Part shown: one piece after another, positions 1 to 64,000 of the stretch
Layout: each line of letters opens with the position of its first letter
Position numbering within the stretch: position 1 is the stretch's first letter
From: Deltaproteobacteria bacterium
GTDB lineage: Bacteria; Myxococcota_A; UBA9160; SZUA-336
NCBI GenBank assembly: GCA_031396695.1
Contig: JANNLG010000016.1
Location: 54,494 to 118,493 of the forward strand
DNA length: 64,000 nucleotides
Direction of reading: 5' to 3'
Program-made: the position numbers and the translations under genes
The notes under the pieces: generated by a model
Seen by the model: only the letters and a program-made list of their open reading frames with translations
Told to the model about the DNA's origin: nothing
The model's database searches: none

Positions 1-328
1 CGATCGCGCGGCGGCGCGGTCGTCTGGAGCGACGCGAGCAGCGCGCGCGCCACGTCGGCGGTGCGCTCGACCGCGAGCTGGAACGCGGGCTCGTTCGCCT
101 TCGACGGCTTGCTGAAGCCCGAGAGCTTGCGCACGAACTGCAGCGACGCGGCGTGGATTTCGTCGTCCGTCACCGGCGGCTCGAAGTTGAAGAGCGTCTT
201 GATGCTTCGACACACCGTTCCGTCCTCCTCTAGCAAGCGCTCGCGCTCATGCGAGCGAATCTACCATGCGCGGCGGCCGCCACGGACCGGACGCCGAAAC
301 TCCAGCGAGCCTGAGATACTGCGCCGCC

Positions 329-1591
329 ATGTCGGACCCCGTCGCGCTCGAAGCTCCGCCCGCGCGCCCGCGCACGTTCGCGGCGCTGGGCGTGCCGAGC
401 TTCCGGGTGATGTGGGCGGGGACCTGGGCCTCGTACATCCCTTTCTTCATGGCGACCGTCGTGAACGGCGTGGTCGCGTTCCAGATCGCGCACGTGAACC
501 GCGCGGTCGGCACGGTGGTGTTCGCGCAGGGCGTGGCGATGGCCGCGCTCGCACCGCTCGGCGGCGCGGGTGCCGATCGCTGGCCCAAGCGGCGCGTGCT
601 GGTGGTGACGCAGCTCGCGGCAGCGGCGGTGTTCGGCGCGTTCGCGCTCCTGCTCGCGGCCGAGCGCCTCTCGATCGCCGCGCTCGCGGTGGGCTCGTTC
701 GTGCTCGGCGTCTCGATCTCCTTCCTCGGCCCGGCGCGCCAGGCGCTGGCCGCGGAGCTGGTCGGACCCGAGCTGCGCGGAAACGCGGTCGCGCTGAACC
801 AAGTTCCGCTCACGGGCTCTCAGGTGCTGGGTCCCGCGATCGCGGGGCTCCTGCTCACGTCTCCGTACGGTGCGACCGGCGCGTACGCGCTGATGAGCGC
901 GCTCTACGTCGCCGCGGCGATCTCGCTCGCGCCACTGCCGCCGTCGGTCGCGCGCACGAACGCCTCCGACACGCACGTGCTCGCGGATCTGCGCGACGGG
1001 CTCCGCTACGTCGCGACGCACCGGCGCCTGCGCCTGCTCGTGGGCTTCTTCGTGGGCGTGATCATGATGGGCTTCTCGTACATCACCGTGCTGCCGGGCC
1101 TGGTCGAGCACGCGCTCGAACGCTCGGCGGAAGCCGTGCCGACGCTGTTCTTCACGAGCGCCCTGGGCGGTCTTGCGGTCACGCTCGGCACCGCGCGGCT
1201 GGCGGACTCTCGCCGCGCGCTGCCGCTCTTCCTGGCCATGCCGTTCGTGTTCGCGGCGGGCCTCTTCGGCCTGTCCGCCGCGCCGTCGTACGCGCTCGCG
1301 GTCGCGAGCATGTTCGTGGTGGGCATGGGCTTCGGCGGCTTCCAGACCCTGAACGCGGCGGTGATCGTGCGCACGACCGAGCCAGCCTATCTCGGGCGCG
1401 TCTTCTCGCTCACCATGCTCGCGTTCGCGGGCGTCTCGCTGATGAGCCTGCCGGTCAGCGTGCTGGCCGACGCGATCGGCGAGCGCGTGACGCTGGCGAC
1501 GCTTTCCGGTGTGGTGGTAGGGATCGCGCTGTTCGTCGCGGTCGCGCTGCGTCGGATCGACCGTCCTCAGGCCAGCTCGACCGACACGTAG
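329..1591 (+). CDS. MFS transporter
   Basis: Twelve-helix-like hydrophobic profile and MFS-like loops in the 266..1591 ORF. Start is probably the second ATG at 329 (MSDPVALE...); 266 is an alternative. Confidence 0.6.
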   Translation: MSDPVALEAPPARPRTFAALGVPSFRVMWAGTWASYIPFFMATVVNGVVAFQIAHVNRAVGTVVFAQGVAMAALAPLGGAGADRWPKRRVLVVTQLAAAAVFGAFALLLAAERLSIAALAVGSFVLGVSISFLGPARQALAAELVGPELRGNAVALNQVPLTGSQVLGPAIAGLLLTSPYGATGAYALMSALYVAAAISLAPLPPSVARTNASDTHVLADLRDGLRYVATHRRLRLLVGFFVGVIMMGFSYITVLPGLVEHALERSAEAVPTLFFTSALGGLAVTLGTARLADSRRALPLFLAMPFVFAAGLFGLSAAPSYALAVASMFVVGMGFGGFQTLNAAVIVRTTEPAYLGRVFSLTMLAFAGVSLMSLPVSVLADAIGERVTLATLSGVVVGIALFVAVALRRIDRPQASSTDT

Positions 1592-1809
1592 CCGCGGTCG
1601 GGGATTTCGACGCGCAGATCGAAGCGGCCGGTGGCGCGGTCGTGCGCGAGCTCGGTCGGCTGCGCGGGATCGACGCTGCACGACGCGAGCGCGCGCGAGC
1701 AGAAGCCCGAGACCGCCCCACTCGACGCGCCACGAGCCATCCTCCGACGAGACGAGCGCGAGTCCGTCGGCCGAATCCAATCGCACGGTGTCTGCTAGCC
1801 TCGCACGCC

Positions 1810-2820
1810 GTGGAGCGTGTGCGCCGCGAAGCTTACGCAAGGGCGGGCTTGCTGGGAAATCCGTCCGACATCTACGGCGGCCGGGTGATCGCGCTTGCGC
1901 TCGCGAACTTCCGCGCGGAGGTCGCGATCGAGCCCGCCGGCGCGCTCGAGATCGTGCCCGGCGCGGACGATCGACTCAGCTATCCGAGCCTGCGCGAGGC
2001 CGCCGCCGCGCTCGACGCGTACGGCTGCGACGACGGCGTGCGACTGCTGCGCGCGAGCCTGCGCAAAGCGGTCGAGCTGCGCGGCGGGCTCGGCGACGTG
2101 GCGAGCGACGACCCGCGCCTGCGCTTCCGGATCTCGTACGCGACCGACATCCCGCGGCAGGTCGGCTTCTCGGGCTCGAGCGCGATCGTCACCGCGGCGC
2201 TGCGCGCGCTGTGCGACTGGTTCGGATTCCGGCTGGAAGGCGAAGCGCTCGCCGACGCTGCGCTCGCCTGCGAGACGGAGGAGCTCGGCATCACCGCCGG
2301 CCCGATGGACCGCGTGATCCAGGCGTTCGAGGGCCTCCTGTTCATGGATTTCTCCAAGCCGCGCACGGCCCGTTCCTTCCGCAGACTCGACCCCTCGAGC
2401 CTCCCGCCGCTGTTCGTGGCCTGGAATCCGCGCGGCGGCGCTCCGTCGCGCGCGGTTCATGGCGACATGCGCTCGCGCTATCTCGGTGGTGACACCGAGC
2501 TGCGACGCGTGATCGACGAGCTCGCGAGGCTCGCCGACGCGGGCCTGCGCTGTTTCGAGTCGGGCCACGCCGCGGAGCTGCTCCCGCTGATCGACCAGAG
2601 TTTTCAGGTCCGCGCGCGCGTGTTTCCGCTCGCCGAGTCCGACCGCGCGCTGGTGCGGATCGCGCGCGAGTCGGGCGCGGTCGCAAAGCTGTGCGGCTCC
2701 GGCGGCGCCGTGATCGGCGCGCTCCGCGACGGCGACGGCTGGTCGCGGCTCGAGACCGCGTTCGCCGCCTCCGGCTTCGCCGCGCAGCGCGTGCGGATCG
2801 CGGAGGCGAGCGCGCCATGA
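1810..2820 (+). CDS. GHMP-family sugar kinase
   Basis: C-terminal third of the 61..2820 ORF carries the GHMP motifs GNPSDIYGG (N-terminal) and GFSGSSAIVTAAL (ATP-binding), and ends CGSGGAVIG. Start (GTG 1810, GTG 1819 or TTG 1846) is uncertain. The stop overlaps the next gene's start (ATGA). Confidence 0.6.
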   Translation: MERVRREAYARAGLLGNPSDIYGGRVIALALANFRAEVAIEPAGALEIVPGADDRLSYPSLREAAAALDAYGCDDGVRLLRASLRKAVELRGGLGDVASDDPRLRFRISYATDIPRQVGFSGSSAIVTAALRALCDWFGFRLEGEALADAALACETEELGITAGPMDRVIQAFEGLLFMDFSKPRTARSFRRLDPSSLPPLFVAWNPRGGAPSRAVHGDMRSRYLGGDTELRRVIDELARLADAGLRCFESGHAAELLPLIDQSFQVRARVFPLAESDRALVRIARESGAVAKLCGSGGAVIGALRDGDGWSRLETAFAASGFAAQRVRIAEASAP

Positions 2821-3554
2821 AGGTGGTCCTGCTCTGCGCCGGCTACGCGACGCGGATGTATCCGCTGACGCGCGATCTGCCCAAGCCGCTGCTCGAGGTC
2901 GCGGGCGCGCCGATCCTCTCGCACCTGCTCGCGCGCACCGCGACGCTCCCCGGTGTCGACGAGGTCGTGGTGGTCGGCAACCACCGCTTCGCCGTGCCGC
3001 TGCGAGGCTGGGTCGAAAGTGCGCGAAGCCCCGTGCCGATCCGACTGCTCGACGACGGCTCGACCGACGAGTCGAATCGGCTCGGCGCGCTCGGCGACCT
3101 CGCCTTCGCCGCGCGCGAAGTGCCGCTCGCGGGCCACGACGCGCTGGTCGCCGCGGGCGACAACCTGGTGCTGTTCGACGTCGCGCCGCTCGCGCTCGCG
3201 TTCGCACGACGACGGGCGCCGCAACTTTCGACGCGCATCGCGCCCGCCGACTCGCGCAGCAGTCGTTATGGCGAGGTGACGGTCGACGCCAGTCGCCGCA
3301 TCACGCGCTTTCGCGAGAAGCCCGCGGACCCGCAGAGCGCGCTGGCCTCGATCGCGCTCTACTTCCTGCCCGCTCGCGCCTGGGAACTCCTCGACCGCTA
3401 TCTCGACGAGGGCGGGAATCGCGACGCACCCGGGTACTTCTTTGCCTGGCTGGTGAACCAGACGGAGGTCTACGCCGAGCCGATCGCCGGGCCGTGGTGG
3501 GACATCGGCGACCTCGACTCGCTCGCCGATGCGCGCGCGAACGCGACGCGCTAG
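2817..3554 (+). CDS. Sugar-1-phosphate nucleotidyltransferase (NTP-transferase family)
   Basis: N-terminus MKVVLLCAGYATRMYPLTRDLPKPLL is the classic G-x-G-T-R NTP-transferase signature. ATG 2817 overlaps the kinase's TGA. Confidence 0.65.
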   Translation: MKVVLLCAGYATRMYPLTRDLPKPLLEVAGAPILSHLLARTATLPGVDEVVVVGNHRFAVPLRGWVESARSPVPIRLLDDGSTDESNRLGALGDLAFAAREVPLAGHDALVAAGDNLVLFDVAPLALAFARRRAPQLSTRIAPADSRSSRYGEVTVDASRRITRFREKPADPQSALASIALYFLPARAWELLDRYLDEGGNRDAPGYFFAWLVNQTEVYAEPIAGPWWDIGDLDSLADARANATR

Positions 3555-3560
3555 CGCGTC

Positions 3561-4031
3561 TCAGCGCACGAGCGCCGCTCGCAGCGACTCGATCAGCGAA
3601 GCTCGATCGGCCGGCTCGAGCCGCGTCTCGAGCATCTCGCCGACGTTGCTGAGCCAGATCGGCGCGCCCCAGCGCGCGTCGCCGAGGTAGCGCGGCACGA
3701 CGTGGAAGTGCAGGTGCGGAACCACGTTCCCGAGCGACTCGAGGTTGATGTGATCGGGCCGAAGTGCGCGCATCAGCGCGCCCTGCGCAGCAAACAGGTC
3801 CGCGCAGAAACAAGCCCACTCCGTGGCCAAGAGCTGATCGGGACGCGCCGCGTGACGCGGATCGAAGATCAGCACGCACTGCCCGCGGTAGGTCTGGTTC
3901 TTCGCCAGGTAGAGCGAGGAGATCTCGAGCTGCGCGATCAGATCCCAAGCGTCGCTCACGTCCGGGCGAGGCGAGTCCAGCGCACACTCGACGCCGCGCA
4001 CGCTGCGCTCCCAGGCCTCTCGTTCCGACAC
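3561..4031 (-). CDS. HIT (histidine triad) family protein
   Basis: HLHFHVVPRY histidine-triad motif; 156 aa. Confidence 0.75.
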   Translation of the reverse strand: MSEREAWERSVRGVECALDSPRPDVSDAWDLIAQLEISSLYLAKNQTYRGQCVLIFDPRHAARPDQLLATEWACFCADLFAAQGALMRALRPDHINLESLGNVVPHLHFHVVPRYLGDARWGAPIWLSNVGEMLETRLEPADRASLIESLRAALVR

Positions 4032-4042
4032 GCGTTCCGCCG

Positions 4043-4909
4043 TCAGCTCGAGCCGGCTTCGATCAAGAGCGTCGGCACGCCGGGAATGCCCTTGTCGATG
4101 CTGAACACGCGGGTGCCGGCCTTGTGTCCGTCGCGCGTCGGTGTCGCCTCGAAGCCGGCCGCGACCAGGCGCGCGCGCGCCGCGTCGGCGTCAGGCACAC
4201 GCCACGCGAGGCCCCACAGGCGATCGCGCGCGGACGCATCGACCGGCGTCGAGAGCCGGCTGGCGACCTCGACCGTCACTCCGCCGACGCGGAAGAACAA
4301 CAGCCGCACGCCGCGCTGCTCGAAAGTGCGGTCGAGCGCGAGCCGCAAGCCGAGCTTCTCGCCGTAGAAGGCCCGAGTCGCCTCGACGTCCTGCGTGTTC
4401 ACCACGACGTGGTCGAGGCCGCTCGCGATCGAGTCCGTCGCTGCGAGCGGTTCGGCGACCGGCAGCGCGTCGGGTGGTGAGAGGTGTTCGATCGCGAAGA
4501 CGAGCGGTCCGCGCGACTCGTTCGGCGGCAGGATCACGTTTTTCCAGCTGCGCTCGTGCGGGCGCTCGGGGTCGCGTCCCGTGCCCGGCATCGGATCGGT
4601 CGGCGACAGGCCGCGGGCGCGCAGCTCGCGCGCGCATTCGTCGGCGTCGTCGGTGCCGAAGGCCAGGCCGATCAGGCCCTCGCCGTCGCTGTCGAGCCGC
4701 GCGCGCAGCATCGACGCGGTTCCGCCCTCGCCCGTCGGCCCGAGGAGCTCGAGGTAGGTGTTGTCGAGCCGGAACAGCGCGTTCGCGGTGCCCATGCCCG
4801 GGTGCGTGCCGCGCCACGAAGGCGCGCGGCCGAGCAGCGCGCTGAACGTCTTGGTCGAAGCGTCGAGATCGCGCACGCCGACGATCACGTGGTCGAGCGA
4901 GTGGAGCAT
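4043..4909 (-). CDS. VOC/glyoxalase family protein (two tandem domains)
   Basis: Two glyoxalase/bleomycin-resistance-like halves (HVIVGVRDLDAS..., LDHVVVNTQDVEATRAFY...). Confidence 0.65.
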   Translation of the reverse strand: MLHSLDHVIVGVRDLDASTKTFSALLGRAPSWRGTHPGMGTANALFRLDNTYLELLGPTGEGGTASMLRARLDSDGEGLIGLAFGTDDADECARELRARGLSPTDPMPGTGRDPERPHERSWKNVILPPNESRGPLVFAIEHLSPPDALPVAEPLAATDSIASGLDHVVVNTQDVEATRAFYGEKLGLRLALDRTFEQRGVRLLFFRVGGVTVEVASRLSTPVDASARDRLWGLAWRVPDADAARARLVAAGFEATPTRDGHKAGTRVFSIDKGIPGVPTLLIEAGSS

Positions 4910-4944
4910 GGTTCGAGGTTACCAGAATCGCCTCGGGCCTCGTG

Positions 4945-4963
4945 ATCCCAAGTTAATCCCAAG
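4945..4963. repeat. Direct repeat ATCCCAAG-tta-ATCCCAAG in divergent promoter region
   Basis: Seen directly, between the divergent VOC (4909, -) and S8 peptidase (5028, +) starts; 11-bp periodicity. Confidence 0.4.
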
Positions 4964-5027
4964 CTCGGGCCGTGGACCTTTGCCATGATCGTGTCGCGAT
5001 GTTCCATCGACCGCACGCTGCGCAGGC

Positions 5028-6713
5028 ATGACGACCGGCTACTACACCGCATCGCACGACTTCGTCCGGCTCGAGAAGCTGCCCTTCTCGCTGCGCGAGA
5101 TCGACGGCACGATCGTGGGCGAGCTCGGCGGGCGCGACTACGCGGCGATGTCGACCGCGCGCGTGATGCGCGCCGCGCAGACGTTCTTCGAGCTGCCCAC
5201 TCGGGGGATCGGCGGCGAGTCGCGTGTCGGACGCGCGCGCGTAGAGCCGGGCAATCTCGCCGCGCTGCTGGCGCGCAAGCCGATCGCGGTGTACGAGGAT
5301 TCCGACAGTGGCCTGCTGCGGATCCAGTATCGCGAGGTCGTGCTCCGCTTCAAGCCGGACACTTCCCTGAAGCGCAGGGTGGAGATCCTCGAAGCGTCCG
5401 GCCTGAGACTCCGCAGCCGGCATCCGCTGATTCCCGACCAGATCATCGCCTACGACGCCGAACGCCGTTTCTCAGGGGACGATCTCGTCAGCACGGCCGC
5501 GCGTCTGGCCGAGACCGACGGCGTCGTCTTCGCGACGCCGAACTTCGTGTCGCAGTACCGGCGCGACGCGCGACGAGGCGGCAGCCGGCCGCCACGCGGC
5601 CAATGGCACCTGCCGCTCGTGGGCGCGGCCGAAGCCTGGAAGACAACGCGCGGCAAGTCGGCGATCACGATCGCAATCGTCGACGACGGCGTCGACATCG
5701 CGCACCCGGACCTGCGCGCAAACATCCGCCGCCGGCCGGATCGGCACGAGCGGCGCGACCTGTACGGACGCGATTTCTTCCTGCGCGACACCGATCCGGG
5801 TCACTTCGATCCGCGCCCGAAGCGCTTCCGCGCGCCCTTCGGCCAGATGCGCGGCAACGACATCCACGGCACGTCCTGCGCGGGCGTCGCCGCGGCGCGG
5901 GGTCCGCACGTCTACGGCATCGCACCGAACTGCCGGATCCTGCCCGTGAAGGCCTTCCACGCCGACGACCTCGCCGCCGACGCGCAGGTTGCGGACGCGA
6001 TTCGCTACGCGGCGCTGCACGCCGACGTGCTGTCGTGCTCCTGGGACGGACCGCGCAGCCCCGATCTCGAGTTCGCGCTTCGCGACGCGATGGCGCTCGG
6101 TCGCAACGGCCGCGGCGCGATCGTGGTGGGCGCGAGCGGCAACGGGCGCGTCGCGCGCGTCGGCTACCCCGCATCCGATCCGAACGCGATCGCGGTCGGC
6201 GCGTCTACCGACAAGGACCTGCTGGCCTCGTACTCCAATCGCGGCGTGCAGGTCTGGGTCGTCGCGCCGTCGAACGGCGGAGAGCTCGGGGTCTTCACCA
6301 CCGACGTGAGCGCGGCGGGTCGCGGCTTCAACACGGGTACGCAGGTGGCGGGCGGCAGCGACGGGCTGTGCACGAACGACTTCGGCGGCACCTCGTCGGC
6401 CACGCCGCTGGTCGCCGGACTGTGCGCGCTCCTGCTGTCGATCGATGCGAAGCTCTCGCTCGCGCAGATTCGCGGCGTGCTCAAGTCGAGCTCGCGCAAG
6501 ATCGGCCCCGCTTCGGCGTACGACCCGAACGGTCATTCGACGAGCTACGGCTGGGGCCGACTCGACGCCGCGGCCGCGGTGGCGCTGGTCGCGGAAGCCG
6601 CCAAGGCGAAGCGCAAGCGCCCCGCCGCGAAGGCGAGAACGCAGCGCGCGACGGCTTCGCACGAGACTCGCGAGCTGCGCATTTCGGCGCGGCGCGCTGC
6701 GCCGAGGCGCTAA
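5028..6713 (+). CDS. S8 family serine peptidase (subtilase)
   Basis: Catalytic motifs IVDDGVDIAHPDL (Asp), HGTSCAGVAAA (His) and GTSSATPLVAG (Ser). No obvious signal peptide. Lys/Arg-rich C-terminal tail. Confidence 0.8.
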   Translation: MTTGYYTASHDFVRLEKLPFSLREIDGTIVGELGGRDYAAMSTARVMRAAQTFFELPTRGIGGESRVGRARVEPGNLAALLARKPIAVYEDSDSGLLRIQYREVVLRFKPDTSLKRRVEILEASGLRLRSRHPLIPDQIIAYDAERRFSGDDLVSTAARLAETDGVVFATPNFVSQYRRDARRGGSRPPRGQWHLPLVGAAEAWKTTRGKSAITIAIVDDGVDIAHPDLRANIRRRPDRHERRDLYGRDFFLRDTDPGHFDPRPKRFRAPFGQMRGNDIHGTSCAGVAAARGPHVYGIAPNCRILPVKAFHADDLAADAQVADAIRYAALHADVLSCSWDGPRSPDLEFALRDAMALGRNGRGAIVVGASGNGRVARVGYPASDPNAIAVGASTDKDLLASYSNRGVQVWVVAPSNGGELGVFTTDVSAAGRGFNTGTQVAGGSDGLCTNDFGGTSSATPLVAGLCALLLSIDAKLSLAQIRGVLKSSSRKIGPASAYDPNGHSTSYGWGRLDAAAAVALVAEAAKAKRKRPAAKARTQRATASHETRELRISARRAAPRR

Positions 6714-6794
6714 CCCGAGCGAGCGCCTTCGCGTCTTTGCGAGCTTGACCGGGGCCGCACATCCGCGGAACAAACCATATGGTCATATGACCGG

Positions 6795-7100
6795 ATGGTT
6801 CAGCCGATGCCCGGGGATGCCCTCAGCCAGACCTTTGCCGCCCTCGCCGATCCGACGCGGCGCGCGATCCTCGCCCAGCTCGCGGCGGGCGATGCGTCGG
6901 TCACGGAGCTCGCCGCGCCGTTCGCGATGAGCCGGCCGGCGGTCTCGAAGCACCTGAAGGTGCTCGAGCGCGCCGGACTGATCGCGCGCGCGCGCGACGC
7001 GCAGTGGCGCCCGAGCCGACTCGAGGCGTATCTGCGCGAGCTGCAGAAGCCGTCCAAGCCCGTCGTCAGCAACGGGAAGAAGAATGTCCGCAAGCGCTAG
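6795..7100 (+). CDS. ArsR/SmtB family transcriptional regulator
   Basis: ALADPTRRAILAQLAAGDASVTELAAPFAMSRPAVSKHLKVLERAGLI helix-turn-helix. Confidence 0.8.
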   Translation: MVQPMPGDALSQTFAALADPTRRAILAQLAAGDASVTELAAPFAMSRPAVSKHLKVLERAGLIARARDAQWRPSRLEAYLRELQKPSKPVVSNGKKNVRKR

Positions 7101-7569
7101 CACCGCAGCCGCCGCGTCCGACCTCGAACTCGCGCTGACGCGGGTCTTCGACGCGCCGCGCGAGCTCGTCTTCGCCGCGTGGACACGAGCCGAGCACGCC
7201 GTGCACTGGTTCGCGCCGCACGGCTGCACGGTCACATCGTGCACCATGGGCCTGCGCGTCGGCGGCCCGTGGCGCTCGTGCATGCGCTGGCCGGACGGCA
7301 GCGACCACTGGCAGGGCGGCGAGTTCCGCGAGATCGTCCCGCCCGAGCGGCTGGTCTTCACGTACGCGTGGGAGGACGAGAACGGCCGACCCAAGCACGA
7401 GACGCTCGTGACGGTGCGGCTCGAAGCACGCGGCGCGCAGACCGCGCTCACGTTCCACCAGGCGGTGTTCGAGTCGGAGTCGTCGCGCACCTCGCACGGC
7501 GGCGGCTGGAACGGCTCGCTCGACGTGCTCGCTGAGTACCTGGCGAAGCGAACGGGGACGCGCACATGA
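7084..7569 (+). CDS. SRPBCC (AhsA1/activator of Hsp90 ATPase-like) domain protein
   Basis: Typical ArsR partner; LTRVFDAPRELVFAAWTRAEHAVHWF; overlaps arsR by 17 nt. Confidence 0.65.
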   Translation: MSASASTAAAASDLELALTRVFDAPRELVFAAWTRAEHAVHWFAPHGCTVTSCTMGLRVGGPWRSCMRWPDGSDHWQGGEFREIVPPERLVFTYAWEDENGRPKHETLVTVRLEARGAQTALTFHQAVFESESSRTSHGGGWNGSLDVLAEYLAKRTGTRT

Positions 7570-8477
7570 CCGCGGCCGAGGCGGATGCGCTCGCCTATTA
7601 CGCGACACCAGCGCGGTTCACTGAGCTCGGCCCGCACGCGCCGCTCTCGCGTGATTTGCCCGACGACCTCGGCGCTCTGTGTCGGCTGGTGCAGGGGCTG
7701 ATCGTGCACCCGTTCCTGGGCCAGCTCTACGGCCTCTCGCCGAACCCGAAGCGCCAGGGCGAGCTCGAGCTTCGCTCGGTGCAGGACATGCTCGACCGGA
7801 TGCTCGCGCTCGAACCCGCTCCGCTTTCGGCACGCCGCGCGCCCGAGCAGCGGCTACTCGGCAACTGCCGTCACTTCTCGGTGTTGACGTGTTCTCTGCT
7901 GCGCGCGCGCGGCGTACCGTCGCGGCCGCGCTGCGGCTTCGCCAGCTGGTTCGAGCCGGGCAAGTTCACGGACCACTGGGTCTGCGAGGTCTGGGATCCG
8001 CAGCGCAGCGCGTGGCGCCTGGTGGACGCACAGCTCGACGCCGAGCAGCGCGAAGCCTGCAAGATCGACTTCGACCCGCTCGACGTACCGCGCGATCGCT
8101 TCCTGATCGCGGGTCGCGCCTGGCAGCGCTGCCGACACGAAGGTGCGAATCCGACGGACTTCGGAATCCTCGACCTGCGCGGTCTCTGGTTCGTGCGCGG
8201 CAACCTGGTGCGCGACCTGGCCGCGCTCGCCAAGCGCGAGCTCCTGCCCTGGGACGGCTGGGGCCTGATGGCGGATGCGCACGAGAGCGACGCGAGCGAG
8301 CTCGCGCTGCTCGATCGTGTCGCGGCGCTCACGCTGGCCGGCGACGAGCGGCACGCCGAGCGCCTCGCGCTGCAGTCGAGCGATCCGGGTCTGCGGGTGC
8401 CGCGCGCCGTCGTCAACTTCAACCTGGGCGGCGCCGCGGTCGAACTTCCGCCCGGAGTCGCGAACGAATCGAGCTAG
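7566..8477 (+). CDS. Transglutaminase-like domain protein
   Basis: GNCRHFSVLTCSLLRARGVPSRPRCGF transglutaminase-like Cys core; ATGA overlap with the upstream gene. Confidence 0.65.
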   Translation: MTAAEADALAYYATPARFTELGPHAPLSRDLPDDLGALCRLVQGLIVHPFLGQLYGLSPNPKRQGELELRSVQDMLDRMLALEPAPLSARRAPEQRLLGNCRHFSVLTCSLLRARGVPSRPRCGFASWFEPGKFTDHWVCEVWDPQRSAWRLVDAQLDAEQREACKIDFDPLDVPRDRFLIAGRAWQRCRHEGANPTDFGILDLRGLWFVRGNLVRDLAALAKRELLPWDGWGLMADAHESDASELALLDRVAALTLAGDERHAERLALQSSDPGLRVPRAVVNFNLGGAAVELPPGVANESS

Positions 8478-8496
8478 CGCGCGGCCGGCCGGCCGC

Positions 8497-10305
8497 TCAG
8501 GTCGGGCGCTTCCTCAGATTCGACGCCAGCAGGCGCTTGCGCAAGCGCAGGCTCGCGGGCGTGACCTCGAGCAGCTCGTCGCCCTCGATCCACTCCAGCG
8601 CCGACTCGATCGTGAAGCGGCGCGGCGGCGTCAGGACCTGCGCGTCGTCGTGGCCGGTGTTGCGCACGTTGGTGAGCTTCTTCGCGCGCGCGACGTTCAC
8701 GTTCATGTCGTTGTCGCGGCGGTTCTCGCCCACGACCTGGCCTTCGTACACGCTCTCGCCGTTGCCGATGAACATGGTCGCGCGGTCTTGAATGCTGAAC
8801 AGCGCGTGCGTGGTGGAGCGGCCGGTCTCGCTGGCGACGATCGCACCGACGCCCCTGCCCGTCAGGTTGCCTGCGAGCGGCTCGTAGCCGCGCACGCTGC
8901 GGTAGAGATTTCCCTCGCCGCGCGTGTCGGTGAGGAACTCCGTGCGGTAGCCGAACAGGCCGCGCGAAGGCACGATGAAGTTGAGCAGCGTGCGCGCGCC
9001 GCGGCTCTCCATCTGCACGAGTCGGCCGCGGCGTGAGCCGAGCTTCTCGAGCACCGCGCCGGTGGCTTCCTGGGGCACATCGGCGACGACGTCCTCGACC
9101 GGCTCGCAGCGCTTGCCGTCGACGACGCGCTCGATGATCTGCGGCTGAGAGACCGCAAACTCGAAGCCCTCGCGGCGCATGGTCTCGATCAACACCGCGA
9201 TCTGCAGCTCACCGCGGCCGGCAACCTCGAAGGTGTCGGTGGATTCGCCGCTGCCGATCCGGATCGACACGTTCGTGAGCGCTTCGCGTCGCAGACGGTC
9301 GCCGATCTGACGGCTCGTGACGTACTTGCCTTCCTGACCGGCGAACGGAGAGTTGTTCACCGAGAAGCGCACGCTCACGGTCGGTGGATCGATCGCGATG
9401 CGCGGCAGCGATTCTTGCGCGTCCGGCGGACAGACGGTGTCGCCGATCTCGATCGTGTCGACGCCGGCGATGATCGCGATCTCGCCCGCGGAGGCCGACT
9501 CGCGCTCGACGCGCTCGAGCCCCTGGGGCGCAAATAGTTTCGTGATGCGGAAGCTCTGCGCCGCACCCGACTCGGGGATACGCACGACGGTGACGCCGCG
9601 TCGGAGCGTCCCCCGCTCCACGCGCCCGATCACGAGCCGGCCGACGAACTCGTCCCAGCCCAGCGTCACGGCCTGAAACTGCAGCGGCCCTTCGGTGTCG
9701 ACCACGGGTGCGGGCGCGTGCTCGAGGATCAGATCGAGCAGCGGCCGCAGGTCCTTGCGCTCGGCTTCGGGCGTGAGCGCGGCGGTGCCCTGCTTCGCGG
9801 ACGTGTAGACGATCGGGAAATCGAGCTGGCGATCGTCGGCGCCGAGCTCGACGAGCAGGTCGAAGACCTCGTCGACGACTTCGTGCGCGCGTTGCTCCGG
9901 CCGATCGATCTTGTTGACCACGACGATCGGCTTCAAGCCGCGCGCGAGCGCCTTGCCGAGCACGAAGCGCGTCTGCGGCATCACGCCCTCGACCGCGTCC
10001 ACGAGCAAGAGCACCGCGTCGACCATGCCCAGCACGCGCTCGACCTCGCCGCCGAAATCCGCGTGACCAGGCGTGTCGACGAGCTGGATCTTCACGCCCT
10101 CGTACTCCACCGCCGTGTTCTTGGCGTGGATGGTGATGCCGCGCTCGCGCTCCAGGTCCTCGCTGTCCATCGCGCGCTCCTGCACTTCCTGGTTGACGCG
10201 GAAGGTGCCGGTCTGGCGCAGGAGTCCATCGAGCAGCGTCGTCTTGCCATGATCGACGTGCGCAATGATGGCTAGGTTGCGGATGTCTTTGCGGGGGCCA
10301 CGCAT
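8497..10305 (-). CDS. typA: Translational GTPase TypA/BipA
   Basis: [23 protein letters not shown]-domain, EF-G-like domains; 602 aa. Confidence 0.9.
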
Positions 10306-10337
10306 CGGGGCGCCGAGGCTAAGATCCCTTCCTTCAG

Positions 10338-11306
10338 ATGTCCACAGGCCGAATCGCCCGCATCCACATTTTCCACGGGATCTCGCGTGAGCTCTCCGAG
10401 GCGCTCGCGCGCCCGCTGCGCGCGCGGCTGCCCGACCGCGAGGTGCTGGTCTGGACGCACGAGGACGAACTGCGCGCGGGCATCGGCGAAATCGAGGCCT
10501 TGCTCGCGTTCCGGCCGCCGCGCGGGATCTGGGCCGGCGCGGCGCGCCTGCGGCTCTTCCAGATGATGGGCGCGGGTGTGGACGCCCTGTTGCCGGCTCC
10601 CGATCTCCCCGCAGCGGTGCGGATCGCGAACGCGCGCGGCATCCACGGCCCGCACATGAGCGAGTTCGCGCTCGCCATGGTGCTCGCGCTCGCCAAGCGC
10701 GTGCCGCGCGCGCTCGAGCAGAGCCGCGACCGGCTCTGGAAACCGTACGGGGTCGACACCATCGCGGGTCGGACGCTCGCGATCCTGGGCCTGGGCTCGA
10801 TCGGCGCAGCCGTCGCGGAGCTGGCGAGCCGGCTCGGCATGCACGTGGTCGGCACGCAGCGCGAGCCCAAGCCCATCCCGCACGTGGCCGAGATCGTGCG
10901 GCCCGAGAGCACCGAGCAGGTGCTGCGCGAGGCCGACTTCGTGGTCGTGCTGCTGCCGCTCACGCCCGAGACGCGCGGGGCGCTCGGCGCGCGCGAGCTC
11001 GCGTGGCTGAAGCCGACTGCGTACCTGATCAACCTGGCGCGCGGCGGAATCGTGGACGAGGACGCGCTCGCCGACGCGCTGCGTTCCGGACGCCTCGCCG
11101 GCGCCGCGCTCGACGTGTTCGCCGAGGAGCCGCTGCCCGCGTCGAGTCCGCTGTGGAGCGCCCCGAACACGATCCTGACGCCGCACGTCGCGGGGCTCGG
11201 GCCCGGCTACATGGAGCGGCTCACGGAGATCTTCGCCGAGAACCTGGACCGGATCGAGAACGACCTGCCGCTCCGCAACGAAGTCGATCGCGCGCGCGGC
11301 TACTGA
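10338..11306 (+). CDS. D-isomer-specific 2-hydroxyacid dehydrogenase family protein
   Basis: NAD-binding GLGSIGAAVAE, and LINLARGGIVDEDAL with the catalytic region. Confidence 0.75.
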   Translation: MSTGRIARIHIFHGISRELSEALARPLRARLPDREVLVWTHEDELRAGIGEIEALLAFRPPRGIWAGAARLRLFQMMGAGVDALLPAPDLPAAVRIANARGIHGPHMSEFALAMVLALAKRVPRALEQSRDRLWKPYGVDTIAGRTLAILGLGSIGAAVAELASRLGMHVVGTQREPKPIPHVAEIVRPESTEQVLREADFVVVLLPLTPETRGALGARELAWLKPTAYLINLARGGIVDEDALADALRSGRLAGAALDVFAEEPLPASSPLWSAPNTILTPHVAGLGPGYMERLTEIFAENLDRIENDLPLRNEVDRARGY

Positions 11307-11341
11307 TGTAGACGAGCACGGCTGCACACGAGGAGTGAACG

Positions 11342-12130
11342 ATGAGGCTGGCCGGAAAGCGCGCGCTGGTGACGGGAGCCGCCAGCGGAATCGGGCGCGC
11401 GAGCGCGATCTTGTTCGCGAGCGAGGGCGCGCGCGTGCTGGCCGTGGACATGGCCGAGGACGGTCTCGCGGGCACGCGCGAAGAGATCGAGAAGCAGGGC
11501 GGCACGTGTCTGACCCGACGCGCAGATGTGTCGGATGAAGACACCGTGCGCGAGCTGGTCGCGACCGCCCGGCGCGAGCTCGGCGGCCTCGAGGTCTGCT
11601 ACGCGAACGCGGGCGTTTCCGGCGGGCTGGTGCCGTTCTTCGAACTCTCCGCCAGCGAATGGGAGCGCGTGCTGCGCGTGAACCTGATCGGCCCGTTCCT
11701 CGCCATCAAGTACGCCGCGCCTGCCATGCGCGACGCGGGCGGCGGCTCGATCCTCTGCACCGCTTCGGTCGCGGGTCTGCGCTCGGGCGCGGGCGGCAGC
11801 GCGTACAGCGCGAGCAAGGCGGGCGTGATCTCGCTGGTGCAAACGGCCGCCAACCAGCTCGTCGGCACGAACGTGCGCGTGAACGCGATCTGCCCCGGAC
11901 TGATCGAGACCGGCATGACCCGTCCCATGTTCGAGCTGGCGCGCGAGCGCGGCAGCGAGAAGAAGATCGGTCAGCTCAACCCGCTGAAGCGCGCCGGACA
12001 GCCGATCGAGATCGCGCGCATGGCGCTGTTCCTCGCCAGCGACGACGCCAGCTACGTGAACGGCCAGGCGTTCGCGGTCGACGGCGGGCTCTCGTCGAGT
12101 CACCCGTTCGTGCCCGGGCGACTCGCCTGA
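11342..12130 (+). CDS. SDR family oxidoreductase
   Basis: [12 protein letters not shown] Rossmann motif, YSASKAG catalytic tetrad. Confidence 0.8.
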
Positions 12131-12142
12131 TCGAGCGCGCGC

Positions 12143-13780
12143 TCACTCGCCCTTGAACTCGACGCCCATGATCACCTTGCCCTTGCCCTTCCATTCCTTC
12201 TCGCGCAGCCGGAACTTCTGGATCTTGCCGGTCGCTGTCTTGGGCAGGTCGCCGAATTCGATCGCCTTCGGGCACTTGAACGCCGCGAGCAGCTCCTTCG
12301 TGAAGGCGATGATCTCGTCGGCGGTCGCCTTGGCGCCGGGCTTGAGCGTGACGAACGCCTTCGGAACCTCGCCCCACTTCTCGTGCGGCATCGACACGAC
12401 CGCGCACTCGAGCACCGCGGGGTGCTTCACGATCGTGTTCTCGACTTCGATCGTGGAGATGTTCTCGCCGCCCGAGATGATGATGTCCTTCGAGCGGTCG
12501 CGCAGCTCGATGTAGCCGTCCGGGTGCATCACGCCGACGTCGCCGGAATGGAACCAACCGCCGCTGAACGCCTTCGCGGTCGCCTCGGGGTCGTTGTAGT
12601 AGCCACGCATCAGGTTGTTTCCGCGCATCACCATCTCGCCCATGGTCTGCCCGTCGGCGGGAACGTCGGCCATCTGCTCGTCGACGACGCGCAGGTACAC
12701 GGCGTGCGGGTACGGCACGCCCTGGCGCGACATCATCTTCGCGCGGGCGGAGGTTTCGAGCTTCTCCCAACCGTCCTGGATCTCGCAGATCACGTGCGGA
12801 CCGTAGGTCTCGGTGAGCCCGTACAGGTGGGTGATCTTCACGCCGAGCTTCTCCATCTGCTCGAGTAGCGTCGGCGACGGCGGCGCGCCGCCCGTGCAGG
12901 TGTGGATCGGCGGATCGAAGTGCTTGCCCTGCGCGGCCGGGTCACTCGCCAGCATCAAGAGCACCGTCGGCGCGCCGTTCAGGTGCGTGATGCCTTCCTC
13001 GTCGATCAGGCGGAACAGCTCGGGCGGATCGACCTTGCGCAGGCAGATGTGCTTGCCCGACGCGCCGGTGAAGGCCCACGGCATGCACCAACCGTTGCAG
13101 TGGAACATGGGCACCGTCCAGACCAGCGTCGAGCTCTTGCCGAGACCGAGTACACCGATTTGGTTCACCGCGTTCAGGTACGCGCCGCGGTGCGTGAACA
13201 TCACGCCCTTGGGCATGCCGGTCGTGCCCGAGGTGTAGTTGATCGAGATCACGTCCTCTTCGTCCTGCACGGTGTTCTCGATCGGCAGCACCGGCGCGCC
13301 GGCGGCGAACGTGTGCCAGGCGAGCTTGCCGGGGCGTGCGGCGACGAAGCCGTCGGGAATCTCGATCACCTGCTGCAGCGCCCGGCGTTCGGGCAGGATC
13401 GCATCGAGCGGCGGCGCCAGCTCCGGATCGACCAAGAGCAGCTTCGCGCCGCAGTGATCGAGGATGTACGCGATCTCCGCCGCGGCCAGGCGCGTGTTGA
13501 TCGAGACCAGCGGCGCGCCGAGCAGCGGCATCGCGAAGTGCGCGACCAGATGTGCGGGCGTGTTCGGCGCGAGCACGGCCACGCGATCGCCGTGGCCTAC
13601 ACCGGCGCGGCGCAGCGCCCCCGCCATGCGTCCGACCTCTTCCGCGAACTGTGCGTAGCTCCAGCGCAGCTTGCCGTGCACCACCGCTTCTCGGTTCGGA
13701 AACACGCGCGCGGTGCGCATCAGCATGACCAACGGCGTGAGAGGATCCGTCCATACGTTCGCGTGTGGCTTGGCCGACAT
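12143..13780 (-). CDS. Acyl-CoA synthetase / AMP-binding enzyme
   Basis: YTSGTTGMPKGV AMP-binding motif; 545 aa; RBS AAGGGAGAAA upstream. Confidence 0.8.
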   Translation of the reverse strand: MSAKPHANVWTDPLTPLVMLMRTARVFPNREAVVHGKLRWSYAQFAEEVGRMAGALRRAGVGHGDRVAVLAPNTPAHLVAHFAMPLLGAPLVSINTRLAAAEIAYILDHCGAKLLLVDPELAPPLDAILPERRALQQVIEIPDGFVAARPGKLAWHTFAAGAPVLPIENTVQDEEDVISINYTSGTTGMPKGVMFTHRGAYLNAVNQIGVLGLGKSSTLVWTVPMFHCNGWCMPWAFTGASGKHICLRKVDPPELFRLIDEEGITHLNGAPTVLLMLASDPAAQGKHFDPPIHTCTGGAPPSPTLLEQMEKLGVKITHLYGLTETYGPHVICEIQDGWEKLETSARAKMMSRQGVPYPHAVYLRVVDEQMADVPADGQTMGEMVMRGNNLMRGYYNDPEATAKAFSGGWFHSGDVGVMHPDGYIELRDRSKDIIISGGENISTIEVENTIVKHPAVLECAVVSMPHEKWGEVPKAFVTLKPGAKATADEIIAFTKELLAAFKCPKAIEFGDLPKTATGKIQKFRLREKEWKGKGKVIMGVEFKGE

Positions 13781-13796
13781 CGTTTCTCCCTTCGCC

Positions 13797-14615
13797 TCAG
13801 GCTTTGAAGCGCTCGGCGGCTTCGTAGCGGGCTTCGAGCCCGACCAGTGCCGTGAATTCGTCGAAGCCCAGCTTGCTGCGCGTCTCGTCGGGCGCGACGC
13901 CCGTCTTCAAAAGCTCCGCGAACGCGCGCTCGAGCGCGCGCGACGCCGACAGCAGCCCGGTGAGCGGATAGACCACGTACTCGAAGCCGAGCTCGGCCAG
14001 CTCCGAGGCGCCGAGGATCGGCGTCTTGCCGCCCTCGACCATGTTCGCCATCAGCGGACCCGGAACCTCGCGACCGATGCGCACGAGCTCCTCGCGCGAC
14101 AGCGGCGCCTCGACGAAGATCCAATCCGCGCCCGCCTCGCGGTACAGGCGCCCGCGCCGGATCGCTTCGTCGAGTCCGAGCGGAGCGCGCGCGTCGGTGC
14201 GACCCAAGATCGTGAACGAGGCGCTGCCGCGCGCCTCGACCGCGGCGCGGATCTTCTGCACGTGCTCCTCGGCGGGAATCACTTCCTTGCCGCGCATGTG
14301 CCCGCAGCGCTTGGGCCAGACCTGGTCTTCGAGCAGCATCCCCGCGGCTCCGATCGCGATCAGCTCGCGCACCACGCGCTGCACGTTCAGCGGTCCGCCG
14401 TGGCCCGTGTCGCCGTCGACGATCACCGGAACGCGCACGGCGCGCACGATGTTTCGCGCGGTCGCGAGCATTTCCGTCTGCGTGAGCAGGCCGAAGTCCG
14501 GCTCGCCGAGCTGCGTGCCGGCGACGGCGAAGCCCGACACGAACAAGAGCTCGAAGCCGGCGCGCTCCGCGAGCTTCGCCGAGAGCGCGTCCCATACACC
14601 GACCGAGAGCGTCAC
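13797..14615 (-). CDS. Isocitrate lyase/PEP mutase family protein (PrpB/methylisocitrate-lyase-like)
   Basis: C-terminal ~270 aa of the 13797..15734 ORF: VPVIVDGDTGHGGPLNV, LEDQVWPKRCGHMRGK, ILGRTDA. Start taken as the GTG overlapping the upstream TGA (GTGA); it could lie a few codons upstream. Confidence 0.6.
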   Translation of the reverse strand: MTLSVGVWDALSAKLAERAGFELLFVSGFAVAGTQLGEPDFGLLTQTEMLATARNIVRAVRVPVIVDGDTGHGGPLNVQRVVRELIAIGAAGMLLEDQVWPKRCGHMRGKEVIPAEEHVQKIRAAVEARGSASFTILGRTDARAPLGLDEAIRRGRLYREAGADWIFVEAPLSREELVRIGREVPGPLMANMVEGGKTPILGASELAELGFEYVVYPLTGLLSASRALERAFAELLKTGVAPDETRSKLGFDEFTALVGLEARYEAAERFKA

Positions 14616-15940
14616 GAAAGCCCTCGGGCCAGCTCGCGCACGTCGGCGTGCTTCTCGAGCGAGTCGATCGCTTCGATGAGCGCACGCGCGCGCGCGGCGC
14701 CGAGCGCGGGCTCGAGACAGAGCTGCGCCTTCGCCACGCGCTGCTCGTGGCTGAGCGGGTTCTGCGGGTTGCCACGCGCGATGCGCACCGTCTCTCGCGC
14801 GCGCGTGCCGTCCGCGAACACGAGCTCGACCTGCTCGTCGGCCGAGCGCGATTCGCGCACCGCCACGCGCCGCAGCAGCGCCTGCACATCGTCCGAGCTC
14901 GCGCGCGCGTCGGCGAAGGCGCCGAGCCCGGGCCAGCCGTCGAGCCAGGCGATCGCGACACAATATTGGAGCGAGAACTTCCCCTCGAGGCCCGTGCTCG
15001 GCTCGTCGTAGATCAGGATCTTCAGCCCGAGCCGATCGCTCGCGCACTCGATCGCACGCAGCTCGCGGCCCGCGTGCTTCTCGCGCAAGCAGAGCACCGC
15101 GTCGATCGCGCGGTGCGTGAAACGGCACGACGGATAGGGCTTCAACTCCACGCCCGGCCGCTCGAGCGCGAAGCCGTCGTCGAGATCTGGCAGCGCGAAC
15201 GGCACCGCGCCGCCGTACAGATCCGCGAGACCCATCTTCATCTCGAGGCCGTCCTCGCGCGCGGTCAGGCCGCGCTTCGCCAGCTCGGCGGCTTCGAGCC
15301 CGGCGCGCGCGGCCAGTCCCGCGTGCAGCGGCTTGGCGTCGGTGCCGAAATTCGCGCGCGTGCCGGACGCACGCGAGACCGCGATCCCGAAGGCTCGGCG
15401 CAAGCCCGCTTCGTCGAGCCCGAGCAGCACGGCCGACGCCGCCGTGGCGCCGAACACGCCCATCGTCGAGGTCGCGTGCCAGCCGCGCTCGTAGTGCGGC
15501 GTGCCGAGCGCCTGACCGAGCCGCGCCTCGACCTCGAAGCCGACCACGTACGCGCGCAGGAGCTGCTCGCCCGTGGCGCCCACCGTCTCGGCGCACGCGA
15601 ACGCCGCGGGCAAGAGCGGCACGGTCGGGTGGCCGTTCATCGCCCACGACACGTCGTCGAAGTCGAGCGCGTGTGCGGCCGTGCCGTTCACGAGCGCGGC
15701 GAGCGCAGGCGACACGCGCTCGCCGGTCCCCCACAGCGTCGCGCGCGGGTGCGATCCCTGCTCGAGCGCGAAGCCACGCAGCTCTCGCGTCACGCGCTCG
15801 TCGCGGCCCGCCACCGCGCAGGCCAGACCGTCCAGGATCGCCGCGCGCGCACTCGCGCGCACCGTTTCGGGGACGCGATCGAGCGACAGCCCGAGCGCAA
15901 ATCGCGCCAGCCGCGCGGTCTCGCTCGTCGGCTCGCTCAT
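14612..15940 (-). CDS. MmgE/PrpD family protein (2-methylcitrate dehydratase-like)
   Basis: 442 aa; PrpD-like HALDFDD, PTVPLLPAAFA and other conserved segments. Confidence 0.75.
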   Translation of the reverse strand: MSEPTSETARLARFALGLSLDRVPETVRASARAAILDGLACAVAGRDERVTRELRGFALEQGSHPRATLWGTGERVSPALAALVNGTAAHALDFDDVSWAMNGHPTVPLLPAAFACAETVGATGEQLLRAYVVGFEVEARLGQALGTPHYERGWHATSTMGVFGATAASAVLLGLDEAGLRRAFGIAVSRASGTRANFGTDAKPLHAGLAARAGLEAAELAKRGLTAREDGLEMKMGLADLYGGAVPFALPDLDDGFALERPGVELKPYPSCRFTHRAIDAVLCLREKHAGRELRAIECASDRLGLKILIYDEPSTGLEGKFSLQYCVAIAWLDGWPGLGAFADARASSDDVQALLRRVAVRESRSADEQVELVFADGTRARETVRIARGNPQNPLSHEQRVAKAQLCLEPALGAARARALIEAIDSLEKHADVRELARGLS

Positions 15941-16012
15941 CGGGTCCCTTCCGTCGCCATGCCGCGCAGTTGACCGCGAGGCGACGCGGGGGTCAAGTAT
16001 GCGTTCCGACGC

Positions 16013-16678
16013 CTACTTGCGCAGGATCGTCGGCGCGATCTCGCGCGGGTGTTCGAGCAGGAATTCCGCGCCCGCCGCAATCAGCTCCTCGCGCCCGCGC
16101 AGCCCCCAGCCGCAGCCGATCGTGCGCGCGCCGGCCGCGAGGCCTGTTTCTACGTCGATCGCGCTGTCGCCGACCATCCAGACATCGGCATCTCGGCTGC
16201 CGAGCCGCTCGAGCACGTGCACGAGCACGGCCGGGTCGGGCTTGCGGATCGAGAGCGTGTCGCCGCCCAGCACCGCGCCGAACACCGACTTCAGCCCGAG
16301 GCCGTCGATGATCCGATGCAGGAAGCGCGCGGGCTTGTTCGAAAGCACAGCCAGCGTTTCGCCCGAAAGCGCTTCCAGGCATTGCCCCATGCCCGGGTAT
16401 AGATCGGTGGTGTCGAGACAGCAGCGGTCGTAGTGCGAGCGAAAACGCTCGTAGTGCGACTCGAGTCGCTCGGGCGCGCGCTCTTGCTCGGGCAGCGCGT
16501 TCGCGAGCAGCTTGAGCGCGCCGTCTCCGATCCAGGCTTTCACCTGGGGTCCCTCGACCGGCGCGAGACCCGCGTCTGCGAGCGTGCGATTGAGCGCCGC
16601 CGCAAGATCGCGCCAGGTGTCGGCGAGCGTGCCGTCGAAGTCGAAGATCACGACGCGGCCGGACCGGGAATGCCCCAT
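16013..16678 (-). CDS. HAD family hydrolase (phosphoglycolate phosphatase-like)
   Basis: VVIFDFDGTLADT motif I within the 16013..17113 ORF. Start ATG at 16678 (MGHSRSGRVVIFDFDG). Confidence 0.65.
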   Translation of the reverse strand: MGHSRSGRVVIFDFDGTLADTWRDLAAALNRTLADAGLAPVEGPQVKAWIGDGALKLLANALPEQERAPERLESHYERFRSHYDRCCLDTTDLYPGMGQCLEALSGETLAVLSNKPARFLHRIIDGLGLKSVFGAVLGGDTLSIRKPDPAVLVHVLERLGSRDADVWMVGDSAIDVETGLAAGARTIGCGWGLRGREELIAAGAEFLLEHPREIAPTILRK

Positions 16679-16787
16679 CGGGCACAGACTAGGGCTAGCC
16701 CGCTTTGCGCGCGAGATCCTCGGTGGTAGCCTCAGCAAACTCCGGGTTTGAGGCCAAGGCTTTGTACGGAAAGGGAATTTCCCGCCA

Positions 16788-18125
16788 GTGATCTTCCCGC
16801 TGCGATTCAAGCTCGCGATCCTGTCGAGCGTCCTCCTGGTCGGCGCGATCGGCACCATCTCGCTCGTGGTGCTGGAGCGCAGCGCGCAGGCGCTGGCCGA
16901 CGAGGCCGGCAAGCGCGCGATCGTCCTGGCCGAGCAGCTCGCCCGCAACGCGCGCGAGCCGCTCCTGCTCGAGGACGACCTGACGCTCTCGCAGCTGCTC
17001 GAGACGGTCTCGGAGGAGTCCGAGGTCACCGTCACGCGCGTGCTCGACAAGAGCGGGCGCGTGATCGCCTCGTCGCGTCCCGACGACGTGGCGCAGCGCG
17101 ACCGCCTGACCACCGATCAGGAGCTCGCCACGCGGCCGAGCGGAGGCGTGCTGGTGGTGGCCGCGCGCATGACGTACCGCGAGCTCGACATCGGCGAGGC
17201 GCAGGTCGCGCTCGACGTCGATGCCGTCACGGGCCGTGTGATCCGAGCAGCGCGCCGCCAGGTCCTGGTCGCGGCCGGCATCCTGCTCGCGATCGGTCTC
17301 GCGATCGCGTTCGTCGTGTCCGGAATCCTGTCCCGCCCGCTGCGCCAGCTGCGCCTGGCGGTGAACGCGCTCGCCGCGGGCGACTTGTCGGCGCGCGTGC
17401 AGCCCACCTCGCGCGACGAGATCGGCGTGCTCGCGCGCGCCTTCAACGAGATGAGCGAGAGCCTGGGCGAGAAGCGCCGCATCGAGACGGCGTTCCGCCG
17501 CTACGTCTCCGACCACGTGCTGCGCGAGGTGATCGACTCGCCCGAATCGATCCACCTGAAGGGCGAGCTGCGCGAGGTCTCGGTGATCTACCTCGACATC
17601 CGCAAGTTCACGCGGCTGACCGGCACGATCGGACCGGAACGGACGGTCGCGTTCCTGAACGAGTGCTTCGATCTGATCACGGGGCGGCTGCTCGAGCACG
17701 GCGCCACGGTCGACAAGTACATCGGCGACGCGATCCTCGCCTACCTCGGCGCGCCGATCGAGACCGATGATCACGCGCAGCGCGCGGTCGCCGCAGCGAT
17801 CGCGGTGCAACGCGCGATCCACGAGCGGAACCGCCGCTGCGAGGCCACCGGCCAGCCGTTCGTGCGGCTCGAAGTCGGCATCGGCATCGAGACCGGCCCC
17901 GTGGTCGTAGGCAACATCGGTTCGGAGCTGAAGATGGACTACACCGCGATCGGCGAGCCCGTGAACGTCGCGAACCGGCTGCAGTCGCTCGCGGGCCCTG
18001 GCCAGATCAAGATCACCGGCGAGGTGCGCGACCGCATTGGCGAGCTGGTCGACGTGAAGGCCGAAGGTACGCGCATGCTCGAGGGGGTCGATCACCCCAT
18101 CGAGGTCTACGAAGTCCTCTACTAG
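16788..18125 (+). CDS. Adenylate/guanylate cyclase with two TM helices, periplasmic sensor and HAMP domain
   Basis: GTG start; N-terminal TM helix; HAMP (IGVLARAFNEMSESL); class III cyclase domain (VSVIYLDIRKFT..., YIGDAILAYLGAP). Confidence 0.75.
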   Translation: MIFPLRFKLAILSSVLLVGAIGTISLVVLERSAQALADEAGKRAIVLAEQLARNAREPLLLEDDLTLSQLLETVSEESEVTVTRVLDKSGRVIASSRPDDVAQRDRLTTDQELATRPSGGVLVVAARMTYRELDIGEAQVALDVDAVTGRVIRAARRQVLVAAGILLAIGLAIAFVVSGILSRPLRQLRLAVNALAAGDLSARVQPTSRDEIGVLARAFNEMSESLGEKRRIETAFRRYVSDHVLREVIDSPESIHLKGELREVSVIYLDIRKFTRLTGTIGPERTVAFLNECFDLITGRLLEHGATVDKYIGDAILAYLGAPIETDDHAQRAVAAAIAVQRAIHERNRRCEATGQPFVRLEVGIGIETGPVVVGNIGSELKMDYTAIGEPVNVANRLQSLAGPGQIKITGEVRDRIGELVDVKAEGTRMLEGVDHPIEVYEVLY

Positions 18126-18140
18126 GAACGGCTCGAGCCC

Positions 18141-19289
18141 ATGGTCCCGCGCCGGCGAGTAGAGGGACGCGCGGCTTCGGGTAACATCCGCGCAGTGCGG
18201 CGGATTGGAATTGCGCTCGGTTGCGCGCTGCTTGCAACGCTTTCGGGCTGCGCGAGTCCGTACGAGCATGGCGATCGCTTGTACAGTCAGGGCGATGTAG
18301 CCGGCGCACTCGCGGCGTGGCGCGAGATCCCGCCGAAGAGTGGCGAGTACGCGCGCGCGCACGCGCGGCTCGAAACGGTGGAAGCCGAGCTCGCGAGCTC
18401 GCTCGCGCGCTACGAGAAGCGCGCGGAGTTCTTCGAGGACGAAGGACGCCTGTCCGAGGCGGTGCTGTACTACCGGCTCGCGCTGAAGCTCGATCCCGAC
18501 CGGCCGCAGACGCTCGCGCGCACGCAGTCGCTGTACCGCGAGCTGCGCGCGAAGGAAGCGGACGAGCGTGAGCGGCTCGCGGCGGCGCTCGCGGCGGGCA
18601 GCCTGCGCGAGGCGAACCAGAGCGCCGAGCACCTGCAGCGGCTCGACCCGTTCGATCCCGCGATCCAGATCGAGCTGCGTCAGGTGCGCGCGGAGACCGG
18701 CGCTCAGGTGCTGCGATTTCTCGAGGACGGCAAGCGCGCGTATGCACTCGGCGATCGCACGGGCGCGCGCACCGCGTTCGAGCACGTGCTCGAGCTCGAC
18801 GGCGAGAACGAGGCCGCGCTCGGCTACCTGTCGTACCTGAAGCGTTACGACGAGGGCGTCGCGGCGCAGACGCTGCAGCCGCAGCCGAGCGACCGCCGCC
18901 CCGCGCGCGTCGCCGCGGTGCTGCCGCCGCCTTCGGTGTCGTCGGAGGAGATCCTCGCCGAGGGACGCTACCGATCCGGCCGGTCCGCCGAAGCCGCGGG
19001 CGACCCGTACCGCGCGATCCGCGACTTCCAGGAGGCGCTGCGCATCGACCCGAAGCACGCGCCCGCGCGGCGCAGACTCACGGAGCTGCGCGCGGAGCTC
19101 GCACCGCGCGTGCCCGGGCTCTACGAACAGGGCAAGCGCTACTTCCAGGACGAGGATCTCGAGAAGGCGCTCGTGGTATGGCGCAACGCGCTCCTGATCG
19201 CGCCCGACGACCAGCGCACCAGGGAAAACGTCGATCGCGCGGAGCGCATCCTGTCGCGGCTCGAGGAGATCCAGACCCGTGGCCCGTGA
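18141..19289 (+). CDS. TPR repeat lipoprotein
   Basis: Lipobox LSGCAS; several TPR-like repeats (YYRLALKLDPDRPQ, ALRIDPKHAPARRRL). The true start may be an internal GTG near 18195. Confidence 0.55.
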   Translation: MVPRRRVEGRAASGNIRAVRRIGIALGCALLATLSGCASPYEHGDRLYSQGDVAGALAAWREIPPKSGEYARAHARLETVEAELASSLARYEKRAEFFEDEGRLSEAVLYYRLALKLDPDRPQTLARTQSLYRELRAKEADERERLAAALAAGSLREANQSAEHLQRLDPFDPAIQIELRQVRAETGAQVLRFLEDGKRAYALGDRTGARTAFEHVLELDGENEAALGYLSYLKRYDEGVAAQTLQPQPSDRRPARVAAVLPPPSVSSEEILAEGRYRSGRSAEAAGDPYRAIRDFQEALRIDPKHAPARRRLTELRAELAPRVPGLYEQGKRYFQDEDLEKALVVWRNALLIAPDDQRTRENVDRAERILSRLEEIQTRGP

Positions 19290-20559
19290 TCCCCGCGCGC
19301 TCGCGCTACTGCTCGTCGCCATCTGCGCGCTCGCCTGCGCGAGCACCACCGACCGGATCGCGGAGCGTCTCTTCGCGCGCGATCAGCCGCTGGTCTTCGA
19401 TCGCGGCTCGCGCCTGCTTCCGCCCGAGGGACTGCGCGTGACTTCGAACCAGGATCGACAGGTCGCGCTCGCCTGGGATCCCGTGCTGGTCGGCGATGTC
19501 GCGGGCTACACGATCCTGCGCGCGAAGGGCAGCGGCGAGGAGCCGTACGCGCGCGTCGGCATCACCAAGTCGCGCTTCGGCACCGTCTTCACCGACACGG
19601 GCGCAAGCGCGGGGGCGCTGGGCGACGGCCAGACCTACACGTACCGCGTGCACCCGTACGACACCAAAGGGCGTATCTCGCGCAGCCACGCCGCGCTGCT
19701 CGCGACCACGGAGCCCAAGCCGGACGTGCCGGACGGACTGCAGGTGTACTCGAACCTGCCGCGCAGCGCCGTGCTCTCATGGAGGCCGAGCGACGCGACG
19801 GCGGTCTCGGGCTACGCGATCTACCGGAGCCCCACGATGGCCGGCCCCTGGGAGCGCGTGACCTTCGTCGACGGACGACTCAATACGGTGTACGAGGACA
19901 CGGTACCCGGCGACCTGCGCGTGATGTACTACCGGATCGCCGCGGTGAATCGCTTCGGCGGCGAGAGCGAGCCGACCGAGCAACCGATCCGCGCGGTGAC
20001 GAAGGCCGAGCCGCTGCCGCCGATCGGTCTCGAGGCGAGCGCGGCGAGCCTGGGCCGCGCGGATCTGCGCTGGGCGCCGAACGTGGAGCCGGACTTGGCG
20101 AGCTACGAGGTCTGGCGCGCGCTGGCCAACGGCGCGGGCTACGGCGAAGAGCTGCAGATCGCGGAGGTTCCGGCCGGAACCACGGAGCTCGTCGACGACG
20201 CGCTCGGCTGCGGCGAGAGCGCGCGCTATCGCCTGCGCGCGACCGACGCCGACGCGCTCGTGAGCCTGCCGTCCGAGCCGCTCGAGGTGCAGGGTGCCAA
20301 CGCCGGGCTCTCGATCGAGCGCCGGGACGGCGCGCTGGTCGTGTCCTGGGATCCGGCGCGCGCCGGCGACTGGACGGGCGCGCGCGTGGCCGAGGTACGC
20401 AGCGCGCTGCCGGATCGGGAGCTCGCGATCGTGTCAGCGGGGAACGAAGTGGTGCTCCCCGATCTCGGCGCGGGGACGGAGATTCGGGTCACGTTCTTGC
20501 GCACCGAGGCCGGTACCGCGCTGTCCGAGGCCGCTCCCTGTCGGCTTGTCGTCCCCTGA
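19279..20559 (+). CDS. Fibronectin type III repeat lipoprotein
   Basis: Signal/lipobox LLVAICALACAS; four FN3-like repeats (ALAWDPV...GYTILRA, LSWRPSD...GYAIYRS, LRWAPNVEPDLASYEVWRA, VSWDPARAGDWTGARV). Confidence 0.55.
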   Translation: MARDPRALALLLVAICALACASTTDRIAERLFARDQPLVFDRGSRLLPPEGLRVTSNQDRQVALAWDPVLVGDVAGYTILRAKGSGEEPYARVGITKSRFGTVFTDTGASAGALGDGQTYTYRVHPYDTKGRISRSHAALLATTEPKPDVPDGLQVYSNLPRSAVLSWRPSDATAVSGYAIYRSPTMAGPWERVTFVDGRLNTVYEDTVPGDLRVMYYRIAAVNRFGGESEPTEQPIRAVTKAEPLPPIGLEASAASLGRADLRWAPNVEPDLASYEVWRALANGAGYGEELQIAEVPAGTTELVDDALGCGESARYRLRATDADALVSLPSEPLEVQGANAGLSIERRDGALVVSWDPARAGDWTGARVAEVRSALPDRELAIVSAGNEVVLPDLGAGTEIRVTFLRTEAGTALSEAAPCRLVVP

Positions 20560-20584
20560 TTTATCCGTAGACTGAGCCACCCAT

Positions 20585-20660
20585 TCCCCGATAGCTCAGT
20601 TGGTAGAGCGGGTGGCTGTTAACCACTAGGTCGGCGGTTCAAGTCCGTCTCGGGGAGCCA
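20585..20660 (+). tRNA. tRNA-Asn (anticodon GTT)
   Basis: 76 nt with CCA: 7-bp acceptor stem TCCCCGA/TCGGGGA, D-arm GCTCAGTTGGTAGAGC, anticodon loop CTGTTAA (GTT), T-arm GGTTCAAGTCC. Closely resembles canonical bacterial tRNA-Asn. Confidence 0.85.
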
Positions 20661-20688
20661 TTTCCGAACCCGTCGCCGCTCGAGCAGG

Positions 20689-21963
20689 ATGATGAGCCCC
20701 GTCGACGTCGGCCTCGGCATTCCGGAGATCCTGCTGCCCGCGCCGGGCATCGACCTGGCGCGCTGGGCGGTGGTCGCATGCGACCAGTACACGTCGCAGC
20801 CCGAGTATTGGAAGGCCGTCGCGGAGCGGGTCGGCGACGCGCCCTCTGCGCTGCACCTGGTCCTGCCCGAAGTGTGGCTCGGCGCTCCGGACGAGGACGC
20901 GCGGATCGAAGCGATCCAGGCCCGCATGCGCGAGTACCTGGCGACGGGCGTGTTCGCGAAGCCGCTGCGCGGCTTCATCGCCGTCGAGCGCGCTACGCCG
21001 CACGTCGCCGCGCGGCGCGGCCTGATGGTCGCGCTCGATCTCGACCGCTACGACTGGCGCCCGGCCGCGCGCGCGCTCGTGCGCGCCACCGAAGCCACGG
21101 TCGAGGAGCGGCTGCCGCCGCGCCTGCGCGTGCGCGAGGGCGCGGCGCTCGAGCTTCCGCACGTGCTGGTTCTGGTCGACGATCCCGAGCGCAGCGTGAT
21201 CGAGCCGGTCGGCGAGAACGCCTCGCGCGGTGCGCCGCTCTACGACGTCGAGCTGATGGACGGCGCCGGACGCGTGCGCGGCTGGGCGGTGGCGGAGCCG
21301 GCCGAGATCGCGCGCGTCGAGCACGCGCTCGCGGCGCTCGCGCAGCCCGAAGTGCAGCGCGCGAAGTACGGCGCGAGCGACGGCGACCCGTTCCTGTACG
21401 CCTCGGGCGACGGCAACCACTCGCTCGCCGCTGCCAAGCTCTTCTGGGAGCGGCGCAAGCTCGCGCTCTCCGCCGCCGAACGCGAGCAAGACCCGGCGCG
21501 CTTCGCGCTGGTCGAGCTCGTGAACGTGCACGACCCGGGACTGCGCTTCGAGCCGATCCACCGCGTGCTGTTCGGCGTCGATCCGGACGCGCTGCTCGCC
21601 GAGCTCGCGCGCACGCGCGGCGCGGGTCCGGCCCACGCGCTGCGCTGGGTCGCAGCGACACGATCCGGTGTCGCGACGCTTCGCTCGACCGACGAGCCGC
21701 TCGCCGTGGCGGCGCTGCAGACGTTCCTCGACGAGTTCCTGGTCACGCAGCCGGACGCGCGCATCGACTACATCCACGGCGACGACGCGCTCGCGCAGCT
21801 TGCGGCCGAGCCGGGCCGGATCGGCTTCTTCCTGCCCGCCTTCGAGAAGTCCGCGCTGTTCCCGACCGTCGCTCGACGCGGTGTCTTGCCGCGCAAGGCG
21901 TTCTCGCTCGGCGAGGCCGAAGAGAAGCGCTTCTACCTGGAGGCCCGCCGGATCCGCGCCTGA
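20689..21963 (+). CDS. Conserved hypothetical protein (DUF1015-like)
   Basis: 424-aa ORF; N-terminal ILLPAPGIDLARWAVVACDQYTSQPEYW resembles the DUF1015 N-terminal signature as I remember it. Family assignment is tentative. Confidence 0.45.
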   Translation: MMSPVDVGLGIPEILLPAPGIDLARWAVVACDQYTSQPEYWKAVAERVGDAPSALHLVLPEVWLGAPDEDARIEAIQARMREYLATGVFAKPLRGFIAVERATPHVAARRGLMVALDLDRYDWRPAARALVRATEATVEERLPPRLRVREGAALELPHVLVLVDDPERSVIEPVGENASRGAPLYDVELMDGAGRVRGWAVAEPAEIARVEHALAALAQPEVQRAKYGASDGDPFLYASGDGNHSLAAAKLFWERRKLALSAAEREQDPARFALVELVNVHDPGLRFEPIHRVLFGVDPDALLAELARTRGAGPAHALRWVAATRSGVATLRSTDEPLAVAALQTFLDEFLVTQPDARIDYIHGDDALAQLAAEPGRIGFFLPAFEKSALFPTVARRGVLPRKAFSLGEAEEKRFYLEARRIRA

Positions 21964-22015
21964 CGCCGCTCGCGCGCGGTATGATCGTCGCGCGGGCCAG
22001 ACGAGGAGCGGCGAG

Positions 22016-22864
22016 ATGAGCGAGAGCGAGTTCCAGGCGATCCGCTACGAGCAGCCCGCGGCCGGCGTCGCGCGCATCGTGCTCGCGCGTCCCGAGGCGC
22101 GCAACGCGCAGGACAAGCGCATGCTCTACGAGCTGAACGCCGCCTTCGACCGCGCCGCGCGCGACAACGCGGTGAAGGTGATCGTGCTCTCGGCCGACGG
22201 GCCGCACTTTTCGTCGGGGCACGACCTGCGCGATCGCTCGAACGTCGCCGACTTCGAGCCGGTCGGAACCTGGGGCGGCTTCGATCTGCCCGGCGCCGAG
22301 GGCACCATGGCCGTCGAGCACGAGATCTACCTCGGTCTGTGCTGGCGCTGGCGGAACCTGCCCAAGCCGACCATCGCGCAGGTGCACGGCAAGACGATCG
22401 CCGGCGGGCTGATGCTGATGTGGGTCTGCGATCTGGTGATCGCGAGCGAGGACGCCACGTTCTCCGATCCGGTCGTCGCCTTCGGCGTGAACGGGGTCGA
22501 GTACTTCGCGCATCCGTGGGAAGTCGGTGTGCGCAAGGCCAAGGAGATGCTCTTCACCGGCGCGGCGATCGGCGCCGCCGAGGCGCGAACGCTCGGTATG
22601 GTGAACCAAGTGGTGCCGCTCGCTGAGCTCGAGAAGTTCACGCTCGAGCTCGCGCTTCGCATCGCGTCGCGGCCGAGCATGGGGCTCAAGCTCGCCAAGC
22701 AGTCGGTCAACCAGGCGCAGGACGCGCAGGGTTTCTGGACCGCGCTGCAGGCGGCGATGTCATTGCAGCAGCTCGGTCACTCGAACAACGCGCAGGTGCA
22801 CGGAATGCTCGTCGACCCCAGCGGCGCCGAGGTCATCCGGCGCGAAGCCAAGTCGGGCACGTGA
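22016..22864 (+). CDS. Enoyl-CoA hydratase/isomerase family protein
   Basis: Crotonase fold: VIVLSADGPHFSSGHDL and GGGLMLMWVCDLVIASEDATF. ATG 22016 preceded by AGGAG; the upstream part of the 21668 ORF is shadow. Confidence 0.75.
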   Translation: MSESEFQAIRYEQPAAGVARIVLARPEARNAQDKRMLYELNAAFDRAARDNAVKVIVLSADGPHFSSGHDLRDRSNVADFEPVGTWGGFDLPGAEGTMAVEHEIYLGLCWRWRNLPKPTIAQVHGKTIAGGLMLMWVCDLVIASEDATFSDPVVAFGVNGVEYFAHPWEVGVRKAKEMLFTGAAIGAAEARTLGMVNQVVPLAELEKFTLELALRIASRPSMGLKLAKQSVNQAQDAQGFWTALQAAMSLQQLGHSNNAQVHGMLVDPSGAEVIRREAKSGT

Positions 22865-22871
22865 GCGCGAA

Positions 22872-23957
22872 ATGAAACTCGGCGCGTTCATGATGCCCTC
22901 GCACCCGCCCGAACGAAGCATCTACGACGGCTACCAGTGGGACCTGTCGCAGCTCGAGCTGTTCGACCGGCTCGGCTTCGACGAGGCCTGGATCGGGGAG
23001 CACTTCACCGCGCCTTGGGAGCCGAATCCGGCGCCCGACCTTCTGATCGCGCAGGCGCTCATGCGCACCAAGCGCATCAAGCTGGCGCCCGGCGCGCACC
23101 TGCTGCCCTACCACCACCCGGTCGAGCTCGCACACCGCGTGGCCTTCCTCGACCACATCTCGCAGGGTCGGACCATGCTCGGAGTCGGGATCAGCGCGCT
23201 GCCGAGCGATCTCGCGCTGTTCAACGTCGACGCAGCCACCGGACAGAACCGGCGCATGACGCTCGAGTCGCTCGACATCATGCTGCGGCTCTGGACCGAG
23301 GGGCCGATCAAGTTCGACGGCGAGTTCTGGTCGGTGCGCCCGCCCGAGACGCAGTTCGACTTCCTGTCCTTGCACCTGCGCCCGTTCCAGAAGCCGCATC
23401 CGCCGATCGGGATCGCCGGCCTGTCACCTGGGTCGGAGACGCTGAAGATCGCGGGCGAGCGCGGCTTCATGCCGCTGTCGATCTCCCTCAACCTCGCGCA
23501 CACCGCGTCGCACTGGGCCTCGATCGAGGCCGGCGCCGCGCGCGGCGGCCGCACACCGGACCGCCGCGATTGGCGACTCGTGAAGGAAGTCTACGTCGCG
23601 CGTACGGACGACCAGGCGCGCCGCTTCGCGCGCGAGGGCGCGATGGGCCGCTGCTGGCGCGAGTACCTGCTGCCGTTCTACCTGGGCAGTGGCATGCACT
23701 CGAGCTTCAAGGCCGATCCGAGCCACGCGGATTCGAGCCTGGACGTCGACTACCTGATCGAGCACAGCTGGTTCGTCGGCTCGGTGCAGACGGTCATCGA
23801 CAAGATCGGCGCGCACCAGCAGCGCACGGGTGGCTTCGGCGGACTGCTCGCGATGGTCTACGACATGAGCGGAGAAGCCGAGCGCTGGTCGGAGTCGCTC
23901 GAACTGCTCACGCGCGAAGTCATGCCGCACTTCCCCGAGGAGCGGAAGATCGGCTGA
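22872..23957 (+). CDS. LLM-class flavin-dependent oxidoreductase (luciferase-like monooxygenase)
   Basis: MKLGAFMMPSHPPERS... and GEHFTAPWE, typical of the LLM family. Confidence 0.75.
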   Translation: MKLGAFMMPSHPPERSIYDGYQWDLSQLELFDRLGFDEAWIGEHFTAPWEPNPAPDLLIAQALMRTKRIKLAPGAHLLPYHHPVELAHRVAFLDHISQGRTMLGVGISALPSDLALFNVDAATGQNRRMTLESLDIMLRLWTEGPIKFDGEFWSVRPPETQFDFLSLHLRPFQKPHPPIGIAGLSPGSETLKIAGERGFMPLSISLNLAHTASHWASIEAGAARGGRTPDRRDWRLVKEVYVARTDDQARRFAREGAMGRCWREYLLPFYLGSGMHSSFKADPSHADSSLDVDYLIEHSWFVGSVQTVIDKIGAHQQRTGGFGGLLAMVYDMSGEAERWSESLELLTREVMPHFPEERKIG

Positions 23958-23960
23958 CGC

Positions 23961-24635
23961 TCAGATGTGCTTGCGCACCTGAGTCGCGACGATGCCCGCG
24001 CCGACGATCATCAGCAGCACCGAGCTCGGCTCCGGGATCGGGTTGTTCGGGCCGGGGCCGGGCGTCGGGATGCGGTTCTCGTCGATGCGCAGCCCGGCGA
24101 GCGCGAAGTCGTTGTGCTCGCCCGAATCCGGCACGAGTCGGATCGAGGTGACCCAGCGGTTCACGCGCACGCTGAGCTCGCCGTCGCTGTTCGCGTAGTC
24201 GGAGTCGAAGTTGATGTCGAAGCCGTTGCCCATGATCGAGCCGGTCTCGTCGACGCGCAGGTAGTAGCGGCCCGAAGTGCTGAGCAGCGCGATGTCCACC
24301 GAGGTCAGGAACACGGCCTGCTCGAAGCGCACCGTGAGAACCTCCGGCGAGTCGATCTGGTACGTCGAGTCAGCGCTGCAGCCGCTCACCGAGCTCGGGC
24401 AGTTGATGCCCAGGCCGTTGCCGGAGCTCCAGGTCAGGTCGCTGCCGTTCGGGCTGGCGATGAACGTGACGTCGCCGAAGGCGGAGTTCCCGCTGTAGGT
24501 GACGGTCCCGTCGTAGCCGCTCGCGATGGTCGATCCGACGGAGCGCGTCAGATTGAGGCGCGCGGCACTCGCGGTGGAACCCAACAGGGTGGCAGAGGCA
24601 GCAAGGACGACAGCAGCGGACACCAGGAAGCGCAT
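23961..24635 (-). CDS. PEP-CTERM sorting-domain protein (secreted, exosortase substrate)
   Basis: N-terminal signal peptide MRFLVSAAVVLAASATLLGSTASA. C-terminus NNPIPEPSSVLLMIVGAGIVATQVRKHI is a PEP motif + TM helix + basic tail. Confidence 0.75.
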   Translation of the reverse strand: MRFLVSAAVVLAASATLLGSTASAARLNLTRSVGSTIASGYDGTVTYSGNSAFGDVTFIASPNGSDLTWSSGNGLGINCPSSVSGCSADSTYQIDSPEVLTVRFEQAVFLTSVDIALLSTSGRYYLRVDETGSIMGNGFDINFDSDYANSDGELSVRVNRWVTSIRLVPDSGEHNDFALAGLRIDENRIPTPGPGPNNPIPEPSSVLLMIVGAGIVATQVRKHI

Positions 24636-24681
24636 AGCGAAAGTACCCTCAGAGCTGGAAGTTTGGAGACCGATCCTCGAT

Positions 24682-24697
24682 GGTGATTTGTATCACC
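24682..24697. repeat. Inverted repeat GGTGA-N6-TCACC in AT-richer promoter region upstream of the PEP-CTERM gene
   Basis: Seen directly, in the 165-bp spacer between the selenoprotein stop and the PEP-CTERM gene start. Confidence 0.4.
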
Positions 24698-24800
24698 TTC
24701 CTAACTACCCGGTCAAGCTCACCTTTTTCGAACATTCAACGTTCGGAGTGGTATGCCAGCCACACACCGGAGGCAGCGAAGCGAAGCTTCGCGAGCTCCG

Positions 24801-25325
24801 CTACTTGGCGTCGGAAATTGCCTGTAGGACCGAGTCCACGATCGCCTCCGCCTTGGCGCGCATCTCGGCGTCGGTGGCGTCCTGGATCGGGTGAGGTACG
24901 AAGACGCAGCGAACGTCGGGCAGGCCGAGTGCGCGCGCCTGACCCGCGGCGGCGTCCTCGAAGACGCTCGAGGCCACGAAAACCGACGGCCGACCCTGGA
25001 GCTCGAACCAAACTGTGTCGTGCACACTGCACGTCGTACAGGAGCCTCAATCGGCCAGGGCTTCGATCACGAAGCCGCACTCCTCTGCGATCCGGCGCCG
25101 CAGTTCGAGCGGCGCGGGCTTGGTGAACGTGGGTTTGCGGTAGCGCCGGAACGCGACGTCGGGCAATCGCTCGCGCAGTAGCTGCTCGAGCCGGTCGAGC
25201 AGCACATCGCCGCGCGGCTTGATGATGTCGAGCAACGCGACCGTGCCCGTCACGGTGCCGTGTCGAGCCGCGAGCGCGCGGCGGATCGGCACGCGCTCAT
25301 CGGTGGGATCGAGAATCGTCGTCAC
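24801..25325 (-). CDS. UGSC-motif selenoprotein (in-frame TGA at 25049..25047 read as Sec)
   Basis: ORFs 25047..26003 (C-terminal ~92 codons) and 24801..25025 are in the same frame, separated only by TGA. Read-through gives ...IAEECGFVIEALAD-U-GSCTTCSVHDTVWFEL... (Sec-Gly-Ser-Cys then CxxC). Start GTG 25325 overlaps the upstream TGA (GTGA). A hairpin lies 7 nt downstream of the UGA. Confidence 0.6.
25013..25041 (-). promoter_or_regulatory. SECIS-like hairpin downstream of in-frame UGA
   Basis: mRNA sequence CUGU-ACGA-CGUG-CAGUGUG-CACG-AC-ACAG: 4+4 bp stem with internal loop and 7-nt apical loop, starting 7 nt 3' of UGA. Position is consistent with bacterial SECIS elements. Not energy-computed. 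Confidence 0.4.
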
Positions 25326-27949
25326 CCGGAGCTTCCCTCGTCTGTTTCGATCGCGCGGGTCGTCATTACAGAGCCGAGCGGTCCCGACACCCAGCCCTGG
25401 AAGTATGCGCCGAACTTCCCCGCCTCGCCGCCCGCGACGACCAGGGTGATGTCCCCGGGCGTGCGGAACTTCGGCACGCGCGCCTCGGCGCCGAGCTTCG
25501 CGAGCAGCTCGTCGGGCAGGCCCTCGGCGCAAACGTCGTCGCGCAGCAGCTCGCGCAGCGGACGCGACGTGACCTCCTGAATGCGCGCGCGGAGCTGATC
25601 CTTCGTGAAAGCGTCGCGTTTGAAGGTGTCGACGTGCTCGGGCGGCACGACCACCACGATCTCGCCGTGCAGGTAGTGCTTGGGGTGGTTCGCCGCCTGC
25701 AGCACGAGTCCGTAGCTGGTGGCGAGCCCGCGCGCATCGCGGGACAGCTGGTCGATGAAGCCGTTCGGCGCGCCGCCGGCGAAGGCGGTGACGGTGCTCT
25801 GCTCGCGCGCGAAGCCGCGCTCGACGTGCAGCGGCGCCCAGTCGCTGCGCTCTTCGTTCTCCGCGAAGCACATCGTGAACTTGCCCGGCTGACCGAGCGC
25901 CGCGCGGTCGACCTCGCCGGGTCGACCGCCACCCAGGTTCCGCACCACGAGCTGCACCGCCCGGCCGATCGTCGCGTTGGCGCGGTTGCCCTGCCCCAGG
26001 CAATTGATTCCGGAGTTCATGCCGATGCGCGCGCGGATCGGGCCGTTCACGATCAGCACCGGCGTGGGAAAGAACGTGGTCGCCAACACGCCGTGCAGGT
26101 TGAACTCGGGCGTGCAGATCGCCTCGACCGCTGCGATCACGACTGGAAGGTAGGCGGGCTTGCAGCCCGCCATGACCGCGTTGATCGCGATCTTCTCGAC
26201 CGTCGCGGGCGCGTAGTTCGGCGCGACCTCGGCCACCACGTCCTGCGCCGCGCGGCGTGTGCCCTCGAGCATGCGCATGACACGCTCGGGTGTCGGCGGA
26301 ACGACGGGTAGCCCGTCCGTCAGGCCCTGGTCGAACAGGAACTCGAACGGATCGTCGGCGTCGCCGAGCTCGATCCGGCGCGCGCGCATCGGGCTGCTCG
26401 AGGCACGCGCCTCGAACCGCGCGGCCACTTCGGGATCGTTCGTGCGCGAGCCGCAGCCGGGGCGAAGCTCAGGTAGACGCGACCAATCGCGCGCCGGAGC
26501 GGGCGTTCCGGCGAGCTGCGCCATGCGTTCGAATAGCGCGCGCCAATCCTCGCGCGCGAAGCCGACGTAGCGAGCGAGCTCCTCGCCCCCTGCGTCGAGC
26601 AGCACTGTGGTCGGAACTGCATCGATCTCCGCGCCGAACGAGACCGTGAGCGCGGAGTCGTCGAGAAACGGCGTGCGCAGGCCGTGCTTCTCGCGCAGCG
26701 CGCGCCCGCCGTCGTCATCCTGCGAGACGATCGCCACGTCGAGCACCGTGCCGAACGCTTCGTGCGCCGCCTCGACGATCGGAAGCGTGAGCTCGCAGGT
26801 GGGACAGCCCGCGTGGGCGAACACGAGCAGCCTCGCTCGGCCCGACGGCCACACGTGCGCGCGCGCATCGGTGTCGAGCAAGCGAAACGCGGGAACCGCC
26901 GCCACGCGCGCAGTATAGCCGGAGCGCCAGCGAGCCTGCGGGGCAGGCTTCGGAGCGCGCATCTTCTCGAGCTCGTGCTTGAAGCGCTCGCACGGGTCCT
27001 CGTCGTCGACGCGCGGCGTGAACCAGATCAGATCGAACTCCGTGCCGAACTCGGCCGCGCGTAGCGACGGGTCCTGCTTCGATTCGACGGAACCGGCGGG
27101 CACCTCGCTGAAGGCGAGCGTGAGCACTCGGCGCTGCGGCTCCCGCCGAGCCAAGTAGAGCGGCACGCCGCGGTCGCGCCGGACGTGCCCCGTGCCCGCG
27201 ATCAACACGCCACCGTCGGACTCGCCCGACCCGAGTAGCGCGTCGGCGAGCGTCGCGTCGCGCGCGCGTTGCACGGCGATCATCGCGTCGACCATCGCCT
27301 CGGGCGCCATCCCGCAGTGCGCCTCGCGCACTTCGTCCGCGAACGCCCGCCGCGCCTCGTCCGACGGGGGAGGCTCGAGCGCGAGCCGCGCGCGCTCGGC
27401 GGGCGGAAGCGCGTCGAGTGAGCGAAGCCGCATCTGCGCGAGCTGCGCGCGAGCGAGATCTCCGGGCACGATCGCCAACCGCGCTGCGAGCGCCGCCGCG
27501 AAGATCGGCCGGTACAGCGCGAAGTCGGGCCAGCCGCCGTGCGCCCAGTCGAGCGCCACGGCGAGCGCGTCGGGGTCGTCGGGATGCGCCGCGATCGCGG
27601 CCTCCAACACCGCTGCGCGATCGCGGGGAATCATCTCGAACACCACGGCCGGCCGCCGTCCCGCGCCCGCGAGCGATTCGACCAGCCACGCCTGCAGCCG
27701 GTGATGGTCCGGGTTGTCGTGCTTCTCGCCCAGCAGCACGAACGCGGAGCCGCGCGCGCGCGAGAGAACGTCGGCGGGCGTGACGAAGCGACGCTGTTCG
27801 GTGTCGAGGATGCGCCCGACCAACGCGTCCTCGCGACCCAGCGGTGCCTGCCAGGCGAGCCACGGCTCTGGCACCGCTCGCGGCGCGATCGCGGAATTCG
27901 CGCAGCCAACGACGAGGCTCGCGAAGAGCAGCGCGGTGGCGAGCCGCAT
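25322..27949 (-). CDS. 876-aa lipoprotein: ChaN-family domain + TlpA-like thioredoxin (CPTC) domain + C-terminal domain of unknown function
   Basis: Single stop-free frame from ATG 27949. Lipobox LVVGCANS. ChaN motifs VLLGEKHDNPDHH and VVFEMIPRD. Redoxin segment LLVFAHAGCPTCELTLPIVEA ... VPTTVLLDAGG. Then ~430 aa with Cys-containing conserved-looking blocks (AINAVMAGCKPAYLPVVIAAV, GINCLGQGNRANATIGRA). The upstream part of the 25322..28480 ORF is shadow. Confidence 0.6.
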   Translation of the reverse strand: MRLATALLFASLVVGCANSAIAPRAVPEPWLAWQAPLGREDALVGRILDTEQRRFVTPADVLSRARGSAFVLLGEKHDNPDHHRLQAWLVESLAGAGRRPAVVFEMIPRDRAAVLEAAIAAHPDDPDALAVALDWAHGGWPDFALYRPIFAAALAARLAIVPGDLARAQLAQMRLRSLDALPPAERARLALEPPPSDEARRAFADEVREAHCGMAPEAMVDAMIAVQRARDATLADALLGSGESDGGVLIAGTGHVRRDRGVPLYLARREPQRRVLTLAFSEVPAGSVESKQDPSLRAAEFGTEFDLIWFTPRVDDEDPCERFKHELEKMRAPKPAPQARWRSGYTARVAAVPAFRLLDTDARAHVWPSGRARLLVFAHAGCPTCELTLPIVEAAHEAFGTVLDVAIVSQDDDGGRALREKHGLRTPFLDDSALTVSFGAEIDAVPTTVLLDAGGEELARYVGFAREDWRALFERMAQLAGTPAPARDWSRLPELRPGCGSRTNDPEVAARFEARASSSPMRARRIELGDADDPFEFLFDQGLTDGLPVVPPTPERVMRMLEGTRRAAQDVVAEVAPNYAPATVEKIAINAVMAGCKPAYLPVVIAAVEAICTPEFNLHGVLATTFFPTPVLIVNGPIRARIGMNSGINCLGQGNRANATIGRAVQLVVRNLGGGRPGEVDRAALGQPGKFTMCFAENEERSDWAPLHVERGFAREQSTVTAFAGGAPNGFIDQLSRDARGLATSYGLVLQAANHPKHYLHGEIVVVVPPEHVDTFKRDAFTKDQLRARIQEVTSRPLRELLRDDVCAEGLPDELLAKLGAEARVPKFRTPGDITLVVAGGEAGKFGAYFQGWVSGPLGSVMTTRAIETDEGSSG

Positions 27950-28590
27950 CAGCCCGATTCCAGGTCGACGCCCGCGAGCGCGAGTCCGATCCAGACGATC
28001 CCGAGCAGCAGCGACGCGAGCGATGCCGCCACGAACACGCGCCGATAGGCGCGGCTCGCCTCCTGTTGCGGCGCGAGCACCCCGAGCAGCCAGGCGATCC
28101 CCATCATCGAGACGACGGTGCCTGCGCCGAAGCCGGCCAGATAGAGCGACGACTCCAGCCAGGAATGCATGCCGGCGGCGGGCAGCACCGCCAGCGTGGC
28201 GCCCGTTCCGACGAGCCCGTGCAGCGTGCCGATCGAGAGCGCGGCGGTCGCGTGAATGTGAACGTGCCCCCGGCCGGCCGCGTGGGAGAAGTGGTCCACT
28301 GCGCGGCGCTGGTGCCGCAACCCCCACAGTCCGACGGCCACGAGCACGAACCCGACCAGGTAGTCGCCCGCGTCCCCGAGCAGGTCCAGGTCGAGCCAAT
28401 CTGTCGCCGAGACGACCAGCAGAGCCACCGTGATGATGCCGAGCGCATGACCGATGCCCCAGCGCAGGCCGACGACCCACGCTTTCTCGCGCGCCTCGAC
28501 CGAGAACGGCGCGAGCGCGGCGACGTGATCGGGCCCGAGCACCACGTGCCCGAAGCCGGCTGCGAGACCGGTGAAGAAGACGAGGATCAC
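27949..28590 (-). CDS. HupE/UreJ-like (or NicO-like) metal transporter membrane protein
   Basis: Polytopic membrane protein with GFGHVVLGPDHVAALAP (H-x4-G-x-DH type motif) and HVHIH. GTG start overlaps the gamma-CA stop (GTGA); stop overlaps the downstream ATG. Confidence 0.5.
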   Translation of the reverse strand: MILVFFTGLAAGFGHVVLGPDHVAALAPFSVEAREKAWVVGLRWGIGHALGIITVALLVVSATDWLDLDLLGDAGDYLVGFVLVAVGLWGLRHQRRAVDHFSHAAGRGHVHIHATAALSIGTLHGLVGTGATLAVLPAAGMHSWLESSLYLAGFGAGTVVSMMGIAWLLGVLAPQQEASRAYRRVFVAASLASLLLGIVWIGLALAGVDLESG

Positions 28591-29123
28591 GGGGTCGGAC
28601 GCGCCAGCGCGGCCCGGTACTCGGCCGCGAGCTCCACGTAGTGGCGGTTCTGCTCGTCGAGCACCGCGCGTTCCTCGTCGGACACGGGCCGGACGAAGCG
28701 GGCGGGCCGGCCGAGCCAGAGCTCGCGCGAGCCGACGCGCTTTCCGGGCGAGAGCAGCGAGCCTGCGCCCAGCATGCCCTCGCTCGCGACCACCGCGCCG
28801 TCCAGGATCACCGAGCCCATACCCACGAAGGCGCGATCCTCGAGCGTGCAGGCGTGCACGATGCAGCCGTGGCCGATCGTGACCTCTACACCGATCAGCG
28901 TCGGCAGCCCCTCGCGCGAGACGTGGATGATCGAGCCGTCCTGGAAGTTCGTGCGCGCGCCGATCCGCACCTGCTGCACGTCCCCGCGCACCACGCAGCC
29001 GAACCACACGCTCGCCTGTGCGCCGAGCTCGACGTCACCGATCAGCGTCGCCCCCGGAGCCACGAACGCATCGGGCGCGAGACGCGGCAGGCATCCGCGG
29101 TAGGGCAGCAACCGGGCTTCCAA
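28587..29123 (-). CDS. Gamma carbonic anhydrase family protein (hexapeptide-repeat, YrdA/PaaY-like)
   Basis: Left-handed beta-helix hexapeptide repeats (IGDVELGAQASVWFGCVVRGDVQQVRIGARTNFQDGSIIH) with the His ligand pattern. Confidence 0.8.
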   Translation of the reverse strand: MEARLLPYRGCLPRLAPDAFVAPGATLIGDVELGAQASVWFGCVVRGDVQQVRIGARTNFQDGSIIHVSREGLPTLIGVEVTIGHGCIVHACTLEDRAFVGMGSVILDGAVVASEGMLGAGSLLSPGKRVGSRELWLGRPARFVRPVSDEERAVLDEQNRHYVELAAEYRAALARPTP

Positions 29124-29235
29124 AGTGCGCGGATTCTACCGCCCGCGCGCAGGCTTAGAAGCTCGGGGGCGGCGCCGCGAACGGTCCCGGGATGAATCTT
29201 GACTTGTTTGTACAGTTTATTAGGCTGCGGGCTCG
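29124..29235. promoter_or_regulatory. Divergent promoter region between the gamma-CA/selenoprotein operon and rrf2-suf operon
   Basis: 112-bp spacer with the only AT-rich tract locally (CTTGACTTGTTTGTACAGTTTATTAGGCT), containing a TTGACT -35-like hexamer and partial dyad symmetry. Likely the Rrf2 operator and promoters. Confidence 0.4.
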
Positions 29236-29709
29236 ATGCAGCTTCTCGCGCAAGAAGAGTATGGGTTGCGCTGCCTGATCCAGGTGGCCCGGCAGCGAGG
29301 CCCTGACCCGCTCACGATCCCCGAGATCGCCGAGCGCGAGGGGATTTCGCCCGAATACGCCGCCAAGCTGATGCGCGCGCTGCGTCAGACCGAGTTCGTG
29401 CTCAGCACGCGCGGCGCCGGGGGTGGCTATCGGCTCGCGCGCCCGGCCGGCGAGATCACCGCCTGGCAGGTGATCCAGGCGCTGGGCGGCTCGCTCTTTC
29501 CGGCCGAGTTCTGCGAGACGCATCCCGGCCAGCTGCGCGACTGCGTCCACTCGACCGGCTGCTCGCTGCGCGGACTCTGGAGCTCGGTCGAGAGCGCGAT
29601 CCGCAACGTGCTCGAGGGCGTGACGCTCGCCGACCTCGCACGCGACGACCGGATCCTGTTCGGGATCGACGGGCCGCCGCTCGAGCCCAAAGCGCAGGCG
29701 CCGCGATGA
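29236..29709 (+). CDS. Rrf2 family transcriptional regulator (IscR/SufR-like)
   Basis: N-terminal wHTH ([24 protein letters not shown]) and C-terminal Cys cluster (C..C..C: [18 protein letters not shown]) for Fe-S sensing. Confidence 0.8.
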
Positions 29710-31154
29710 GCAGCAATCCCGAGATCGCCGCGCTCACCAATCGCGAGTACGAGGCGGGCTTCACCACCGACGTCGAGTCCGAGACCGTCGCGCCCGGGCT
29801 CGACGAGAACGTGATCCGGCGCATCTCCGAGAAGAAGGGCGAGCCGCAGTGGCTGCTCGACTGGCGCTTGCGCGCGTACGCGCGCTGGCTCGAGATGCGC
29901 GAAGAAGACGCGCGCTGGGCGAAGGTCACGTTCCCGAAGATCGACTACCAGGCGATCAGCTACTACTCCGCGCCCAAACCGCGTAAGAAGCTCGGCAGCA
30001 TGGACGAGGTCGACCCGGAGATCCGGGCGACGTTCGAGAAGCTCGGCATCCCGCTCAGCGAGCAGAAGATGCTCTCGGGCGTCGCGGTCGACGCGGTCTT
30101 CGACTCGGTCTCGGTCGCCACCACGTTCCGCGCCAAGCTCGCCGAGCTCGGCATCATCTTCTGCTCGTTTTCGGACGCAGTGAAGAGTCACCCGGAGCTG
30201 GTGCGGAAATATCTCGGATCGGTCGTGCCCTACTCCGACAACTACTTCGCGACGCTGAACTCGGCCGTGTTCACCGATGGCTCCTTCGTGTACATCCCGC
30301 CGGGCGTGCGCTGCCCGATGGAGCTCTCGACCTATTTCAGAATCAACGAAGCGAAGACCGGCCAGTTCGAGCGCACGCTGATCGTCGCCGACGAGGGCGC
30401 GTACGTGTCGTATCTCGAGGGTTGCACCGCGCCGATGCGCGACGAGAACCAGCTGCACGCCGCGGTGGTCGAACTGGTCGCGCTCGAGCGCGCGACCATC
30501 AAGTACTCGACCGTGCAGAATTGGTACCCGGGCGACAAGGAAGGCCGCGGCGGCATCTTCAACTTCGTGACCAAGCGCGGCGCGTGCCGCGGGAAGCGTT
30601 CGAAGATCAGCTGGACGCAGGTGGAGACCGGCTCTGCGATCACCTGGAAGTACCCGAGCTGCATCCTGCAGGGCGACGAATCGGTGGGCGAGTTCTACTC
30701 GGTCGCGGTGACCAATCACTATCAGCAGGCCGACACCGGCACGAAGATGCTGCACATCGGCAAGAACACGCGCAGCACGATCGTCTCGAAGGGCATCTCG
30801 TGCGGACACGGCCAGCAGACCTACCGCGGCCTGGTCGAGATCCACCAGAAGGCGACCGGCGCGCGCAATCACTCGCAGTGCGACTCGCTCTTGATCGGCG
30901 ACAAGTGCGGCGCGCACACCTTTCCCTATCTGGATGTTCGCAACGCGAGCGCGCAGGTGGAGCACGAGGCCACCACCAGCAAGATCAGCGACGACCAGCT
31001 GTTCTACTGCCAGCAGCGAGGGCTCGGCACCGAGGACGCCGTTTCGATGATCGTGAACGGCTTCTGCAAGGAGGTCTTCCGCGAGCTGCCGATGGAGTTC
31101 GCGGTCGAGGCCTCCAAACTTCTGTCCGTGACGCTCGAAGGCGCGGTCGGTTAG
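29706..31154 (+). CDS. sufB: Fe-S cluster assembly protein SufB
   Basis: 482 aa, strong SufB conservation throughout (e.g. ...[18 protein letters not shown]...); ATGA overlap with rrf2. Confidence 0.9.
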
Positions 31155-31166
31155 CACGGAGGCGTG

Positions 31167-31927
<761 letters not shown>

Positions 31928-31931
<4 letters not shown>

Positions 31932-33256
31932 GAGGCACGCCGGCCGAGCTCGCCTTCGCGCGGCACTTCGCGGCCGCGCGGGTAGCGCAGGCGTCGCGCG
32001 AGCCGGCCTGGCTCGCCCGACACCGTGCGGAGTCGTTCGCCGCGTTCGAGGCGCAGGGTCTGCCGACCGCCAAGCACGAGGACTGGCGCTTCACGTCGCT
32101 CGCGAAGCTCGAGCAGATCGAGTTCACGGCGGGCGGAGTGGACGCGAGCGCGCCGACCGCGGAGCTCATCGCCGCTTCGCGAATCGCGCTGGGACCGGCA
32201 CACCGACTGGTGTTCGTGAACGGATGCTACGCGGCGCAGCTCTCCAGCGTCGGCGCGCTGCCTCCAGGCTGTCGCGTCGCCCCGCTCTCCGCGCTGCTCG
32301 GCTCGGACGGCGAAGCGGTCGAGCGCGTGCTCGCGAGCGCCGCCGAGCCCAAGCGGCGCGCGCTGGTCGACCTGAACTCCGCGCTGTGGAGCGACGGCGT
32401 GTTGATCGAGCTCGAGCCCGGTGCGGTGCTCGATCGTCCCGTGCACCTGCTCTTCCACCAGTCCGGAGCCGACGCCCCGGTCGGCGCCCACGTGCGCACG
32501 CTGATCGCGGCCGGCGCAGGTAGCCGCGGCACGATCGTGGAGCAACACAGCGGCGAGACGCGCCATCCCGACCTGACGAACGCCGTGACGGAGATCCGCG
32601 CCGATCGCGGCGCGCAGCTCGACCACGTGCTGGTCCAGGACCTTCCCGAGCAGAGCACCGCGTTCAGCGCGCTGCTGTCGCGCCAGGAAGCGCAGAGCCG
32701 GCTCGGCTTGCACGCGTTCACGCTCGGCGCCGCGCTCGCGCGCGCCGAGGTCGAGAGCCGGCTCGAGGGCGAAGGCGCGGAGCTCGCGCTCTACGGCCTG
32801 TACCTCGGACGCGGCACGCAGCACCCCGACCAGCACACCACGATCGACCACGCCGCGCCGCGCACGAACAGCCGCGAGCTGTTCAAGGGCATCCTCGACG
32901 AGCGCGCGCATGGCGTCTTCCACGGCCGCATCCACGTGCGGCCCGACGCGCAGAAGATCAGCGCGGACCAGACCAATCGCGCGCTCCTGCTCTCGGACCG
33001 CGCGACGATCAACAGCAAGCCGCAGCTCGAGATCTACGCCGACGACGTGAAGTGCAGCCACGGCGCGTCGATCGGCCAGCTCGACGACGAGCAGCTCTTC
33101 TACCTGCGCGCGCGCGGACTCGATCTCGCGACGGCGCGCGCGCTGTTGACCGTCGCGTTCGCCAGCGAAGTGCTCGAGAAGCTGCCGCACGATGGCTTGC
33201 GCGCGTCGCTCGAGCGCGCGCTGCTCGGCTGGCTGCCGAGCGGAGGCGGAGCATGA
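31928..33256 (+). CDS. sufD: Fe-S cluster assembly protein SufD
   Basis: Position after sufC with ATGA overlap. C-terminal SufB/D-family conservation (DQTNRALLLSDRATINSKPQLEIYADDVKCSHGASIGQLD). Confidence 0.8.
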
Positions 33257-34476
33257 GCGCGCTCGACGTCGAAGCGCTGCGCAAACAGTTCCCGATCCTC
33301 GCGCGCCGAATCCACGGCAAGCCGCTCGTCTATCTGGACAGCGCGGCGTCGAGTCAGAAGCCGGCCTGCGTGATCGAGGCGATCGCCGACTACTACGGCC
33401 GCTACCACTCGAACGTCCACCGCGGCGTGCACACGCTCTCCGAGGAAGCCACCGCGGCTTACGAGCACGCGCGCGCGAAGGTGCGCGACTTCGTGCGCGC
33501 GCAGTCTTCGCGCGAGATCGTGTTCGTGCGCGGCACGACCGAGGCCATCAACCTGGTCTCGCAGGCGTGGGCGCGACCGCGGCTCCGCCCGGGCGACGAG
33601 GTGCTCGTGACCGAGCTCGAGCACCACTCGAACATCGTGCCTTGGCAGATCGTGTGCGAGCAGACCGGCGCCAAGCTCGTGGTCGCGCCGATCGACGAGC
33701 GCGGCGACGTGATCCCCCAGGAGTACGCGCGGCGGCTCGGCGAGCGCACGCGCGTGGTCGCGCTCGCGCACGTCTCGAACGCGCTCGGCAGCGTGCTGCC
33801 GGTGGCGGAGTTCGCGCGCCAGGCGAAGTCCGTCGGCGCGCTGGTGGTCGTCGACGGCGCGCAGGGCGTTCCGCACATGCCCGTCGACGTTGGCGCGTTG
33901 GGCTGCGACTTCTACGCGTTCTCGGGTCACAAGATGTACGCACCGACGGGCATCGGTGCGCTGTTTGGACGGCTCGAGCTGCTCGATGCGATGGAGCCGT
34001 GGCAGGGCGGCGGCTCGATGATCCGCAGCGTCTCGTTCGCGAAGACCACCTTCGCGAGCTCACCCGAGCGCTTCGAAGCCGGCACGCCCAACATCGAAGG
34101 CGCGATCGGCCTGGGCGTCGCGATCGAGTGGCTCGAGCGGCTCGACTTGTCAGCCGTTCACGCGCACGAGGCGGATCTGATCGCGTACGCGACCGCGTCG
34201 CTCTCGGCGATCCCGGGCGTGCGCTTGATCGGGGATCCACGCGAGCGCGCGGGCGCGGTGTCGTTCGTGGTCGGCGACGTACACGCACACGACGTCGGCA
34301 CGATCCTCGACGGTGAAGGCATCGCGATCCGCGCGGGACACCACTGCGCGCAGCCGGTGATGGACCACTTCGACGTGCCCGCCACCGCGCGCGCGTCGTT
34401 CGCGGTGCACAACGGCCGCGACGACGTCGATCTTCTGGTCGCCGGCGTTCGCCGCGTGCAGGAGATCTTCGCCTGA
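33253..34476 (+). CDS. sufS: Cysteine desulfurase SufS
   Basis: Class II aminotransferase/desulfurase: PLVYLDSAASSQKP, SGHKMY (PLP Lys), HHCAQP active-site Cys region; ATGA overlap. Confidence 0.85.
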   Translation: MSALDVEALRKQFPILARRIHGKPLVYLDSAASSQKPACVIEAIADYYGRYHSNVHRGVHTLSEEATAAYEHARAKVRDFVRAQSSREIVFVRGTTEAINLVSQAWARPRLRPGDEVLVTELEHHSNIVPWQIVCEQTGAKLVVAPIDERGDVIPQEYARRLGERTRVVALAHVSNALGSVLPVAEFARQAKSVGALVVVDGAQGVPHMPVDVGALGCDFYAFSGHKMYAPTGIGALFGRLELLDAMEPWQGGGSMIRSVSFAKTTFASSPERFEAGTPNIEGAIGLGVAIEWLERLDLSAVHAHEADLIAYATASLSAIPGVRLIGDPRERAGAVSFVVGDVHAHDVGTILDGEGIAIRAGHHCAQPVMDHFDVPATARASFAVHNGRDDVDLLVAGVRRVQEIFA

Positions 34477-34928
34477 TGTCCGATCTGCGCGAGCTGTACC
34501 AGGAGGTCATCCTCGACCACACCAAGCGCCCGCGGAACTTCGGGACGCTCGAGCACGCGACCCATCGCGCGCAGGGACACAACCCGCTGTGCGGCGATCA
34601 GCTCGCGCTGTTCGTCGAAGTCGAAGGCGACCGCCTGCGCGACGTGAGCTTCGCGGGCCGCGGCTGCGCGATCTCGACCGCGTCCGCATCGCTTCTGACC
34701 GAAGCGTTGAAGGGCAAGACCACCGCCGAGGCGCACGCGCTGTTCGAGCGCTTCCACGCGGCCGTGACGTCGTCGTCCGACCAGCCGATCGACGTGGCGG
34801 GTCTCGGCAAGCTCGCGGTGCTCGCGGGCGTTCGCGAATTCCCCATGCGCGTGAAGTGCGCGAGCCTGGCCTGGCACACGCTCGAGGCCGCGCTCGCCCG
34901 ACGCGCCGAGCCCGTGTCGACGGAGTAG
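34476..34928 (+). CDS. sufU: SUF system NifU-family Fe-S assembly protein SufU
   Basis: HNPLCGDQL..., GRGCAIS and the third Cys (KCASLA), typical of SufU; TGATG overlap with sufS. Confidence 0.8.
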   Translation: MSDLRELYQEVILDHTKRPRNFGTLEHATHRAQGHNPLCGDQLALFVEVEGDRLRDVSFAGRGCAISTASASLLTEALKGKTTAEAHALFERFHAAVTSSSDQPIDVAGLGKLAVLAGVREFPMRVKCASLAWHTLEAALARRAEPVSTE

Positions 34929-34931
34929 ACC

Positions 34932-35270
34932 ATGAGCATGGATTCGATCGAGACCCGAGACCCCGCGACCGAGGCCCTGCGCGAGAGCGTGATCGAGGTG
35001 CTGCGCAGCATCTTCGATCCCGAGATCCCGGTGAACATCTACGAGCTCGGGCTGGTGTACGGCATCGAGATCGGCGAGGAGAACCACGTGAAGGTGCGCA
35101 TGACGCTCACCTCGCCCATGTGCCCCGTCGCCGAAAGCCTTCCCCCCGAAGTCGAGCAAAAGGTCCGCCAGATCCCCGGCGTCGCCCACGCCGAAGTCGA
35201 CCTCACCTGGGAACCCACCTGGAACCCTTCCATGATGTCCGAAGCCGCGAAGCTCCAACTCGGCTTCTAG
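34932..35270 (+). CDS. sufT: SufT/DUF59 (MIP18-family) Fe-S assembly protein
   Basis: DPEIPVNIYELGLVY...VKVRMTLTSPMCPVAE motif of DUF59. Confidence 0.75.
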   Translation: MSMDSIETRDPATEALRESVIEVLRSIFDPEIPVNIYELGLVYGIEIGEENHVKVRMTLTSPMCPVAESLPPEVEQKVRQIPGVAHAEVDLTWEPTWNPSMMSEAAKLQLGF

Positions 35271-35340
35271 GCAGCGTCTCGAACGCATCGAAATCGAAGT
35301 ATCGATTCCGCGAGCGTTGTCGGACCCGCGCGGAGGGCGA

Positions 35341-36504
35341 CTACGCGCGAGTCTTGACCTTGTAGAGCTCCCGCACGTTGTCGCCCAGGAAGCGCACGCG
35401 ACTCTGCTCGTCGAGCAAGCCCGCGAGCTCCTCCACTTCCCGCATGTAGCTCGCGGTGTGATCCGCGTGCGGGTAGTCGGACGCCCAGAAGAAGCGGTCG
35501 GCGCCGAGCAGATCAATCAGCGCCGGGATCGTGCGTTCGTCGGGATCGGACGAGATCCAGCAGCGCGTCTTGAAGTAGTGACTCGGCTTCTCGCGAAGCG
35601 GCACGCGCTCGCCGATGAAGGTCGAGCCGTACACCGCATCGAGTCGGTCGAGCCAGTAGCCGATCCAGCCCGCGCCAGATTCGAGCACCACGATCTTCAG
35701 GCGCGGGAAGCGGTCGAAGACGCCGAAGTCGAACAGCGTCGTGAACGCGTGGCGCACGCCGTCGGCGGCGGTCACGCTCGAGAGCAGGCGCGACTTGCGC
35801 ATCTGCGTGAAGCGCGTCGACGCGATCGCCGGCGGCTCGAACGCGGGGTGCAGCGCGAGCGGCACGTCGAGCGCCTGCGCCGCTGCGAATAGCGGATCGT
35901 GGTCCGAGTGGCCGTGCGGCAGGTGCGACCAGGTGAACGGCACCACGAACGCGCCGCGACAGCCGTCGCGCACCGCGCGCTCGAGCTCGCGCGCGGCGGC
36001 CGCCGGATCGGAGAGCGAGACGTGCGCGATCGGGATCAACCGACCACCGGAGTCGAAACAGAACTCCGCGATCCAGCGGTTGTAGGCGCGACAGTACGCG
36101 TCGGTCAGCTCGGCGTCCTCGAGCTCCGCTTCCCAGAGTATCCCGATCGTCGGATACAGCACCGCCGCCTCGAGGTTCTCCGCGTCGAGCCGCTCGAGCC
36201 GCTCCTTCATGTCCATCGAGCCGTGCGGCGCGCCCGCCAGGTACGTGCGCTCGGGGTTCGGCCGCACGTCCTCGACGTGCATCTTGCCCATCGCGCCGAG
36301 CGTCCCGGGAAATCCCTTGCGCGACATCAGCGACGGCACGCCTCCGATCTCGATGTACTCGAGACCCTCCTCGTCGGTGCGGATCCGCAGCGCGCGGTCG
36401 CGGTAGCGCGGCTCGAGGTAGCGCTCCCACAGATCCGGCGGCTCGAGGATGTGACCGTCCGCGTCGATCACGCCGTTGTACTTGATCCGATAGACGTCGC
36501 GCAT
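35341..36504 (-). CDS. Amidohydrolase family protein (amidohydrolase-2/ACMSD-like)
   Basis: N-terminal VIDADGHILEPPDLWERYL, and later metal-binding His/Asp, typical of PF04909-type TIM-barrel hydrolases. Confidence 0.7.
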   Translation of the reverse strand: MRDVYRIKYNGVIDADGHILEPPDLWERYLEPRYRDRALRIRTDEEGLEYIEIGGVPSLMSRKGFPGTLGAMGKMHVEDVRPNPERTYLAGAPHGSMDMKERLERLDAENLEAAVLYPTIGILWEAELEDAELTDAYCRAYNRWIAEFCFDSGGRLIPIAHVSLSDPAAAARELERAVRDGCRGAFVVPFTWSHLPHGHSDHDPLFAAAQALDVPLALHPAFEPPAIASTRFTQMRKSRLLSSVTAADGVRHAFTTLFDFGVFDRFPRLKIVVLESGAGWIGYWLDRLDAVYGSTFIGERVPLREKPSHYFKTRCWISSDPDERTIPALIDLLGADRFFWASDYPHADHTASYMREVEELAGLLDEQSRVRFLGDNVRELYKVKTRA

Positions 36505-36579
36505 CGGTGTCTCCCGCCTTTGTCCCGTGCGATTCTACTTCGTGGCCGGAGCTCGATGCGAGCGGTACGATCGCCGCGC

Positions 36580-37068
36580 ATGAATGCCTGGCTCGCCAGC
36601 CGCGCCGCCGCGATTTTCGTGAGCGCGTGCGCGTGCGCCTGTCTCGGCTCGTACTCGCGCGCGCTCGAAGAGACGCGCGCGGGCCTGCTCGGACTCGACG
36701 GCCGCGCGCTGCGCGCGTGTCTCGGCGTGCCGACCGACTTCACCGTCGACGGGGACTTCGAGCAGCAGACCTACCGCTTCGAGCGCGACGACGACTTCGG
36801 CGGACTGGAACCGCCCGGCGGAATCGGCGGCGTCGTGCTCGGCGGGCGCGGACCGACCGATCGTGGCTACGAGCCCGGCGGGTTTCCGAGCGACGAGCCC
36901 GACCAGTCGTTCTGCCAGCTCGACTTCGAGCTCACCCAGGGCCGCGTGTCGCGCGTCTCCGCGCAGGGACGCACGCGCGAGGGCATGAACGCGGACGGAA
37001 GCTGCTTGCTGCGCGCGGAGCCGTGCCTCGACTACGTCGACGGCGAGCCCGAGTCCGACCTGGAGTAG
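36580..37068 (+). CDS. Hypothetical lipoprotein
   Basis: Second half of the 35899..37068 ORF. ATG 36580; signal/lipobox MNAWLASRAAAIFVSACAC; Gly/Asp-rich mature part. No family recognised. Confidence 0.45.
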   Translation: MNAWLASRAAAIFVSACACACLGSYSRALEETRAGLLGLDGRALRACLGVPTDFTVDGDFEQQTYRFERDDDFGGLEPPGGIGGVVLGGRGPTDRGYEPGGFPSDEPDQSFCQLDFELTQGRVSRVSAQGRTREGMNADGSCLLRAEPCLDYVDGEPESDLE

Positions 37069-38087
37069 GCGCGCGCGCTGCGCGCGATCGCGTCGGCGAG
37101 CGCGGAAGCGCCGATCAGACCCACGACCAGCGAAGCCGGGTTCGCGAGCCAGGCCGTGCACAGCTCGCGTACGCGCACGCTGCCGGGCCGCTCGCCGACG
37201 AGTGTGGTCTCGAGCTCCACGAGCTCCGCTTGCGCGGCGATCCAGTCGCCGCGCAGCCGAACGCGCGCGAGACGACCGCCCGCGTCGAGCGCCACGTGCG
37301 CTTCGAGAGCGCCGATCGGCGTAGCGAGCGCGCCGGCGCAGCTGAGCTCGGCGAGCTCGGCCTCGACCAGCGGCGGGCGCGCGTCCGCTTCGAAGAGCCG
37401 CGCTTCGTCGCTGGTGAGCGGCGTGTCGTCGAGTGTCAGCTCGAACTTGGCAGCGAATCCGGCGCAGAGCGCGCTCGCGAGCGGCTCGAACTCCGGCGTC
37501 GGCACGCGCTCGCGCGCGAGCGAGCTCGCGGCCGGAGCCAACGGCAGCCCCGGCCAGCTCGGCTCGCGTTCCTCCGTGGTGTAGGGTGCGCCGACGCCGA
37601 GCACGGCCTGGAACAGCAGCACGCCGCTCGGTTCGCGCGAGAGCGACACGTACGCGAGTCGCCGGCCGTTCGCCGACACGAAGTCCCGCCCCGGGTAGCT
37701 CGCAGGTAGACCGAGCCGCGAGAGGCCCGCGAGCAGGCCGCGCACCAGCCGGTTCAAGAGCCTCGGGCCCGTCAGCGAGCCGGCTTCCGGGAACCACGCC
37801 CGCGGCGAGGGCAGAAGCGCGCACAGCGAGACGACTCCGTCACCGTAGCGTGTAGAGCGGCCGCCGCTCAGCCTGCGCACTTCGTGCTTCGCGAGCGAGC
37901 TTCCCGCTCGCTGAAGGCGCCCGAGCGAGGCCGCCTCGCCGGTGAGCTCCGCGACCACCAGCGCGGCGCTGCCAGGCCGTCGCGCCAGGCCCGCCACCAG
38001 CTCGAGCTCGCGCTCGGGCGACACACGCGCCAGACGGATCACGCGTACGCAGCTTCGCGCTGCGGATTCCGCCCCGTGATCGCTCAT
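37032..38087 (-). CDS. Lipoate-protein ligase / BPL-LPL family protein
   Basis: RRLSGGRSTRYGDGVVSLCALLP and GRDFVSANGRRLAYVSLSREPSGVLLFQAVLGV match the LplA/LipB catalytic-domain pattern (R.SGGG.V.HD.G...GRND...G.KI.G.A...LHHG.LL). Confidence 0.55.
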   Translation of the reverse strand: MSDHGAESAARSCVRVIRLARVSPERELELVAGLARRPGSAALVVAELTGEAASLGRLQRAGSSLAKHEVRRLSGGRSTRYGDGVVSLCALLPSPRAWFPEAGSLTGPRLLNRLVRGLLAGLSRLGLPASYPGRDFVSANGRRLAYVSLSREPSGVLLFQAVLGVGAPYTTEEREPSWPGLPLAPAASSLARERVPTPEFEPLASALCAGFAAKFELTLDDTPLTSDEARLFEADARPPLVEAELAELSCAGALATPIGALEAHVALDAGGRLARVRLRGDWIAAQAELVELETTLVGERPGSVRVRELCTAWLANPASLVVGLIGASALADAIARSARAYSRSDSGSPST

Positions 38088-38258
38088 GCTCGAATGAATC
38101 CTTTCCCGGCCGTCTCACCAACCGGCAACTCCACTAGTTGCACACGGCAAACGTTTCCACCCGACCGAGCGCCCCCCTAAACAGTCTTTGCTTCAACCCC
38201 GTCGTCCCCGACGCCGAAGCAGTGATGTCGGGGGGTTACCCCCCGGGGGAGAGCCGTT

Positions 38259-39248
38259 TTGGGGATCCGCGTCACTGCGCGGAACTGGATCGCGCGCTGC
38301 GCGCTGGCCGCTCTCTGCTTGCTCGCCGCCTCCGACGCGTTCGCGCTCGGCACGCCCGCGGGTACGGTCGTCACCAACACGGCGACCGTCACGTACGTGG
38401 TCGGCGCGAGCGCGTACACGCAGAGCGCGAACTCGGCTTTCACGGTCGACGAGCGCGTCGACGTCGTCGTCACCTGGCAGGACGCGGCGCCGGTAGCGGT
38501 CGCACCCGCGGACGTCGATCGGCTGCTCACGTTCCTGCTCACGAACGCGGGCAACGGCAACGAGGCGTTCGCGCTGGTGGTCGACGCGCTCGTGCTCGGC
38601 GACCAGTTCGATCCGACCAACGCGCGAGTCTACATCGACAGCAACGCTTCGGGCGTCTACGAGCCCGGCGTCGATCCGCTCTACGTGGCCGGCGTGAACG
38701 ATCCGCTGCTCGCCGCGGACGCCTCGCGGCTCGTGTTCGTGCTCGCCGACATCCCCCCGGCGACCCTGAACGGCGAGCGCGGCGACGCGGAGCTCGAGGC
38801 GACCTCGCTCAGCGGCGGCGTCACGGGCACGATCGTCGCGGGCGCCGGCGACGGCGGCACCGATGCGGTGATCGGCGGCGGCACTAGCGCCGTGATCGGC
38901 AGCTACCTCGTCTCGGATCTGTTCGTCTCGATCGCGAAGACCGCGGTCGTGACGGATCTCGGCGGCGGCGCCACGCCCGCGCCTGGCTCGACCATCACCT
39001 ACACGCTGGTCGTCACCCCGAACGGCACCGGCACGCTCGCGAACGTGGTGATCACGGACGCCTTGCCACCGTTCACCAGCTACGTCGCGGGCTCGCTGAC
39101 GCTCGACGCCGTCTCGCTCACCGACGCCGTCGACGGCGACGCGGGCGACTTCGGCGGCACCACCGCGAATCAAGTCACCGTCGCGCTAGGGAACGTGGCC
39201 GGCGGATCTCTCCCCCAGACAATCACGTTCGCAGTCACGATCGACTAG
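38259..39248 (+). CDS. Secreted DUF11 ('conserved repeat domain') protein
   Basis: TTG start (ORF track); signal peptide ARCALAALCLLAASDAFA; GTVVTNTATVTYVV motif; Thr/Val/Gly/Asp-rich beta-repeat composition. Confidence 0.55.
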   Translation: MGIRVTARNWIARCALAALCLLAASDAFALGTPAGTVVTNTATVTYVVGASAYTQSANSAFTVDERVDVVVTWQDAAPVAVAPADVDRLLTFLLTNAGNGNEAFALVVDALVLGDQFDPTNARVYIDSNASGVYEPGVDPLYVAGVNDPLLAADASRLVFVLADIPPATLNGERGDAELEATSLSGGVTGTIVAGAGDGGTDAVIGGGTSAVIGSYLVSDLFVSIAKTAVVTDLGGGATPAPGSTITYTLVVTPNGTGTLANVVITDALPPFTSYVAGSLTLDAVSLTDAVDGDAGDFGGTTANQVTVALGNVAGGSLPQTITFAVTID

Positions 39249-39259
39249 GAGGGAATGCC

Positions 39260-39754
39260 TTGAAACATGTAGTTGCTTTGGGTCTTTCGATTCTGCTCTT
39301 CGCTGAGAGCGCGCACGCGGTCGAAACCGCGGGAGACACCGCAGTCGAGATCAAGATCACGGCCGAGATAGAGGTCACGGTGAAGACCGCGGACGGGCGC
39401 GAGGAAGTGAAGCGCATGCCCGCGGCCAAGGTTCCGCCCGGCACGGCGGTGATCTACACGCTCAATGCGAAGAACACCAGTGCGGCGCCCGTGGCCGACG
39501 TGGTGATGACGGACCCGATCCCGGCCGAGATGGAGTACGTCGACGGCTCGGTCAGCGCCGCGGATGCGCGCGTCACGTTTTCCGTCGACGGCGGCAAGAG
39601 CTTCGCGACCAAGGAGTCCCTGAAGGTGAAGGGCGAGGACGGCGCGATGCGCGCGGCGCTCCCCGCCGACTTCACGCACATCCGTTGGCAGCTCGAGAAG
39701 CCGCTCGCGCCGGGCGAAGTCCGCGCGGTCAGCTTCCGTGCGCGCGTGGAGTGA
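39260..39754 (+). CDS. Small secreted DUF11-like protein
   Basis: Signal peptide MKHVVALGLSILLFAESAHA; PGTAVIYTLNAKNTS... single repeat domain. Confidence 0.55.
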   Translation: MKHVVALGLSILLFAESAHAVETAGDTAVEIKITAEIEVTVKTADGREEVKRMPAAKVPPGTAVIYTLNAKNTSAAPVADVVMTDPIPAEMEYVDGSVSAADARVTFSVDGGKSFATKESLKVKGEDGAMRAALPADFTHIRWQLEKPLAPGEVRAVSFRARVE

Positions 39755-39852
39755 TTGAGTGAGTTCCCCCCCCTGAAAAGGCGGAAGCGTCGGCACACGC
39801 TGCAGTGCCCGGTCGAGTTGAGTTGAGTTGGAAATACTGCAAGGAGAAGGCA

Positions 39853-40920
39853 ATGTTGAGGCATGACTTGAAACGATTGGCGAGTTCGCTCGCCGCCGCT
39901 GCGCTCTTGTGGAGCGCGGCGGACACCGCATCGGCCGTGGGCGCCGACGCGGGCATCACCGTCTCGAACACGGCATCGGTGGTCTACACCGTGAACGCCG
40001 TGCTTCAGCCGGCAGTGGCGAGCAACGCGGCCGACTTCGTCGTCGACCGCCTGGTCGATCTGACGGTGACGGCGATCGGGGTGACCTACACCTCCGTGAC
40101 GCCGGCGACGAACGGGGCGTTCCTGTTCTCGGTCGCAAACATCAGCAACGCCACCCTCGGGTTCAACCTGAGCGCGGCCAACAACGCGACGGATCCGTTC
40201 GGCGGCACCGACAACTTCGACCCGACTACGCTCACGGCGGTCGTCGATACGGGTGTCATCGGAACCTACGAGCCGGGCACCGACGTGGCGACCACGATGG
40301 ACACGGTCGCCGAGGACGGAACCTTCGGCGTGTGGATCGTCGCGGCGATCCCGGGCGGTCAGGGCAACCTCGACATCGCGGCGGTCACGCTGACCGCGAC
40401 GGCGCGCGAGCCGGGTATCGGCGGCGCGGCGCTCACCGAGGAAGTCAACCCGGAGAACCCGCTGGTCATGGAGACCGTGTTCGGCGACGGCGCGGGTGAC
40501 ACCGACGCGGTGCAGGACGCGGCCTTCTCGGACAGCGGCGCCTATCAGGTGGCTTCTGCGGACGTCACGATCACCAAGACCGAGACGCTGCTCAGCGACC
40601 CGATCAACGGTGCCGCGCCGAACGCACGCCACATTCCGGGTGCACTCGTCGAGTACGTGGTGACGGTCACCAACGACGCGGGCTCCGCGTTCCCCGCGAC
40701 CACGCTCACCATCAGCGACGTGCTGCCGGGTGACGTCACGTTCGCGCCGGATACGTACGGGATTGGCTCGGGCATCGACCTCGACGGCGCGCCGCAGACC
40801 AACGCGGCGGACTCGCCGACCGACGAGAGCTCGTTCGCAGCCGGAACGGTGACCGTGACCGTGCCGTCACTCGCAGCGGGCGCCTCTGCGGTCATCACCT
40901 TCCAGGTGACGGTGAACTAG
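39853..40920 (+). CDS. Secreted DUF11 repeat protein
   Basis: ATG 39853 preceded by AAGGAGAAGG; signal peptide LAAAALLWSAADTASA; GITVSNTASVVYTV motif; paralogous to 38259..39248. Confidence 0.55.
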   Translation: MLRHDLKRLASSLAAAALLWSAADTASAVGADAGITVSNTASVVYTVNAVLQPAVASNAADFVVDRLVDLTVTAIGVTYTSVTPATNGAFLFSVANISNATLGFNLSAANNATDPFGGTDNFDPTTLTAVVDTGVIGTYEPGTDVATTMDTVAEDGTFGVWIVAAIPGGQGNLDIAAVTLTATAREPGIGGAALTEEVNPENPLVMETVFGDGAGDTDAVQDAAFSDSGAYQVASADVTITKTETLLSDPINGAAPNARHIPGALVEYVVTVTNDAGSAFPATTLTISDVLPGDVTFAPDTYGIGSGIDLDGAPQTNAADSPTDESSFAAGTVTVTVPSLAAGASAVITFQVTVN

Positions 40921-41138
40921 CCACCGGCTAGCTCTCGATGGTGAGCCCCCTCCCCCCAGTGCCGCGGCACGTCGAGTGCCCGCGCGCCGGCCTACATGGC
41001 GGCGCGACGGGAGACTTGCGTTCGCGCACCGGGAACGGGCGCTCACCGGACCGCGACCATGCGGTTCGCACGTTGTGCCTCAACGAACCGGCTGCGACGG
41101 GAAAGCCCCGCCGCAGCCGGTTCCGCGAGGCGCTGGTG

Positions 41139-44100
41139 ATGCTCGCGCTCACCGTGCTTCTGTTTCCGTTCAGCGCACGCGCGCAGACACCCGCGGGCAC
41201 GCCGATCCCGAACACGGGCTACGCGACCTACGACATCGGCGCCACCACCGGAATCGTCCGGCCGTCGAACACGCTGGTCATCACGACCGCCGCGTTCGGA
41301 ACCAGTTCGAGCCTGGAGTTCATGCGCTATGCGCCCGGCGCTCCCGGCTCGATCACCTACGCCGTCTCGCCCACGCAGTGCTTCACGGGCGGATCGTTCA
41401 GCGCCCTGCCCGCGCCCACCGCGTACGGCGGCGGCGTGATCAACCTGGCCAACGTCGAGCTCGAGCTCACGTCGAGCTACCACCCGGGTGAGCCGGTCTT
41501 CGTGCGGCTGGTCGACGCGGATCAGAACCTGAATCCCGCGCTCGCCGAATCGATCCTGGTCACGCTCGCGACACCGAGCGTCGCGGACGTCGAGCAGCTG
41601 CAGCTCTTCGAGACTGGCGTGAACACGGGCATCTTCGTCGGCTACGTGCCCACGGCGGCGCCACCGGCGCCGGCGAACGACTGCGTGCTCGCCGCTCCGT
41701 CGGGTCAGACCGTCACCGGCAGCTACACCGATGCGAGTAACGCCGCGGACACCGATACCGACAGCGCGCTGATCGACCCCGAGAGCCGGGTCTTCGACAG
41801 CACGAACGGCTCGCCGGTCGACGGCGCGACCGTGACCCTGATCGACGACGCCACCGGACTGCCCGCTGCGGGCATCCTCGGCGACGACGGTCTCTCCGCC
41901 TTCCCCGCCACGCTCACCAGCGGCGGCTCGGTCACCGATGGCGGCGGGCAGATCTACAACTTCGGCCCGGGCGGCTACCGCTACCCGGTCGTTCCCGCGG
42001 GCAGCTATCGACTGCAGGTGACGCCGCCCGCCGCGTACACGTTCCCGAGCGGTGTGGCCGACGCCACGCTGCAGACCTTGCCCGGCGCACCGTTCGCGCT
42101 CGCGCTCGGCTCGCGCGGCGAAGTCTTCGCCGTGCCGGTCGGTCCGACCTTCCAGCTCGATCTGCCGGTCGACACCGCGTCGGGCTTCGGCTTCATCTCG
42201 ATCGACGCCAGCCGCGACGTGGTCTCGCTCGGCGAGCACTTCCAGTTCGACGTGCGCGTCGAAAACCCGGGCGTGCTCGGAGCGCCGCTCGGCGTCGACG
42301 TGACCGTCGTATTGCCGCTCGGCATCCGCTTCCTGCCCGGCAGCGTGCGCATCGACGACGGCAAGCAGCCCGATCCGGTGATCTCGCCGGACGGCCGCAC
42401 CCTGACCTGGACGCTACCCGCGAGCGCGCTCCCCGTCGTGACACACATCCGGTTCACCGTGAAGGTCGGGCCGAGCGCCGAGATCGGCCTCACGCGCACC
42501 ACCGCGCGCGCGCAGGCGCTGGGCGGAACGAGCACCGAGGACGCCGTCGCCACGGTGCGGGTCGTCGAGGACCTGGGCGCGAACAACTCCTACATCCTCG
42601 GCCGCGTTTCCGAGGGCGCCTGCGACACCGACGACTTCGGCGGCAAGGGCGTTTCGGGCGTGCGGGTGTACCTCGAGGACGGCTCGTTCTCGATCAGCGA
42701 CTCGAACGGCTACTACCACTTCGCCGGCGTCGTTCCCGGCGCGCACGTGGTGCAGATGGACGTGCAGAGCCTGCCCGGCTTCTACGAGCCGCTGCCGTGC
42801 GCGAAGGACGAAGGCCAGGCCTTCGCCGGCCGGCCGTTCTCGCAGTTCGTCGAGATGCAGGGCGGAACGATGTGGCGCAGCGACTTCCGTGTGCAGATGC
42901 GCGCGCGCGCGCAGGGCGGCATCAGCCAGCGGCTCGAGAGCCAGCTCGTCGGCGACACCATCCACTATCAGCTCGCGCTGCGCGGCAACGGCGTGGCCGT
43001 GCGCAATGCGCGTGCGATGGTGATGCTGCCCGAGGGCGTCCAGTTCGTGCCCGGCAGCACGCGCGACGCGGGCGCGCCGATGGCGGATCCCGAGTTCAAG
43101 GACGGCGTGCTCGTCTACCGGCTCGGCGAACACACCGAAGACAACTGGACGCTGGATCTCACGTTCGATGCGAAGCCCACGGGCCCGAGCGAGCGCCAGC
43201 TCGAGACGTCGTCCGTGGTGATGTTCGAGACGCCGGTCGAGAAGATCGGCAGGACGCCCGTCGCGAAGACGTTCCTTTCCGGCGAGTCGAGCTCGGGCAG
43301 CGGCATCCAGGTGGTCGAGACGCTCGGCCTGCGGCCGGGTGAGGATTGGAACTCGGTCACGACGCCCGCACCCGACGTCACGCCCGTGAAGCCCAGGGTG
43401 TTCAACAAGGCCTGGCTCGAGCAGGCGCAGCCGGGCTTTGCGTGGCTGTCGCCCGAGCCGGGCTTCGCCGCCGCGATCGCGAGCGTGAACATCGCCATTC
43501 AGCACGCGCCCGGCACCACACTCGAGCTGACGCAAAACGGCGTCGCGGTGCCCAAGTTCAACTTCGAGGGCGAGTTCTCCAACAACGCCAAGACCGTCTC
43601 GCTGTCGCGCTGGCGCGGCGTGGATCTGGTCGACGGCGAGAACGCCTTCGTGGTGCGCGCGCTCGACGCGCAGGGCAACGAAGTCGAGCGCTTCGAGCGC
43701 GGGCTTCACTTCGCCGGTCCGCCGTTCCGTGCCGAGCTCGTGCCCGAGCTCTCCAAGCTGGTGGCCGATGGCACCACGCCGCCGGTGATCGCCGTGCGCT
43801 TCACCGACGAGGACGACAAGCCCGCGCGCGAAGGACAGGTCGGCACGTTCCAGGTCGAGGCACCGTACCGCCCGAACCTCGAGCCCGCGCTGCGCGAGCT
43901 GAAGCGTCAGGCGGGCCAGCCGCCCGAGTTGCCGAGCTACGCGATCGGTCAGGACGGCATCGCGCTGATCGAGCTCGCGCCCACCACCACTTCCGGACGC
44001 GTGAACCTCCGCTTCGCGCTGGCCGGCAACCACGAGAAGAAGCTCCACCCCTGGCTCGAGGCGACCGCGCGCGAGTGGGTGCTGGTCGGCCTGACCGGTG

Positions 44101-46640
44101 GCACGCTCATGTACGACTCGGTCTCGGAGCACAGCGAGAGTCTCGTGCCGGGCGGCGTCGAGGACGGCTACGACCTCGACCGCGGCACCACCGTGTTCGC
44201 CAAGGGCCGCGTGAAGGGCTCGTGGCTGCTCACCGCCGCCTACGATTCGCGCCGCGAGTCGTACGAGTCGTCGAACGACATCGACCGCGCCGCGCTCGAA
44301 GGCGGTCTCGATCCGAACCAGTACTACACACTGTACGGTGACGAGACCACGCAGGGTTTCGAAGCGCCGAGCCAGCGCAAGCTGTACGTGAAGCTCGAGC
44401 GCAAGCAGTTCTACGCGCTGTTCGGCGACTTCCAGACCGGCCTCACGGTCACCGAACTGTCGCGCTACAACCGCAGCCTGAACGGTTTCCACACCGAGTA
44501 CGACGGCGACTACGTGAGCTTGAACGCGTTCGGCACCGACACCAGCCAGGCCTTCGTGCAGGACGAGATCCGCGGCGACGGCACGTCGGGCCTGTACCGG
44601 CTCTCGCGCCGCGAGATCGTGCTTAACAGCGAGACGGTATCGATCGAGATCCGCAATCGCTTCCACGGCGAGCAGGTGATCTCGACCGAGAACCAGGTGC
44701 GCTGGGTCGACTACAACATCGACTACAGCTCGGGCACGATCTTCTTCAAGCGGCCGATCCCGAGTACGGGCGAGGGCTTCAACCCCGTCTTCATCGTGGT
44801 GGAGTACGAGGCCGACGACGACTCGGACGAGGAGATCAACGGCGGCGGACGCGCGGCCGTGAAGCTGTTCGACGACAACGTCGAGCTCGGCACCTCGCTG
44901 ATCCACGAGGGCACGGTCGGGCAGACCTCGAGCCTGTACGGCAGCGATCTGCGCATCGACCTCGACGCCTCCACCAGCCTGCGCGGCGAGTACGCGATGA
45001 CGCGCTCGGCGCTGCTCGACTCGGACCTGGATCCAAACGGTGGCGCGTGGCTCGCGGAGCTTTCGCGCCGCGATCGCGATCTCGACTCGCGCGTGTACTG
45101 GCGCGAGCAGCGGCCGGGCTTCGGGCTCGGCCAGCAGAGCGCGAGCGAAACGAACATGCAGCAACTCGGCCTGGACGCGCGCTATCGCCTCTCCGACTCG
45201 CTCTCGCTCTCGGGCGAGGCGTTCCGCCAGGTCGACAGCGCCTCCGACGCGCGCCGCGATCTGTTCCAGGGCCGCGTCGATCACCACGAGGGACCGGTCA
45301 GCGCCTACGGCGGCCTGCGCTTCGCGCACGACGTGTTCTCGGACGGTGAGGACGCGTCGTCGCCGCAGGCGCTCGGCGGGGGCAGCTACACCCTGTACCA
45401 GAACCGACTGAAGCTGCGCGCCGACACGGAAGTGACGCTCTCGGGCGACGAGAGCCTCGACTTCCCGACGCGCTTCCTGGTCGGCGCGGACTTCGAGCTG
45501 CTGCCCGAGCTGACCGTGTTCGGCGAGGAGGAGTTCACGCTCGCCAGCGAGCGCAGCACCGCTTCCACGCGCGTGGGCTTGCGCACGAGCCCGTGGTCCG
45601 GCGGCCAGGCCACCGCGGCGATCGGCCAGCGCAGTCAGCAAGACAGCGCGCGCCTGTTCGGCACGCTCGGCCTGTTGCAGACCTATCAGCTCAGCGACGC
45701 GCTTTCGTTCGACTTCGCGGTCGACAACTCCGTGACACTCTCCGGTGACGACACGGCCGCGACCTCGATCTCGCCGTTCGCGCCCAACCAGCCGGTGAAC
45801 TTCGGCCTGGCCGGCAACGCGCAGGGCGACGACTTCACCTCGGTCTCCGTGGGCACCACCTACGCACAGGAGCTGTGGGCCGCGAACCTGCGCCTGGAGA
45901 CGCGGATCGGCAACGTGCAGGACAAGTGGAGCATCACCGCGGGCGCCTACCGCGAGCTCGCCGAGGGCATCGGCGTGGCCGTGCGCGCCGAATTCTTCGA
46001 CGCCAGCGGCTCGAGCTCCTCGCTCACCACCGGACCGGACGCGACCTCCGGCCCGGTCTACAGCTCCGACGGCAGCTTGCGCCCGAACACCGCCTACGAC
46101 GGCATCGAGTCGCTCGGCAAGCTGCGCGTGTCGGCGGTGTACCGTCCGATCGGCGGCCGCTACACGCTGCTCGAGTCACTCGAGCTGCGCAACGAGCGCC
46201 TGGACGACGCCGTCTTCCAGAGCAGCGCCACGCGCATCGTCAACAACATGAACCTGAACATCAAGCTCGATCGCAAGACGCAGGCTTCGCTGCAGTACGG
46301 CGCGAAGTACCTGCTCGAAGAGATCGACGGCGAGAACCTGCGCGGCTACACCGACGTGACGGGCCTCGAGCTGCGCCGCGCTCTGTGGGGGAGCTGGGAC
46401 GTCGGCGGCCGCGTGGGCATGCGCCACTCCTGGAGCGACGCCAACATCCAGGAGCTGTACGGCGTGTCGCTCGGATACATCCTGATGAAGAACATGTGGG
46501 TGAGCGCGGGCTACAACTGGGAAGGCTACCGAGACTCGGACTTCTCGGAAGGCGAGTGGACGAGCCGCGGGCCGTACATCTCGTTCCGGTACAAGTTCGA
46601 TCAGGAGACGGTGAAGGAGCTGCTCGACTGGGCGGAATAG
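41139..46640 (+). CDS. Giant (1834 aa) surface protein: signal peptide, DUF11-like repeats, carboxypeptidase-regulatory/SdrD-B-like segment, large C-terminal beta-rich domain
   Basis: Start taken at the ATG giving MLALTVLLFPFSARAQTP; upstream in-frame codons from 40938 lack signal character. Contains GTPIPNTGYATYDIGA DUF11 motif and SDSNGYYHFAGVVPG (CarboxypepD_reg-like). The C-terminal ~900 aa is Tyr/Gly/Ser/Asp-rich with alternating hydrophobics, consistent with a beta-barrel or beta-sandwich. Confidence 0.6.
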   Translation: MLALTVLLFPFSARAQTPAGTPIPNTGYATYDIGATTGIVRPSNTLVITTAAFGTSSSLEFMRYAPGAPGSITYAVSPTQCFTGGSFSALPAPTAYGGGVINLANVELELTSSYHPGEPVFVRLVDADQNLNPALAESILVTLATPSVADVEQLQLFETGVNTGIFVGYVPTAAPPAPANDCVLAAPSGQTVTGSYTDASNAADTDTDSALIDPESRVFDSTNGSPVDGATVTLIDDATGLPAAGILGDDGLSAFPATLTSGGSVTDGGGQIYNFGPGGYRYPVVPAGSYRLQVTPPAAYTFPSGVADATLQTLPGAPFALALGSRGEVFAVPVGPTFQLDLPVDTASGFGFISIDASRDVVSLGEHFQFDVRVENPGVLGAPLGVDVTVVLPLGIRFLPGSVRIDDGKQPDPVISPDGRTLTWTLPASALPVVTHIRFTVKVGPSAEIGLTRTTARAQALGGTSTEDAVATVRVVEDLGANNSYILGRVSEGACDTDDFGGKGVSGVRVYLEDGSFSISDSNGYYHFAGVVPGAHVVQMDVQSLPGFYEPLPCAKDEGQAFAGRPFSQFVEMQGGTMWRSDFRVQMRARAQGGISQRLESQLVGDTIHYQLALRGNGVAVRNARAMVMLPEGVQFVPGSTRDAGAPMADPEFKDGVLVYRLGEHTEDNWTLDLTFDAKPTGPSERQLETSSVVMFETPVEKIGRTPVAKTFLSGESSSGSGIQVVETLGLRPGEDWNSVTTPAPDVTPVKPRVFNKAWLEQAQPGFAWLSPEPGFAAAIASVNIAIQHAPGTTLELTQNGVAVPKFNFEGEFSNNAKTVSLSRWRGVDLVDGENAFVVRALDAQGNEVERFERGLHFAGPPFRAELVPELSKLVADGTTPPVIAVRFTDEDDKPAREGQVGTFQVEAPYRPNLEPALRELKRQAGQPPELPSYAIGQDGIALIELAPTTTSGRVNLRFALAGNHEKKLHPWLEATAREWVLVGLTGGTLMYDSVSEHSESLVPGGVEDGYDLDRGTTVFAKGRVKGSWLLTAAYDSRRESYESSNDIDRAALEGGLDPNQYYTLYGDETTQGFEAPSQRKLYVKLERKQFYALFGDFQTGLTVTELSRYNRSLNGFHTEYDGDYVSLNAFGTDTSQAFVQDEIRGDGTSGLYRLSRREIVLNSETVSIEIRNRFHGEQVISTENQVRWVDYNIDYSSGTIFFKRPIPSTGEGFNPVFIVVEYEADDDSDEEINGGGRAAVKLFDDNVELGTSLIHEGTVGQTSSLYGSDLRIDLDASTSLRGEYAMTRSALLDSDLDPNGGAWLAELSRRDRDLDSRVYWREQRPGFGLGQQSASETNMQQLGLDARYRLSDSLSLSGEAFRQVDSASDARRDLFQGRVDHHEGPVSAYGGLRFAHDVFSDGEDASSPQALGGGSYTLYQNRLKLRADTEVTLSGDESLDFPTRFLVGADFELLPELTVFGEEEFTLASERSTASTRVGLRTSPWSGGQATAAIGQRSQQDSARLFGTLGLLQTYQLSDALSFDFAVDNSVTLSGDDTAATSISPFAPNQPVNFGLAGNAQGDDFTSVSVGTTYAQELWAANLRLETRIGNVQDKWSITAGAYRELAEGIGVAVRAEFFDASGSSSSLTTGPDATSGPVYSSDGSLRPNTAYDGIESLGKLRVSAVYRPIGGRYTLLESLELRNERLDDAVFQSSATRIVNNMNLNIKLDRKTQASLQYGAKYLLEEIDGENLRGYTDVTGLELRRALWGSWDVGGRVGMRHSWSDANIQELYGVSLGYILMKNMWVSAGYNWEGYRDSDFSEGEWTSRGPYISFRYKFDQETVKELLDWAE

Positions 46641-46665
46641 CTCGCGTTCGCGAAGCGAACGCGAG

Positions 46666-48018
46666 CTAGTGGCCTCGCAGGCTGGATTGGGAGATCTGGC
46701 GCGCGAGCTTCTTCTCGTCGGTCGGGATGGATACCGCGTTCCACTGCTCGCTGCGTACGGAGTCCTGGTTGCTCCAGTCGATCAGTGCGCTGCCGACGCC
46801 GTCGATCACGCGGACCGGGCGCGTCGGGTCGTCGGCCCAACGGGGATAGTCCTCGCGGTCTTCGCTCCAGCGTCCGACGAAGTAGCCGAGTCCGCCTTGC
46901 GTCGAGCCGTCGCGGTAGGCGGCGTAGTAGAGCGGGAAGAGCGTCTGCAGGTCCAGGTACCAGACGTAGCGGCGTACGCCGTCGCCGAACGAGCCTTGCT
47001 TCAGGCGTCCTTCGATCACGAGCGCACGGCGTAGCTCCCAGCGGTCGTTCGCGAACGACACGCCCGCGGGACCGAAGCCGCGCGACTTGTCCTCGGGGTA
47101 GATCGGCGCGCGCGCGTTGATCGGCGCGAGCACGTCGCGCACGCCGACGAGCCTCCAGTCATGGAGCTGCGGTGACTCGCCGTGCAAGAACAGGCCGTCG
47201 CCGATGCTCGCGTCCACGAGACAGCCGGTGAGCGGCGACTCGGAGTCGGGAGCGGTCGCCCGACTCACCTTGCGCGCGGCTCCGTTCCAGACGAAGAAAT
47301 CCGGCAGCCGGTTGCCACTGTCGTACTGCCGGAAGGCGCACTCTCCGCCGGTGTCCAGGTTGCGCGACGCGCCGCCCGCCGCCCACAGCGCGCGGGTCGA
47401 GGACGGAAAGCGGAAGTCCTCGCTCTCGCGATCCGCGCGCCCAACGAGCGGCACGAAGAAGTAGTCGCCGGTGAATCGCTGCTGCAGATCCTTCGCGAGC
47501 AGGCTGATCCGATACTCGCCGAAGCTGCCGCCCGCCTGGTAGCGCGAGACCCAGTTCCACGCCCAGCGCAGCGCAGCCTGTGGATCGTTCGGATCGATCG
47601 AGTCGGGCGCGAACGGCAGACCCGCGCGGTGGTTCTCGAGCTCGCCCTCGGGCGTGAGCCGCGCCTCGCCGCGGAAACGCTCCGTCACCTTCGCGAAGAA
47701 CTCCGGCGGCGCGTAGTCGCGATAGCACGGGCCGATCTCCAGATGCATCCCGTCGTAGAAGAAGCGCTCGCGGTTGGCCCACAGCTCCTCGGGCACGTAG
47801 CCCTGCAGCGCTTCGGTCTTCTTCTCGTCGAGCACCTCGCCCACGCGAAACGGCGGCGGCACCGCGTCCGCGCCGGGACGCACGAGCGCGCCGGTGGTCT
47901 CACACGACCCCTCCGCGGGAATCGCCCATGGATCGGCCGGCTCGGCCGCGATCGACCCGGCCGAAGAGACGAGCGCGATCCAACACACGAGCGTCGCTCC
48001 GCGCCTGCATTCGAGCAT
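46666..48018 (-). CDS. Secreted hypothetical protein (possibly DUF1329/LolA-like)
   Basis: ATG 48018 with GGAGG RBS; signal peptide TLVCWIALVSSAGSIAA; 450 aa. Family assignment is uncertain. The rest of the 46666..48582 ORF is shadow. Confidence 0.5.
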   Translation of the reverse strand: MLECRRGATLVCWIALVSSAGSIAAEPADPWAIPAEGSCETTGALVRPGADAVPPPFRVGEVLDEKKTEALQGYVPEELWANRERFFYDGMHLEIGPCYRDYAPPEFFAKVTERFRGEARLTPEGELENHRAGLPFAPDSIDPNDPQAALRWAWNWVSRYQAGGSFGEYRISLLAKDLQQRFTGDYFFVPLVGRADRESEDFRFPSSTRALWAAGGASRNLDTGGECAFRQYDSGNRLPDFFVWNGAARKVSRATAPDSESPLTGCLVDASIGDGLFLHGESPQLHDWRLVGVRDVLAPINARAPIYPEDKSRGFGPAGVSFANDRWELRRALVIEGRLKQGSFGDGVRRYVWYLDLQTLFPLYYAAYRDGSTQGGLGYFVGRWSEDREDYPRWADDPTRPVRVIDGVGSALIDWSNQDSVRSEQWNAVSIPTDEKKLARQISQSSLRGH

Positions 48019-48066
48019 CGAGCCCTCCTCGTGCGGGGACGATAGCGGGCGGGATACGATGCGGTC

Positions 48067-49281
48067 ATGACGACACCCTCCGATCCGTTTCTCGGCGCGA
48101 ACCCGCTCGATCCCGCGTTCCGCGCCGATCCGCACCCGGCGCTGAAGCGCCTGCGCGAGACCCACCCCGTACACGAGACGGTGATCGGGCTGTGGCGGCT
48201 CTCGCGCTACGCGGACTGCGTTCGGCTGCTGCGCGACGCGCCGACGGGCGTGCGCCTCTCCGACGGCACGCGGCCGGGGCAGGACCGCATCCCCGCCGCG
48301 CTCGGCTCGTTCGGGCAATTCATGCTGCAGCAGGATCCGCCCGCGCACACGCGCCTGCGGCGGCTGGTGTCGAAGGCGTTCACGCCGCGCGCGATCGAGC
48401 GCCTGCGCGCGCACGTGCAGAAGCTCGCCGACTCGCTCGTCGAGCGCGCGCTCGAGCGCGGCGAACTCGACGCGATCGCCGATCTCGCGCTGCCCGTTCC
48501 GTCGACCGTGATCTGCGAGATGATGGGCGTCCCGCTCGCCGACCGCGAGCGCTTCACGCAGTGGACCGCGCACTCGACCCACCTGCTGGCCGCGTTCGCC
48601 GCGCCACCCGACGTGCTCGAGCGCGGCGTCGCCGCCTCGCAGGCGCTCGCGAGCTACTTCGAGGCGCTGATCGCGGAGCGCCGCAAGTCACTCGGCGACG
48701 ATCTGCTCTCGAACTTGATCCGCGCCGAGGAGGCCGGGGATCGGCTGTCGCCGCAAGAGCTGCTCTCGCAGTCGATCGGCCTGTTGATCGCGGGCTTCGA
48801 GACCACGATCGGCCTGATCGGGAACGGCCTGCTCCAGCTCCTGCGCCACCCCGCCGAGCTCGCCAAGCTGCGCGCGAACCCGGGCCTGATCGGATCCACC
48901 GTCGAGGAATGCCTGCGCTTCGACGGCCCGATCCTGCTCACCGTGCGCATCACCCAAGACGAAGTTCGCTTCGGCGAGCAGGTGATCCCGAAGGACCGCA
49001 TGGTGATGGCGCTGCTCGCCGCAGCGAATCGCGATCCCGAGGTGTTCCCCGACCCCGAGCGCTTCGACATCGAGCGCACGCCCAACGAGCACATGGCCTT
49101 CGGCGGCGGCACTCACTTCTGCCTGGGCGCGCACCTGGCGCGCATGGAGGCGCAGGCCGCGATTGGCGCGCTGGTGCGCCGCTCGTCGAAGCTCGAGCTC
49201 GTGTCGGACCAGCTCGAGTGGGGTCAGTCGCTGTTCCGCGTGCTCGGCAAGCTGCCGCTGCGGGTCACGCCGGCGCGCTGA
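48067..49281 (+). CDS. Cytochrome P450
   Basis: Heme-binding loop FGGGTHFCLGAHLAR, EXXR (ECLRFDGP), I-helix AGFETT. Confidence 0.85.
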   Translation: MTTPSDPFLGANPLDPAFRADPHPALKRLRETHPVHETVIGLWRLSRYADCVRLLRDAPTGVRLSDGTRPGQDRIPAALGSFGQFMLQQDPPAHTRLRRLVSKAFTPRAIERLRAHVQKLADSLVERALERGELDAIADLALPVPSTVICEMMGVPLADRERFTQWTAHSTHLLAAFAAPPDVLERGVAASQALASYFEALIAERRKSLGDDLLSNLIRAEEAGDRLSPQELLSQSIGLLIAGFETTIGLIGNGLLQLLRHPAELAKLRANPGLIGSTVEECLRFDGPILLTVRITQDEVRFGEQVIPKDRMVMALLAAANRDPEVFPDPERFDIERTPNEHMAFGGGTHFCLGAHLARMEAQAAIGALVRRSSKLELVSDQLEWGQSLFRVLGKLPLRVTPAR

Positions 49282-51166
49282 CGAAGCCGGCGGACGCGAG
49301 CTCCGTGCGCAGCGCGGAGCCGGGGGCGAGCAGGCGGATCAGCGCCTGCACGGCGGGGCGCTCGAGCCGCCGCTTCGGCACCACGAAATCGTAGTGCTCG
49401 AAGCGCAGCGGGCGAAAGCGCAGTCCCGACTCGCGCGCGACGCTCTCGATCGTCACACCCCAGTCGGCCCGGCCTTGCGCGACCGCCGCCGCGACCGCGT
49501 TGTGCGAACGCGGCTCGTAAGCGAAGCCGTCGGGACGCCGACCGCCGAGCAGACCGTCGATCAGCACGCGCGTGCCGCTGCCGCGATTGCGGTTCACCAT
49601 ACGCAAGCTCGTGTCGGCGACGAGCGCCTCCGTGGGCCTGCGCTCGTCCTCGCGCGTCACCACGCCCTGCATGCGCAGGTAGCCGGGCACCAGGGCGAGA
49701 GACTCGTCGAGGAACGGCGTGTTGTAGGTGTCGGTGGACGGATCGAGCAGGTGCGCGGGCGCGACGTCGCACTCGCCGCGGCGCGCGGCCTCGATCCCGC
49801 CCTGCGAGCCGACCGCGAGCAGCTTCACCGAGAAGCCCTCCGCGTGCAGCGCGCGCGCGATCCGATCCAGGCCCGTGCAGTGGCTGCCGATCACGACCAG
49901 GTCCGCCGGCTCGAGCGAGGGGCCGAGCAGAATCACCTCGACTTCCGTGTCCGCCTCGACGATCTCGAGGTTGCGACCCAGCCGCACGAAGCCGTCGGCG
50001 CGGCTCCAGGTCGTGACGCTGCCGCTGCCCTTTCCCATCGGGTACGCGCCGAGCTCGCCGCCTTCGCCCCGCACCAGCCCGACCAGCAGATACTCGAGCC
50101 GCCCGCGCTCGGTGTGGGTGCGCAGCGCGAGCTTCGCGCGCACCGCCTCGGAGCGCAGCGGCGGCGCGCCCGCCAGCCGGCGCAGCACCGGCGCGACGAA
50201 TTCGTGGAACGTGAACACCGCCGAGGTCGGGAAGCCGGGCAGGATCACGACGGGCTTTCCGTGGTGCGCGGCCAGGCAGATCGGCTTGCCGGGCTTGAGC
50301 GCCACGCCGTGCACGAGGATGCCCGGCTCGAGCTCCGCGACCACGCGGTACGAGAGGTCACCCTCGCCTTTCGACGTGCCGCCCGACAGAACCACCGCGT
50401 CGCACGCGGCGAGGCCCCGCTCGAGCGCGCGCCGCAGCGCGGATTCCTCGTCGCGGAACGCGCCGAAGAAGACCGGCTCGCCGCCGAGCTCGCGCACGGC
50501 GTCGGTGATCATGCGCCCGTTCGAATCGAACACGAGCCCCGGGCGCATCGCGTCGCCCGGGTCGATGATCTCGTCGCCGGTCGAGATCACCGCGACGCGC
50601 GGCTTGCGCACCACCGGAATGCGCGCGGCGCCGATCGCCGCCAGCACGCCGGTCTCGCGAGAGGAGAGGCGCTGGCCCGCGAACAGCACGGTCTCGCCCA
50701 GGCCGATATCGGTGCCCGCGAACGAGACCGCCGCGCCGGGCACGCGCGCCGCGCGCACCACCACGATCCGGTCGCCGTCTTCGACGTCGGTCATCTCCAC
50801 GGGCACGACCGCGTCGGCGCCGCGCGGCAGCATGCCGCCGGTCGCGATCGGCGTCGCCGTGCCGGGCTCCACACTGAGTCGCGGGTGGACACCGGTGGGG
50901 ATCGACTCGTCGTTTCGGCGCAGGCGCACCGGCTCGAGCTCGCTCGCGCCGTAGGTGTCCTGCGCGCGCACCGCGAAGCCGTCCATGTTCGAGCGGTCGA
51001 AGCTCGGCACGTCGACGGGCGCGCGCACTTCGCCGGCGAGCACGCGGTCGAGCGCGATCTCGAGCGGGATCTCCTCGCTGTCGAGCCGCGCGAGCGCGAG
51101 CGCGGCGTGCCAGCGCTGCTCGGCGACGTCGCGGTCGAGCACCTCGAGAAACTGCTCCTGCTTCAC
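49265..51166 (-). CDS. moeA: Molybdopterin molybdo/tungsto-transferase MoeA fused to C-terminal PBP-like domain
   Basis: MoeA N-terminal and MoCF-binding domains (VLSGGTSKGEGD) followed by a ~230-aa periplasmic-binding-protein-like domain. GTG start overlaps the upstream moeA stop (GTGA). Confidence 0.7.
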   Translation of the reverse strand: MKQEQFLEVLDRDVAEQRWHAALALARLDSEEIPLEIALDRVLAGEVRAPVDVPSFDRSNMDGFAVRAQDTYGASELEPVRLRRNDESIPTGVHPRLSVEPGTATPIATGGMLPRGADAVVPVEMTDVEDGDRIVVVRAARVPGAAVSFAGTDIGLGETVLFAGQRLSSRETGVLAAIGAARIPVVRKPRVAVISTGDEIIDPGDAMRPGLVFDSNGRMITDAVRELGGEPVFFGAFRDEESALRRALERGLAACDAVVLSGGTSKGEGDLSYRVVAELEPGILVHGVALKPGKPICLAAHHGKPVVILPGFPTSAVFTFHEFVAPVLRRLAGAPPLRSEAVRAKLALRTHTERGRLEYLLVGLVRGEGGELGAYPMGKGSGSVTTWSRADGFVRLGRNLEIVEADTEVEVILLGPSLEPADLVVIGSHCTGLDRIARALHAEGFSVKLLAVGSQGGIEAARRGECDVAPAHLLDPSTDTYNTPFLDESLALVPGYLRMQGVVTREDERRPTEALVADTSLRMVNRNRGSGTRVLIDGLLGGRRPDGFAYEPRSHNAVAAAVAQGRADWGVTIESVARESGLRFRPLRFEHYDFVVPKRRLERPAVQALIRLLAPGSALRTELASAGFVSAPA

Positions 51167-52434
51167 GGCCGCACCGCGCTGCGCAGCGCCGCGCCCTCGC
51201 GCGAATCTTCGTCGTAGAGCAGAACCTCGACCTCGGCGCCCTCGGGCATGCCCTCGAGCTCCCGCGGCACGATCACGGCGCCGTCGGCGCGCACCGTCGA
51301 CGACAGGATCGACGCGCCCGCGGTGGCGAGCGGCGCCACGCGCTCGCCTTCGAAGGCGACGCGCACGTAGTCCGTGCGGCCCACCTCGGAGCTGAGCTTG
51401 CGCGCAAGCACCGCCCGCACGCGCCTGTGCGGCCAGGCACGCGTGCGGCCGCCGAGCGCGCGAATCGAGGGCCCGGCGAAGAACTCGTACGCGCACAGGC
51501 AGCTGACGGGATTGCCCGGCAAGAGGAATACCAGCGCGGCGCCGATCCGGCCGCCGCCCGCCGGGCTCGAGGGGCGCATCGAGACGCCGTGGAAGAGCAG
51601 CTCACCGTGTTCTGCGAGCAGCCGCGGCGCGTGGTCTTCGGCGCCGACGCTCGAACCGCCGGAGACCAGCACGACGTCGGCGTCGCCGGCCGTCAGCGCG
51701 GCGGCGATCAGCTCAGGACGGTCCGGGATCAGCTCGAACGGCAACAGCGCCCCGCCGTCGCGCGCGACCAGCGCGCGCAGCACCACCGAGTTCGAGTCGA
51801 CGATCTTGACGCCGTTCGGTGTAGAGCCGGGCGGAAGCAGCTCGTCGCCGGTGACGACGAGCTTCACGCGCGGCCGGCGCACGCAGGCGACGGAGCCCTG
51901 GCCGATCGACGCGATCAAGCCTGCGTCCTGCGGCCGGAGCCGGCGGCCCGCCCGGAGCACGAGCTCGCCGGCGCGGATGTCCTCGCCGATGGCGCCGATG
52001 TTCTTGCGCGGCGCGACCGGCTCGTGCAGGACGACGCGCCCGCCGCGCTCCTCGCAGACCTCCGCCTTGACGACCGCGTCGGCGCCGGCGGGGACCGGCG
52101 CGCCCGTCATGATGCGCACCGCCTCGTCCTTGCCCACGCGCCCGGCGAACGCGCGGCCGGGAAGGGTCTCGCCGATCAGCGCGAACTCGAGCCCCGCGTA
52201 GTCGGAGGCGCCGAACGTGTCCTCGCCGCGGAGCGCGTAGCCGTCCATGGCCGAGCGCGCGAAGCTCGGCACGTCCACGCGCGAGACGACACCCTCAGCG
52301 AGCACGCGACCGACGCAGTCGAGCACGCCGACGGGCTCCGCGGCAAGACTCGCGCACAGCCCCGCGAGCAGGCGATCGACCTCCTCGACGTCCTTCCGCT
52401 CCGCGAATCCCCGCATCCGCACGTCGCGAGTCAT
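51163..52434 (-). CDS. moeA: Molybdopterin molybdotransferase MoeA
   Basis: SAMDGYAL, VLVSGGSSVGAEDH, LPGNPVS motifs; 423 aa. Confidence 0.8.
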   Translation of the reverse strand: MTRDVRMRGFAERKDVEEVDRLLAGLCASLAAEPVGVLDCVGRVLAEGVVSRVDVPSFARSAMDGYALRGEDTFGASDYAGLEFALIGETLPGRAFAGRVGKDEAVRIMTGAPVPAGADAVVKAEVCEERGGRVVLHEPVAPRKNIGAIGEDIRAGELVLRAGRRLRPQDAGLIASIGQGSVACVRRPRVKLVVTGDELLPPGSTPNGVKIVDSNSVVLRALVARDGGALLPFELIPDRPELIAAALTAGDADVVLVSGGSSVGAEDHAPRLLAEHGELLFHGVSMRPSSPAGGGRIGAALVFLLPGNPVSCLCAYEFFAGPSIRALGGRTRAWPHRRVRAVLARKLSSEVGRTDYVRVAFEGERVAPLATAGASILSSTVRADGAVIVPRELEGMPEGAEVEVLLYDEDSREGAALRSAVRP

Positions 52435-52468
52435 CGCGGAACCCGAGCCGCCTTCGGTGCTGTCCCTT

Positions 52469-54190
52469 TCAGCCGGCCGCTTTGGTCGTGTAGAGCTTGT
52501 CGCGTCCCGGCTTGCGCACCTTGGCGTCGGCGATGATCTCGGCGGGCACGTCGAAGACGACCTTGGCCGGACCGATCGCGTCCTCCTTCATGCACGCCGG
52601 GAGCACGTCGTCGGCGTCGGTGAAGCCGGCGCGGCGGTTGAACTCCCACTCGTCCAGCAGCACCTGCCAGCCCTGGTCGGCGATCTCTTCGCGCGAGATC
52701 TCGCGCCCGACCATGAAGCCGTAGAACTGGCGGATGTCGTCGAGCGTCGGCTGCACGAACTGGCAGAAGCCCGACGAGTCGCAGACCGCGTTCACCAGCT
52801 GCACTTCCTGGGAGGCCTGCGCGAACTGGTCGGCGGGGAGACCCGGGTTCACGACCAGCCCCGCGGTGTGATCCGCCCCCTGCGCGCTGGTCGCGTAGGT
52901 CACGCCCGTGGCCTTGAGCGGCCGCGGATCCCAAGCCGGGATCGCCTGACCGCGCACGACCGGCACGCGGTGGTGCTTGGTGTGCTTCCCGGTCGCGGCG
53001 CAGCCGTTGCCGATCACCTTGCCGAGCTCGGTGCCCTTGCCCACGTCGGCGACCAGCTTCTTCATCGCCGCCGCGTCACCCCAGCTCATCTTGCCCGCGT
53101 CCATCAGCACGCCGATCGCGGCGCCGGTCTCGATCGTGTCGAGACCCACCTCGTCGCACAGCCGGTCGAGGTCGGCGACATCCTCCCAGCTCGCGACCGC
53201 GCAGTTCGAGCCGAGCAGCGTCAGCGTCTCGAACTCGAGCGCGCTCGTCACGTAGTTGCCCTTGCCGTCGTGCACGACGTTCGAGCACTTCACGATGCAG
53301 CCAGTCAGGCAGTTGTGCATGCCACCGCCGCGCTTGTCGAAGCTCTCCACGATGCGCGCGCCGTCGAGCGTCGCCGCGTCGGGCGACTGGCCCGAGGTGC
53401 GATTCTTGTACGGGAAGGTGTGGAGCATGTTCGCGACGGGCACGACCGACGAGGTGCCGGTCTTGAACATCTGCGGTCCGTCCAGGTACCCGCGCGTGTA
53501 CTTCTTGGAGAGCTCGTTGAAGCCGGCCTTGTCCTTCGGCTCGCGCACGCGCGCCTTGCCGCGCTCGACCGCGACGAACTTCAGGCGCTTGGAGCCCATC
53601 ACCGCGCCCACGCCGCCGCGCGCCGCGTGGCGCGCCGGGTGGCGGCTGTCCTGGTCGGTGCAGGCGACCGACGAGCCCTTCAGCATCTGCTCGCCCGCCG
53701 GGCCGATCGTGATGAACGAGGCGTTCTTCGTGTACTTGTGGGTGAGCTCTTCGCAGGTCGCGTAGTTCCACTTCAGCGCCAGGTCGTCGGCGGGCACGAT
53801 GCGCACGCCCTTGTCGTCGCACTCCAGACCGTAGAGCCGCTTCATGTCCTTCGGCTGACCCTTCACGACGATCGCGCGGATGCCGAGCTTGTTCAGGTCC
53901 TGGCCGGGATTGCCGCCGACGTTGGCTTCCTTGATGCCGTTGGTCAGCGGGCTCTTGCAGCCCACGCTGAGCCGGCCCGAGGTCGGCGCCGAAGTTCCGG
54001 CCAGCACGCCGGGCGCGAGCACAAGCACGTTCTCGGCGCCGAGCGGATCGCACTTGGCGTTCTTCAGGTCGCGCAGCAGGATCTTGGCCGACAGCCCGCG
54101 CCCGCCCAGCAGCTCCCATTCCGCCGGCAGATTCTCATTCGAGACGGTCAGGTTGGTCATGTCGACGTGAACGAGCTTGTCGCCTTGCAT
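52469..54190 (-). CDS. aor: Aldehyde:ferredoxin oxidoreductase (tungsten/molybdopterin-containing AOR family)
   Basis: 573 aa; AOR N-terminal domain (GGRGLSAKILL...) and pterin-binding domains. GGAGGA RBS before ATG 54190. Confidence 0.85.
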   Translation of the reverse strand: MQGDKLVHVDMTNLTVSNENLPAEWELLGGRGLSAKILLRDLKNAKCDPLGAENVLVLAPGVLAGTSAPTSGRLSVGCKSPLTNGIKEANVGGNPGQDLNKLGIRAIVVKGQPKDMKRLYGLECDDKGVRIVPADDLALKWNYATCEELTHKYTKNASFITIGPAGEQMLKGSSVACTDQDSRHPARHAARGGVGAVMGSKRLKFVAVERGKARVREPKDKAGFNELSKKYTRGYLDGPQMFKTGTSSVVPVANMLHTFPYKNRTSGQSPDAATLDGARIVESFDKRGGGMHNCLTGCIVKCSNVVHDGKGNYVTSALEFETLTLLGSNCAVASWEDVADLDRLCDEVGLDTIETGAAIGVLMDAGKMSWGDAAAMKKLVADVGKGTELGKVIGNGCAATGKHTKHHRVPVVRGQAIPAWDPRPLKATGVTYATSAQGADHTAGLVVNPGLPADQFAQASQEVQLVNAVCDSSGFCQFVQPTLDDIRQFYGFMVGREISREEIADQGWQVLLDEWEFNRRAGFTDADDVLPACMKEDAIGPAKVVFDVPAEIIADAKVRKPGRDKLYTTKAAG

Positions 54191-54238
54191 CGCAATCCTC
54201 CTCGAAAGTATGGGCAGCGTACCACCGGACTCCGGCCT

Positions 54239-54498
54239 TCAGCCACCCGCGATCGCGGCCACGATCTCGAGCTCGTCGCTGGCCGCGAGCGGCTGGTCGA
54301 GGCGCTTGGCATCGACCGGCTCGCCGTTCACGAACAGCTTCACGAAGCGGTGCAGGTTTCCGCGCGCGTCGAACACCTGCGGGGCGAAGCCGGGGAACTT
54401 CTTCTCGACCGCCTCGATCGCGGCGCGCACGGTCGCGGCGTCGACGGCCAGCTCCTCCTGGCCGTGGGTCGGCCCGCGGTAGGGCGAGGGGATCAGGA
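54239..54498 (-). CDS. moaD: MoaD/ThiS-family sulfur-carrier protein
   Basis: 86 aa from GTG 54498 (RBS GGAGGTG 8 nt upstream); ends ...EIVAAIAGG (C-terminal Gly-Gly). Confidence 0.65.
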
Positions 54499-54524
54499 TT
54501 CTGGGCACTTTTTCACCTCCACGA

Positions 54525-55292
54525 TCAGAACGCGAACACCCGGAACTCGTGGGTGCCACGGAAGCCGAGCGACGCGAACAGCGCGCGCGCCGCTTGCTCT
54601 CCGTCCTTCAGCTGGATCACCACGCGGCGCTCCGGGCTTTCCAGCGCGCGCACCGCCGCGCTGGCGAGCGCGCGCGCGTAGCCCTGACGGCGGCAGTCCT
54701 CGCGCGTCTCGAGGTGCGCGAGCAGCGCCACGCGCTCGCTCGTGAAGCGCGCCCCCGCGACGGCGGCGAGCTCGCCGTTCGCGTCGCGAATGCCGAAGAA
54801 CGGCCCCAGCTCGAGCTCGAGTCGCGCGAAGCTCGTGCCACAGTAGTGTGTCAGCTCGTCCGCGTCCGTGATCGCCTCCACGCGCGGGTCGCGCGCGGGC
54901 AGCGGCACGCCCGAGTCGAGCCGCGCCATCTGCAGCTCGGTGCGAATCTCGCGCCCGCCCGCGCGCGCGACCTGCGCCCCCAGACGCGCCGGCACCGGGC
55001 ACACGAACGGCCTCGGCATGCGCGGCAAGAGCGCCGCCGCGACCCCGGGCAGCGCGCCGTCGACCGCCACGACGCGGAACGGAAACAGCCCGTCGATGGC
55101 GGCCGCGAGCCCGACCACGCGCTCGCCGTGCAGCGATTCGACCACCTCGACGCGCGCGAGCAGGCCCGGCACCTCGAGCGCCGCGTGCAGCCACAGCCGC
55201 TCGAGCAACGCCGCGCGCGCAAATGCACGCGCCGCCGCGAGCGCGGCCGAGTCCCCTTCCTTCAGGGGCCGATACACGTAGCGACTTGCCAT
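54525..55292 (-). CDS. GNAT family N-acetyltransferase
   Basis: C-terminal acetyl-CoA-binding-like segment (RRQGYARALASAAV...). Weak call. Confidence 0.5.
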   Translation of the reverse strand: MASRYVYRPLKEGDSAALAAARAFARAALLERLWLHAALEVPGLLARVEVVESLHGERVVGLAAAIDGLFPFRVVAVDGALPGVAAALLPRMPRPFVCPVPARLGAQVARAGGREIRTELQMARLDSGVPLPARDPRVEAITDADELTHYCGTSFARLELELGPFFGIRDANGELAAVAGARFTSERVALLAHLETREDCRRQGYARALASAAVRALESPERRVVIQLKDGEQAARALFASLGFRGTHEFRVFAF

Positions 55293-55369
55293 CCGGCGCC
55301 GATCCTAGCCCATCCTGTCTGCAGGACGGTCTTACGAATTGTGATCAACGACCCCCTAGACAACCCGCT

Positions 55370-55690
55370 TCAGGCGGCACCCTTCTGGATCGCGGCCATG
55401 TACGCGCGCAACACCGCATTGATCCTCGACTGGTAGCGGGGACCCTGCGCCTTGAACCAGTTCAGAACGTCCTCGTCGACCCGAAGCGAGATCGGCTGCT
55501 TCGGAGTCGGGTGAACGACCGAGGCGGTCTCGAAGAAGTCAGCCGGAAGATCCGCGAGCTCCGGCGGCGAAGTGCCGCGAATCGTCCGCTCCGTCGACTT
55601 TCGAAGGCGAGCGAGATTCGCTCGTCCGCGGCGCGGCTTTTCACTCTTGCGAGAGGGCTTGGTAGTACGCTTGACGTTCACGACGATCAC
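55370..55690 (-). CDS. brnA: BrnA antitoxin (CopG-like)
   Basis: C-terminal ISLRVDEDVLNWFKAQGPRYQSRINAVLRAYM matches the BrnA family signature. The start may be an internal codon, since this ORF overlaps brnT by ~50 nt. Confidence 0.6.
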   Translation of the reverse strand: MIVVNVKRTTKPSRKSEKPRRGRANLARLRKSTERTIRGTSPPELADLPADFFETASVVHPTPKQPISLRVDEDVLNWFKAQGPRYQSRINAVLRAYMAAIQKGAA

Positions 55691-55946
55691 TCATGCGAGC
55701 CGAGATGATTCTGCGGATCACGACGCCGGCCTCGGCCCGGTCGGTGTAGACGACGGTGAGCGCATTCCCCTGAGCCAGTCCGATCGTAACCACACGCTGC
55801 TCCCCGTAGTCCCGGCGCTGATCCTGGCGCTCGAGCGTGGGGCCCTCGAATACGAGGGTTGCGAACTCGAAGTCGAATCCGCGTGCACGAAGGTTTTCTT
55901 CACTCCTGCGAAGATCCCACGCGAAGCGCACTCGTCCAAAATACAT
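55641..55946 (-). CDS. brnT: BrnT toxin (DUF497 ribonuclease)
   Basis: FAWDLRRSEENLRARGFDFEFATLVFEGP...VVTIGL...ISARMSDRRERQAY matches the BrnT/DUF497 pattern. Start is ATG 55946 or the GTG 5 codons downstream. Confidence 0.6.
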   Translation of the reverse strand: MYFGRVRFAWDLRRSEENLRARGFDFEFATLVFEGPTLERQDQRRDYGEQRVVTIGLAQGNALTVVYTDRAEAGVVIRRIISARMSDRRERQAYYQALSQE

Positions 55947-55961
55947 CTGTATATACAGATG
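55944..55961. repeat. Perfect 18-bp palindrome CATCTGTATATACAGATG overlapping brnT start codon
   Basis: Seen directly. Contains TATATA; candidate TA operator and/or -10 element. Confidence 0.5.
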
Positions 55962-56315
55962 CGCAATCGACGAGTTCGCGGAAGCGGCCACGGGCGGACG
56001 TGCTCCCGCCCCCTCGGCTTCTTGAAGGAAAGAGGCATCCAATTCGCGAATCCGACGGCTTCCTCTGTGGACGGTTCATCGCTCCTGGCTACGCCACGGC
56101 CTCACGATGGCGTCCACGTCGAGATCCGATGGATGCCACCTTCTAGGAATCGGTGGTAGAAAGAACCCCTACAGATCATTGCCTTCATGACATAGGCCAC
56201 TTGCGTTCGACCACGACGTGATCGACTACGACCGGCATCACTACACGTTGACGCGCGCGAGTGGACGGTCATCGAGGCCCGCGGACTCGCGCCGAGACGA
56301 ACGCAGGGGCGGGCC

Positions 56316-56373
56316 GGATGGGGGTCGACGAAGCGGTCGGCTGTGCCGGGCACCGCTGAGGAGACCCCCATCC
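56316..56373. repeat. Nested GC-rich inverted repeat (11-bp perfect arms GGATGGGGGTC/GACCCCCATCC with inner 6-bp IR AGCGGT/ACCGCT)
   Basis: Seen directly in the 470-bp non-coding, lower-GC spacer between the SDR stop (56417) and brnT. Confidence 0.5.
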
Positions 56374-56416
56374 GGCGCGCCCCGGCACTCGCACTCACGA
56401 ACGAATACGCGGTGCG

Positions 56417-57187
56417 TCAGCCCTTCGGCGGCATCCGGATCGCGCCGTCGAGCCGGATCACTTCCCCGTTCAGCATGCCGTTCTCGATGATCGAACGGGC
56501 GAGGTGCGCGTACTCGACCGGGCGGCCGAGGCGGCGCGGGAACGGGATGTTGGCGGCGAGCGCCTGGCGTGCGGGCTCGGGCAGGCCGGCGAGCAGCGGC
56601 GTGTCGAACAGGCCCGGCGCGATCGTCACCACGCGGATGCCGAGCGAGGACAGGTCGCGCGCGACCGGCAGGGTCATGCCGATCACCGCCGCCTTCGAGG
56701 CTGCGTAGGCGATCTGCCCGATCTGTCCGTCGTAGCCGGCGACCGAGGCGGTGTTCACGATCACGCCGCGCTCACCCTCGCTGTCTGCGTCGTTTTTGCT
56801 CATGCGGTGGGCTTCGAAGCGGATCGCGTTGAAGGTGCCGACCACGTTCACCTCGAGCACCTTCATGAACGGCTCGAGCGGGTGTGGTCCTTCCTTCGTC
56901 ACGGTGCGCTGTGCCCAGCCGATGCCCGCGCAGTTCACCGCGATGCGGATTCCGCCGAATTCGGCGACGGCGCGGTCGACCGCGGCCTCGACCTGGTCGG
57001 CCTTGGTCACGTCGCAGGGGCAGAAGATCGTGCCGCGGCCGAGCTCGGCGGCGACTTTCTCGCCGGGCGAGCGCGGCAGGTCGAGGATCGCGACGCGCGC
57101 GCCGGCGGCGATCAGCTCAGCGACCGTCGCGCCTCCGAGTCCGGACGCTCCACCCGTGACGACGGCGCCAGCGCCCTGGATCTGCAT
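56417..57187 (-). CDS. SDR family oxidoreductase (3-hydroxyacyl-CoA dehydrogenase type-2/HSD10-like)
   Basis: ATG 57187 ([20 protein letters not shown]), YAASKAAV catalytic motif. The rest of the 56417..58474 ORF is shadow over speA. Confidence 0.8.
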
Positions 57188-57192
57188 GTTGG

Positions 57193-59136
57193 CTAGGACT
57201 CCTGCTCGAGGTAGGTGTAGCCGCTCATGCCCTGCTCGAAGCGGCGGCGCAGCAGCGCGGATTCTTCCAGCGTGAGCCGGCCCTCGCGCATCGCCGTCTC
57301 GGCGGCCATGCGCACGGACTCGGTCAGCGCGCGGCGGTCGTAGCCCAGGTACTGCACCACCTGCTCGACCGAATCGCCCTGCACCACCTGCTCGACGCTG
57401 TAGCCGCCGTCCTCGTACACCTTCACGTGTACGGCGTCGGTGTCGCCGAACAGGTTGTGCATCTCGCCCAGCGTCTCTTGATAGGCGCCGACCAGGAACA
57501 CGCCCAGGTAGTAGGGGCGGCCGTTCGGCGCGTGCAGCTCGAGCACGTTCTTCACGTCGCGCAGATCGATGAACTCGCTGACCTTGCCGTCGGAGTCGCA
57601 AGTCAGGTCCGCGAAGGTGCCGCGGCGCAGCGGCGCCTCGTCGAGCCGGTGGATCGGGACCACCGGGAAGAGCTGCTTCATGGCCCACGAATCGGGCAGC
57701 GACTGGAACACCGAGAAGTTTCCGTAGTACTTGTCCGCGAGCTGGCGCTCCAAGCGCTGCAGGTCGTCGGGCACGTAGGTCATCTCGCGCACGATGCGCA
57801 GGATCTTCTCGCAGCAGGCCCAGAACAGCTCTTCCATCTTCGCGCGCGTCTGCAGGTCGAGGTAGCCGAGCGCGAACGCGGTGGTCGCCTCTTCCTTCAG
57901 CTGCAGCACGTCGTTGTACGACTCCTGTACGTTGCGGGTCGTGATCGAGCCCCAGACCTCGAACAGCTGCTGGATGACCTTCTGGTCGTCCTCGCCAGGT
58001 TGGGTCGGCGTCGCAGTCGAGCGCACGCCGTCCACGGAGAGCACGTCGAAGATCAGCACCGACGCGTGCGAGACCAGCGCGCGGCCGGCTTCCGTGACGA
58101 TGTCGGGGTGCGGCACGCCCTTCTCGTCGCAGATGTCGCGGATCGCGCTCACCACGTCGTAGGCGTACTCCTGCGTGGTGTAGTTCATCGACGAGTGGAA
58201 GTTGGTTTGCGAGCCGTCGTAGTCGACGCCGAGCCCGCCGCCCACGTCCATGAACTTCACCGGCGCGCCCAGCGTGTGCAGCTCCGTGAAGATGTGCGAC
58301 GCCTCGCGGAACGCGTCCTTGTGCGCGCGGATGGCGGTGACCTGCGAGCCGCTGTGGAAGTGCAGCATCTCGAGGCAGTCGAGCATGTCGTCGTGCCGCA
58401 GCCGGTTCACTACGCCCATCAGCTCTTCGGCCGAGAGTCCGAACTTCGAGCGGTCGCCGGACGACTCCGCCCACTTGCCCGCGCCCTTGCTGGCGAGCCG
58501 CGCGCGCACGCCGATGTGCGGGCGGATGCCGAGCTCGCGGCTGACCTTGATCAGCGTGTCGAGCTCGTTCGGGCGGTCGATCACGATCACGACGTAGCGG
58601 CCGAGCCGCTGAGCCAGCAGCGCCAGCTCCATGTACGCCCTGTCCTTGTAGCCGTTGCAGATGATCAGGGCTTCCGGCGTGTCGAGCGTCGCGAGCCCGA
58701 CCAGGAGCTCCGGCTTGGAGCCGACCTCGAGCCCGAGGTGGTGCGGGCGGCCGAAGTTGACCAACTCCTCCACGACCTGGCGCTGCTGGTTGACCTTGAT
58801 CGGGTACACGCCGCGGTAGCGGCCCTTGTACTCGTACTCAGCTATCGCGCGCGTGAAGCAGCCCGAGATGTGGCGCACGCGACTCGCGAGGATGTCGGAG
58901 AAGCGGATCACGAGCGGCGTGCGCAGGCCTCGCCCGCGCAGCTCTTCGACCAGCGCCGGCAGGTTCACCTGCGCGGTGCCCGGGCCCGCGGGATGGACGA
59001 GCATGTCGCCCGTCGCACTCACCGAAAAATACTCACCACCCCAATAGGGGATGCCGTACAGCTCAGCGGCCTCTCGAACGGTCCAAGCGCGCATCGACCA
59101 CTCCTTGGCAGACAACAGGCGCGGCGCTCGCGCCAA
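57193..59136 (-). CDS. speA: Biosynthetic arginine decarboxylase
   Basis: Conserved along its length against SpeA ([54 protein letters not shown]-terminus). Start may be the downstream ATG at 59094. Confidence 0.85.
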
Positions 59137-59231
59137 AAAAGGCGCGAGTCGCGGCGCATGTTAACGCCACTGGAACTACAGGTCGAGCGATTCGCCCAAA
59201 AACTTTGGGACTTATGGGTCCCGGCGCGCGG

Positions 59232-60026
59232 CTAGAACAGCGCCAGCGGGAGCACTTCGGCGAGTCGCGTGATGTGGTGGTGGGGCTCGGCGCTGGCTCC
59301 GACACCGCTGCCGGGCGGCGGCGCGCCCTCTTCGCGGATCAGCGCGGTGGTCATGCCGAGCGCGCGCGCGCCGGTGATGTCCTGCTCGGGTGAGTCACCC
59401 ACGAAAAGCACCTGCTCCGGGCGGCAGCCCGCCTTCGCGCAGGCGTAGCGGTAGATGCCCGCGTCCGGCTTGCACGAGCGCGCCTCTTCGGAGCTGGTCC
59501 AGTGGTGGAGCAGCTTGGTCAGCCCGGCGCGCTCGAGCATCGGCTGCAGGTAGTCATCGTCGATGTTCGACACCACCGCGATGCGCAGCCCCGACGCGCG
59601 CAGCTCCTCGAGCGTCTCCACGCAATCGTCACGCAGGCTGAACTGCTCGGTGACGACCTTGCGCTGGCCGTCGATCAGGTTGCGCACCCACGCCTCGGTC
59701 GGCTCGGCGCCGAGCACGCGCGCGAAGCGCCGCCAGCTGTCCTCGAACAGCTCGCGGTGCAGGTAGTAGGGCCGCTCCTGCAGCGCACGGTAGGCGTCGC
59801 GCATGGCGTCGTTGTACGCGGCGCCGATCCGGCCGGGCTCGATCGGGATCTGGAGCGCCATGACCGCGTCGCGGATCACCGTGCCGGTGCCACCGCCGAC
59901 CTGGCGGTAGCTGAACAGCGTGCCGCCGAAGTCGAAGAACACGGCGGCGACGCGGGCTCTGCGGGCGGGGCGGCTTCCGTCGGTCGTCACGGGCGCGAGT
60001 CTCCACAGCGGCAGCCGCCGTGTCAA
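59232..60026 (-). CDS. HAD-IA family hydrolase
   Basis: FFDFGGTL motif I, SN motif II, KPD/GD motifs III/IV. The true start is probably an internal GTG (VAAVFFDFGG). Confidence 0.55.
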   Translation of the reverse strand: MTRRLPLWRLAPVTTDGSRPARRARVAAVFFDFGGTLFSYRQVGGGTGTVIRDAVMALQIPIEPGRIGAAYNDAMRDAYRALQERPYYLHRELFEDSWRRFARVLGAEPTEAWVRNLIDGQRKVVTEQFSLRDDCVETLEELRASGLRIAVVSNIDDDYLQPMLERAGLTKLLHHWTSSEEARSCKPDAGIYRYACAKAGCRPEQVLFVGDSPEQDITGARALGMTTALIREEGAPPPGSGVGASAEPHHHITRLAEVLPLALF

Positions 60027-60052
60027 AACCGCGTGCGGTAGAATCGCCGACC

Positions 60053-61327
60053 ATGAGTGAGGGCGAATCTTTTGCGGTCGCGGTGATCGGGGGCGCCACT
60101 GCCGGTGCCGAGGCGGCGGACATTTTCGCCAAGCAGGGCTTCCTCACGGTCGTGTTCGAGCAGAACGCGCGGCCCTACGGGAAGGTCGAAGACGGGCTGC
60201 CGCGCTGGCACATCGGCCTGCGCGCGAAGGAGTACGCGACCATCGACGCGAAGCTCTCGCAGCCGCACGTGCACTTCATCCCCAAGACGCGCATCGGAAA
60301 GGACGTCGACCTGCGGGAGCTGGCCGAGCGCTGGGGCTTCCACTGCGTGGTGCTCGCGAACGGCGCCTGGCGCGACCGCGCGCTGTCGGTGCCCGACGCG
60401 GAGAAGTGGGTCGGCAAGGGCCTCGTGTACCAGAACCCGTTCATCTACTGGTTCAACCACCGCCACGAGGCCGGCTTCGCGGGCGCGGCGTTCGAGGCGC
60501 TCGACGACACGATCGTGGTCGGCGGCGGGCTGGCCTCGATCGACGTCGTGAAGGCGATCAACCTGGAGCTCGCGCGCGGCGCGCTGGAAGAGCGCGGCAT
60601 CCACGCCGACCTCGAAGAGCTCGAGGTGAAGGGGATTCCGAAGGAGCTCGAGAAGCACGGGCTCACATGGGAGCAGCTCGGCTTCAAGGGCGCGACGCTC
60701 TTCTACCGTCGGCGCCCGGAGGACATGCCGCTCGTCACGATGCCCGACAATGCCGACGAGAAAGTGCGCACGAAGATCGAGAAGACGCGCGCCAACATGC
60801 TCGAGAAGGCGACCTCGAAGTTCCTGTTCAAGGTGCGGGCGCTGCGCGCGCCGCACTCGCTGATCATCGAAAACGAGCGCGTGGCCGGCATGCGCTTCGC
60901 GAGAACTAGAATGGACGGCGGCAAGCTCGTGCAGACCGACGAGCTCGAGGAAGTGCGCGGCTCGCAGGTGATCAGCTCGATCGGCAGCATCCCCGAGCCG
61001 ATCGAGGGCGTGCCGATGAAGGGCGAGCTGTACGGCTACAGCGATTGGGATCTCGGCCGGCTGCCCGAATTCCCCACCTTGTTCGCGGCGGGGAACGTCG
61101 TGACCGGCAAGGGCAACATCGTCGACTCGCGCAAGCACGCGAAGCACGTCGGCCAGCACGTGCGCGACCACTACTTCGCGGTCGCCGAGGGCGTGCGCGC
61201 GCTCGAGCCGATCGCGCCCGCTGCGCGCGACGCGCTGCTCGCGCGCGTGAAGTCGCGCCAGGACGAGGTCGGCTACGGCGAGTATTCGAGCTGGATCAAG
61301 GCCGCGCGCCCGCCCGAGTTCGTCTGA
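60053..61327 (+). CDS. FAD/NAD(P)-binding oxidoreductase
   Basis: ATG 60053 ([18 protein letters not shown] dinucleotide-binding GxGxxG); second nucleotide-binding region [11 protein letters not shown]. Confidence 0.6.
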
Positions 61328-61355
61328 TGGCGCGTCCGATGGCGCAGGGCGCGCG

Positions 61356-63365
61356 ATGACCAATCGGCTCGCGCAGGAAAGCAGCGCGTACCTGCGCCAG
61401 CACGCGCACAACCCGGTCGACTGGTACCCGTGGGGCGACGAAGCCTGGGCGCGCGCGCGCGCCGAGGACAAGCCGGTGCTGGTCTCGATCGGCTACTCGT
61501 CGTGTCACTGGTGTCACGTGATGGAGCGCGAGTCGTTCGAGGATCCGAACGTCGGCCGGCTCATGAACGAGCACGTGATCGCGATCAAGGTCGACCGCGA
61601 GGAGCGCCCCGACGTCGACCAGATCTACATGGAAGCGGTGCAGCGCATGACGGGCTCGGGCGGCTGGCCGCTCAACATGTTCTGCATGCCGGACGGCCGG
61701 CCGTTCATGGGCGGCACGTACTTTCCGCCGCGCCGCATGCACAACCGGCCGAGCTTCGCGGAAGTCGTGCTGGCCGTCTCGCGCGCCTGGACGACGCAGC
61801 GCGACGACGTGCTGAAGGCCGCCGACGAGGTGCTCGCGTCGCTCTCCGCGCGGCCCGAGGTCACCGCGCCCGATCCGCTCGGGCGCGAGTCGCTGTCGGT
61901 GCTGGTGCGCCAGATGATGGCGCGCGCGGATCGCCGCCACGGCGGCTTCGGCGCGGCGCCGAAGTTCCCCACGCCGACCAACCTCGAGGCGGTGCTGGCG
62001 GCCGTGCGGCTCGGCATCGCGCGCGGCGACGCGCTCGAGCACGTGGTGTTCACGCTCGAGAAGATGGCGCGCGGGGGAATCTTCGATCAGCTCGGCGGCG
62101 GCTTCCACCGCTACTCGACCGACGAGCGCTGGCTGGTGCCGCACTTCGAGAAGATGCTCTACGACAACGGCCAGCTCCTGCAGCTGTACGCCGAGGCGTA
62201 CCGGCAGACGGGCAACGAGAACCTGCGCTGGCCGGTCGAGGAGACCGTCACCTGGCTCGAGCGCGAGATGCGCGATCCCGCGGGCGGCTTCTACGCCAGT
62301 CAGGACGCGGACAGCGAGGGCGAGGAGGGACGCTTCTTCGTGTTCGGCCCCGACGAGGTCGCGGCGGTGCTCGGGCCCGAGCTCGGGCGCGAGTTCTGCG
62401 ACGCGTACGGCGTCGAGCCGCAGGGCACCTTCGAGCATTCGGGCAAGAGCGTGCTCACGCACGGGCTGGCGGGCGAGCGACCGCGTTTCGCCGAAGCGAG
62501 AGCGCGGCTCTTCGAAGCGCGCAGCGCGCGCGTCGCGCCCGCCACCGACCGCAAGAACGTGTGCGCGTGGATCGGCTACGCGATCTCCGGACTCGCGTCC
62601 GCGGGCACGGCCTTCGCGCGGCCCGATTGGATCGCGGCCGGCGCGCGCGCGGCCGAGTTCGTGCTGACGCGCATGTCCGACGGCGGTCGCAACCTGCTGC
62701 GCGTGTACGAGAACGGCGAGGCCAAGATACCCGCGTTCCTCGACGACCACGCAGCGATGATCCTGGCGCTGCTCGACCTGCAGCGCGCCGACGCGGATCC
62801 GCGCTGGGTCGCTTCGGCGCTGGTCGTCGCGGACGAGCTGCGCACGCGCTTCTACGACGCCGCCAAGCGCGAGCTCTACTTCACGTCGACGAGCGACGCG
62901 ACGCTGGTTCTGCGCCCCTCGAGCGACGGCGACGGCGCCACGCCCGCCGGCGCGGGGCTCGCGGTGCTGGCGTTGCTGCGGCTCGGCGAGCTCACCGCGC
63001 GCGCCGAGCTACGCGAGGTGGTCGAAGCGGTGTTCGAACGCGAAGGCCCGGTCGCGTCGCGCGCACCGCTCTATCTGCCCACGCTCACGCGTGCGGCGGC
63101 GCTGCACGAGACCGGCCTCGGACTCGCGCTCGTGCTCGGCGCACGCGACGACGCGCGCACGCAGGCGCTGGCCGCGCGGTCGCGAACGCTGCTCGGCCCC
63201 GAGGACGCGGTCGTGATCGTGCCGCCCGGCGAGACGCCCGCGTGGCTCGCGCCCGAGCTGCTCGAAGGCCGCACGCTGCGCGGCGGCGCGCCCACCGCAT
63301 ATCTGTGTCGGGGGCAGGTGTGCGGCCTGCCTGCGATCGATCCGGACGCGCTGCGGGTGCCCTGA
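61356..63365 (+). CDS. Thioredoxin-domain protein (DUF255/YyaL-like, N-acyl-glucosamine-2-epimerase-like fold)
   Basis: [13 protein letters not shown]...[25 protein letters not shown] is the DUF255 thioredoxin-like signature; 669 aa. Confidence 0.8.
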
Positions 63366-63399
63366 CCGTGGCACTCGAGGCCGCGATGCGGAGGAAGCC

Positions 63400-64000
63400 G
63401 TGAAGATCCAACATTTCTTCGACGCCCCGTCCTCGACGCTGACCTATGTCGTGCACGACGGCCGCACGGGCATCGTGATCGACCCGGTGCGCGACTTCGA
63501 CCCGAAGAGCGGGCGTACGTCGTGGTCCTCTTCCGAGCAGGTCGCGGCCTACATCGCGCGCGAGAAGCTCCAGATTCCCTACGTGGTCGACTCGCACGCG
63601 CACGCGGATCACCTGACGGGTCTCCCGTTCTTCAAAGAACGCTACGGCGCGCGGTCGGTGACGGGCGCGCGGGTCGGCGAGGTGCAGCGCGCGTTTCGCG
63701 ACATCTACAACTTGGACCGCGCCTTCCCGGTCGACGGCCGTCAGTTCGACGTGCTGGTCGACGAGGGCAAACGGCTCGGCTTCGGCTCGCTCGAGATCGA
63801 GGCGCTCGACACTCCCGGGCACACGCCGGCGCACATGTCGTGGAAGGTCGGCGACGCGGTGTTCGTGGGCGACACGCTGTTCATGCCCGACTACGGCTCG
63901 GCGCGCTGCGACTTCCCCGGCGGGTCGGCCGCGACTCTCTACGACTCGATCCAGCGCCTGTACGCGATGCCGGAGGAGACACGGCTGTTCATGTGTCACG
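63400..64000 (+). CDS. MBL-fold metallo-hydrolase (partial, runs off window end)
   Basis: GTG 63400 with GGAGGA RBS; HAHADH zinc-binding motif; truncated at window end. Confidence 0.65.
   Translation, partial: MKIQHFFDAPSSTLTYVVHDGRTGIVIDPVRDFDPKSGRTSWSSSEQVAAYIAREKLQIPYVVDSHAHADHLTGLPFFKERYGARSVTGARVGEVQRAFRDIYNLDRAFPVDGRQFDVLVDEGKRLGFGSLEIEALDTPGHTPAHMSWKVGDAVFVGDTLFMPDYGSARCDFPGGSAATLYDSIQRLYAMPEETRLFMCH

What the first reader, a model, noticed from the sequence alone, without database searches (positions are those of the whole stretch)
25322..27949. 876-aa single-ORF fusion of ChaN domain, TlpA-like redoxin and a Cys-containing domain of unknown function
From ATG 27949 (lipoprotein signal LVVGCANS) to the stop at 25322 there is no stop codon.
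- ChaN motifs (GEKHDNPDHH, VFEMIPRD) are followed, in the same polypeptide, by a redoxin (AHAGCPTCELT...VPTTVLLDAGG).
- The ~430-aa C-terminal region has conserved-looking blocks (DGLPVVPPTPERV, AINAVMAGCKPAYLPVVIAAV, GINCLGQGNRANATIGRAV, HPKHYLHGEIVVVVPPEHV) that I cannot assign to a known family.
- The ChaN-plus-thioredoxin fusion is unusual. The C-terminal domain may be the functional partner (substrate or reductase) of the downstream selenoprotein.
Basis: partly seen in the sequence, partly recalled or inferred. Interest (0 to 1): 0.65.

Follow-up and report, generated by a model that had tools for sequence, protein, structure and literature searches.

The report
Two genes joined by lost stop
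The long gene is really two neighbouring genes run together by a one-letter change at a stop codon; the second one carries a widespread, unstudied domain that almost always sits beside (or is fused to) a selenium-containing protein of unknown function, so it is very probably that protein's working partner.

Summary
The open frame is real: 875 codons plus a stop, with every quoted motif present. The three-part "fusion" is not an evolved design. Four syntenic relatives keep a stop codon between a ChaN lipoprotein gene (326-342 aa) and a 526-530 aa gene. The window has TGG where the closest relative has TAG, and the second gene's GTG start is intact. No other ChaN or redoxin homologue listed is fused.

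The conserved unit is the second gene plus the UGSC selenoprotein gene that overlaps its stop. The second gene encodes a cytoplasmic ResA/TlpA-like thioredoxin fold with a CPTC motif, followed by a ~350-aa domain.

UGSC follows within 400 nt in 67 of 80 species, also follows stand-alone copies, and occurs fused to the domain. UGSC weakly resembles the selenocysteine region of glycine reductase selenoprotein B.

My best reading is a two-subunit selenoenzyme recycled by the fused thioredoxin-like domain. The chemistry is inferred, and the substrate is unknown.

The parts
26930..27949 (-). ChaN-family lipoprotein gene proper (codons 1-340). Signal peptide with lipobox LVVGC at aa 12-16 (window 27902-27916).
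   Evidence: Pfam PF04187, E 5e-45 on this part alone. The orthologues in L001, L088, L089 and L090 are separate genes of 326-342 aa.
26927..26929 (-). TGG (Trp341) at the position where the ChaN gene should stop. The closest relative has TAG here.
   Evidence: Junction alignments A1 and A3; coordinates.
26912..26917 (-). TATACT, six bases upstream of the GTG start. It is invariant in the window and four relatives while the rest of the spacer varies. It may be a -10 box for a leaderless transcript; this is inference only.
   Evidence: Alignment A3. The consensus promoter scan found nothing here.
26903..26905 (-). GTG (codon 349), the conserved start codon of the second gene.
   Evidence: It aligns with the annotated GTG starts of P0001 and P0002.
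26504..26905 (-). ResA/TlpA-like thioredoxin-fold domain (aa 349-~482) with the CPTC motif at aa 382-385 (window 26795-26806). No signal peptide.
26399..26503 (-). Linker (aa ~483-517) with an invariant Cys499 in RPGCGS (window 26447-26464). Model confidence is low here.
   Evidence: R148, G150, C151, G152 and S153 are invariant in A2. pLDDT is 53-70 in this stretch.
25325..26398 (-). Unassigned ~350-aa domain (aa 518-875), the partner of UGSC. Near-universal residues: D545, G546, L547, P548, P552, A594, G595, C596, N658, G662, R663, E697, E699, W704, G840. C694 is 85% conserved.
25322..25324 (-). TGA stop of the long ORF. It overlaps the GTG start of the UGSC gene (GTGA).
   Evidence: Sequence read. 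L001 has the same 4-base overlap.
24801..25325 (-). UGSC-family selenoprotein gene (174 codons). The Sec codon TGA is at 25047-25049, in the motif LAD-U-GSC-TT-C-S.
   Evidence: NF041046, 157.6 bits (cut-off 125); PF24696, 154.9 bits. TGA is kept in 74 of 75 homologous loci.
25019..25033 (-). Hairpin CGUGCA-GUG-UGCACG, 16 nt after the UGA. It resembles a bacterial SECIS element.
   Evidence: It is present in all 22 diverse loci aligned, including at synonymous sites. The only change is G-C to G-U.

Best explanation
The 875-aa ORF is two adjacent genes read as one.

Gene 1 (codons 1-340) encodes a ChaN-family lipoprotein that is exported to the periplasm. Gene 2 (codons 349-875) encodes a cytoplasmic protein with two parts: a ResA/TlpA-like thioredoxin fold carrying a CPTC motif, and a ~350-aa domain of no described family.

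In relatives a single in-frame stop separates the two genes. Here that codon reads TGG. This is either a real stop-loss substitution or a base-call error, and it cannot be decided without the reads. The GTG start of gene 2 and its conserved upstream TATACT motif are intact, so gene 2 is probably still made on its own.

The conserved functional unit is gene 2 plus the UGSC selenoprotein gene that overlaps its stop codon. ChaN is not part of this unit.

Proposed mechanism (inferred, not shown): the unknown domain and UGSC form a two-subunit selenoenzyme.
- The unknown domain supplies the substrate site, with near-universal Cys596, Asn658, Arg663 and Glu697/699.
- UGSC supplies the selenocysteine nucleophile, in a UxxCxxC motif like that of selenoprotein B of the glycine, sarcosine, betaine and D-proline reductases.
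- The selenenyl-sulfide or disulfide left after turnover is re-reduced through the fused CPTC domain, possibly via the invariant linker Cys499.

The substrate is unknown.

Confidence by step:
- Two genes joined at a lost stop: about 0.9.
- The unknown domain is the dedicated partner of UGSC: about 0.85.
- Selenoprotein-B-like reductase chemistry: about 0.35.
For: Stop loss:
- L001/L002 have TAG where the window has TGG, and the GTG start lies 7 codons later in the same frame.
- L088, L089 and L090 also have stops, and separate ChaN and 526-530 aa genes.
- The window and L001 are collinear over 12.2 kb at 88.2% identity.
- All 120 best hits to the C-terminal part are 408-595 aa, with no ChaN.
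- A query spanning the junction finds only stand-alone ChaN proteins of at most 390 aa, covering at most 51% of the query.

Partnership with UGSC:
- UGSC lies on the same strand within 400 nt downstream in 67 of 80 species loci from many phyla. The median gap is 50 nt.
- Three of three stand-alone domain genes are also followed by UGSC.
- Proteins with a full UGSC domain fused N-terminally to the unknown domain exist (P0180, P0194, P0229, P0262, P0268). Sec-truncated versions exist too (P0165, P0181, P0188, P0215).
- No third gene family is conserved in the neighbourhood.
- A 2008 survey reported a 'UGSC/Unknown_1' fusion (PMC2398784).

Chemistry:
- 13 of 20 UGSC proteins hit the GrdB model TIGR01917 (best E 1.7e-4) and the GrdF model NF040794 (best E 3.5e-4). 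For the window's own protein, the one case where match coordinates were returned, the hit covers the Sec region, model positions ~340-424.
- The motif U-G-S-C-T-[TS]-C is invariant, and TGA is kept in 74 of 75 loci.
- In ocean metagenomes the family had 255 Sec forms against 21 Cys forms (PMC2398784, Table 2). This argues that Sec is needed for the chemistry itself.
- selA and selB lie next to the module in 8-9 of 80 loci.
- The thioredoxin fold with CPTC is confirmed.
- The unknown domain has an enzyme-like set of near-invariant polar residues.
Against: - No experiment bears on any member of this system. Reviews up to 2026 still list UGSC as of unknown function (PMC13188914).
- The GrdB and GrdF similarity is far below family cut-offs (at most ~20 bits against 600-800) and covers only ~85 residues.
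- The unknown domain shows no similarity to GrdE or PrdA or to any pyruvoyl proenzyme. It had no Pfam or NCBIfam hit at E<=10.
- No complex was modelled, so contact between Sec93 and Cys596 is untested.
- 10 of the 80 loci show no UGSC within 4 kb, although 3 of those are cut short.
- Remote tandem-domain members lack Cys694.
- The leaderless-start idea rests on a 6-base motif in 5 related sequences, and the consensus promoter scan found nothing.
- Whether TGG is real or an error is unresolved. Two pattern scans of metagenome contigs found no second copy of this junction.
Confidence: 0.6

Rival explanations
1. This is a genuine, selected three-domain lipoprotein. ChaN, the redoxin and the unknown domain are exported together and work as one periplasmic enzyme.
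For: The frame is open and the product is annotated as one 875-aa protein in the source record. TlpA/ResA-type redoxins are normally extracytoplasmic (established knowledge of the family). ChaN and the second gene are neighbours in all five members of this Myxococcota clade.
Against: - All four relatives have a stop between the genes.
- None of the 240 listed homologues of either half is fused.
- Homologues of the second gene start directly with the first strand of the thioredoxin fold and have no signal peptide.
- The partner UGSC has no signal peptide and would stay in the cytoplasm.
- Outside this clade ChaN is never next to the module; 0 of 80 loci show it.
Confidence: 0.07
2. UGSC is itself the enzyme, a small selenol oxidoreductase or peroxidase. 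The second gene's product is only its dedicated recycling reductase or docking scaffold and has no substrate chemistry of its own.
For: The fused CPTC thioredoxin fold is a typical electron-donor module. Earlier surveys suggested that UGSC has a thioredoxin-like fold and a UxxC redox motif (PMC2398784). The adjacency and fusion evidence fits this reading equally well.
Against: - A 350-aa domain kept at 70% identity across phyla, with invariant Asn, Arg and Glu residues, is more than a scaffold would need.
- Stand-alone forms lack the thioredoxin domain altogether but keep UGSC next door. The unknown domain, not the redoxin, is therefore the constant partner.
- The strong preference for Sec over Cys and the GrdB-like motif point to chemistry harder than thiol-disulfide exchange.
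Confidence: 0.22
3. The Sec/Cys triad of UGSC (UxxCxxC), together with the conserved cysteines of the unknown domain, binds a metal or iron-sulfur centre. The pair would then be a metalloprotein or a metal/selenium-handling system rather than a covalent-catalysis reductase.
For: - UxxCxxC has the spacing of cluster- or metal-binding CxxCxxC motifs (established knowledge).
- In this clade the module sits beside an Rrf2 regulator, the suf operon, a ChaN 'iron-regulated' lipoprotein and a metal-transporter-like membrane protein.
Against: All the structural matches are below significance, with TM about 0.2. The iron-related neighbours occur only in this clade, in 0 of 80 other loci. Only two cysteines are conserved in the unknown domain, and one of them is missing in remote members.
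Confidence: 0.1

Closest known systems
UGSC-containing selenoprotein (NCBIfam NF041046, Pfam PF24696) and its 'Unknown_1' fusion partner (Zhang & Gladyshev 2008, PMC2398784)
   Same: The downstream gene is a full member of the family, scoring above both curated cut-offs, with a TGA Sec codon and the UGSC motif. I found natural UGSC fusions to the same unknown domain, which matches the published description of a UGSC/Unknown_1 fusion.
   Different: The published alignment is held only as an image, so identity with 'Unknown_1' is likely but unverified. The paper called Unknown_1 limited to a few aquatic organisms. Here the domain has 5,360 clusters at 50% identity across many phyla, mostly as a thioredoxin-fused ~521-aa protein. 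No function has been published.
Selenoprotein B of the glycine, sarcosine, betaine and D-proline reductases (GrdB, GrdF, GrdH, PrdB, with partners GrdE, GrdI or PrdA and the thioredoxin system)
   Same: Both have a Sec in a UxxCxxC motif. UGSC shows sub-threshold sequence similarity over the Sec region. Both have a second, larger subunit encoded alongside. Both have a thioredoxin-type electron input, fused here and separate in glycine reductase (established knowledge of that system).
   Different: UGSC is 174 aa against ~435 aa. Scores are far below the family cut-offs. The partner domain shows no similarity to GrdE or PrdA, and no pyruvoyl-forming cleavage site is identifiable. The MAG taxa carrying the module are, to my knowledge, mostly aerobic soil and water lineages rather than amino-acid-fermenting anaerobes (not tested here). 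No GrdA, GrdC or GrdD genes are nearby.
TlpA/ResA/CcmG (DsbE) thiol-disulfide oxidoreductases
   Different: The known proteins are membrane-anchored or secreted and act in the periplasm. The native form of this domain has no signal peptide or anchor and is fused to a 350-aa cytoplasmic domain. Pfam Redoxin and AhpC-TSA scores fall below their gathering cut-offs.
ChaN (Campylobacter jejuni haem-binding lipoprotein; Pfam Cofac_haem_bdg, Tiki superfamily)
   Same: There is a strong HMM match over the whole domain, a lipoprotein signal peptide, and a size of about 340 aa.
   Different: In this record its stop codon is missing, so the ORF runs on into the next gene. ChaN has no link to the UGSC module outside this clade.

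Membership tests
ChaN / Cofac_haem_bdg (PF04187) | Match to the family HMM above the curated cut-off | tested here: met
   151.9 bits against a cut-off of 27.7, covering profile positions 2-213 of 213. On codons 1-340 alone the score is 154.5 bits.
ChaN / Cofac_haem_bdg (PF04187) | Lipoprotein signal peptide with a lipobox cysteine | tested here: met
   MRLATALLFASLVVGC, read directly from the sequence. Relatives are annotated 'ChaN family lipoprotein'.
ChaN / Cofac_haem_bdg (PF04187) | Haem binding | not testable with these tools
   This needs biochemistry.
TlpA/ResA/CcmG thiol-disulfide oxidoreductases | Thioredoxin fold with the family's extra elements | tested here: met
TlpA/ResA/CcmG thiol-disulfide oxidoreductases | CxxC active site | tested here: met
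   CPTC at aa 382-385. C, P and T are invariant and the second C is >=90% conserved in 62 homologues.
TlpA/ResA/CcmG thiol-disulfide oxidoreductases | Score above curated cut-offs of the family models | tested here: not met
   Pfam Redoxin 22.4 bits against 26.6; AhpC-TSA 16.5 against 26; NCBIfam ResA 13.5 against 170; MauD 27.2 against 188.6.
TlpA/ResA/CcmG thiol-disulfide oxidoreductases | Extracytoplasmic location (signal peptide or membrane anchor) | tested here: not met
   Native homologues begin 'MAALPPFSLVD...', directly at strand 1 of the fold, with no hydrophobic stretch. This was judged by inspection only; no signal-peptide predictor was available.
UGSC family (seleno)protein (downstream gene) | Match above curated cut-offs | tested here: met
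   NF041046 157.6 bits against 125; PF24696 154.9 against 25.
UGSC family (seleno)protein (downstream gene) | In-frame TGA at the U of UGSC, with conserved coding on both sides | tested here: met
   TGA at 25047-25049. It is TGA in 74 of 75 homologous loci, with an invariant LAD-U-GSC context.
UGSC family (seleno)protein (downstream gene) | SECIS-type hairpin after the UGA | tested here: inconclusive
   A conserved 6-bp hairpin with a GUN loop lies 16 nt after the UGA in 22 of 22 loci, including at synonymous sites. There are no compensatory changes. The single-sequence fold is no better than shuffles, z 0.99. Rfam gave no match.
Selenoprotein B of Stickland reductases (GrdB/GrdF/GrdH/PrdB) | Match above curated cut-offs | tested here: not met
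   The window's UGSC scores 13.0 bits against 800 (GrdF) and 11.4 against 602 (GrdB). The best E among 20 relatives is 1.7e-4.
Selenoprotein B of Stickland reductases (GrdB/GrdF/GrdH/PrdB) | Sec in a UxxCxxC motif | tested here: met
   U-G-S-C-T-[TS]-C is invariant in 75 loci. That GrdB carries this motif is from my own knowledge of the literature and was not checked here.
Selenoprotein B of Stickland reductases (GrdB/GrdF/GrdH/PrdB) | Partner proprotein of the GrdE/PrdA type (pyruvoyl-forming) | tested here: not met
   The partner domain has no Pfam or NCBIfam hit at E<=10, and no such gene is conserved nearby.
'Unknown_1' domain fused to UGSC (PMC2398784, Fig. S1A) | Occurs fused to a UGSC domain | tested here: met
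   P0180, P0194, P0229, P0262 and P0268 have UGSC at aa ~3-180 followed by the domain.
'Unknown_1' domain fused to UGSC (PMC2398784, Fig. S1A) | Sequence match to the published alignment | not testable with these tools
   Panel A of the supplementary figure is held only as an image.

The most novel reading that the evidence does not exclude
The unassigned ~350-aa domain and the UGSC selenoprotein together form a previously unrecognised two-subunit selenoenzyme. It would be built on a fold absent from the PDB and would be widespread in lineages that, to my knowledge, are mostly aerobic soil, freshwater and marine bacteria. It would be a distant functional counterpart of the 'protein B' component of the anaerobic Stickland reductases, with its own fused thioredoxin-like electron input. 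This would assign a role to one of the most abundant environmental selenoproteins, whose function has been unknown since 2007.
Probability: 0.3. Interest if true: 0.8.

Novelty: new member of a known kind. Interest (0 to 1): 0.45.

Why it matters
The headline feature, a ChaN-redoxin-unknown triple fusion, is a one-base accident or error and should not be catalogued as a new architecture.

What lies beneath it is more useful. UGSC is among the most abundant selenoproteins in ocean and freshwater metagenomes, and it is almost always Sec rather than Cys, yet no function is known. This analysis shows four things about it:
- It has a near-obligatory partner domain that has no family model and no detectable structural relative.
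- That partner usually carries its own thioredoxin-like module.
- UGSC is distantly related to the selenocysteine region of glycine reductase selenoprotein B.
- In some genomes the selenocysteine-insertion genes lie beside the pair.

Together these turn "unknown selenoprotein" into a concrete two-protein system that can be co-expressed and tested.

Tried and rejected
- Pfam and NCBIfam on the C-terminal 390 aa at E<=10 gave nothing.
- A profile search of PDB sequences hit only the thioredoxin part. The UGSC profile found 0 hits.
- The recurring weak hits are cyclic amide hydrolases, class I fumarate hydratase, PrpD and RidA-like proteins. All are below significance, and I treated them as leads only.
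- The AlphaFold database library was not available.
- Rfam found no SECIS or other RNA family, only tRNA-Asn.
- The single-sequence fold of the post-UGA region is no better than shuffles.
- The sigma-70 consensus scan found no promoter in 24600-29300.
- Two metagenome pattern scans for the junction, allowing TAG or TGG, found no match. The fusion could therefore be neither confirmed nor refuted in independent assemblies.
- An exact look-up found the 875-aa product only once. The two other members of its cluster are C-terminal fragments that do not reach the junction.
- I looked for a third conserved gene around the module in 80 loci and found none. The next most frequent neighbours were a family III CoA-transferase (11 loci), a short-chain dehydrogenase (10) and selB/selA (9 and 8).
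- I looked for selA and selB in the window. The only hit is the GTPase domain of TypA/BipA.
- The 177-aa gene downstream in L005, which might have been a divergent UGSC, is an unrelated membrane protein.


Full report
**1.
The minus-strand frame from ATG 27949 to the TGA at 25322-25324 has 875 sense codons and no internal stop. The frame remains open upstream to GTG 28480, but ATG 27949 is the sensible start. It is followed by a lipoprotein signal (MRLATALLFASLVVGC). It also overlaps the stop of the upstream DsbD_2-like membrane-protein gene by one base, as in the closest relative.

Domain assignments:
- Pfam places ChaN (PF04187) at aa 62-266, with E 3e-44.
- The last ~390 aa match nothing in Pfam or NCBIfam even at E<=10.

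**2. The "fusion" comes from a single base at a stop codon.**
The best homologues of the C-terminal part are 90% identical yet only 526-530 aa long. They contain the redoxin and the unknown domain but no ChaN.

The closest is from a Myxococcota MAG (L001). It is collinear with the window over 12.2 kb at 88.2% nucleotide identity. Its gene order is suf operon, Rrf2, hexapeptide protein, DsbD_2-like protein, ChaN (339 aa), a 527-aa gene, then UGSC. Three further clade members (L088, L089, L090) likewise have separate ChaN genes (342, 326 and 340 aa) and separate genes of 526-530 aa.

At the junction L001 reads ...CCC TAG CGC TCC GGA TAT ACT GCC GGC GTG GCG.... The window reads ...CGC TGG CGC TCC GGC TAT ACT GCG CGC GTG GCG.... 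The window's TGG (26927-26929, codon 341) thus stands where the relative has TAG. The GTG start of the second gene (26903-26905, codon 349) is conserved and in frame. The other three relatives also carry a stop here (TGA, at slightly different positions).

Nothing else is fused. None of the 120 best hits to the C-terminal part exceeds 595 aa. A query spanning the junction retrieves only stand-alone ChaN lipoproteins of at most 390 aa, covering at most 51% of the query. The exact 875-aa product is on record once, from one NCBI contig. Two pattern scans of metagenome contigs found no independent copy of the junction.

The fused product also makes little topological sense. ChaN has a lipoprotein export signal. 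Native homologues of the second gene begin directly with the first strand of the thioredoxin fold and have no signal peptide. The UGSC partner has none either.

I conclude that these are two genes. Whether TGG is a true substitution or a base-call error cannot be settled without reads. At 12% divergence from the nearest relative, either is plausible.

A hexamer TATACT lies exactly six bases before the GTG. It is invariant in all five sequences while the rest of the spacer varies. That geometry would fit a -10 box driving a leaderless transcript. This is only an inference, and the consensus promoter scan found nothing.

**3. The conserved unit is the second gene plus UGSC.**
The gene whose GTG overlaps the long ORF's stop (GTGA at 25322-25325) is a UGSC-family selenoprotein. 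It scores 157.6 bits on NF041046 (cut-off 125) and 154.9 bits on PF24696. Its in-frame TGA is at 25047-25049.

I fetched 80 loci, one per species, that encode relatives of the second gene. The phyla include Chloroflexota, Binatota, Alpha-, Beta- and Gammaproteobacteria, Acidobacteriota, Actinomycetota, Myxococcota and Spirochaetota.
- UGSC lies on the same strand within 400 nt downstream in 67 of them, with a median gap of 50 nt. Three more have it within 2 kb.
- Ten show none, and three of those contigs end too soon to tell.
- ChaN is upstream only in the window's own clade.
- The Sec codon is TGA in 74 of 75 loci, within an invariant LAD-U-GSC-T[TS]-C-S motif.
- A hairpin CGUGCA-GUN-UGCA[CU]G, 16 nt after the UGA, is kept in all 22 diverse loci examined, even at synonymous positions.

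An all-against-all clustering of neighbouring ORFs found no third conserved family.

**4. The unknown domain is large, widespread, unassigned and structurally unmatched.**
An exhaustive HMMER search of 1.84 billion cluster representatives found 5,360 with E<=1e-3 and 1,437 with E<=1e-30. Five architectures appear:
- stand-alone, ~340-370 aa;
- thioredoxin-fused, ~520 aa;
- UGSC-fused, ~540-560 aa;
- Sec-truncated UGSC fusions, ~410-450 aa;
- tandem duplications, ~710-740 aa.

Pfam confirms a complete UGSC domain at the N-terminus of P0180, P0194, P0229, P0262 and P0268. It confirms the post-Sec UGSC fragment at the N-terminus of P0165, P0181, P0188 and P0215. The three stand-alone members I looked up are each followed by a UGSC gene. 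All listed stand-alone members are "hypothetical protein" with no Pfam domain.

A 2008 metagenome survey described a "UGSC/Unknown_1" fusion (PMC2398784). This is very probably the same domain, but the published alignment is held only as an image.

Across 105 full-length domains from 50%-identity representatives, these residues are near-universal:
- D545, G546, L547, P548 and P552;
- A594, G595 and C596 (96%);
- N658 (100%), G662 and R663 (100%);
- E697 (100%), E699, W704 and G840.

Cys694 is 85% conserved. The thioredoxin-fused forms add an invariant Cys499 in a low-confidence linker, RPGCGS.

**5. How it most likely works.**
Two things are shown: tight genomic coupling, and physical fusion of the unknown domain with UGSC. 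The rest is inferred.

Thirteen of 20 UGSC proteins give sub-threshold hits to glycine reductase selenoprotein B (TIGR01917, best E 1.7e-4) and to sarcosine reductase GrdF (best E 3.5e-4). For the window's own protein, the one case where match coordinates were returned, the hit falls on the Sec-containing region, model positions ~340-424. The invariant UxxCxxC is the motif I recall for GrdB; this is my own knowledge and was not checked here.

The family is overwhelmingly Sec rather than Cys. TGA is kept in 74 of 75 loci, and the ocean survey counted 255 Sec forms against 21 Cys forms (PMC2398784, Table 2). The selA and selB genes sit beside the module in 8-9 of the 80 loci. These facts suggest chemistry that truly needs selenium, as in the Stickland reductases, rather than simple thiol-disulfide exchange.

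My best model is therefore a two-subunit selenoenzyme. The unknown domain binds the substrate. UGSC supplies the Sec nucleophile and the resolving cysteines. The fused CPTC domain re-reduces the oxidised centre. I put this chemistry at about 0.35.

Two rivals remain:
- UGSC is the whole enzyme and the big protein only recycles it (0.22).
- The Sec/Cys residues bind a metal or iron-sulfur centre (0.10).

**6. Comparison with what is known, and novelty.**
The downstream gene is a member of the UGSC family. The ChaN part is a member of the ChaN family. The redoxin part has the TlpA/ResA fold and a CxxC motif, but it fails that family's score cut-offs and its extracytoplasmic location. It resembles the family without being a member. 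UGSC is not a member of the selenoprotein B family (about 11-13 bits against cut-offs of 600-800), and its partner is unlike GrdE or PrdA. The analogy is functional only.

Reviews up to 2026 still list UGSC as uncharacterised (PMC9312934 and PMC13188914). A full-text search found no functional study.

The window's copy is one more member of a catalogued but unstudied system, with an idiosyncratic stop-loss join to its neighbour. The fusion itself deserves a low score. The underlying pair is a worthwhile open problem, and the evidence here makes it directly testable.

Noticed in passing
L028, L030, L036, L041, L044, L048, L059, L085 (selA and selB); L066 (selB only): The selenocysteine-insertion genes selA (TIGR00474, E 9e-176) and selB (TIGR00475, E 3e-85) lie directly beside the redoxin-domain/UGSC module in 8-9 of 80 species from several phyla. 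UGSC may be a principal reason these genomes keep the Sec machinery. The window itself has no selA or selB.
   Followed up: partly
L076 (Candidatus Blastococcus massiliensis AP3, NZ_HG931175.1), about 5650: The UGSC homologue has TAG instead of TGA at the selenocysteine position, with otherwise intact flanking motifs. It is the only exception among 75 loci. It could be a pseudogene, an error or something else.
   Followed up: no
window 26912-26917 (- strand): TATACT, exactly 6 nt upstream of the GTG start of the second gene, is invariant in the window and four relatives although the surrounding spacer varies. This geometry fits a -10 box with a leaderless GUG start. The consensus promoter scan does not support it.
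   Followed up: partly
L073 6825-7898, L078 6165-7280, L083 6266-7300: Three Dehalococcoidia genomes carry a second, stand-alone copy of the unknown domain immediately after UGSC. The order is redoxin-domain gene, UGSC, domain paralogue.
   Followed up: no
P0152 (741 aa), P0135 (717 aa) and similar representatives: Some proteins consist of two tandem copies of the unknown domain. They have no UGSC or redoxin part, and in P0152 both copies lack the second conserved cysteine (the Cys694 equivalent).
   Followed up: no
window 27952-28590 (-) and 28590-29123 (-): Upstream of ChaN, and translationally coupled to it by a 1-base overlap, lies a 213-aa membrane protein (weak DsbD_2 match, with GPDH and HG motifs like metal transporters). 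A hexapeptide-repeat protein precedes it. On the other side are a divergent Rrf2 regulator and the sufBCD genes. This iron-related context is specific to this Myxococcota clade.
   Followed up: partly
window 23961-24635 (-): A 224-aa secreted protein ends in a PEP-CTERM-like tail (PEPSSVLLMIVGAGIVATQVRKHI). It has no Pfam match. It is conserved in position, just after UGSC, in the clade relatives.
   Followed up: no
window 40938-46640 (+): A 1,900-aa ORF has essentially no Pfam domain; the only match is a sub-threshold CarboxypepD_reg hit at aa 566-607. It was not examined further. In 70% G+C DNA its reality as a gene is unverified.
   Followed up: no
window 25047-26003 (-), 25366-25932 (-), 25634-26311 (+) and others: Many long overlapping ORFs (up to 382 aa) lie in other frames of the same stretch. 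In the 80 loci, the antisense ORFs of this gene even cluster as a pseudo-family (79 loci). This shows that ORF length alone means little in this G+C-rich DNA.
   Followed up: yes

Follow-up and report, generated by a model that had tools for sequence, protein, structure and literature searches.

An Rrf2-headed sufBCDSUT operon in a Myxococcota bacterium and the predicted Rrf2 operator on its promoter

The locus at positions 29124-35270 of a 64-kb stretch of Deltaproteobacteria bacterium DNA (the window) raises the question of how far a regulator at the head of an Fe-S cluster assembly operon extends its control. An Rrf2-family protein is encoded immediately upstream of the suf genes, and a second operon, which includes a selenoprotein gene, diverges from it across a short spacer. 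Either the regulator acts on its own operon only, or it also governs the neighbor. We consider it likely that rrf2-sufBCDSUT is self-regulated, with cluster-loaded (holo) Rrf2 repressing from an operator on the suf promoter, and that the neighboring operon is served by a promoter of its own.

The suf genes and their regulator

The locus is an ordinary seven-gene Fe-S cluster assembly operon, rrf2-sufBCDSUT, whose genes are co-directional from 29236 to 35270 and are identified by curated profiles. The first gene, rrf2 (29236-29709, plus strand), encodes a 157-aa regulator. It is followed on the same strand by sufB (29706-31154; 482 aa; NF008773, 903 bits, cutoff 717), sufC (31167-31931; 254 aa, with orthologues of 253-254 aa; TIGR01978, 358 bits, cutoff 213), sufD (31928-33256; 442 aa; TIGR01981, 279 bits, cutoff 222), the cysteine desulfurase gene sufS (33253-34476; 407 aa; TIGR01979, 577 bits, cutoff 475), the sulfur-transfer protein gene sufU (34476-34928; 150 aa; TIGR01994, 158 bits, cutoff 92.5), and the DUF59 gene sufT (34932-35270; 112 aa; PF01883 and TIGR02945). 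The sufT score barely exceeds its cutoff (146.1 versus 143.4 bits). All six components of a SufBCD-SufS-SufU-SufT type SUF system pass their curated cutoffs, in agreement with an earlier sequence-only reading that had described a complete set at this span. That reading had also described the window as free of SufA and SufE, and a search for their domains that covered small ORFs whose GC3 resembles that of coding sequence found none.

The same reading placed an overlap at every junction, whereas overlaps occur at four of the six. ATGA overlaps join rrf2 to sufB, sufC to sufD, and sufD to sufS, and a TGATG overlap joins sufS to sufU; sufB and sufC are separated by 12 nt (with GGAGG at 31158-31162), and sufU and sufT by 3 nt. 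Because all junctions are overlaps or gaps of no more than 12 nt, the genes from rrf2 to sufT would form one transcript. SufT is the product of the final gene, and a convergent gene begins 70 bp beyond it; a search downstream of sufT found no intrinsic terminator.

The rrf2 product passes the family profiles PF02082 (122.4 bits, cutoff 30) and TIGR00738 (113.4 bits, cutoff 73.3). Its three-cysteine cluster, C93-x9-C103-x5-C109, had been noticed before and proves to be invariant across 23 homologues, all of which also share C13, H96, and H105. In the AF2 model (mean pLDDT 76) the protein adopts an Rrf2 fold: helices span residues 5-19, 28-35, 39-51, and 110-128, the wing lies at 55-67, and the winged helix-turn-helix and the long dimerization helix are both present as modeled. 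All of the 38 best PDB fold matches to it are Rrf2 proteins. The three conserved cysteines sit in the loop before the dimerization helix, as in the Fe-S-binding Rrf2 sensors IscR, NsrR, RirA, and RisR; this cluster-binding loop is modeled with low confidence (pLDDT <50 at residues 97-102). Identification as IscR was rejected (TIGR02010, 76.4 bits versus a cutoff of 207.55; NF008110, 62.9 versus 275), as was identification as the Xanthomonas-type suf regulator (TIGR02944, 66.6 bits versus 110.65) or as CymR, NsrR, or RirA, for which scores were also under the curated cutoffs. By sequence and by fold, IscR, CymR, RsrR, and NsrR all stand at a similar distance from the protein.

The suf promoter and the predicted operator

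The spacer between rrf2 and the divergent gamma-CA-like gene extends from 29124 to 29235 and has the 112-bp length first assigned to it. An AT-rich tract at 29188-29229 contains the sole 30-nt windows within 29124-35270 whose GC content is 40% or lower; the scan thereby upholds the claim that the spacer carries the only such tract. The most AT-rich 30-mer of the entire 64 kb (minimum GC 0.27) also lies here. Within the tract, at 29195-29218 on the plus strand, is the predicted Rrf2 operator, a 24-bp near-palindrome, AATCTTGAC-N6-GTACAGTTT, with the half-site AAWCTnnAC. Using a leave-one-out matrix built from 31 sites of other loci only, this site scores 40.5 bits, and the runner-up in the 64 kb scores just 13 bits. 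The operator search proposed by the sequence-only reading thus returned one suf-proximal site in the spacer and no second copy of the motif elsewhere in the window. Aligned sites yield the dyad AAWCTnnAC-N6-GTnnAGWTT, which is symmetric at 7 of 9 positions, and a perfect palindrome, AAGTTGAC-N6-GTCAACTT, is present in Armatimonadota relatives.

The -35 hexamer of the suf promoter, TTGACT (29199-29204, plus strand), lies within the operator's left arm, and the site covers this hexamer together with 14 of the 16 bases of the promoter spacer. Across 32 aligned sites TTGAC varies little or not at all, and the -35 stands 34-38 nt upstream of the ATG in most loci in which rrf2 comes first. The -10-like hexamer TAGGCT (TAnnnT; 29221-29226, plus strand), as read from the sequence, lies 16 nt past the -35, and TAnnnT is equally placed in relatives, 6-9 nt upstream of the ATG. 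A consensus scan of the spacer for promoters and terminators made no calls; it missed the -10 because TAGGCT matches TATAAT at just 3 of 6 bases, and the promoter was therefore placed through conservation. A repeat search of the spacer returned only GC-rich inverted repeats, at 29139-29172, and did not pick up the imperfect dyad in the AT-rich tract. Since the rrf2 ATG lies only 9 nt past the -10 and lacks a Shine-Dalgarno sequence, the suf mRNA probably has no leader or a very short one. Counted from the -10, the A of the ATG is nucleotide 10, slightly beyond the usual 7, and a leader of 1-3 nt is as likely as none.

The same element recurs at some 40 loci that span several phyla, a distribution in which it travels with the Rrf2 family and which bears out the suspicion of an Rrf2-type operator in the AT-rich tract. 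It lies 38-49 nt upstream of the ATG in rrf2-first loci (n = 25) and precedes the first suf gene in loci where rrf2 is last (n = 15); outside this lineage, other phyla have rrf2 at the opposite end of suf. All of these sites keep 6 bp between their half-sites. GTAYAG at this fixed distance is nearly invariant across phyla, and in the right arm GTAYAG here is set against GTCAA in other phyla. Paralogues unlinked to suf retain the element ahead of genes for Mrp/ApbC, monothiol Grx, NfuA-like proteins, A-type carriers, or ferredoxin, and all linked gene sets have functions in Fe-S biogenesis or as Fe-S carriers. An Rfam search with a possible operator-driven small RNA at one locus (L008) gave no significant match. 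Tandem copies, more than a plain promoter would need, are found in two to three rrf2-last loci (22-24 bp apart in L051 and L066, 66 bp in L044).

Control of the divergent operon

The divergent operon has the composition gamma-CA/DsbD_2-like/ChaN/Trx-like/UGSC. Its gamma-CA-like hexapeptide protein, ChaN (PF04187), and UGSC (PF24696), with an in-frame TGA followed by GSC, agree with their first assignments; the 213-aa product that had been called HupE matches DsbD_2 (26.4 bits) rather than HupE/UreJ. The sequence-only reading held that a single Rrf2 site in the shared spacer governs both operons, such that gamma-CA/ChaN/UGSC would respond to Fe-S status. We regard this as unlikely. Gene order lends it some weight: gamma-CA is retained beside rrf2 in the closest relatives (L081, L082, L083, and L085; 82-90% identity) and in L001, L002, L004, and L005, a DsbD_2-like gene takes the gamma-CA position in L006, and ChaN-family proteins (PF04187) are tied to haem and iron uptake. 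However, this neighborhood is limited to one Myxococcota subclade, and most Rrf2-first loci lack gamma-CA.

The layout of the spacer also argues against a shared site. The sole operator lies on the suf -35 and promoter spacer, about 83 bp separate its center from the start codon of gamma-CA, and no gamma-CA-linked locus has a second one. Footprinting by alignment gives two separate conserved blocks with about 30 bp of unconstrained sequence between them. The gamma-CA-side block (29117-29163, minus strand; window aligned with L081, L083, L085, and L001) lies outside the suf unit and holds its own -10-like TAGAAT (29138-29133, minus strand), 8 nt upstream of the gamma-CA TTG start at 29123; in L004 and L005, TAG(A/C)AT followed by CCG is found 4-15 nt upstream of the gamma-CA start. 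A minus-strand gamma-CA promoter within the AT-rich tract was considered and appears improbable, as the tract offers no convincing hexamers and the conserved TAGAAT adjoins the gamma-CA start. The distance from the gamma-CA -10 to the operator is 56, 44, 48, or 31 nt among relatives and therefore maintains no helical phasing, although at the shortest distance, in L005, where the operator begins just 31 nt from the -10, steric effects are conceivable. The targets published for the related regulator RisR of Myxococcus xanthus are suf and isc only (PMC9973013).

The divergent operon is thus most likely driven by its own promoter, as the conserved -10-like block suggests. Separate promoters and a solely suf-proximal site were the outcomes by which the sequence-only reading would have given up joint control, and sequence comparison points to both; regulation of the gamma-CA-led operon by Rrf2 is accordingly not supported. 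A weaker version, in which the single operator modulates the divergent gamma-CA/DsbD_2-like/ChaN/Trx-like/UGSC-selenoprotein operon as well, acting perhaps from about -80 or by way of coupled divergent promoters, seems quite improbable to us.

Mode of regulation and relation to known Fe-S regulators

The closest known system is risR-sufBCDSUT of M. xanthus (Sourice et al. 2023, mBio, PMC9973013), which RT-PCR has shown to be a single transcript and in which RisR is a holo-repressor of suf whose footprint spans the -35 and -10 of Psuf. The two systems share their phylum, the gene order rrf2-sufBCDSUT, the C-x9-C-x5-C arrangement (C92/C102/C108 in RisR, C93/C103/C109 here), and, over the suf promoter, an operator that is an imperfect palindrome with a T(T/G)GAC half-site between AT-rich flanks; RisR has been shown to regulate itself negatively, and the same is predicted here. 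By analogy with RisR and other Rrf2 sensors, we infer that the window protein binds a cluster, that its holo form is the DNA-binding form, and that it represses. Transcription of rrf2-sufBCDSUT would probably start from one promoter (-35 at 29199-29204, -10 at 29221-29226). The Rrf2 protein, a predicted dimer holding an Fe-S cluster through C93, C103, and C109, would in its loaded state occupy 29195-29218, mask the -35 and most of the promoter spacer, and exclude RNA polymerase. When clusters are scarce or damaged, as under iron limitation or exposure to oxidants, Rrf2 would lose its cluster and leave the DNA, and the apo state would derepress the whole operon, including rrf2.

Regulation could have the other sign, given that apo-IscR of Escherichia coli activates suf. 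An Rrf2 activator, in its apo or holo form, that resembles apo-IscR at the suf type 2 site is a doubtful alternative here. E. coli IscR shows that an Rrf2 protein can activate suf (PMC9973013), and the operator abuts and overlaps the -35, where class II activators bind as well. Coverage of the -35 itself and of 14 of the 16 spacer bases is, however, the layout of the RisR repressor footprint. Moreover, with the -35 hexamer forming its left arm, the operator would set Rrf2 and sigma factor in competition for a single set of bases, and the tandem elements upstream in L051 and L066 suit cooperative repression. Least probable of all, and in our view very remote, is that the conserved tract is a strong promoter and nothing more, and that Rrf2 binds elsewhere or senses another signal (NO or redox, like NsrR and RsrR) unrelated to Fe-S supply. 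In favor of this reading, the protein falls under every curated equivalog cutoff and is similarly distant from IscR, CymR, RsrR, and NsrR. Against it, promoter spacers are normally unconserved, yet this one keeps GTAYAG at a fixed N6 almost invariantly across phyla, perfect palindromes and tandem copies exist, the element tracks the rrf2 family even without suf, and all linked gene sets concern Fe-S biogenesis or carriers.

The regulator and RisR appear to be only distantly related, with unlike N-termini (MLRMSKM in RisR). A 33-aa RisR cluster segment, rebuilt from primers in PMC9973013, shares about 8 identities with the window protein as counted by hand, and tblastn with this fragment only against the related loci gave 27-38% identity with non-significant E-values. 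The RisR operator T(t/g)GAC-N7-GTCC(t/a), with half-sites 7 bp apart in M. xanthus Psuf and Pisc, is not matched, as the window and all related sites have N6. Judging by the M. xanthus primers, risR is preceded by a GGAG leader, in contrast to the ATG placed 9 nt past the -10 here, and the window is without an isc operon or second target. RisR belongs to subgroup IS6, whereas the family here matches IS3 by synteny with Table S3 of PMC9973013.

The regulator thus appears to belong to IS3, another and uncharacterized suf-linked Rrf2 subgroup, an assignment based on synteny and similarity; none of the genomes of the compared loci is in the tables of PMC9973013. IS3 comprises the suf-linked Rrf2 proteins of Ignavibacterium, Melioribacter, Fimbriimonas, and Chthonomonas sp., whose genes lie just past sufT (adjacent to it in Fimbriimonas ginsengisoli, one gene further on in Ignavibacterium album), and according to the paper that defined it, its cluster binding is unvalidated and it has no characterized member (PMC9973013). 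The post-sufT layout is shared by compared loci from Ignavibacteria (L050, L058, and L071) and Fimbriimonas (L057 and L067), whose Rrf2 proteins have 48-50% identity to the window protein. The difference is that rrf2 has been relocated to the operon head in this Myxococcota lineage.

E. coli IscR shares the Rrf2 fold, three cysteines, and the role of an Fe-S sensor controlling suf, and its type 1 site (given in the literature as ATASYYGACTRWWWYAGTCRRSTAT) has a YYGACT half-site in common with the operator. It differs in its C-x5-C-x5-C plus His ligands for a [2Fe-2S] cluster, in the GAC-N7-GTC core of the type 1 site, in activating suf as apo-IscR through a distinct type 2 site, and in the TIGR02010 threshold that the window protein misses (76 bits versus 207.55). 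SufR of cyanobacteria and actinobacteria is likewise an Fe-S-binding repressor whose gene adjoins suf (cited in PMC9973013), but its ArsR-like helix-turn-helix fold is unrelated, making it analogous rather than homologous.

An Rrf2-headed sufBCDSUT operon repressed from a promoter palindrome is already known by experiment in M. xanthus, and the finding itself is minor. Shared control, if true, would have tied a UGSC selenoprotein and metal operon to Fe-S sensing and SUF induction in this Myxococcota lineage; the sequence comparisons argue against it. The added value is modest and comparative: the uncharacterized suf-linked Rrf2 subgroup to which the regulator seems to belong, found in Myxococcota, Binatia, Acidobacteriota, Armatimonadota, and Ignavibacteria, now has a testable predicted operator, AAnnTTGAC-N6-GTCAAnnTT, with half-sites one base pair closer than in RisR and IscR type 1 sites, and the genes that carry it suggest that the likely regulon of the subgroup consists of Fe-S biogenesis and carrier genes.

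The suf operon and its Rrf2 regulator

The window has a G+C content of about 70%, and uncultured Myxococcota supply the best protein matches. Seven co-directional genes, identified with curated profiles, fill positions 29236-35270 of the plus strand: an Rrf2-family regulator gene (rrf2, 29236-29709; PF02082, 122 bits), sufB (29706-31154), sufC (31167-31931), sufD (31928-33256), sufS (33253-34476), sufU (34476-34928), and sufT (34932-35270). The complete rrf2-sufBCDSUT operon of the sequence-only reading is confirmed by these profiles, and that reading's observation is real except in two details, the gene junctions and a HupE label in the divergent operon. Overlaps were claimed at every junction, and four are present (ATGA at rrf2/sufB, sufC/sufD, and sufD/sufS; TGATG at sufS/sufU); the claim was overstated for sufB/sufC, which are separated by a 12-nt gap containing GGAGG, and for sufU/sufT, separated by 3 nt. 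In line with the lack of SufA and SufE described before, neither domain occurs among the window's small ORFs with coding-like third-position G+C. The same screen met a small regulator-effector pair at 6795-7569: an ArsR-type helix-turn-helix regulator of 101 aa and, downstream and overlapping it by 17 nt, a 161-aa protein with an AHSA1/SRPBCC domain. The operon ends with sufT; a convergent gene lies 70 bp beyond, and no intrinsic terminator was found downstream of sufT.

Residues C13, C93, H96, C103, H105, and C109 of the regulator are invariant in an alignment of 23 homologues (64-90% identity), which bears out the three-cysteine cluster read from the sequence; because C93, C103, and C109 are among them, the cluster motif is C-x9-C-x5-C. 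The protein scores under the equivalog cutoff of each characterized type tried (IscR, CymR, NsrR, RirA, and the Xanthomonas-type suf regulator). In an AlphaFold model with a mean pLDDT of 76, it folds into a winged helix-turn-helix, an ill-defined cysteine loop, and a long helix spanning residues 110-128. The 38 best PDB fold matches to the model are all Rrf2 proteins (IscR, CymR, RsrR, and NsrR; 16-32% identity), and no single structure stands out among them.

The predicted suf operator and its distribution

The spacer ahead of rrf2 (29124-29235) is 112 bp long and has an AT-rich tract (29188-29229), both as previously noted; the tract holds the most AT-rich 30-mer of the whole 64 kb (minimum G+C 0.27). 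This tract is a genuine regulatory element, and it belongs to suf. Relatives of the regulator, sought in one genome per species, gave 80 loci in two layouts. In the first (L001-L027; Myxococcota, Binatia, and some others), rrf2 heads sufBCDSUT; in the second (L028-L080; Acidobacteriota, Armatimonadota, Ignavibacteria, and related groups), rrf2 comes last, after sufT. The rrf2-first loci share the element aATCTTGACtnnTnnGTAyAGwTT in the 40 nt upstream of the ATG, with TAnnnT behind it, 6-9 nt short of the ATG. In the rrf2-last loci the same element stands ahead of the leading suf gene in every case where the retrieved flank is long enough to show it. Tandem copies lie 22-24 bp apart in two of the loci (L051 and L066).

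Column statistics over 32 sites describe the element as a near-palindrome, AAWCTnnAC-N6-GTnnAGWTT, symmetric at 7 of 9 positions; the exceptions are the TG within the -35 hexamer TTGAC, and Armatimonadota loci carry the perfect palindrome AAGTTGAC-N6-GTCAACTT. With a scoring matrix that excluded the window's own site, and on which the training sites score 18-45 bits, a search of the spacer for an operator found one predicted Rrf2-type site (29195-29218, 40.5 bits). Nothing comparable occurs elsewhere in the 64-kb window, where the next-best match on either strand reaches 13 bits.

Rrf2 paralogues that do not adjoin suf retain the element, and the gene after such a paralogue encodes Mrp/ApbC, a CGFS glutaredoxin, an NfuA-like protein, an A-type carrier, or a ferredoxin. 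The element therefore tracks the regulator family and Fe-S biogenesis genes rather than promoter context, the pattern that, on sequence grounds, would be expected of the regulator's operator.

Paralogue loci with the same operator are L007, L012, L019, L021, L023, L008, L054, and L041; the CGFS glutaredoxin at paralogue loci is accompanied by a PilZ-domain protein of about 350 aa, which recurs beside the Fe-S regulator. At L008, a 37-bit copy of operator and promoter (880-1025, minus strand) lies 1.8 kb from rrf2. No ORF comes behind this copy, but some 100 nt on there is a GC-rich hairpin; a small RNA under Rrf2 control may be transcribed from it, and an Rfam search of this candidate gave no significant match. 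In the window, a perfect 18-bp palindrome, CATCTGTATATACAGATG (55941-55958), lies inside an AT-rich tract (55924-55971) whose 30-mer ranks second in AT content; scoring only 7.5 bits against the Rrf2 matrix, the palindrome probably serves a different regulator.

The predicted operator takes in the -35 hexamer (29199-29204) and 14 of the 16 bases that separate this hexamer from a -10-like TAGGCT (29221-29226). The rrf2 ATG follows 9 nt past TAGGCT (6-9 nt in relatives) and has no Shine-Dalgarno sequence, so the suf transcript is probably leaderless or nearly so, with a predicted start at 29233-29236. An operator-bound Rrf2 dimer would shut out RNA polymerase. By analogy with NsrR, RirA, and RisR (the Rrf2 regulator of Myxococcus xanthus suf), the window protein would bind an Fe-S cluster and repress in the cluster-bearing, DNA-binding form; when iron limitation or oxidative stress cost the protein its cluster, repression would be lifted from all seven genes, rrf2 among them.

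The divergent operon

The genes divergent from rrf2 lie on the minus strand. The first (28587-29123) encodes a gamma-CA-like hexapeptide protein. Its start seems to be a conserved TTG, 8 nt past a conserved TAGAAT (29123-29138), and the upstream in-frame stop falls within that hexamer; here too the leader would be very short or absent, and, unusually, the start codon would not be AUG. The predicted transcription start is at about 29124-29127. The second (27952-28590) encodes a 213-aa membrane protein, labelled HupE before, which matches Pfam DsbD_2 (26.4 bits vs a cutoff of 24.9) and not HupE/UreJ. A ChaN-family ORF then continues in frame, with no stop, into a thioredoxin-like/unknown ORF (25322-27949). 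In the close relatives L081 and L082 this single 875-aa frame is divided between two genes, 339 and 527 aa long and 21 nt apart; the frame is either a genuine fusion or due to loss of a stop codon or to a difference in assembly. In the last gene (24804-25325), of the UGSC family, GSC comes directly after an in-frame TGA (25047-25049). The halves on either side of this codon each hit PF24696 (positions 1-92 and 94-170 of 172), which makes selenocysteine read-through likely. Relatives' gene calls break this gene into 92 and 74 aa.

The sequence-only reading proposed that Rrf2 might also control this operon. The divergent arrangement is kept in close relatives (82-90% identity), and among more distant Myxococcota gamma-CA adjoins rrf2 in L001, L002, L004, and L005 and the membrane protein in L006; the other rrf2-first loci have neither neighbour. 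An alignment of the spacers of the window, L081, L083, L085, and L001 reveals two conserved blocks, between which about 30 bp vary freely. One (block B) coincides with the suf operator and promoter; the other (block A, 29117-29163) carries, on the minus strand, the gamma-CA gene's own -10-like TAGAAT, paralleled in L004 and L005 by TAG(A/C)AT with CCG behind it, 4-15 nt before the gamma-CA start. The gap from this hexamer to the operator varies (56 nt in the window, 44 in L001, 48 in L004, 31 in L005), so there is no fixed helical phase. The only operator is on the suf side, its centre about 83 bp from the window's gamma-CA start, and no second one was found near the divergent genes in any locus scanned. 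This sequence comparison speaks for separate promoters and suf-proximal binding, the outcomes that the sequence-only reading had itself named as counting against its idea, and makes shared control, by a distal or indirect effect, improbable.

Relation to RisR and the IS3 subgroup

In M. xanthus, risR-sufBCDSUT is a single operon, RisR (WP_011551272.1) carries C92/C102/C108 and a probable [4Fe-4S] cluster, and the holo form is a repressor of both suf and isc. At Psuf the RisR footprint extends over the -35 as well as the -10, on the sequence T(t/g)GAC-N7-GTCC(t/a) flanked by AT-rich DNA (Sourice et al. 2023, PMC9973013). The window system resembles it in gene order, cysteine spacing, and kind of half-site. 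However, Psuf (AATGTGGACTGAAACGGTCCTGATT) and Pisc (TTGACCAGTCCGGTCCA), rebuilt from the mutagenesis primers of that study, both have N7 spacing, as does the E. coli IscR type 1 consensus core GAC-N7-GTC, whereas each of about 40 sites of the window family has N6, its half-sites one base pair closer. The proteins also appear distant (about 8 identities counted by eye over 33 residues rebuilt from primers) and differ at the N-terminus, and risR has a GGAG leader.

Table S3 of the same study places RisR in Rrf2 subgroup IS6 and the post-sufT Rrf2 genes of Ignavibacterium, Melioribacter, Fimbriimonas, and a Chthonomonas sp. in IS3, whose members include AFH50603.1 and AIE83922.1; the authors describe IS3 as without experimental validation (PMC9973013). 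Our Ignavibacteria and Fimbriimonas loci show exactly these IS3 layouts, and their Rrf2 proteins share 48-50% identity with the window's regulator; from these matches, we infer that the window regulator belongs to IS3. The window system is a sufBCDSUT operon probably controlled by an Rrf2 sensor, as in M. xanthus, with a regulator that appears to be of a sister subgroup and operator half-sites one base pair closer. As a by-product, the comparison supplies, for an Rrf2 subgroup not yet characterised, a predicted operator shared across phyla and a likely regulon of Fe-S genes, with isc, mrp/apbC, grxD, erpA, and nfuA as candidate targets, a useful if unsurprising outcome.

Follow-up and report, generated by a model that had tools for sequence, protein, structure and literature searches.

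The four genes between positions 38259 and 46640 of the window, a stretch of 64,000 nucleotides from a deltaproteobacterial contig (JANNLG010000016.1), probably encode a modular surface fibre, the subunits of which would be linked head-to-tail through hairpin complementation, with intermolecular isopeptide bonds as a probable lock. Judged from the sequences, this reading has a probability of about 0.6, and the product of the four genes, P1 to P4, is then, in effect, a fibrillar adhesin made piecewise. Once the subunits have been exported by Sec, the hairpin at the N terminus of one would fill the truncated domain at the C terminus of the one before it (donor-hairpin complementation), and a Lys-Asn isopeptide bond would subsequently arise spontaneously between the two chains and lock them. 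The chain would be polar, with P2 (or, elsewhere, a tip adhesin of two domains) as the cap, followed by n subunits of P1 or P3 and finally by P4, the hairpin of which would end the fibre and fasten it through a covalent bond to the outer-membrane barrel of P4. More speculatively, the large barrel of P4 may also be the conduit out of the periplasm, which would make P4 a self-anchoring analogue of an usher. We infer that the hairpin docks in trans, following the logic of the sequences, and that the fibre is exported.

The three shorter open reading frames are consecutive and located on the same strand, as originally predicted, and the giant open reading frame of P4 is situated 3′ of them on this strand (Table 1). 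All four proteins possess the expected signal peptides, which are of the Sec type and end with AFA, AHA, ASA, and ARA, as read from the sequence; these AxA ends contain no lipobox Cys. The termini of P1 to P3 (...AVTID, ...RARVE, and ...QVTVN) exhibit neither an LPXTG-type sorting signal nor a hydrophobic tail, and no match to a sortase was found in the four proteins with the Pfam and NCBIfam profiles.

Table 1. Features of the four-gene locus, with positions counted from the first nucleotide of the window
Feature	Position	Strand	Remark
GC hairpin CGGGGGG-TTA-CCCCCCG, 5′ leader of gene 1	38229-38245	+	followed by the GGGGAGAG Shine-Dalgarno-like run and the TTG start
P1, 329 aa	38259-39248	+	candidate donor-plus-acceptor fibre subunit
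P1 signal peptide	38259-38345	+	
P1 donor hairpin (CLIPPER strands 8-9)	about 38346-38444	+	
P1 Asn40 (donor)	38376-38378	+	
P1 middle domain	about 38445-38918	+	
P1 truncated 7-strand CLIPPER acceptor domain	38919-39245	+	
P1 Lys227	38937-38939	+	
P1 Asp267	39057-39059	+	
P2, 164 aa	39260-39754	+	single truncated CLIPPER domain, acceptor-only, no donor motif
P2 signal peptide	39260-39319	+	
P2 Lys42	39383-39385	+	retained in own clade
P2 Asp85	39512-39514	+	retained in own clade
P3, 355 aa	39853-40920	+	P1 paralogue, candidate donor-plus-acceptor subunit
P3 signal peptide	39853-39936	+	
P3 donor hairpin	from 39937	+	
P3 Asn39	39967-39969	+	
P3 acceptor domain	about 40537-40917	+	
P3 Lys242	40576-40578	+	
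P3 Asp289	40717-40719	+	
P4	40938-46640	+	candidate giant donor-only anchor protein; start uncertain (ATG 40938, TTG 41073, or ATG 41139)
P4 mature N terminus	41184	+	Gln
P4 donor hairpin	about 41184-41291	+	
P4 donor Asn	41211-41213	+	
P4 stalk domains	between donor hairpin and barrel	+	complete DUF11-like and CarboxypepD_reg-like domains
P4 C-terminal predicted beta-barrel	about 44784-46592	+	

DUF11 is now named "CLIPPER" in Pfam, a nine-strand fold with a Lys-Asn isopeptide bond, the formation of which is catalyzed by an Asp (PMC12617251). The original prediction of DUF11 proteins was upheld by the profile searches, which matched all four proteins, with P3 as a whole protein just below both cutoffs. 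P1 scored 26.6 bits for Pfam DUF11 (PF01345) and 44.6 bits for TIGR01451 as a whole protein, P2 27.9 and 43.7 bits, respectively, P4 27.0 bits for TIGR01451, and whole P3 24.5 bits versus a cutoff of 24.6 (Pfam) and 22.3 versus 24 (TIGR01451); the isolated C-terminal domain of P3 reached 31.4 bits for DUF11. The CnaA-like beta-sandwich fold of DUF11/CLIPPER is present, and the CLIPPER structure 9IFR was found by fold comparison. Foldseek with the P1 model against the PDB yielded generic multi-Ig "legs" alone (integrin alpha, Saf) at uninformative TM values of 0.2 to 0.3, and phmmer with an acceptor-plus-donor chimera against the PDB sequences gave no meaningful match. P1 and P3 are paralogues over their full length (32% identity, E 3e-17, BLASTP), as a "tandem paralogous family" implies, but the uniformity of this family had been overstated: P2 is a single acceptor-only domain with an alignment to P1 limited to the DUF11 core, and P4 is donor-only with a predicted outer-membrane barrel.

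Of 81 loci, 73 have the arrangement P1-P2-P3-P4, and in the remaining 8 the contig contains only part of the gene set, so that the expected conservation of the four genes was observed. The set occurs in Myxococcota, Alpha- and Gammaproteobacteria, Eisenbacteria, Nitrospirota, and Desulfobacterota, with the order kept in at least six phyla, and its flanking genes are unrelated. The family comprises at least 391 matching stretches in species genomes of GTDB and, at E ≤ 1e-30, 263 protein clusters, and it ranges over Myxococcota, Sphingomonadales, Woeseiaceae, Steroidobacteraceae, Eisenbacteria, Nitrospirota, and Desulfobacterota. This synteny across phyla, together with the profile matches and the paralogy, favours a dedicated surface-assembly locus over scattered repeat proteins, as had been proposed; the S-layer variant of this proposal was rejected, since nothing specific speaks in its favour.

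The central observation concerns the ends of the proteins. The C-terminal CLIPPER domain of P1, P2, and P3 stops after strand 7, also in every homologue, and the mature N termini of P1, P3, and P4 are a beta-hairpin that matches CLIPPER strands 8 and 9 in sequence, including the isopeptide-forming Asn. An N-terminal motif shared by the three shorter proteins and the mature start of the giant protein had been part of the original prediction. It is present, well beyond chance, in P1, P3, and P4; P2 does not contain it and has only the DUF11 domain in common with P1. In about 75 related loci, the motif of P1, P3, and P4 is located directly after the signal-peptide cleavage site. An interpretation as a mere family signature of the mature start was rejected; the motif represents the detached last two strands, with the isopeptide Asn, of a C-terminally truncated CLIPPER domain. 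The AF2 monomer model also contains a two-strand N-terminal hairpin (pLDDT 88 to 96) and a seven-strand C-terminal domain at a pTM of 0.77, although a hairpin modelled with such confidence might just be packed against the chain to which it belongs.

A canonical junction of tandem CLIPPER domains in locus L020 reads ...LSITATVDV followed by GTAGATITNTATVTA..., to be compared with the C terminus of P1, ...TITFAVTID (stop), followed by the mature N terminus of the same protein, LGTPAGTVVTNTATVTY. In the natural fusion P0242, an acceptor-type end precedes the donor motif in cis (...YFELSFIGHIL, then VGTPAGSILN...). Smith-Waterman comparison of acceptor-plus-donor chimeras with canonical full domains resulted in gains of +32 (P1C), +50 (P3C), and +29 (P2), versus mean gains of +0 to +12 (sd 1.6 to 5.5) with shuffled donors. 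These alignments cross the junction with Lys, Asp, and Asn in register with the canonical domains, and the P3 chimera aligns end-to-end; the donor of P4 gave no significant gain in this comparison. The Pfam match of the chimeras was lengthened from about HMM position 58 to 84 up to position 98 of 114, at small score gains of 0 to +7 bits. P2 with the P1 donor increased from 28.5 to 35.5 bits, with the match reaching position 98, and the P1 acceptor with the P1 donor changed from 29.6 to 29.2 bits, with 29.4 bits for the reversed donor as a control. Scoring with Pfam consequently supports the split domain only weakly, the reversed donor being about equal to the real one in the case of P1, and reliance was placed on the Smith-Waterman comparison with its shuffled controls.

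The acceptor residues Lys and Asp are invariant across the related loci in P1 (both 82/82) and P3 (both 76/76), although the same domain is without the Asn strand. The donor Asn is kept in 74 of 79 P1, 75 of 76 P3, and 72 of 74 P4 proteins, with Ser or Ala at this position of P1 in a few lineages. An intramolecular isopeptide bond uses Lys, Asp, and Asn of one contiguous nine-strand domain, and the C-terminal domains of P1 to P3 do not contain all three. Because the CLIPPER domain is split between two chains, any such bond would connect different molecules. In P2, the Lys is found in only 8 of 82 loci and the position of the catalytic Asp is occupied by Asn in 71 of 82, so the joint with P2 should usually be non-covalent.

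P2 and the fifth-gene products of other loci are acceptor-only. These fifth-gene products resemble tip adhesins with two domains, and P2 is a candidate for the distal cap or, alternatively, for a chaperone. In the latter case, the fibre would be the same but P2 would reversibly shelter the donor hairpins in the periplasm until export, the reverse of PapD-type logic. This alternative is unlikely, yet it agrees with the single acceptor-only domain of P2, with the loss of its Lys in about 90% of the loci and of its Asp, by which binding would be non-covalent and reversible, and with the lack of another chaperone candidate in the operon. On the other hand, the Lys42 and Asp85 kept in the clade of the window would trap P2 covalently, Pfam indicated no PapD-like similarity, and the donor-strand-complemented joints of chaperone-usher pili are normally too stable for recycling. 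A chaperone acting against premature polymerisation in the periplasm is not evident, which counts against the fibre model.

The proteins could also be secreted DUF11 proteins of the surface or matrix that act independently, much as in the original prediction, with the motif packed on the first domain of its own chain and neither complementation nor cross-linking. The DUF11 matches and signal peptides of all four agree with this, as do the confident AF2 fold of the monomer, hairpin included, and the weak Pfam comparison of the chimeras for P1. Such independent proteins, however, would leave unexplained the exact stop after strand 7 in every P1, P2, and P3 homologue, the invariant Lys and Asp in a domain without the Asn strand, the identity of the motif with strands 8 and 9 including the Asn, and the constant co-occurrence of acceptor-only and donor-only proteins in a fixed operon, so that this possibility appears quite improbable.

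The internal domains of P4 are all complete, without a truncated acceptor, and P4 is in this way donor-only. Its C terminus is predicted to form an outer-membrane barrel with about 32 strands, which is no closer to FimD than to other barrels and which is not the 12-strand C-terminal barrel (Pfam Autotransporter) that follows the N-terminal passenger of classical (type Va) autotransporters. BLAST coverage of about 58% had pointed to a variable C terminus of P4, but this idea was dropped, because domain-level phmmer revealed that the barrel region is kept in all full-length loci. Many P4 homologues contain an OmpA domain N-terminal of the barrel, and OmpA domains are normally periplasmic, which complicates a simple model with the N terminus outside. 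The four proteins might therefore form no external fibre but a periplasmic or envelope-spanning tether from the P4 barrel in the outer membrane to the peptidoglycan or the cell body. The peptidoglycan-binding OmpA domain would fit, as would the export of all components by Sec only, with no dedicated secretion system in the operon. Nevertheless, the P4 proteins of the window and of the Sphingomonadales are without the OmpA domain, stalks of CLIPPER and CarboxypepD_reg domains are characteristic of extracellular adhesins (PMC12617251), the fifth-gene products resemble tip adhesins, and a barrel of this size is far beyond what an anchor needs; we consider the tether very unlikely.

Least probable, with hardly any weight, is complementation in cis, a circularly permuted CLIPPER domain with an inserted middle domain in which the hairpin folds back on the C-terminal domain of the same chain to yield closed monomers with an intramolecular isopeptide bond and no polymer: the triad inside the single chains of P1 and P3, the fairly defined overall shape indicated by the pTM, and the frequency of self-complemented "closed" monomers in AF2 models of strand-exchange pilins (PMC11821415) are compatible with it, but the acceptor-only P2 and fifth-gene proteins and the donor-only P4 need partners in trans, and strand 9 of tandem CLIPPER arrays continues directly into strand A of the following domain, by which the hairpin should lie at that end of domain 1 which faces away from domain 2.

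Compared with known systems, the proposed fibre shares family and fold with the described CLIPPER domains (PF01345, TIGR01451; 9IFR; PMC12617251), and Lys, Asp, and Asn are equivalent once acceptor and donor are joined. The described domains have nine contiguous strands and an intramolecular bond and build long single-chain adhesins (PMC12617251), whereas here the domain is split after strand 7 between two polypeptides. Single-chain Gram-negative CLIPPER fibrillar adhesins with an OmpA-like anchor (B9T28_05395; PMC12617251) have the same N-to-C layout of tip, stalk, and C-terminal envelope anchor, but the equivalent in the four-gene system would be ligated post-translationally from four or five Sec substrates. 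In BsaA of Clostridium perfringens, a member of the TasA family, mutagenesis demonstrated that donor strands are exchanged and then locked by an N-E-K isopeptide bond (bioRxiv 10.1101/2024.11.04.621531). Here too, an N-terminal Asn strand would enter the sheet of a neighbour with an acceptor Lys and an acidic catalytic residue to form a covalent polymer without sortase. BsaA has the TasA/camelysin fold instead of a CnaA-like one, and its host is monoderm, with SipW processing and membrane anchoring, in contrast to a diderm host, several subunit types, and an outer-membrane barrel as anchor. A TasA-type Pfam match (camelysin, peptidase M73) was absent from the four proteins, and only the logic of Asn, acidic residue, and Lys is common to both. 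The threads of Sulfolobus acidocaldarius (Saci_0406; PMC9715654) also combine donor-strand complementation with isopeptide links between subunits, Sec dependence, and independence from sortase, but they are archaeal homopolymers of another fold, and the bond connects the N-terminal amine to an Asn of subunit n+2 (PMC9715654).

Chaperone-usher pili (Fim/Pap) resemble the fibre suggested by the sequences, in which incomplete Ig-like subunits would likewise be filled by the N-terminal extension of the next subunit, with an acceptor-only tip and a donor-only terminator or anchor; both operons code for a large outer-membrane barrel. They differ since two strands instead of one would be donated, a covalent lock is predicted, and the barrel protein itself bears the terminating donor. 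No Pfam or NCBIfam match to a PapD-like chaperone or an usher (PF00577) occurred in the four proteins at E ≤ 1, and the neighbouring genes are unrelated. Type V pili of Bacteroidota are characterized by a lipoprotein signal peptide and proteolytic removal of an N-terminal strand, which are not features of this locus, and there was no FimA/Mfa-type Pfam match; the LPXTG-type signal and sortase gene of sortase-dependent (Gram-positive-type) pili are likewise absent. Tafi, F-ENA, and the Litorilinea grappling hook were rejected as counterparts, being different systems despite the mention of DUF11 or strand exchange. Cna-type domains cut before the last strand or strands reconstitute and spontaneously form a Lys-Asn or Lys-Asp bond between two chains in isopeptag/pilin-C, SnoopTag/SnoopCatcher, and SpyTag/SpyCatcher. 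These engineered pairs are laboratory constructs, and the four genes would be a natural, operon-encoded use.

A published description of the four-gene operon was not found in the literature. The locus may tentatively, at somewhat less than even odds, represent an undescribed class of diderm pili that combines two-strand donation by a split CLIPPER domain with an autocatalytic intermolecular Lys-Asn lock, without a homologue of sortase, chaperone, or usher, and in which a single giant barrel protein terminates, covalently anchors, and possibly exports the fibre. To our knowledge, covalently linked pili are regarded as a sortase-dependent speciality of Gram-positive bacteria, and the known strand-exchange pili of diderms (chaperone-usher, type V) are non-covalent. 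If true, a self-locking, Sec-dependent system would thus be a new assembly route for surface fibres; it would explain the abrupt ends of many short DUF11 proteins and reveal a natural counterpart of the split-isopeptide-domain trick on which SpyTag-like tools are based. The family would then amount to a natural collection of orthogonal Tag/Catcher pairs that could provide new protein-ligation pairs, and the barrel of P4 would be among the largest single-chain outer-membrane barrels known. The system is present in cultured Sphingopyxis and Sphingomonas strains, among them Sphingopyxis granuli NBRC 100800, Sphingomonas gilva ZDH117, and S. aquatica LMG 28596, which makes it directly testable, and it would offer a new, very large outer-membrane barrel to study.

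Upstream of P1, an Rfam search with the leader hairpin returned no family, and the promoter and terminator scans of the leader gave no consensus of either kind. The GC hairpin itself is present as predicted, one base away from the coordinates given for it, and its stem is part of a structure of the leader (38215-38262) that folds at -23.1 kcal/mol. The predicted TTG start of P1 is plausible in view of the Shine-Dalgarno-like run upstream and the N terminus MGIRV.AR.W shared by close homologues, and the leader is kept in the three loci L006, L007, and L009.

The products of the four adjacent genes P1 to P4 all possessed Sec-type signal peptides, ending with AFA, AHA, ASA, and ARA, respectively, and all four matched DUF11 (Pfam PF01345) and/or TIGR01451, in agreement with the original prediction of secreted DUF11 proteins. 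Whole P3 was marginal for DUF11 (24.5 bits versus a cut-off of 24.6), but its isolated domain was clear with 31.4 bits. The proteins had been regarded as one paralogous family with the common N-terminal motif G(T/I)..(T/S)NTA(T/S)V.Y. Paralogy over the full length existed between P1 and P3 (32% identity, E value of 3e-17); P2 had only the DUF11 core in common with P1, and P4, which also contains internal DUF11-like and CarboxypepD_reg-like domains, only the N-terminal motif. This motif was present in P1, P3, and P4 and absent from P2, so that the observation was real with the exception of this protein. In the related loci (81 examined), the motif was located directly behind the signal peptide cleavage site, and its presence in P1, P3, and P4 is thus no chance resemblance.

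DUF11 was renamed “CLIPPER” by Pfam after a 2025 study solved one domain (PDB 9IFR), a CnaA-like sandwich of nine strands in which an Asp catalyzes the formation of an intramolecular isopeptide bond between a Lys and an Asn. In the solved domain (residues 708 to 828), these residues are Asp748, Lys715, and Asn806 (PMC12617251). All P1, P2, and P3 homologs ended a few residues past ...TITF.V.I(D/N)-stop or ...FRGVVK-stop, and this terminal strand is the one before the Asn-bearing strand in complete domains. A canonical tandem CLIPPER protein of the related locus L020 reads ...LSITATVDV-GTAGATITNTATVTA...SNNSDSIDIVV-..., followed by DLAIGKT of the next domain. P1 ends with ...TITFAVTID-stop, and its mature N terminus is LGTPAGTVVTNTATVTY...SANSAFTVDE. 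As judged from this comparison, the N-terminal motif of P1 corresponds to strands 8 and 9 of a CLIPPER domain, and the signal peptidase site would lie where a loop connects strand 7 to strand 8. The predicted surface assembly locus holds in outline and now has a specific reading, a naturally split isopeptide domain that would polymerize and anchor a fiber in diderm bacteria, which is well supported at the level of the sequences. As far as can be told, this reading is new; a published description of the P1-P4 operon was not found in the literature searched, the coverage of which was incomplete. It is readily testable.

In the AF2 model of mature P1 (alignment of 69 sequences, pLDDT 94.9), a hairpin of two strands (residues 8 to 19 and 22 to 33) at the N terminus preceded a middle domain of nine strands and a C-terminal domain of seven; the seven strands and the two of the hairpin would add up to the nine of CLIPPER. 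When the C-terminal domain (“acceptor”) and the hairpin (“donor”) were joined in silico, Smith-Waterman scores against canonical complete domains increased by 32 for P1, 50 for P3, and 29 for P2, compared to mean gains of 0 to 12 (SD 1.6 to 5.5) with shuffled donors. The alignment crossed the junction without a break and matched Lys, Asp, and Asn to their counterparts. The Pfam match of the chimeras extended to HMM position 98 of 114, but the gains were small and the reversed control was equal for P1, so that this test is weak support. The metagenomic protein P0242 (1335 aa) is a natural fusion with a donor motif at the start and an acceptor domain at the end, and in its interior an acceptor-type end, ...YFELSFIGHIL, runs in cis into a second donor motif, VGTPAGSILN.... 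Several repeat domains are inserted in P0242 as well.

Once exported by Sec, a subunit would use its hairpin to complete the truncated domain of the preceding subunit, and the Lys-Asn bond would next form across the two chains. The product would be cap/tip ← (P1/P3)n ← P4, in topology one giant fibrillar adhesin running N to C that is assembled by ligation of separate pieces and attached to an outer membrane barrel. Engineered split Cna domains (isopeptag, SnoopTag) reconstitute spontaneously. An equal exchange-and-lock logic was demonstrated by mutagenesis for BsaA (bioRxiv 10.1101/2024.11.04.621531), and archaeal threads use related chemistry (PMC9715654).

The C-terminal ~820 residues of P4 were conserved in every full-length locus. 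For residues 930 to 1834, AF2 (pLDDT 71.9) predicted about 32 consecutive long antiparallel strands behind small beta domains, a predicted barrel that may, speculatively, also be the export conduit. Many P4 homologs contain the peptidoglycan-binding domain OmpA (PF00691) N-terminal of the barrel, inserted at a site that is a Pro-rich linker in P4, and this insertion makes the topology of P4 less certain. The database record of an identical P4 (P0121, 1833 aa) starts at 41139; a start upstream is more likely because the charged n-region KPRRSRFR would be missing from the signal peptide if translation began at 41139.

The catalytic triad is split between the acceptor domains and the donor hairpins. 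In P1, acceptor Lys and Asp were present in 82/82 sequences each and the donor Asn, the central one of the N-terminal motif, in 74/79; the values for P3 were 76/76, 76/76, and 75/76. Lys and Asp were invariant despite the lack of an Asn strand behind them in the same domain. P4 has no truncated acceptor, its donor Asn was found in 72/74, and its internal DUF11-like domains, as read from the sequence, are complete and without a triad. In P2, which has no donor motif, Lys was present in 8/82 and Asp in 10/82 (Asn in 71/82), with Lys42 and Asp85 both kept in the clade of the window; P2 could be a chaperone instead of the cap.

In many other genomes, though not in the window, P4 is followed by a fifth gene. 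Its product has no donor motif; behind the signal peptide lie an N-terminal domain of another kind and, at the C-terminal end, a truncated CLIPPER domain of the acceptor type, which possesses Lys and Asp and ends with ...SSFTIRFRARIN and stop. The N-terminal domain of the Sphingomonadales products opens with a conserved A.C.A.N.Y.F motif. In layout, the fifth-gene products correspond to two-domain tip adhesins, a role for which they are candidates. The hairpin could also pack on its own chain, leaving independent proteins, or, in cis, complete the C-terminal domain of the same chain, but acceptor-only and donor-only proteins speak against both.

Positions of features in the window (nucleotides) and in related loci
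Feature	Position	Strand	Remark
P1	38259-39248	+	329 aa, TTG start
P2	39260-39754	+	164 aa, TTG start
P3	39853-40920	+	355 aa, ATG start
P4	ends 46640	+	~1,830-1,900 aa according to start codon
P4 start candidates	40938-41186	+	ATG 40938, TTG 41073, ATG 41139
OmpA insertion site, P4	~43311	+	near residue 726 (numbered from 41136)
P1 middle domain	38445-38918	+	
Leader of gene 1	38190-38262	+	
GC hairpin	38229-38245	+	
Upstream neighbors	33052-35270	+	suf-type
Downstream neighbors	46666-52434		P450, MoeA-like
OmpA domain, P4 homologs	L004 758-860; P0163 748-850; P0185 713-815		residues
Fifth gene	L001 17217-18395; L057 17636-18826; L022 17559-18719		
Fifth gene	L004 18534-20345; L012 8636-11716; L026 7946-8905		

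The four-gene arrangement was conserved: 73 of the 81 loci have all four genes in the order P1-P2-P3-P4 on the same strand, and in the other 8, the contig contains an incomplete set. In a scan of the GTDB species genomes, 391 matches were confirmed, and an exhaustive HMMER search yielded 263 clusters with E ≤ 1e-30, almost all of which are 310 to 360 aa long and aligned from end to end. Hosts include Myxococcota, Sphingomonadales, Woeseiaceae, Steroidobacteraceae, Thiohalomonas, Eisenbacteria, Nitrospirota, and Desulfobacterota, with Sphingopyxis granuli, S. solisilvae, Sphingomonas gilva, and S. aquatica as cultured examples. As judged from near-identical proteins in databases, the window itself comes from an uncultured Myxococcota bacterium. 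Genes flanking the set vary from lineage to lineage; in the window, they are on the opposite strand or unrelated. Judged by eye from translations, the upstream neighbors resemble a suf-type Fe-S cluster gene set and those downstream a cytochrome P450 and two MoeA-like genes, none of which appears related to the fiber operon.

The leader of gene 1 consists of CCGAAGCAGTGATrTCG, a G6-loop-C6 hairpin, and GGGGAG. The hairpin exists as predicted, albeit shifted by one base, and was conserved together with the leader around it in three related loci of Myxococcota (L006, L007, and L009), although their P1 proteins are just 59 to 76% identical. It matched no Rfam family, and scanning revealed no terminator or promoter pattern; the leader may be a regulatory or stabilizing RNA element. 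The middle domain of P1 and its equivalent in P3 contain the invariant motifs TN(T/A)GNG, GD(Q/D)FDP, D.N..G.Y.PG.D.LY, and NDP, which look like putative calcium-binding loops as in extracellular proteins.
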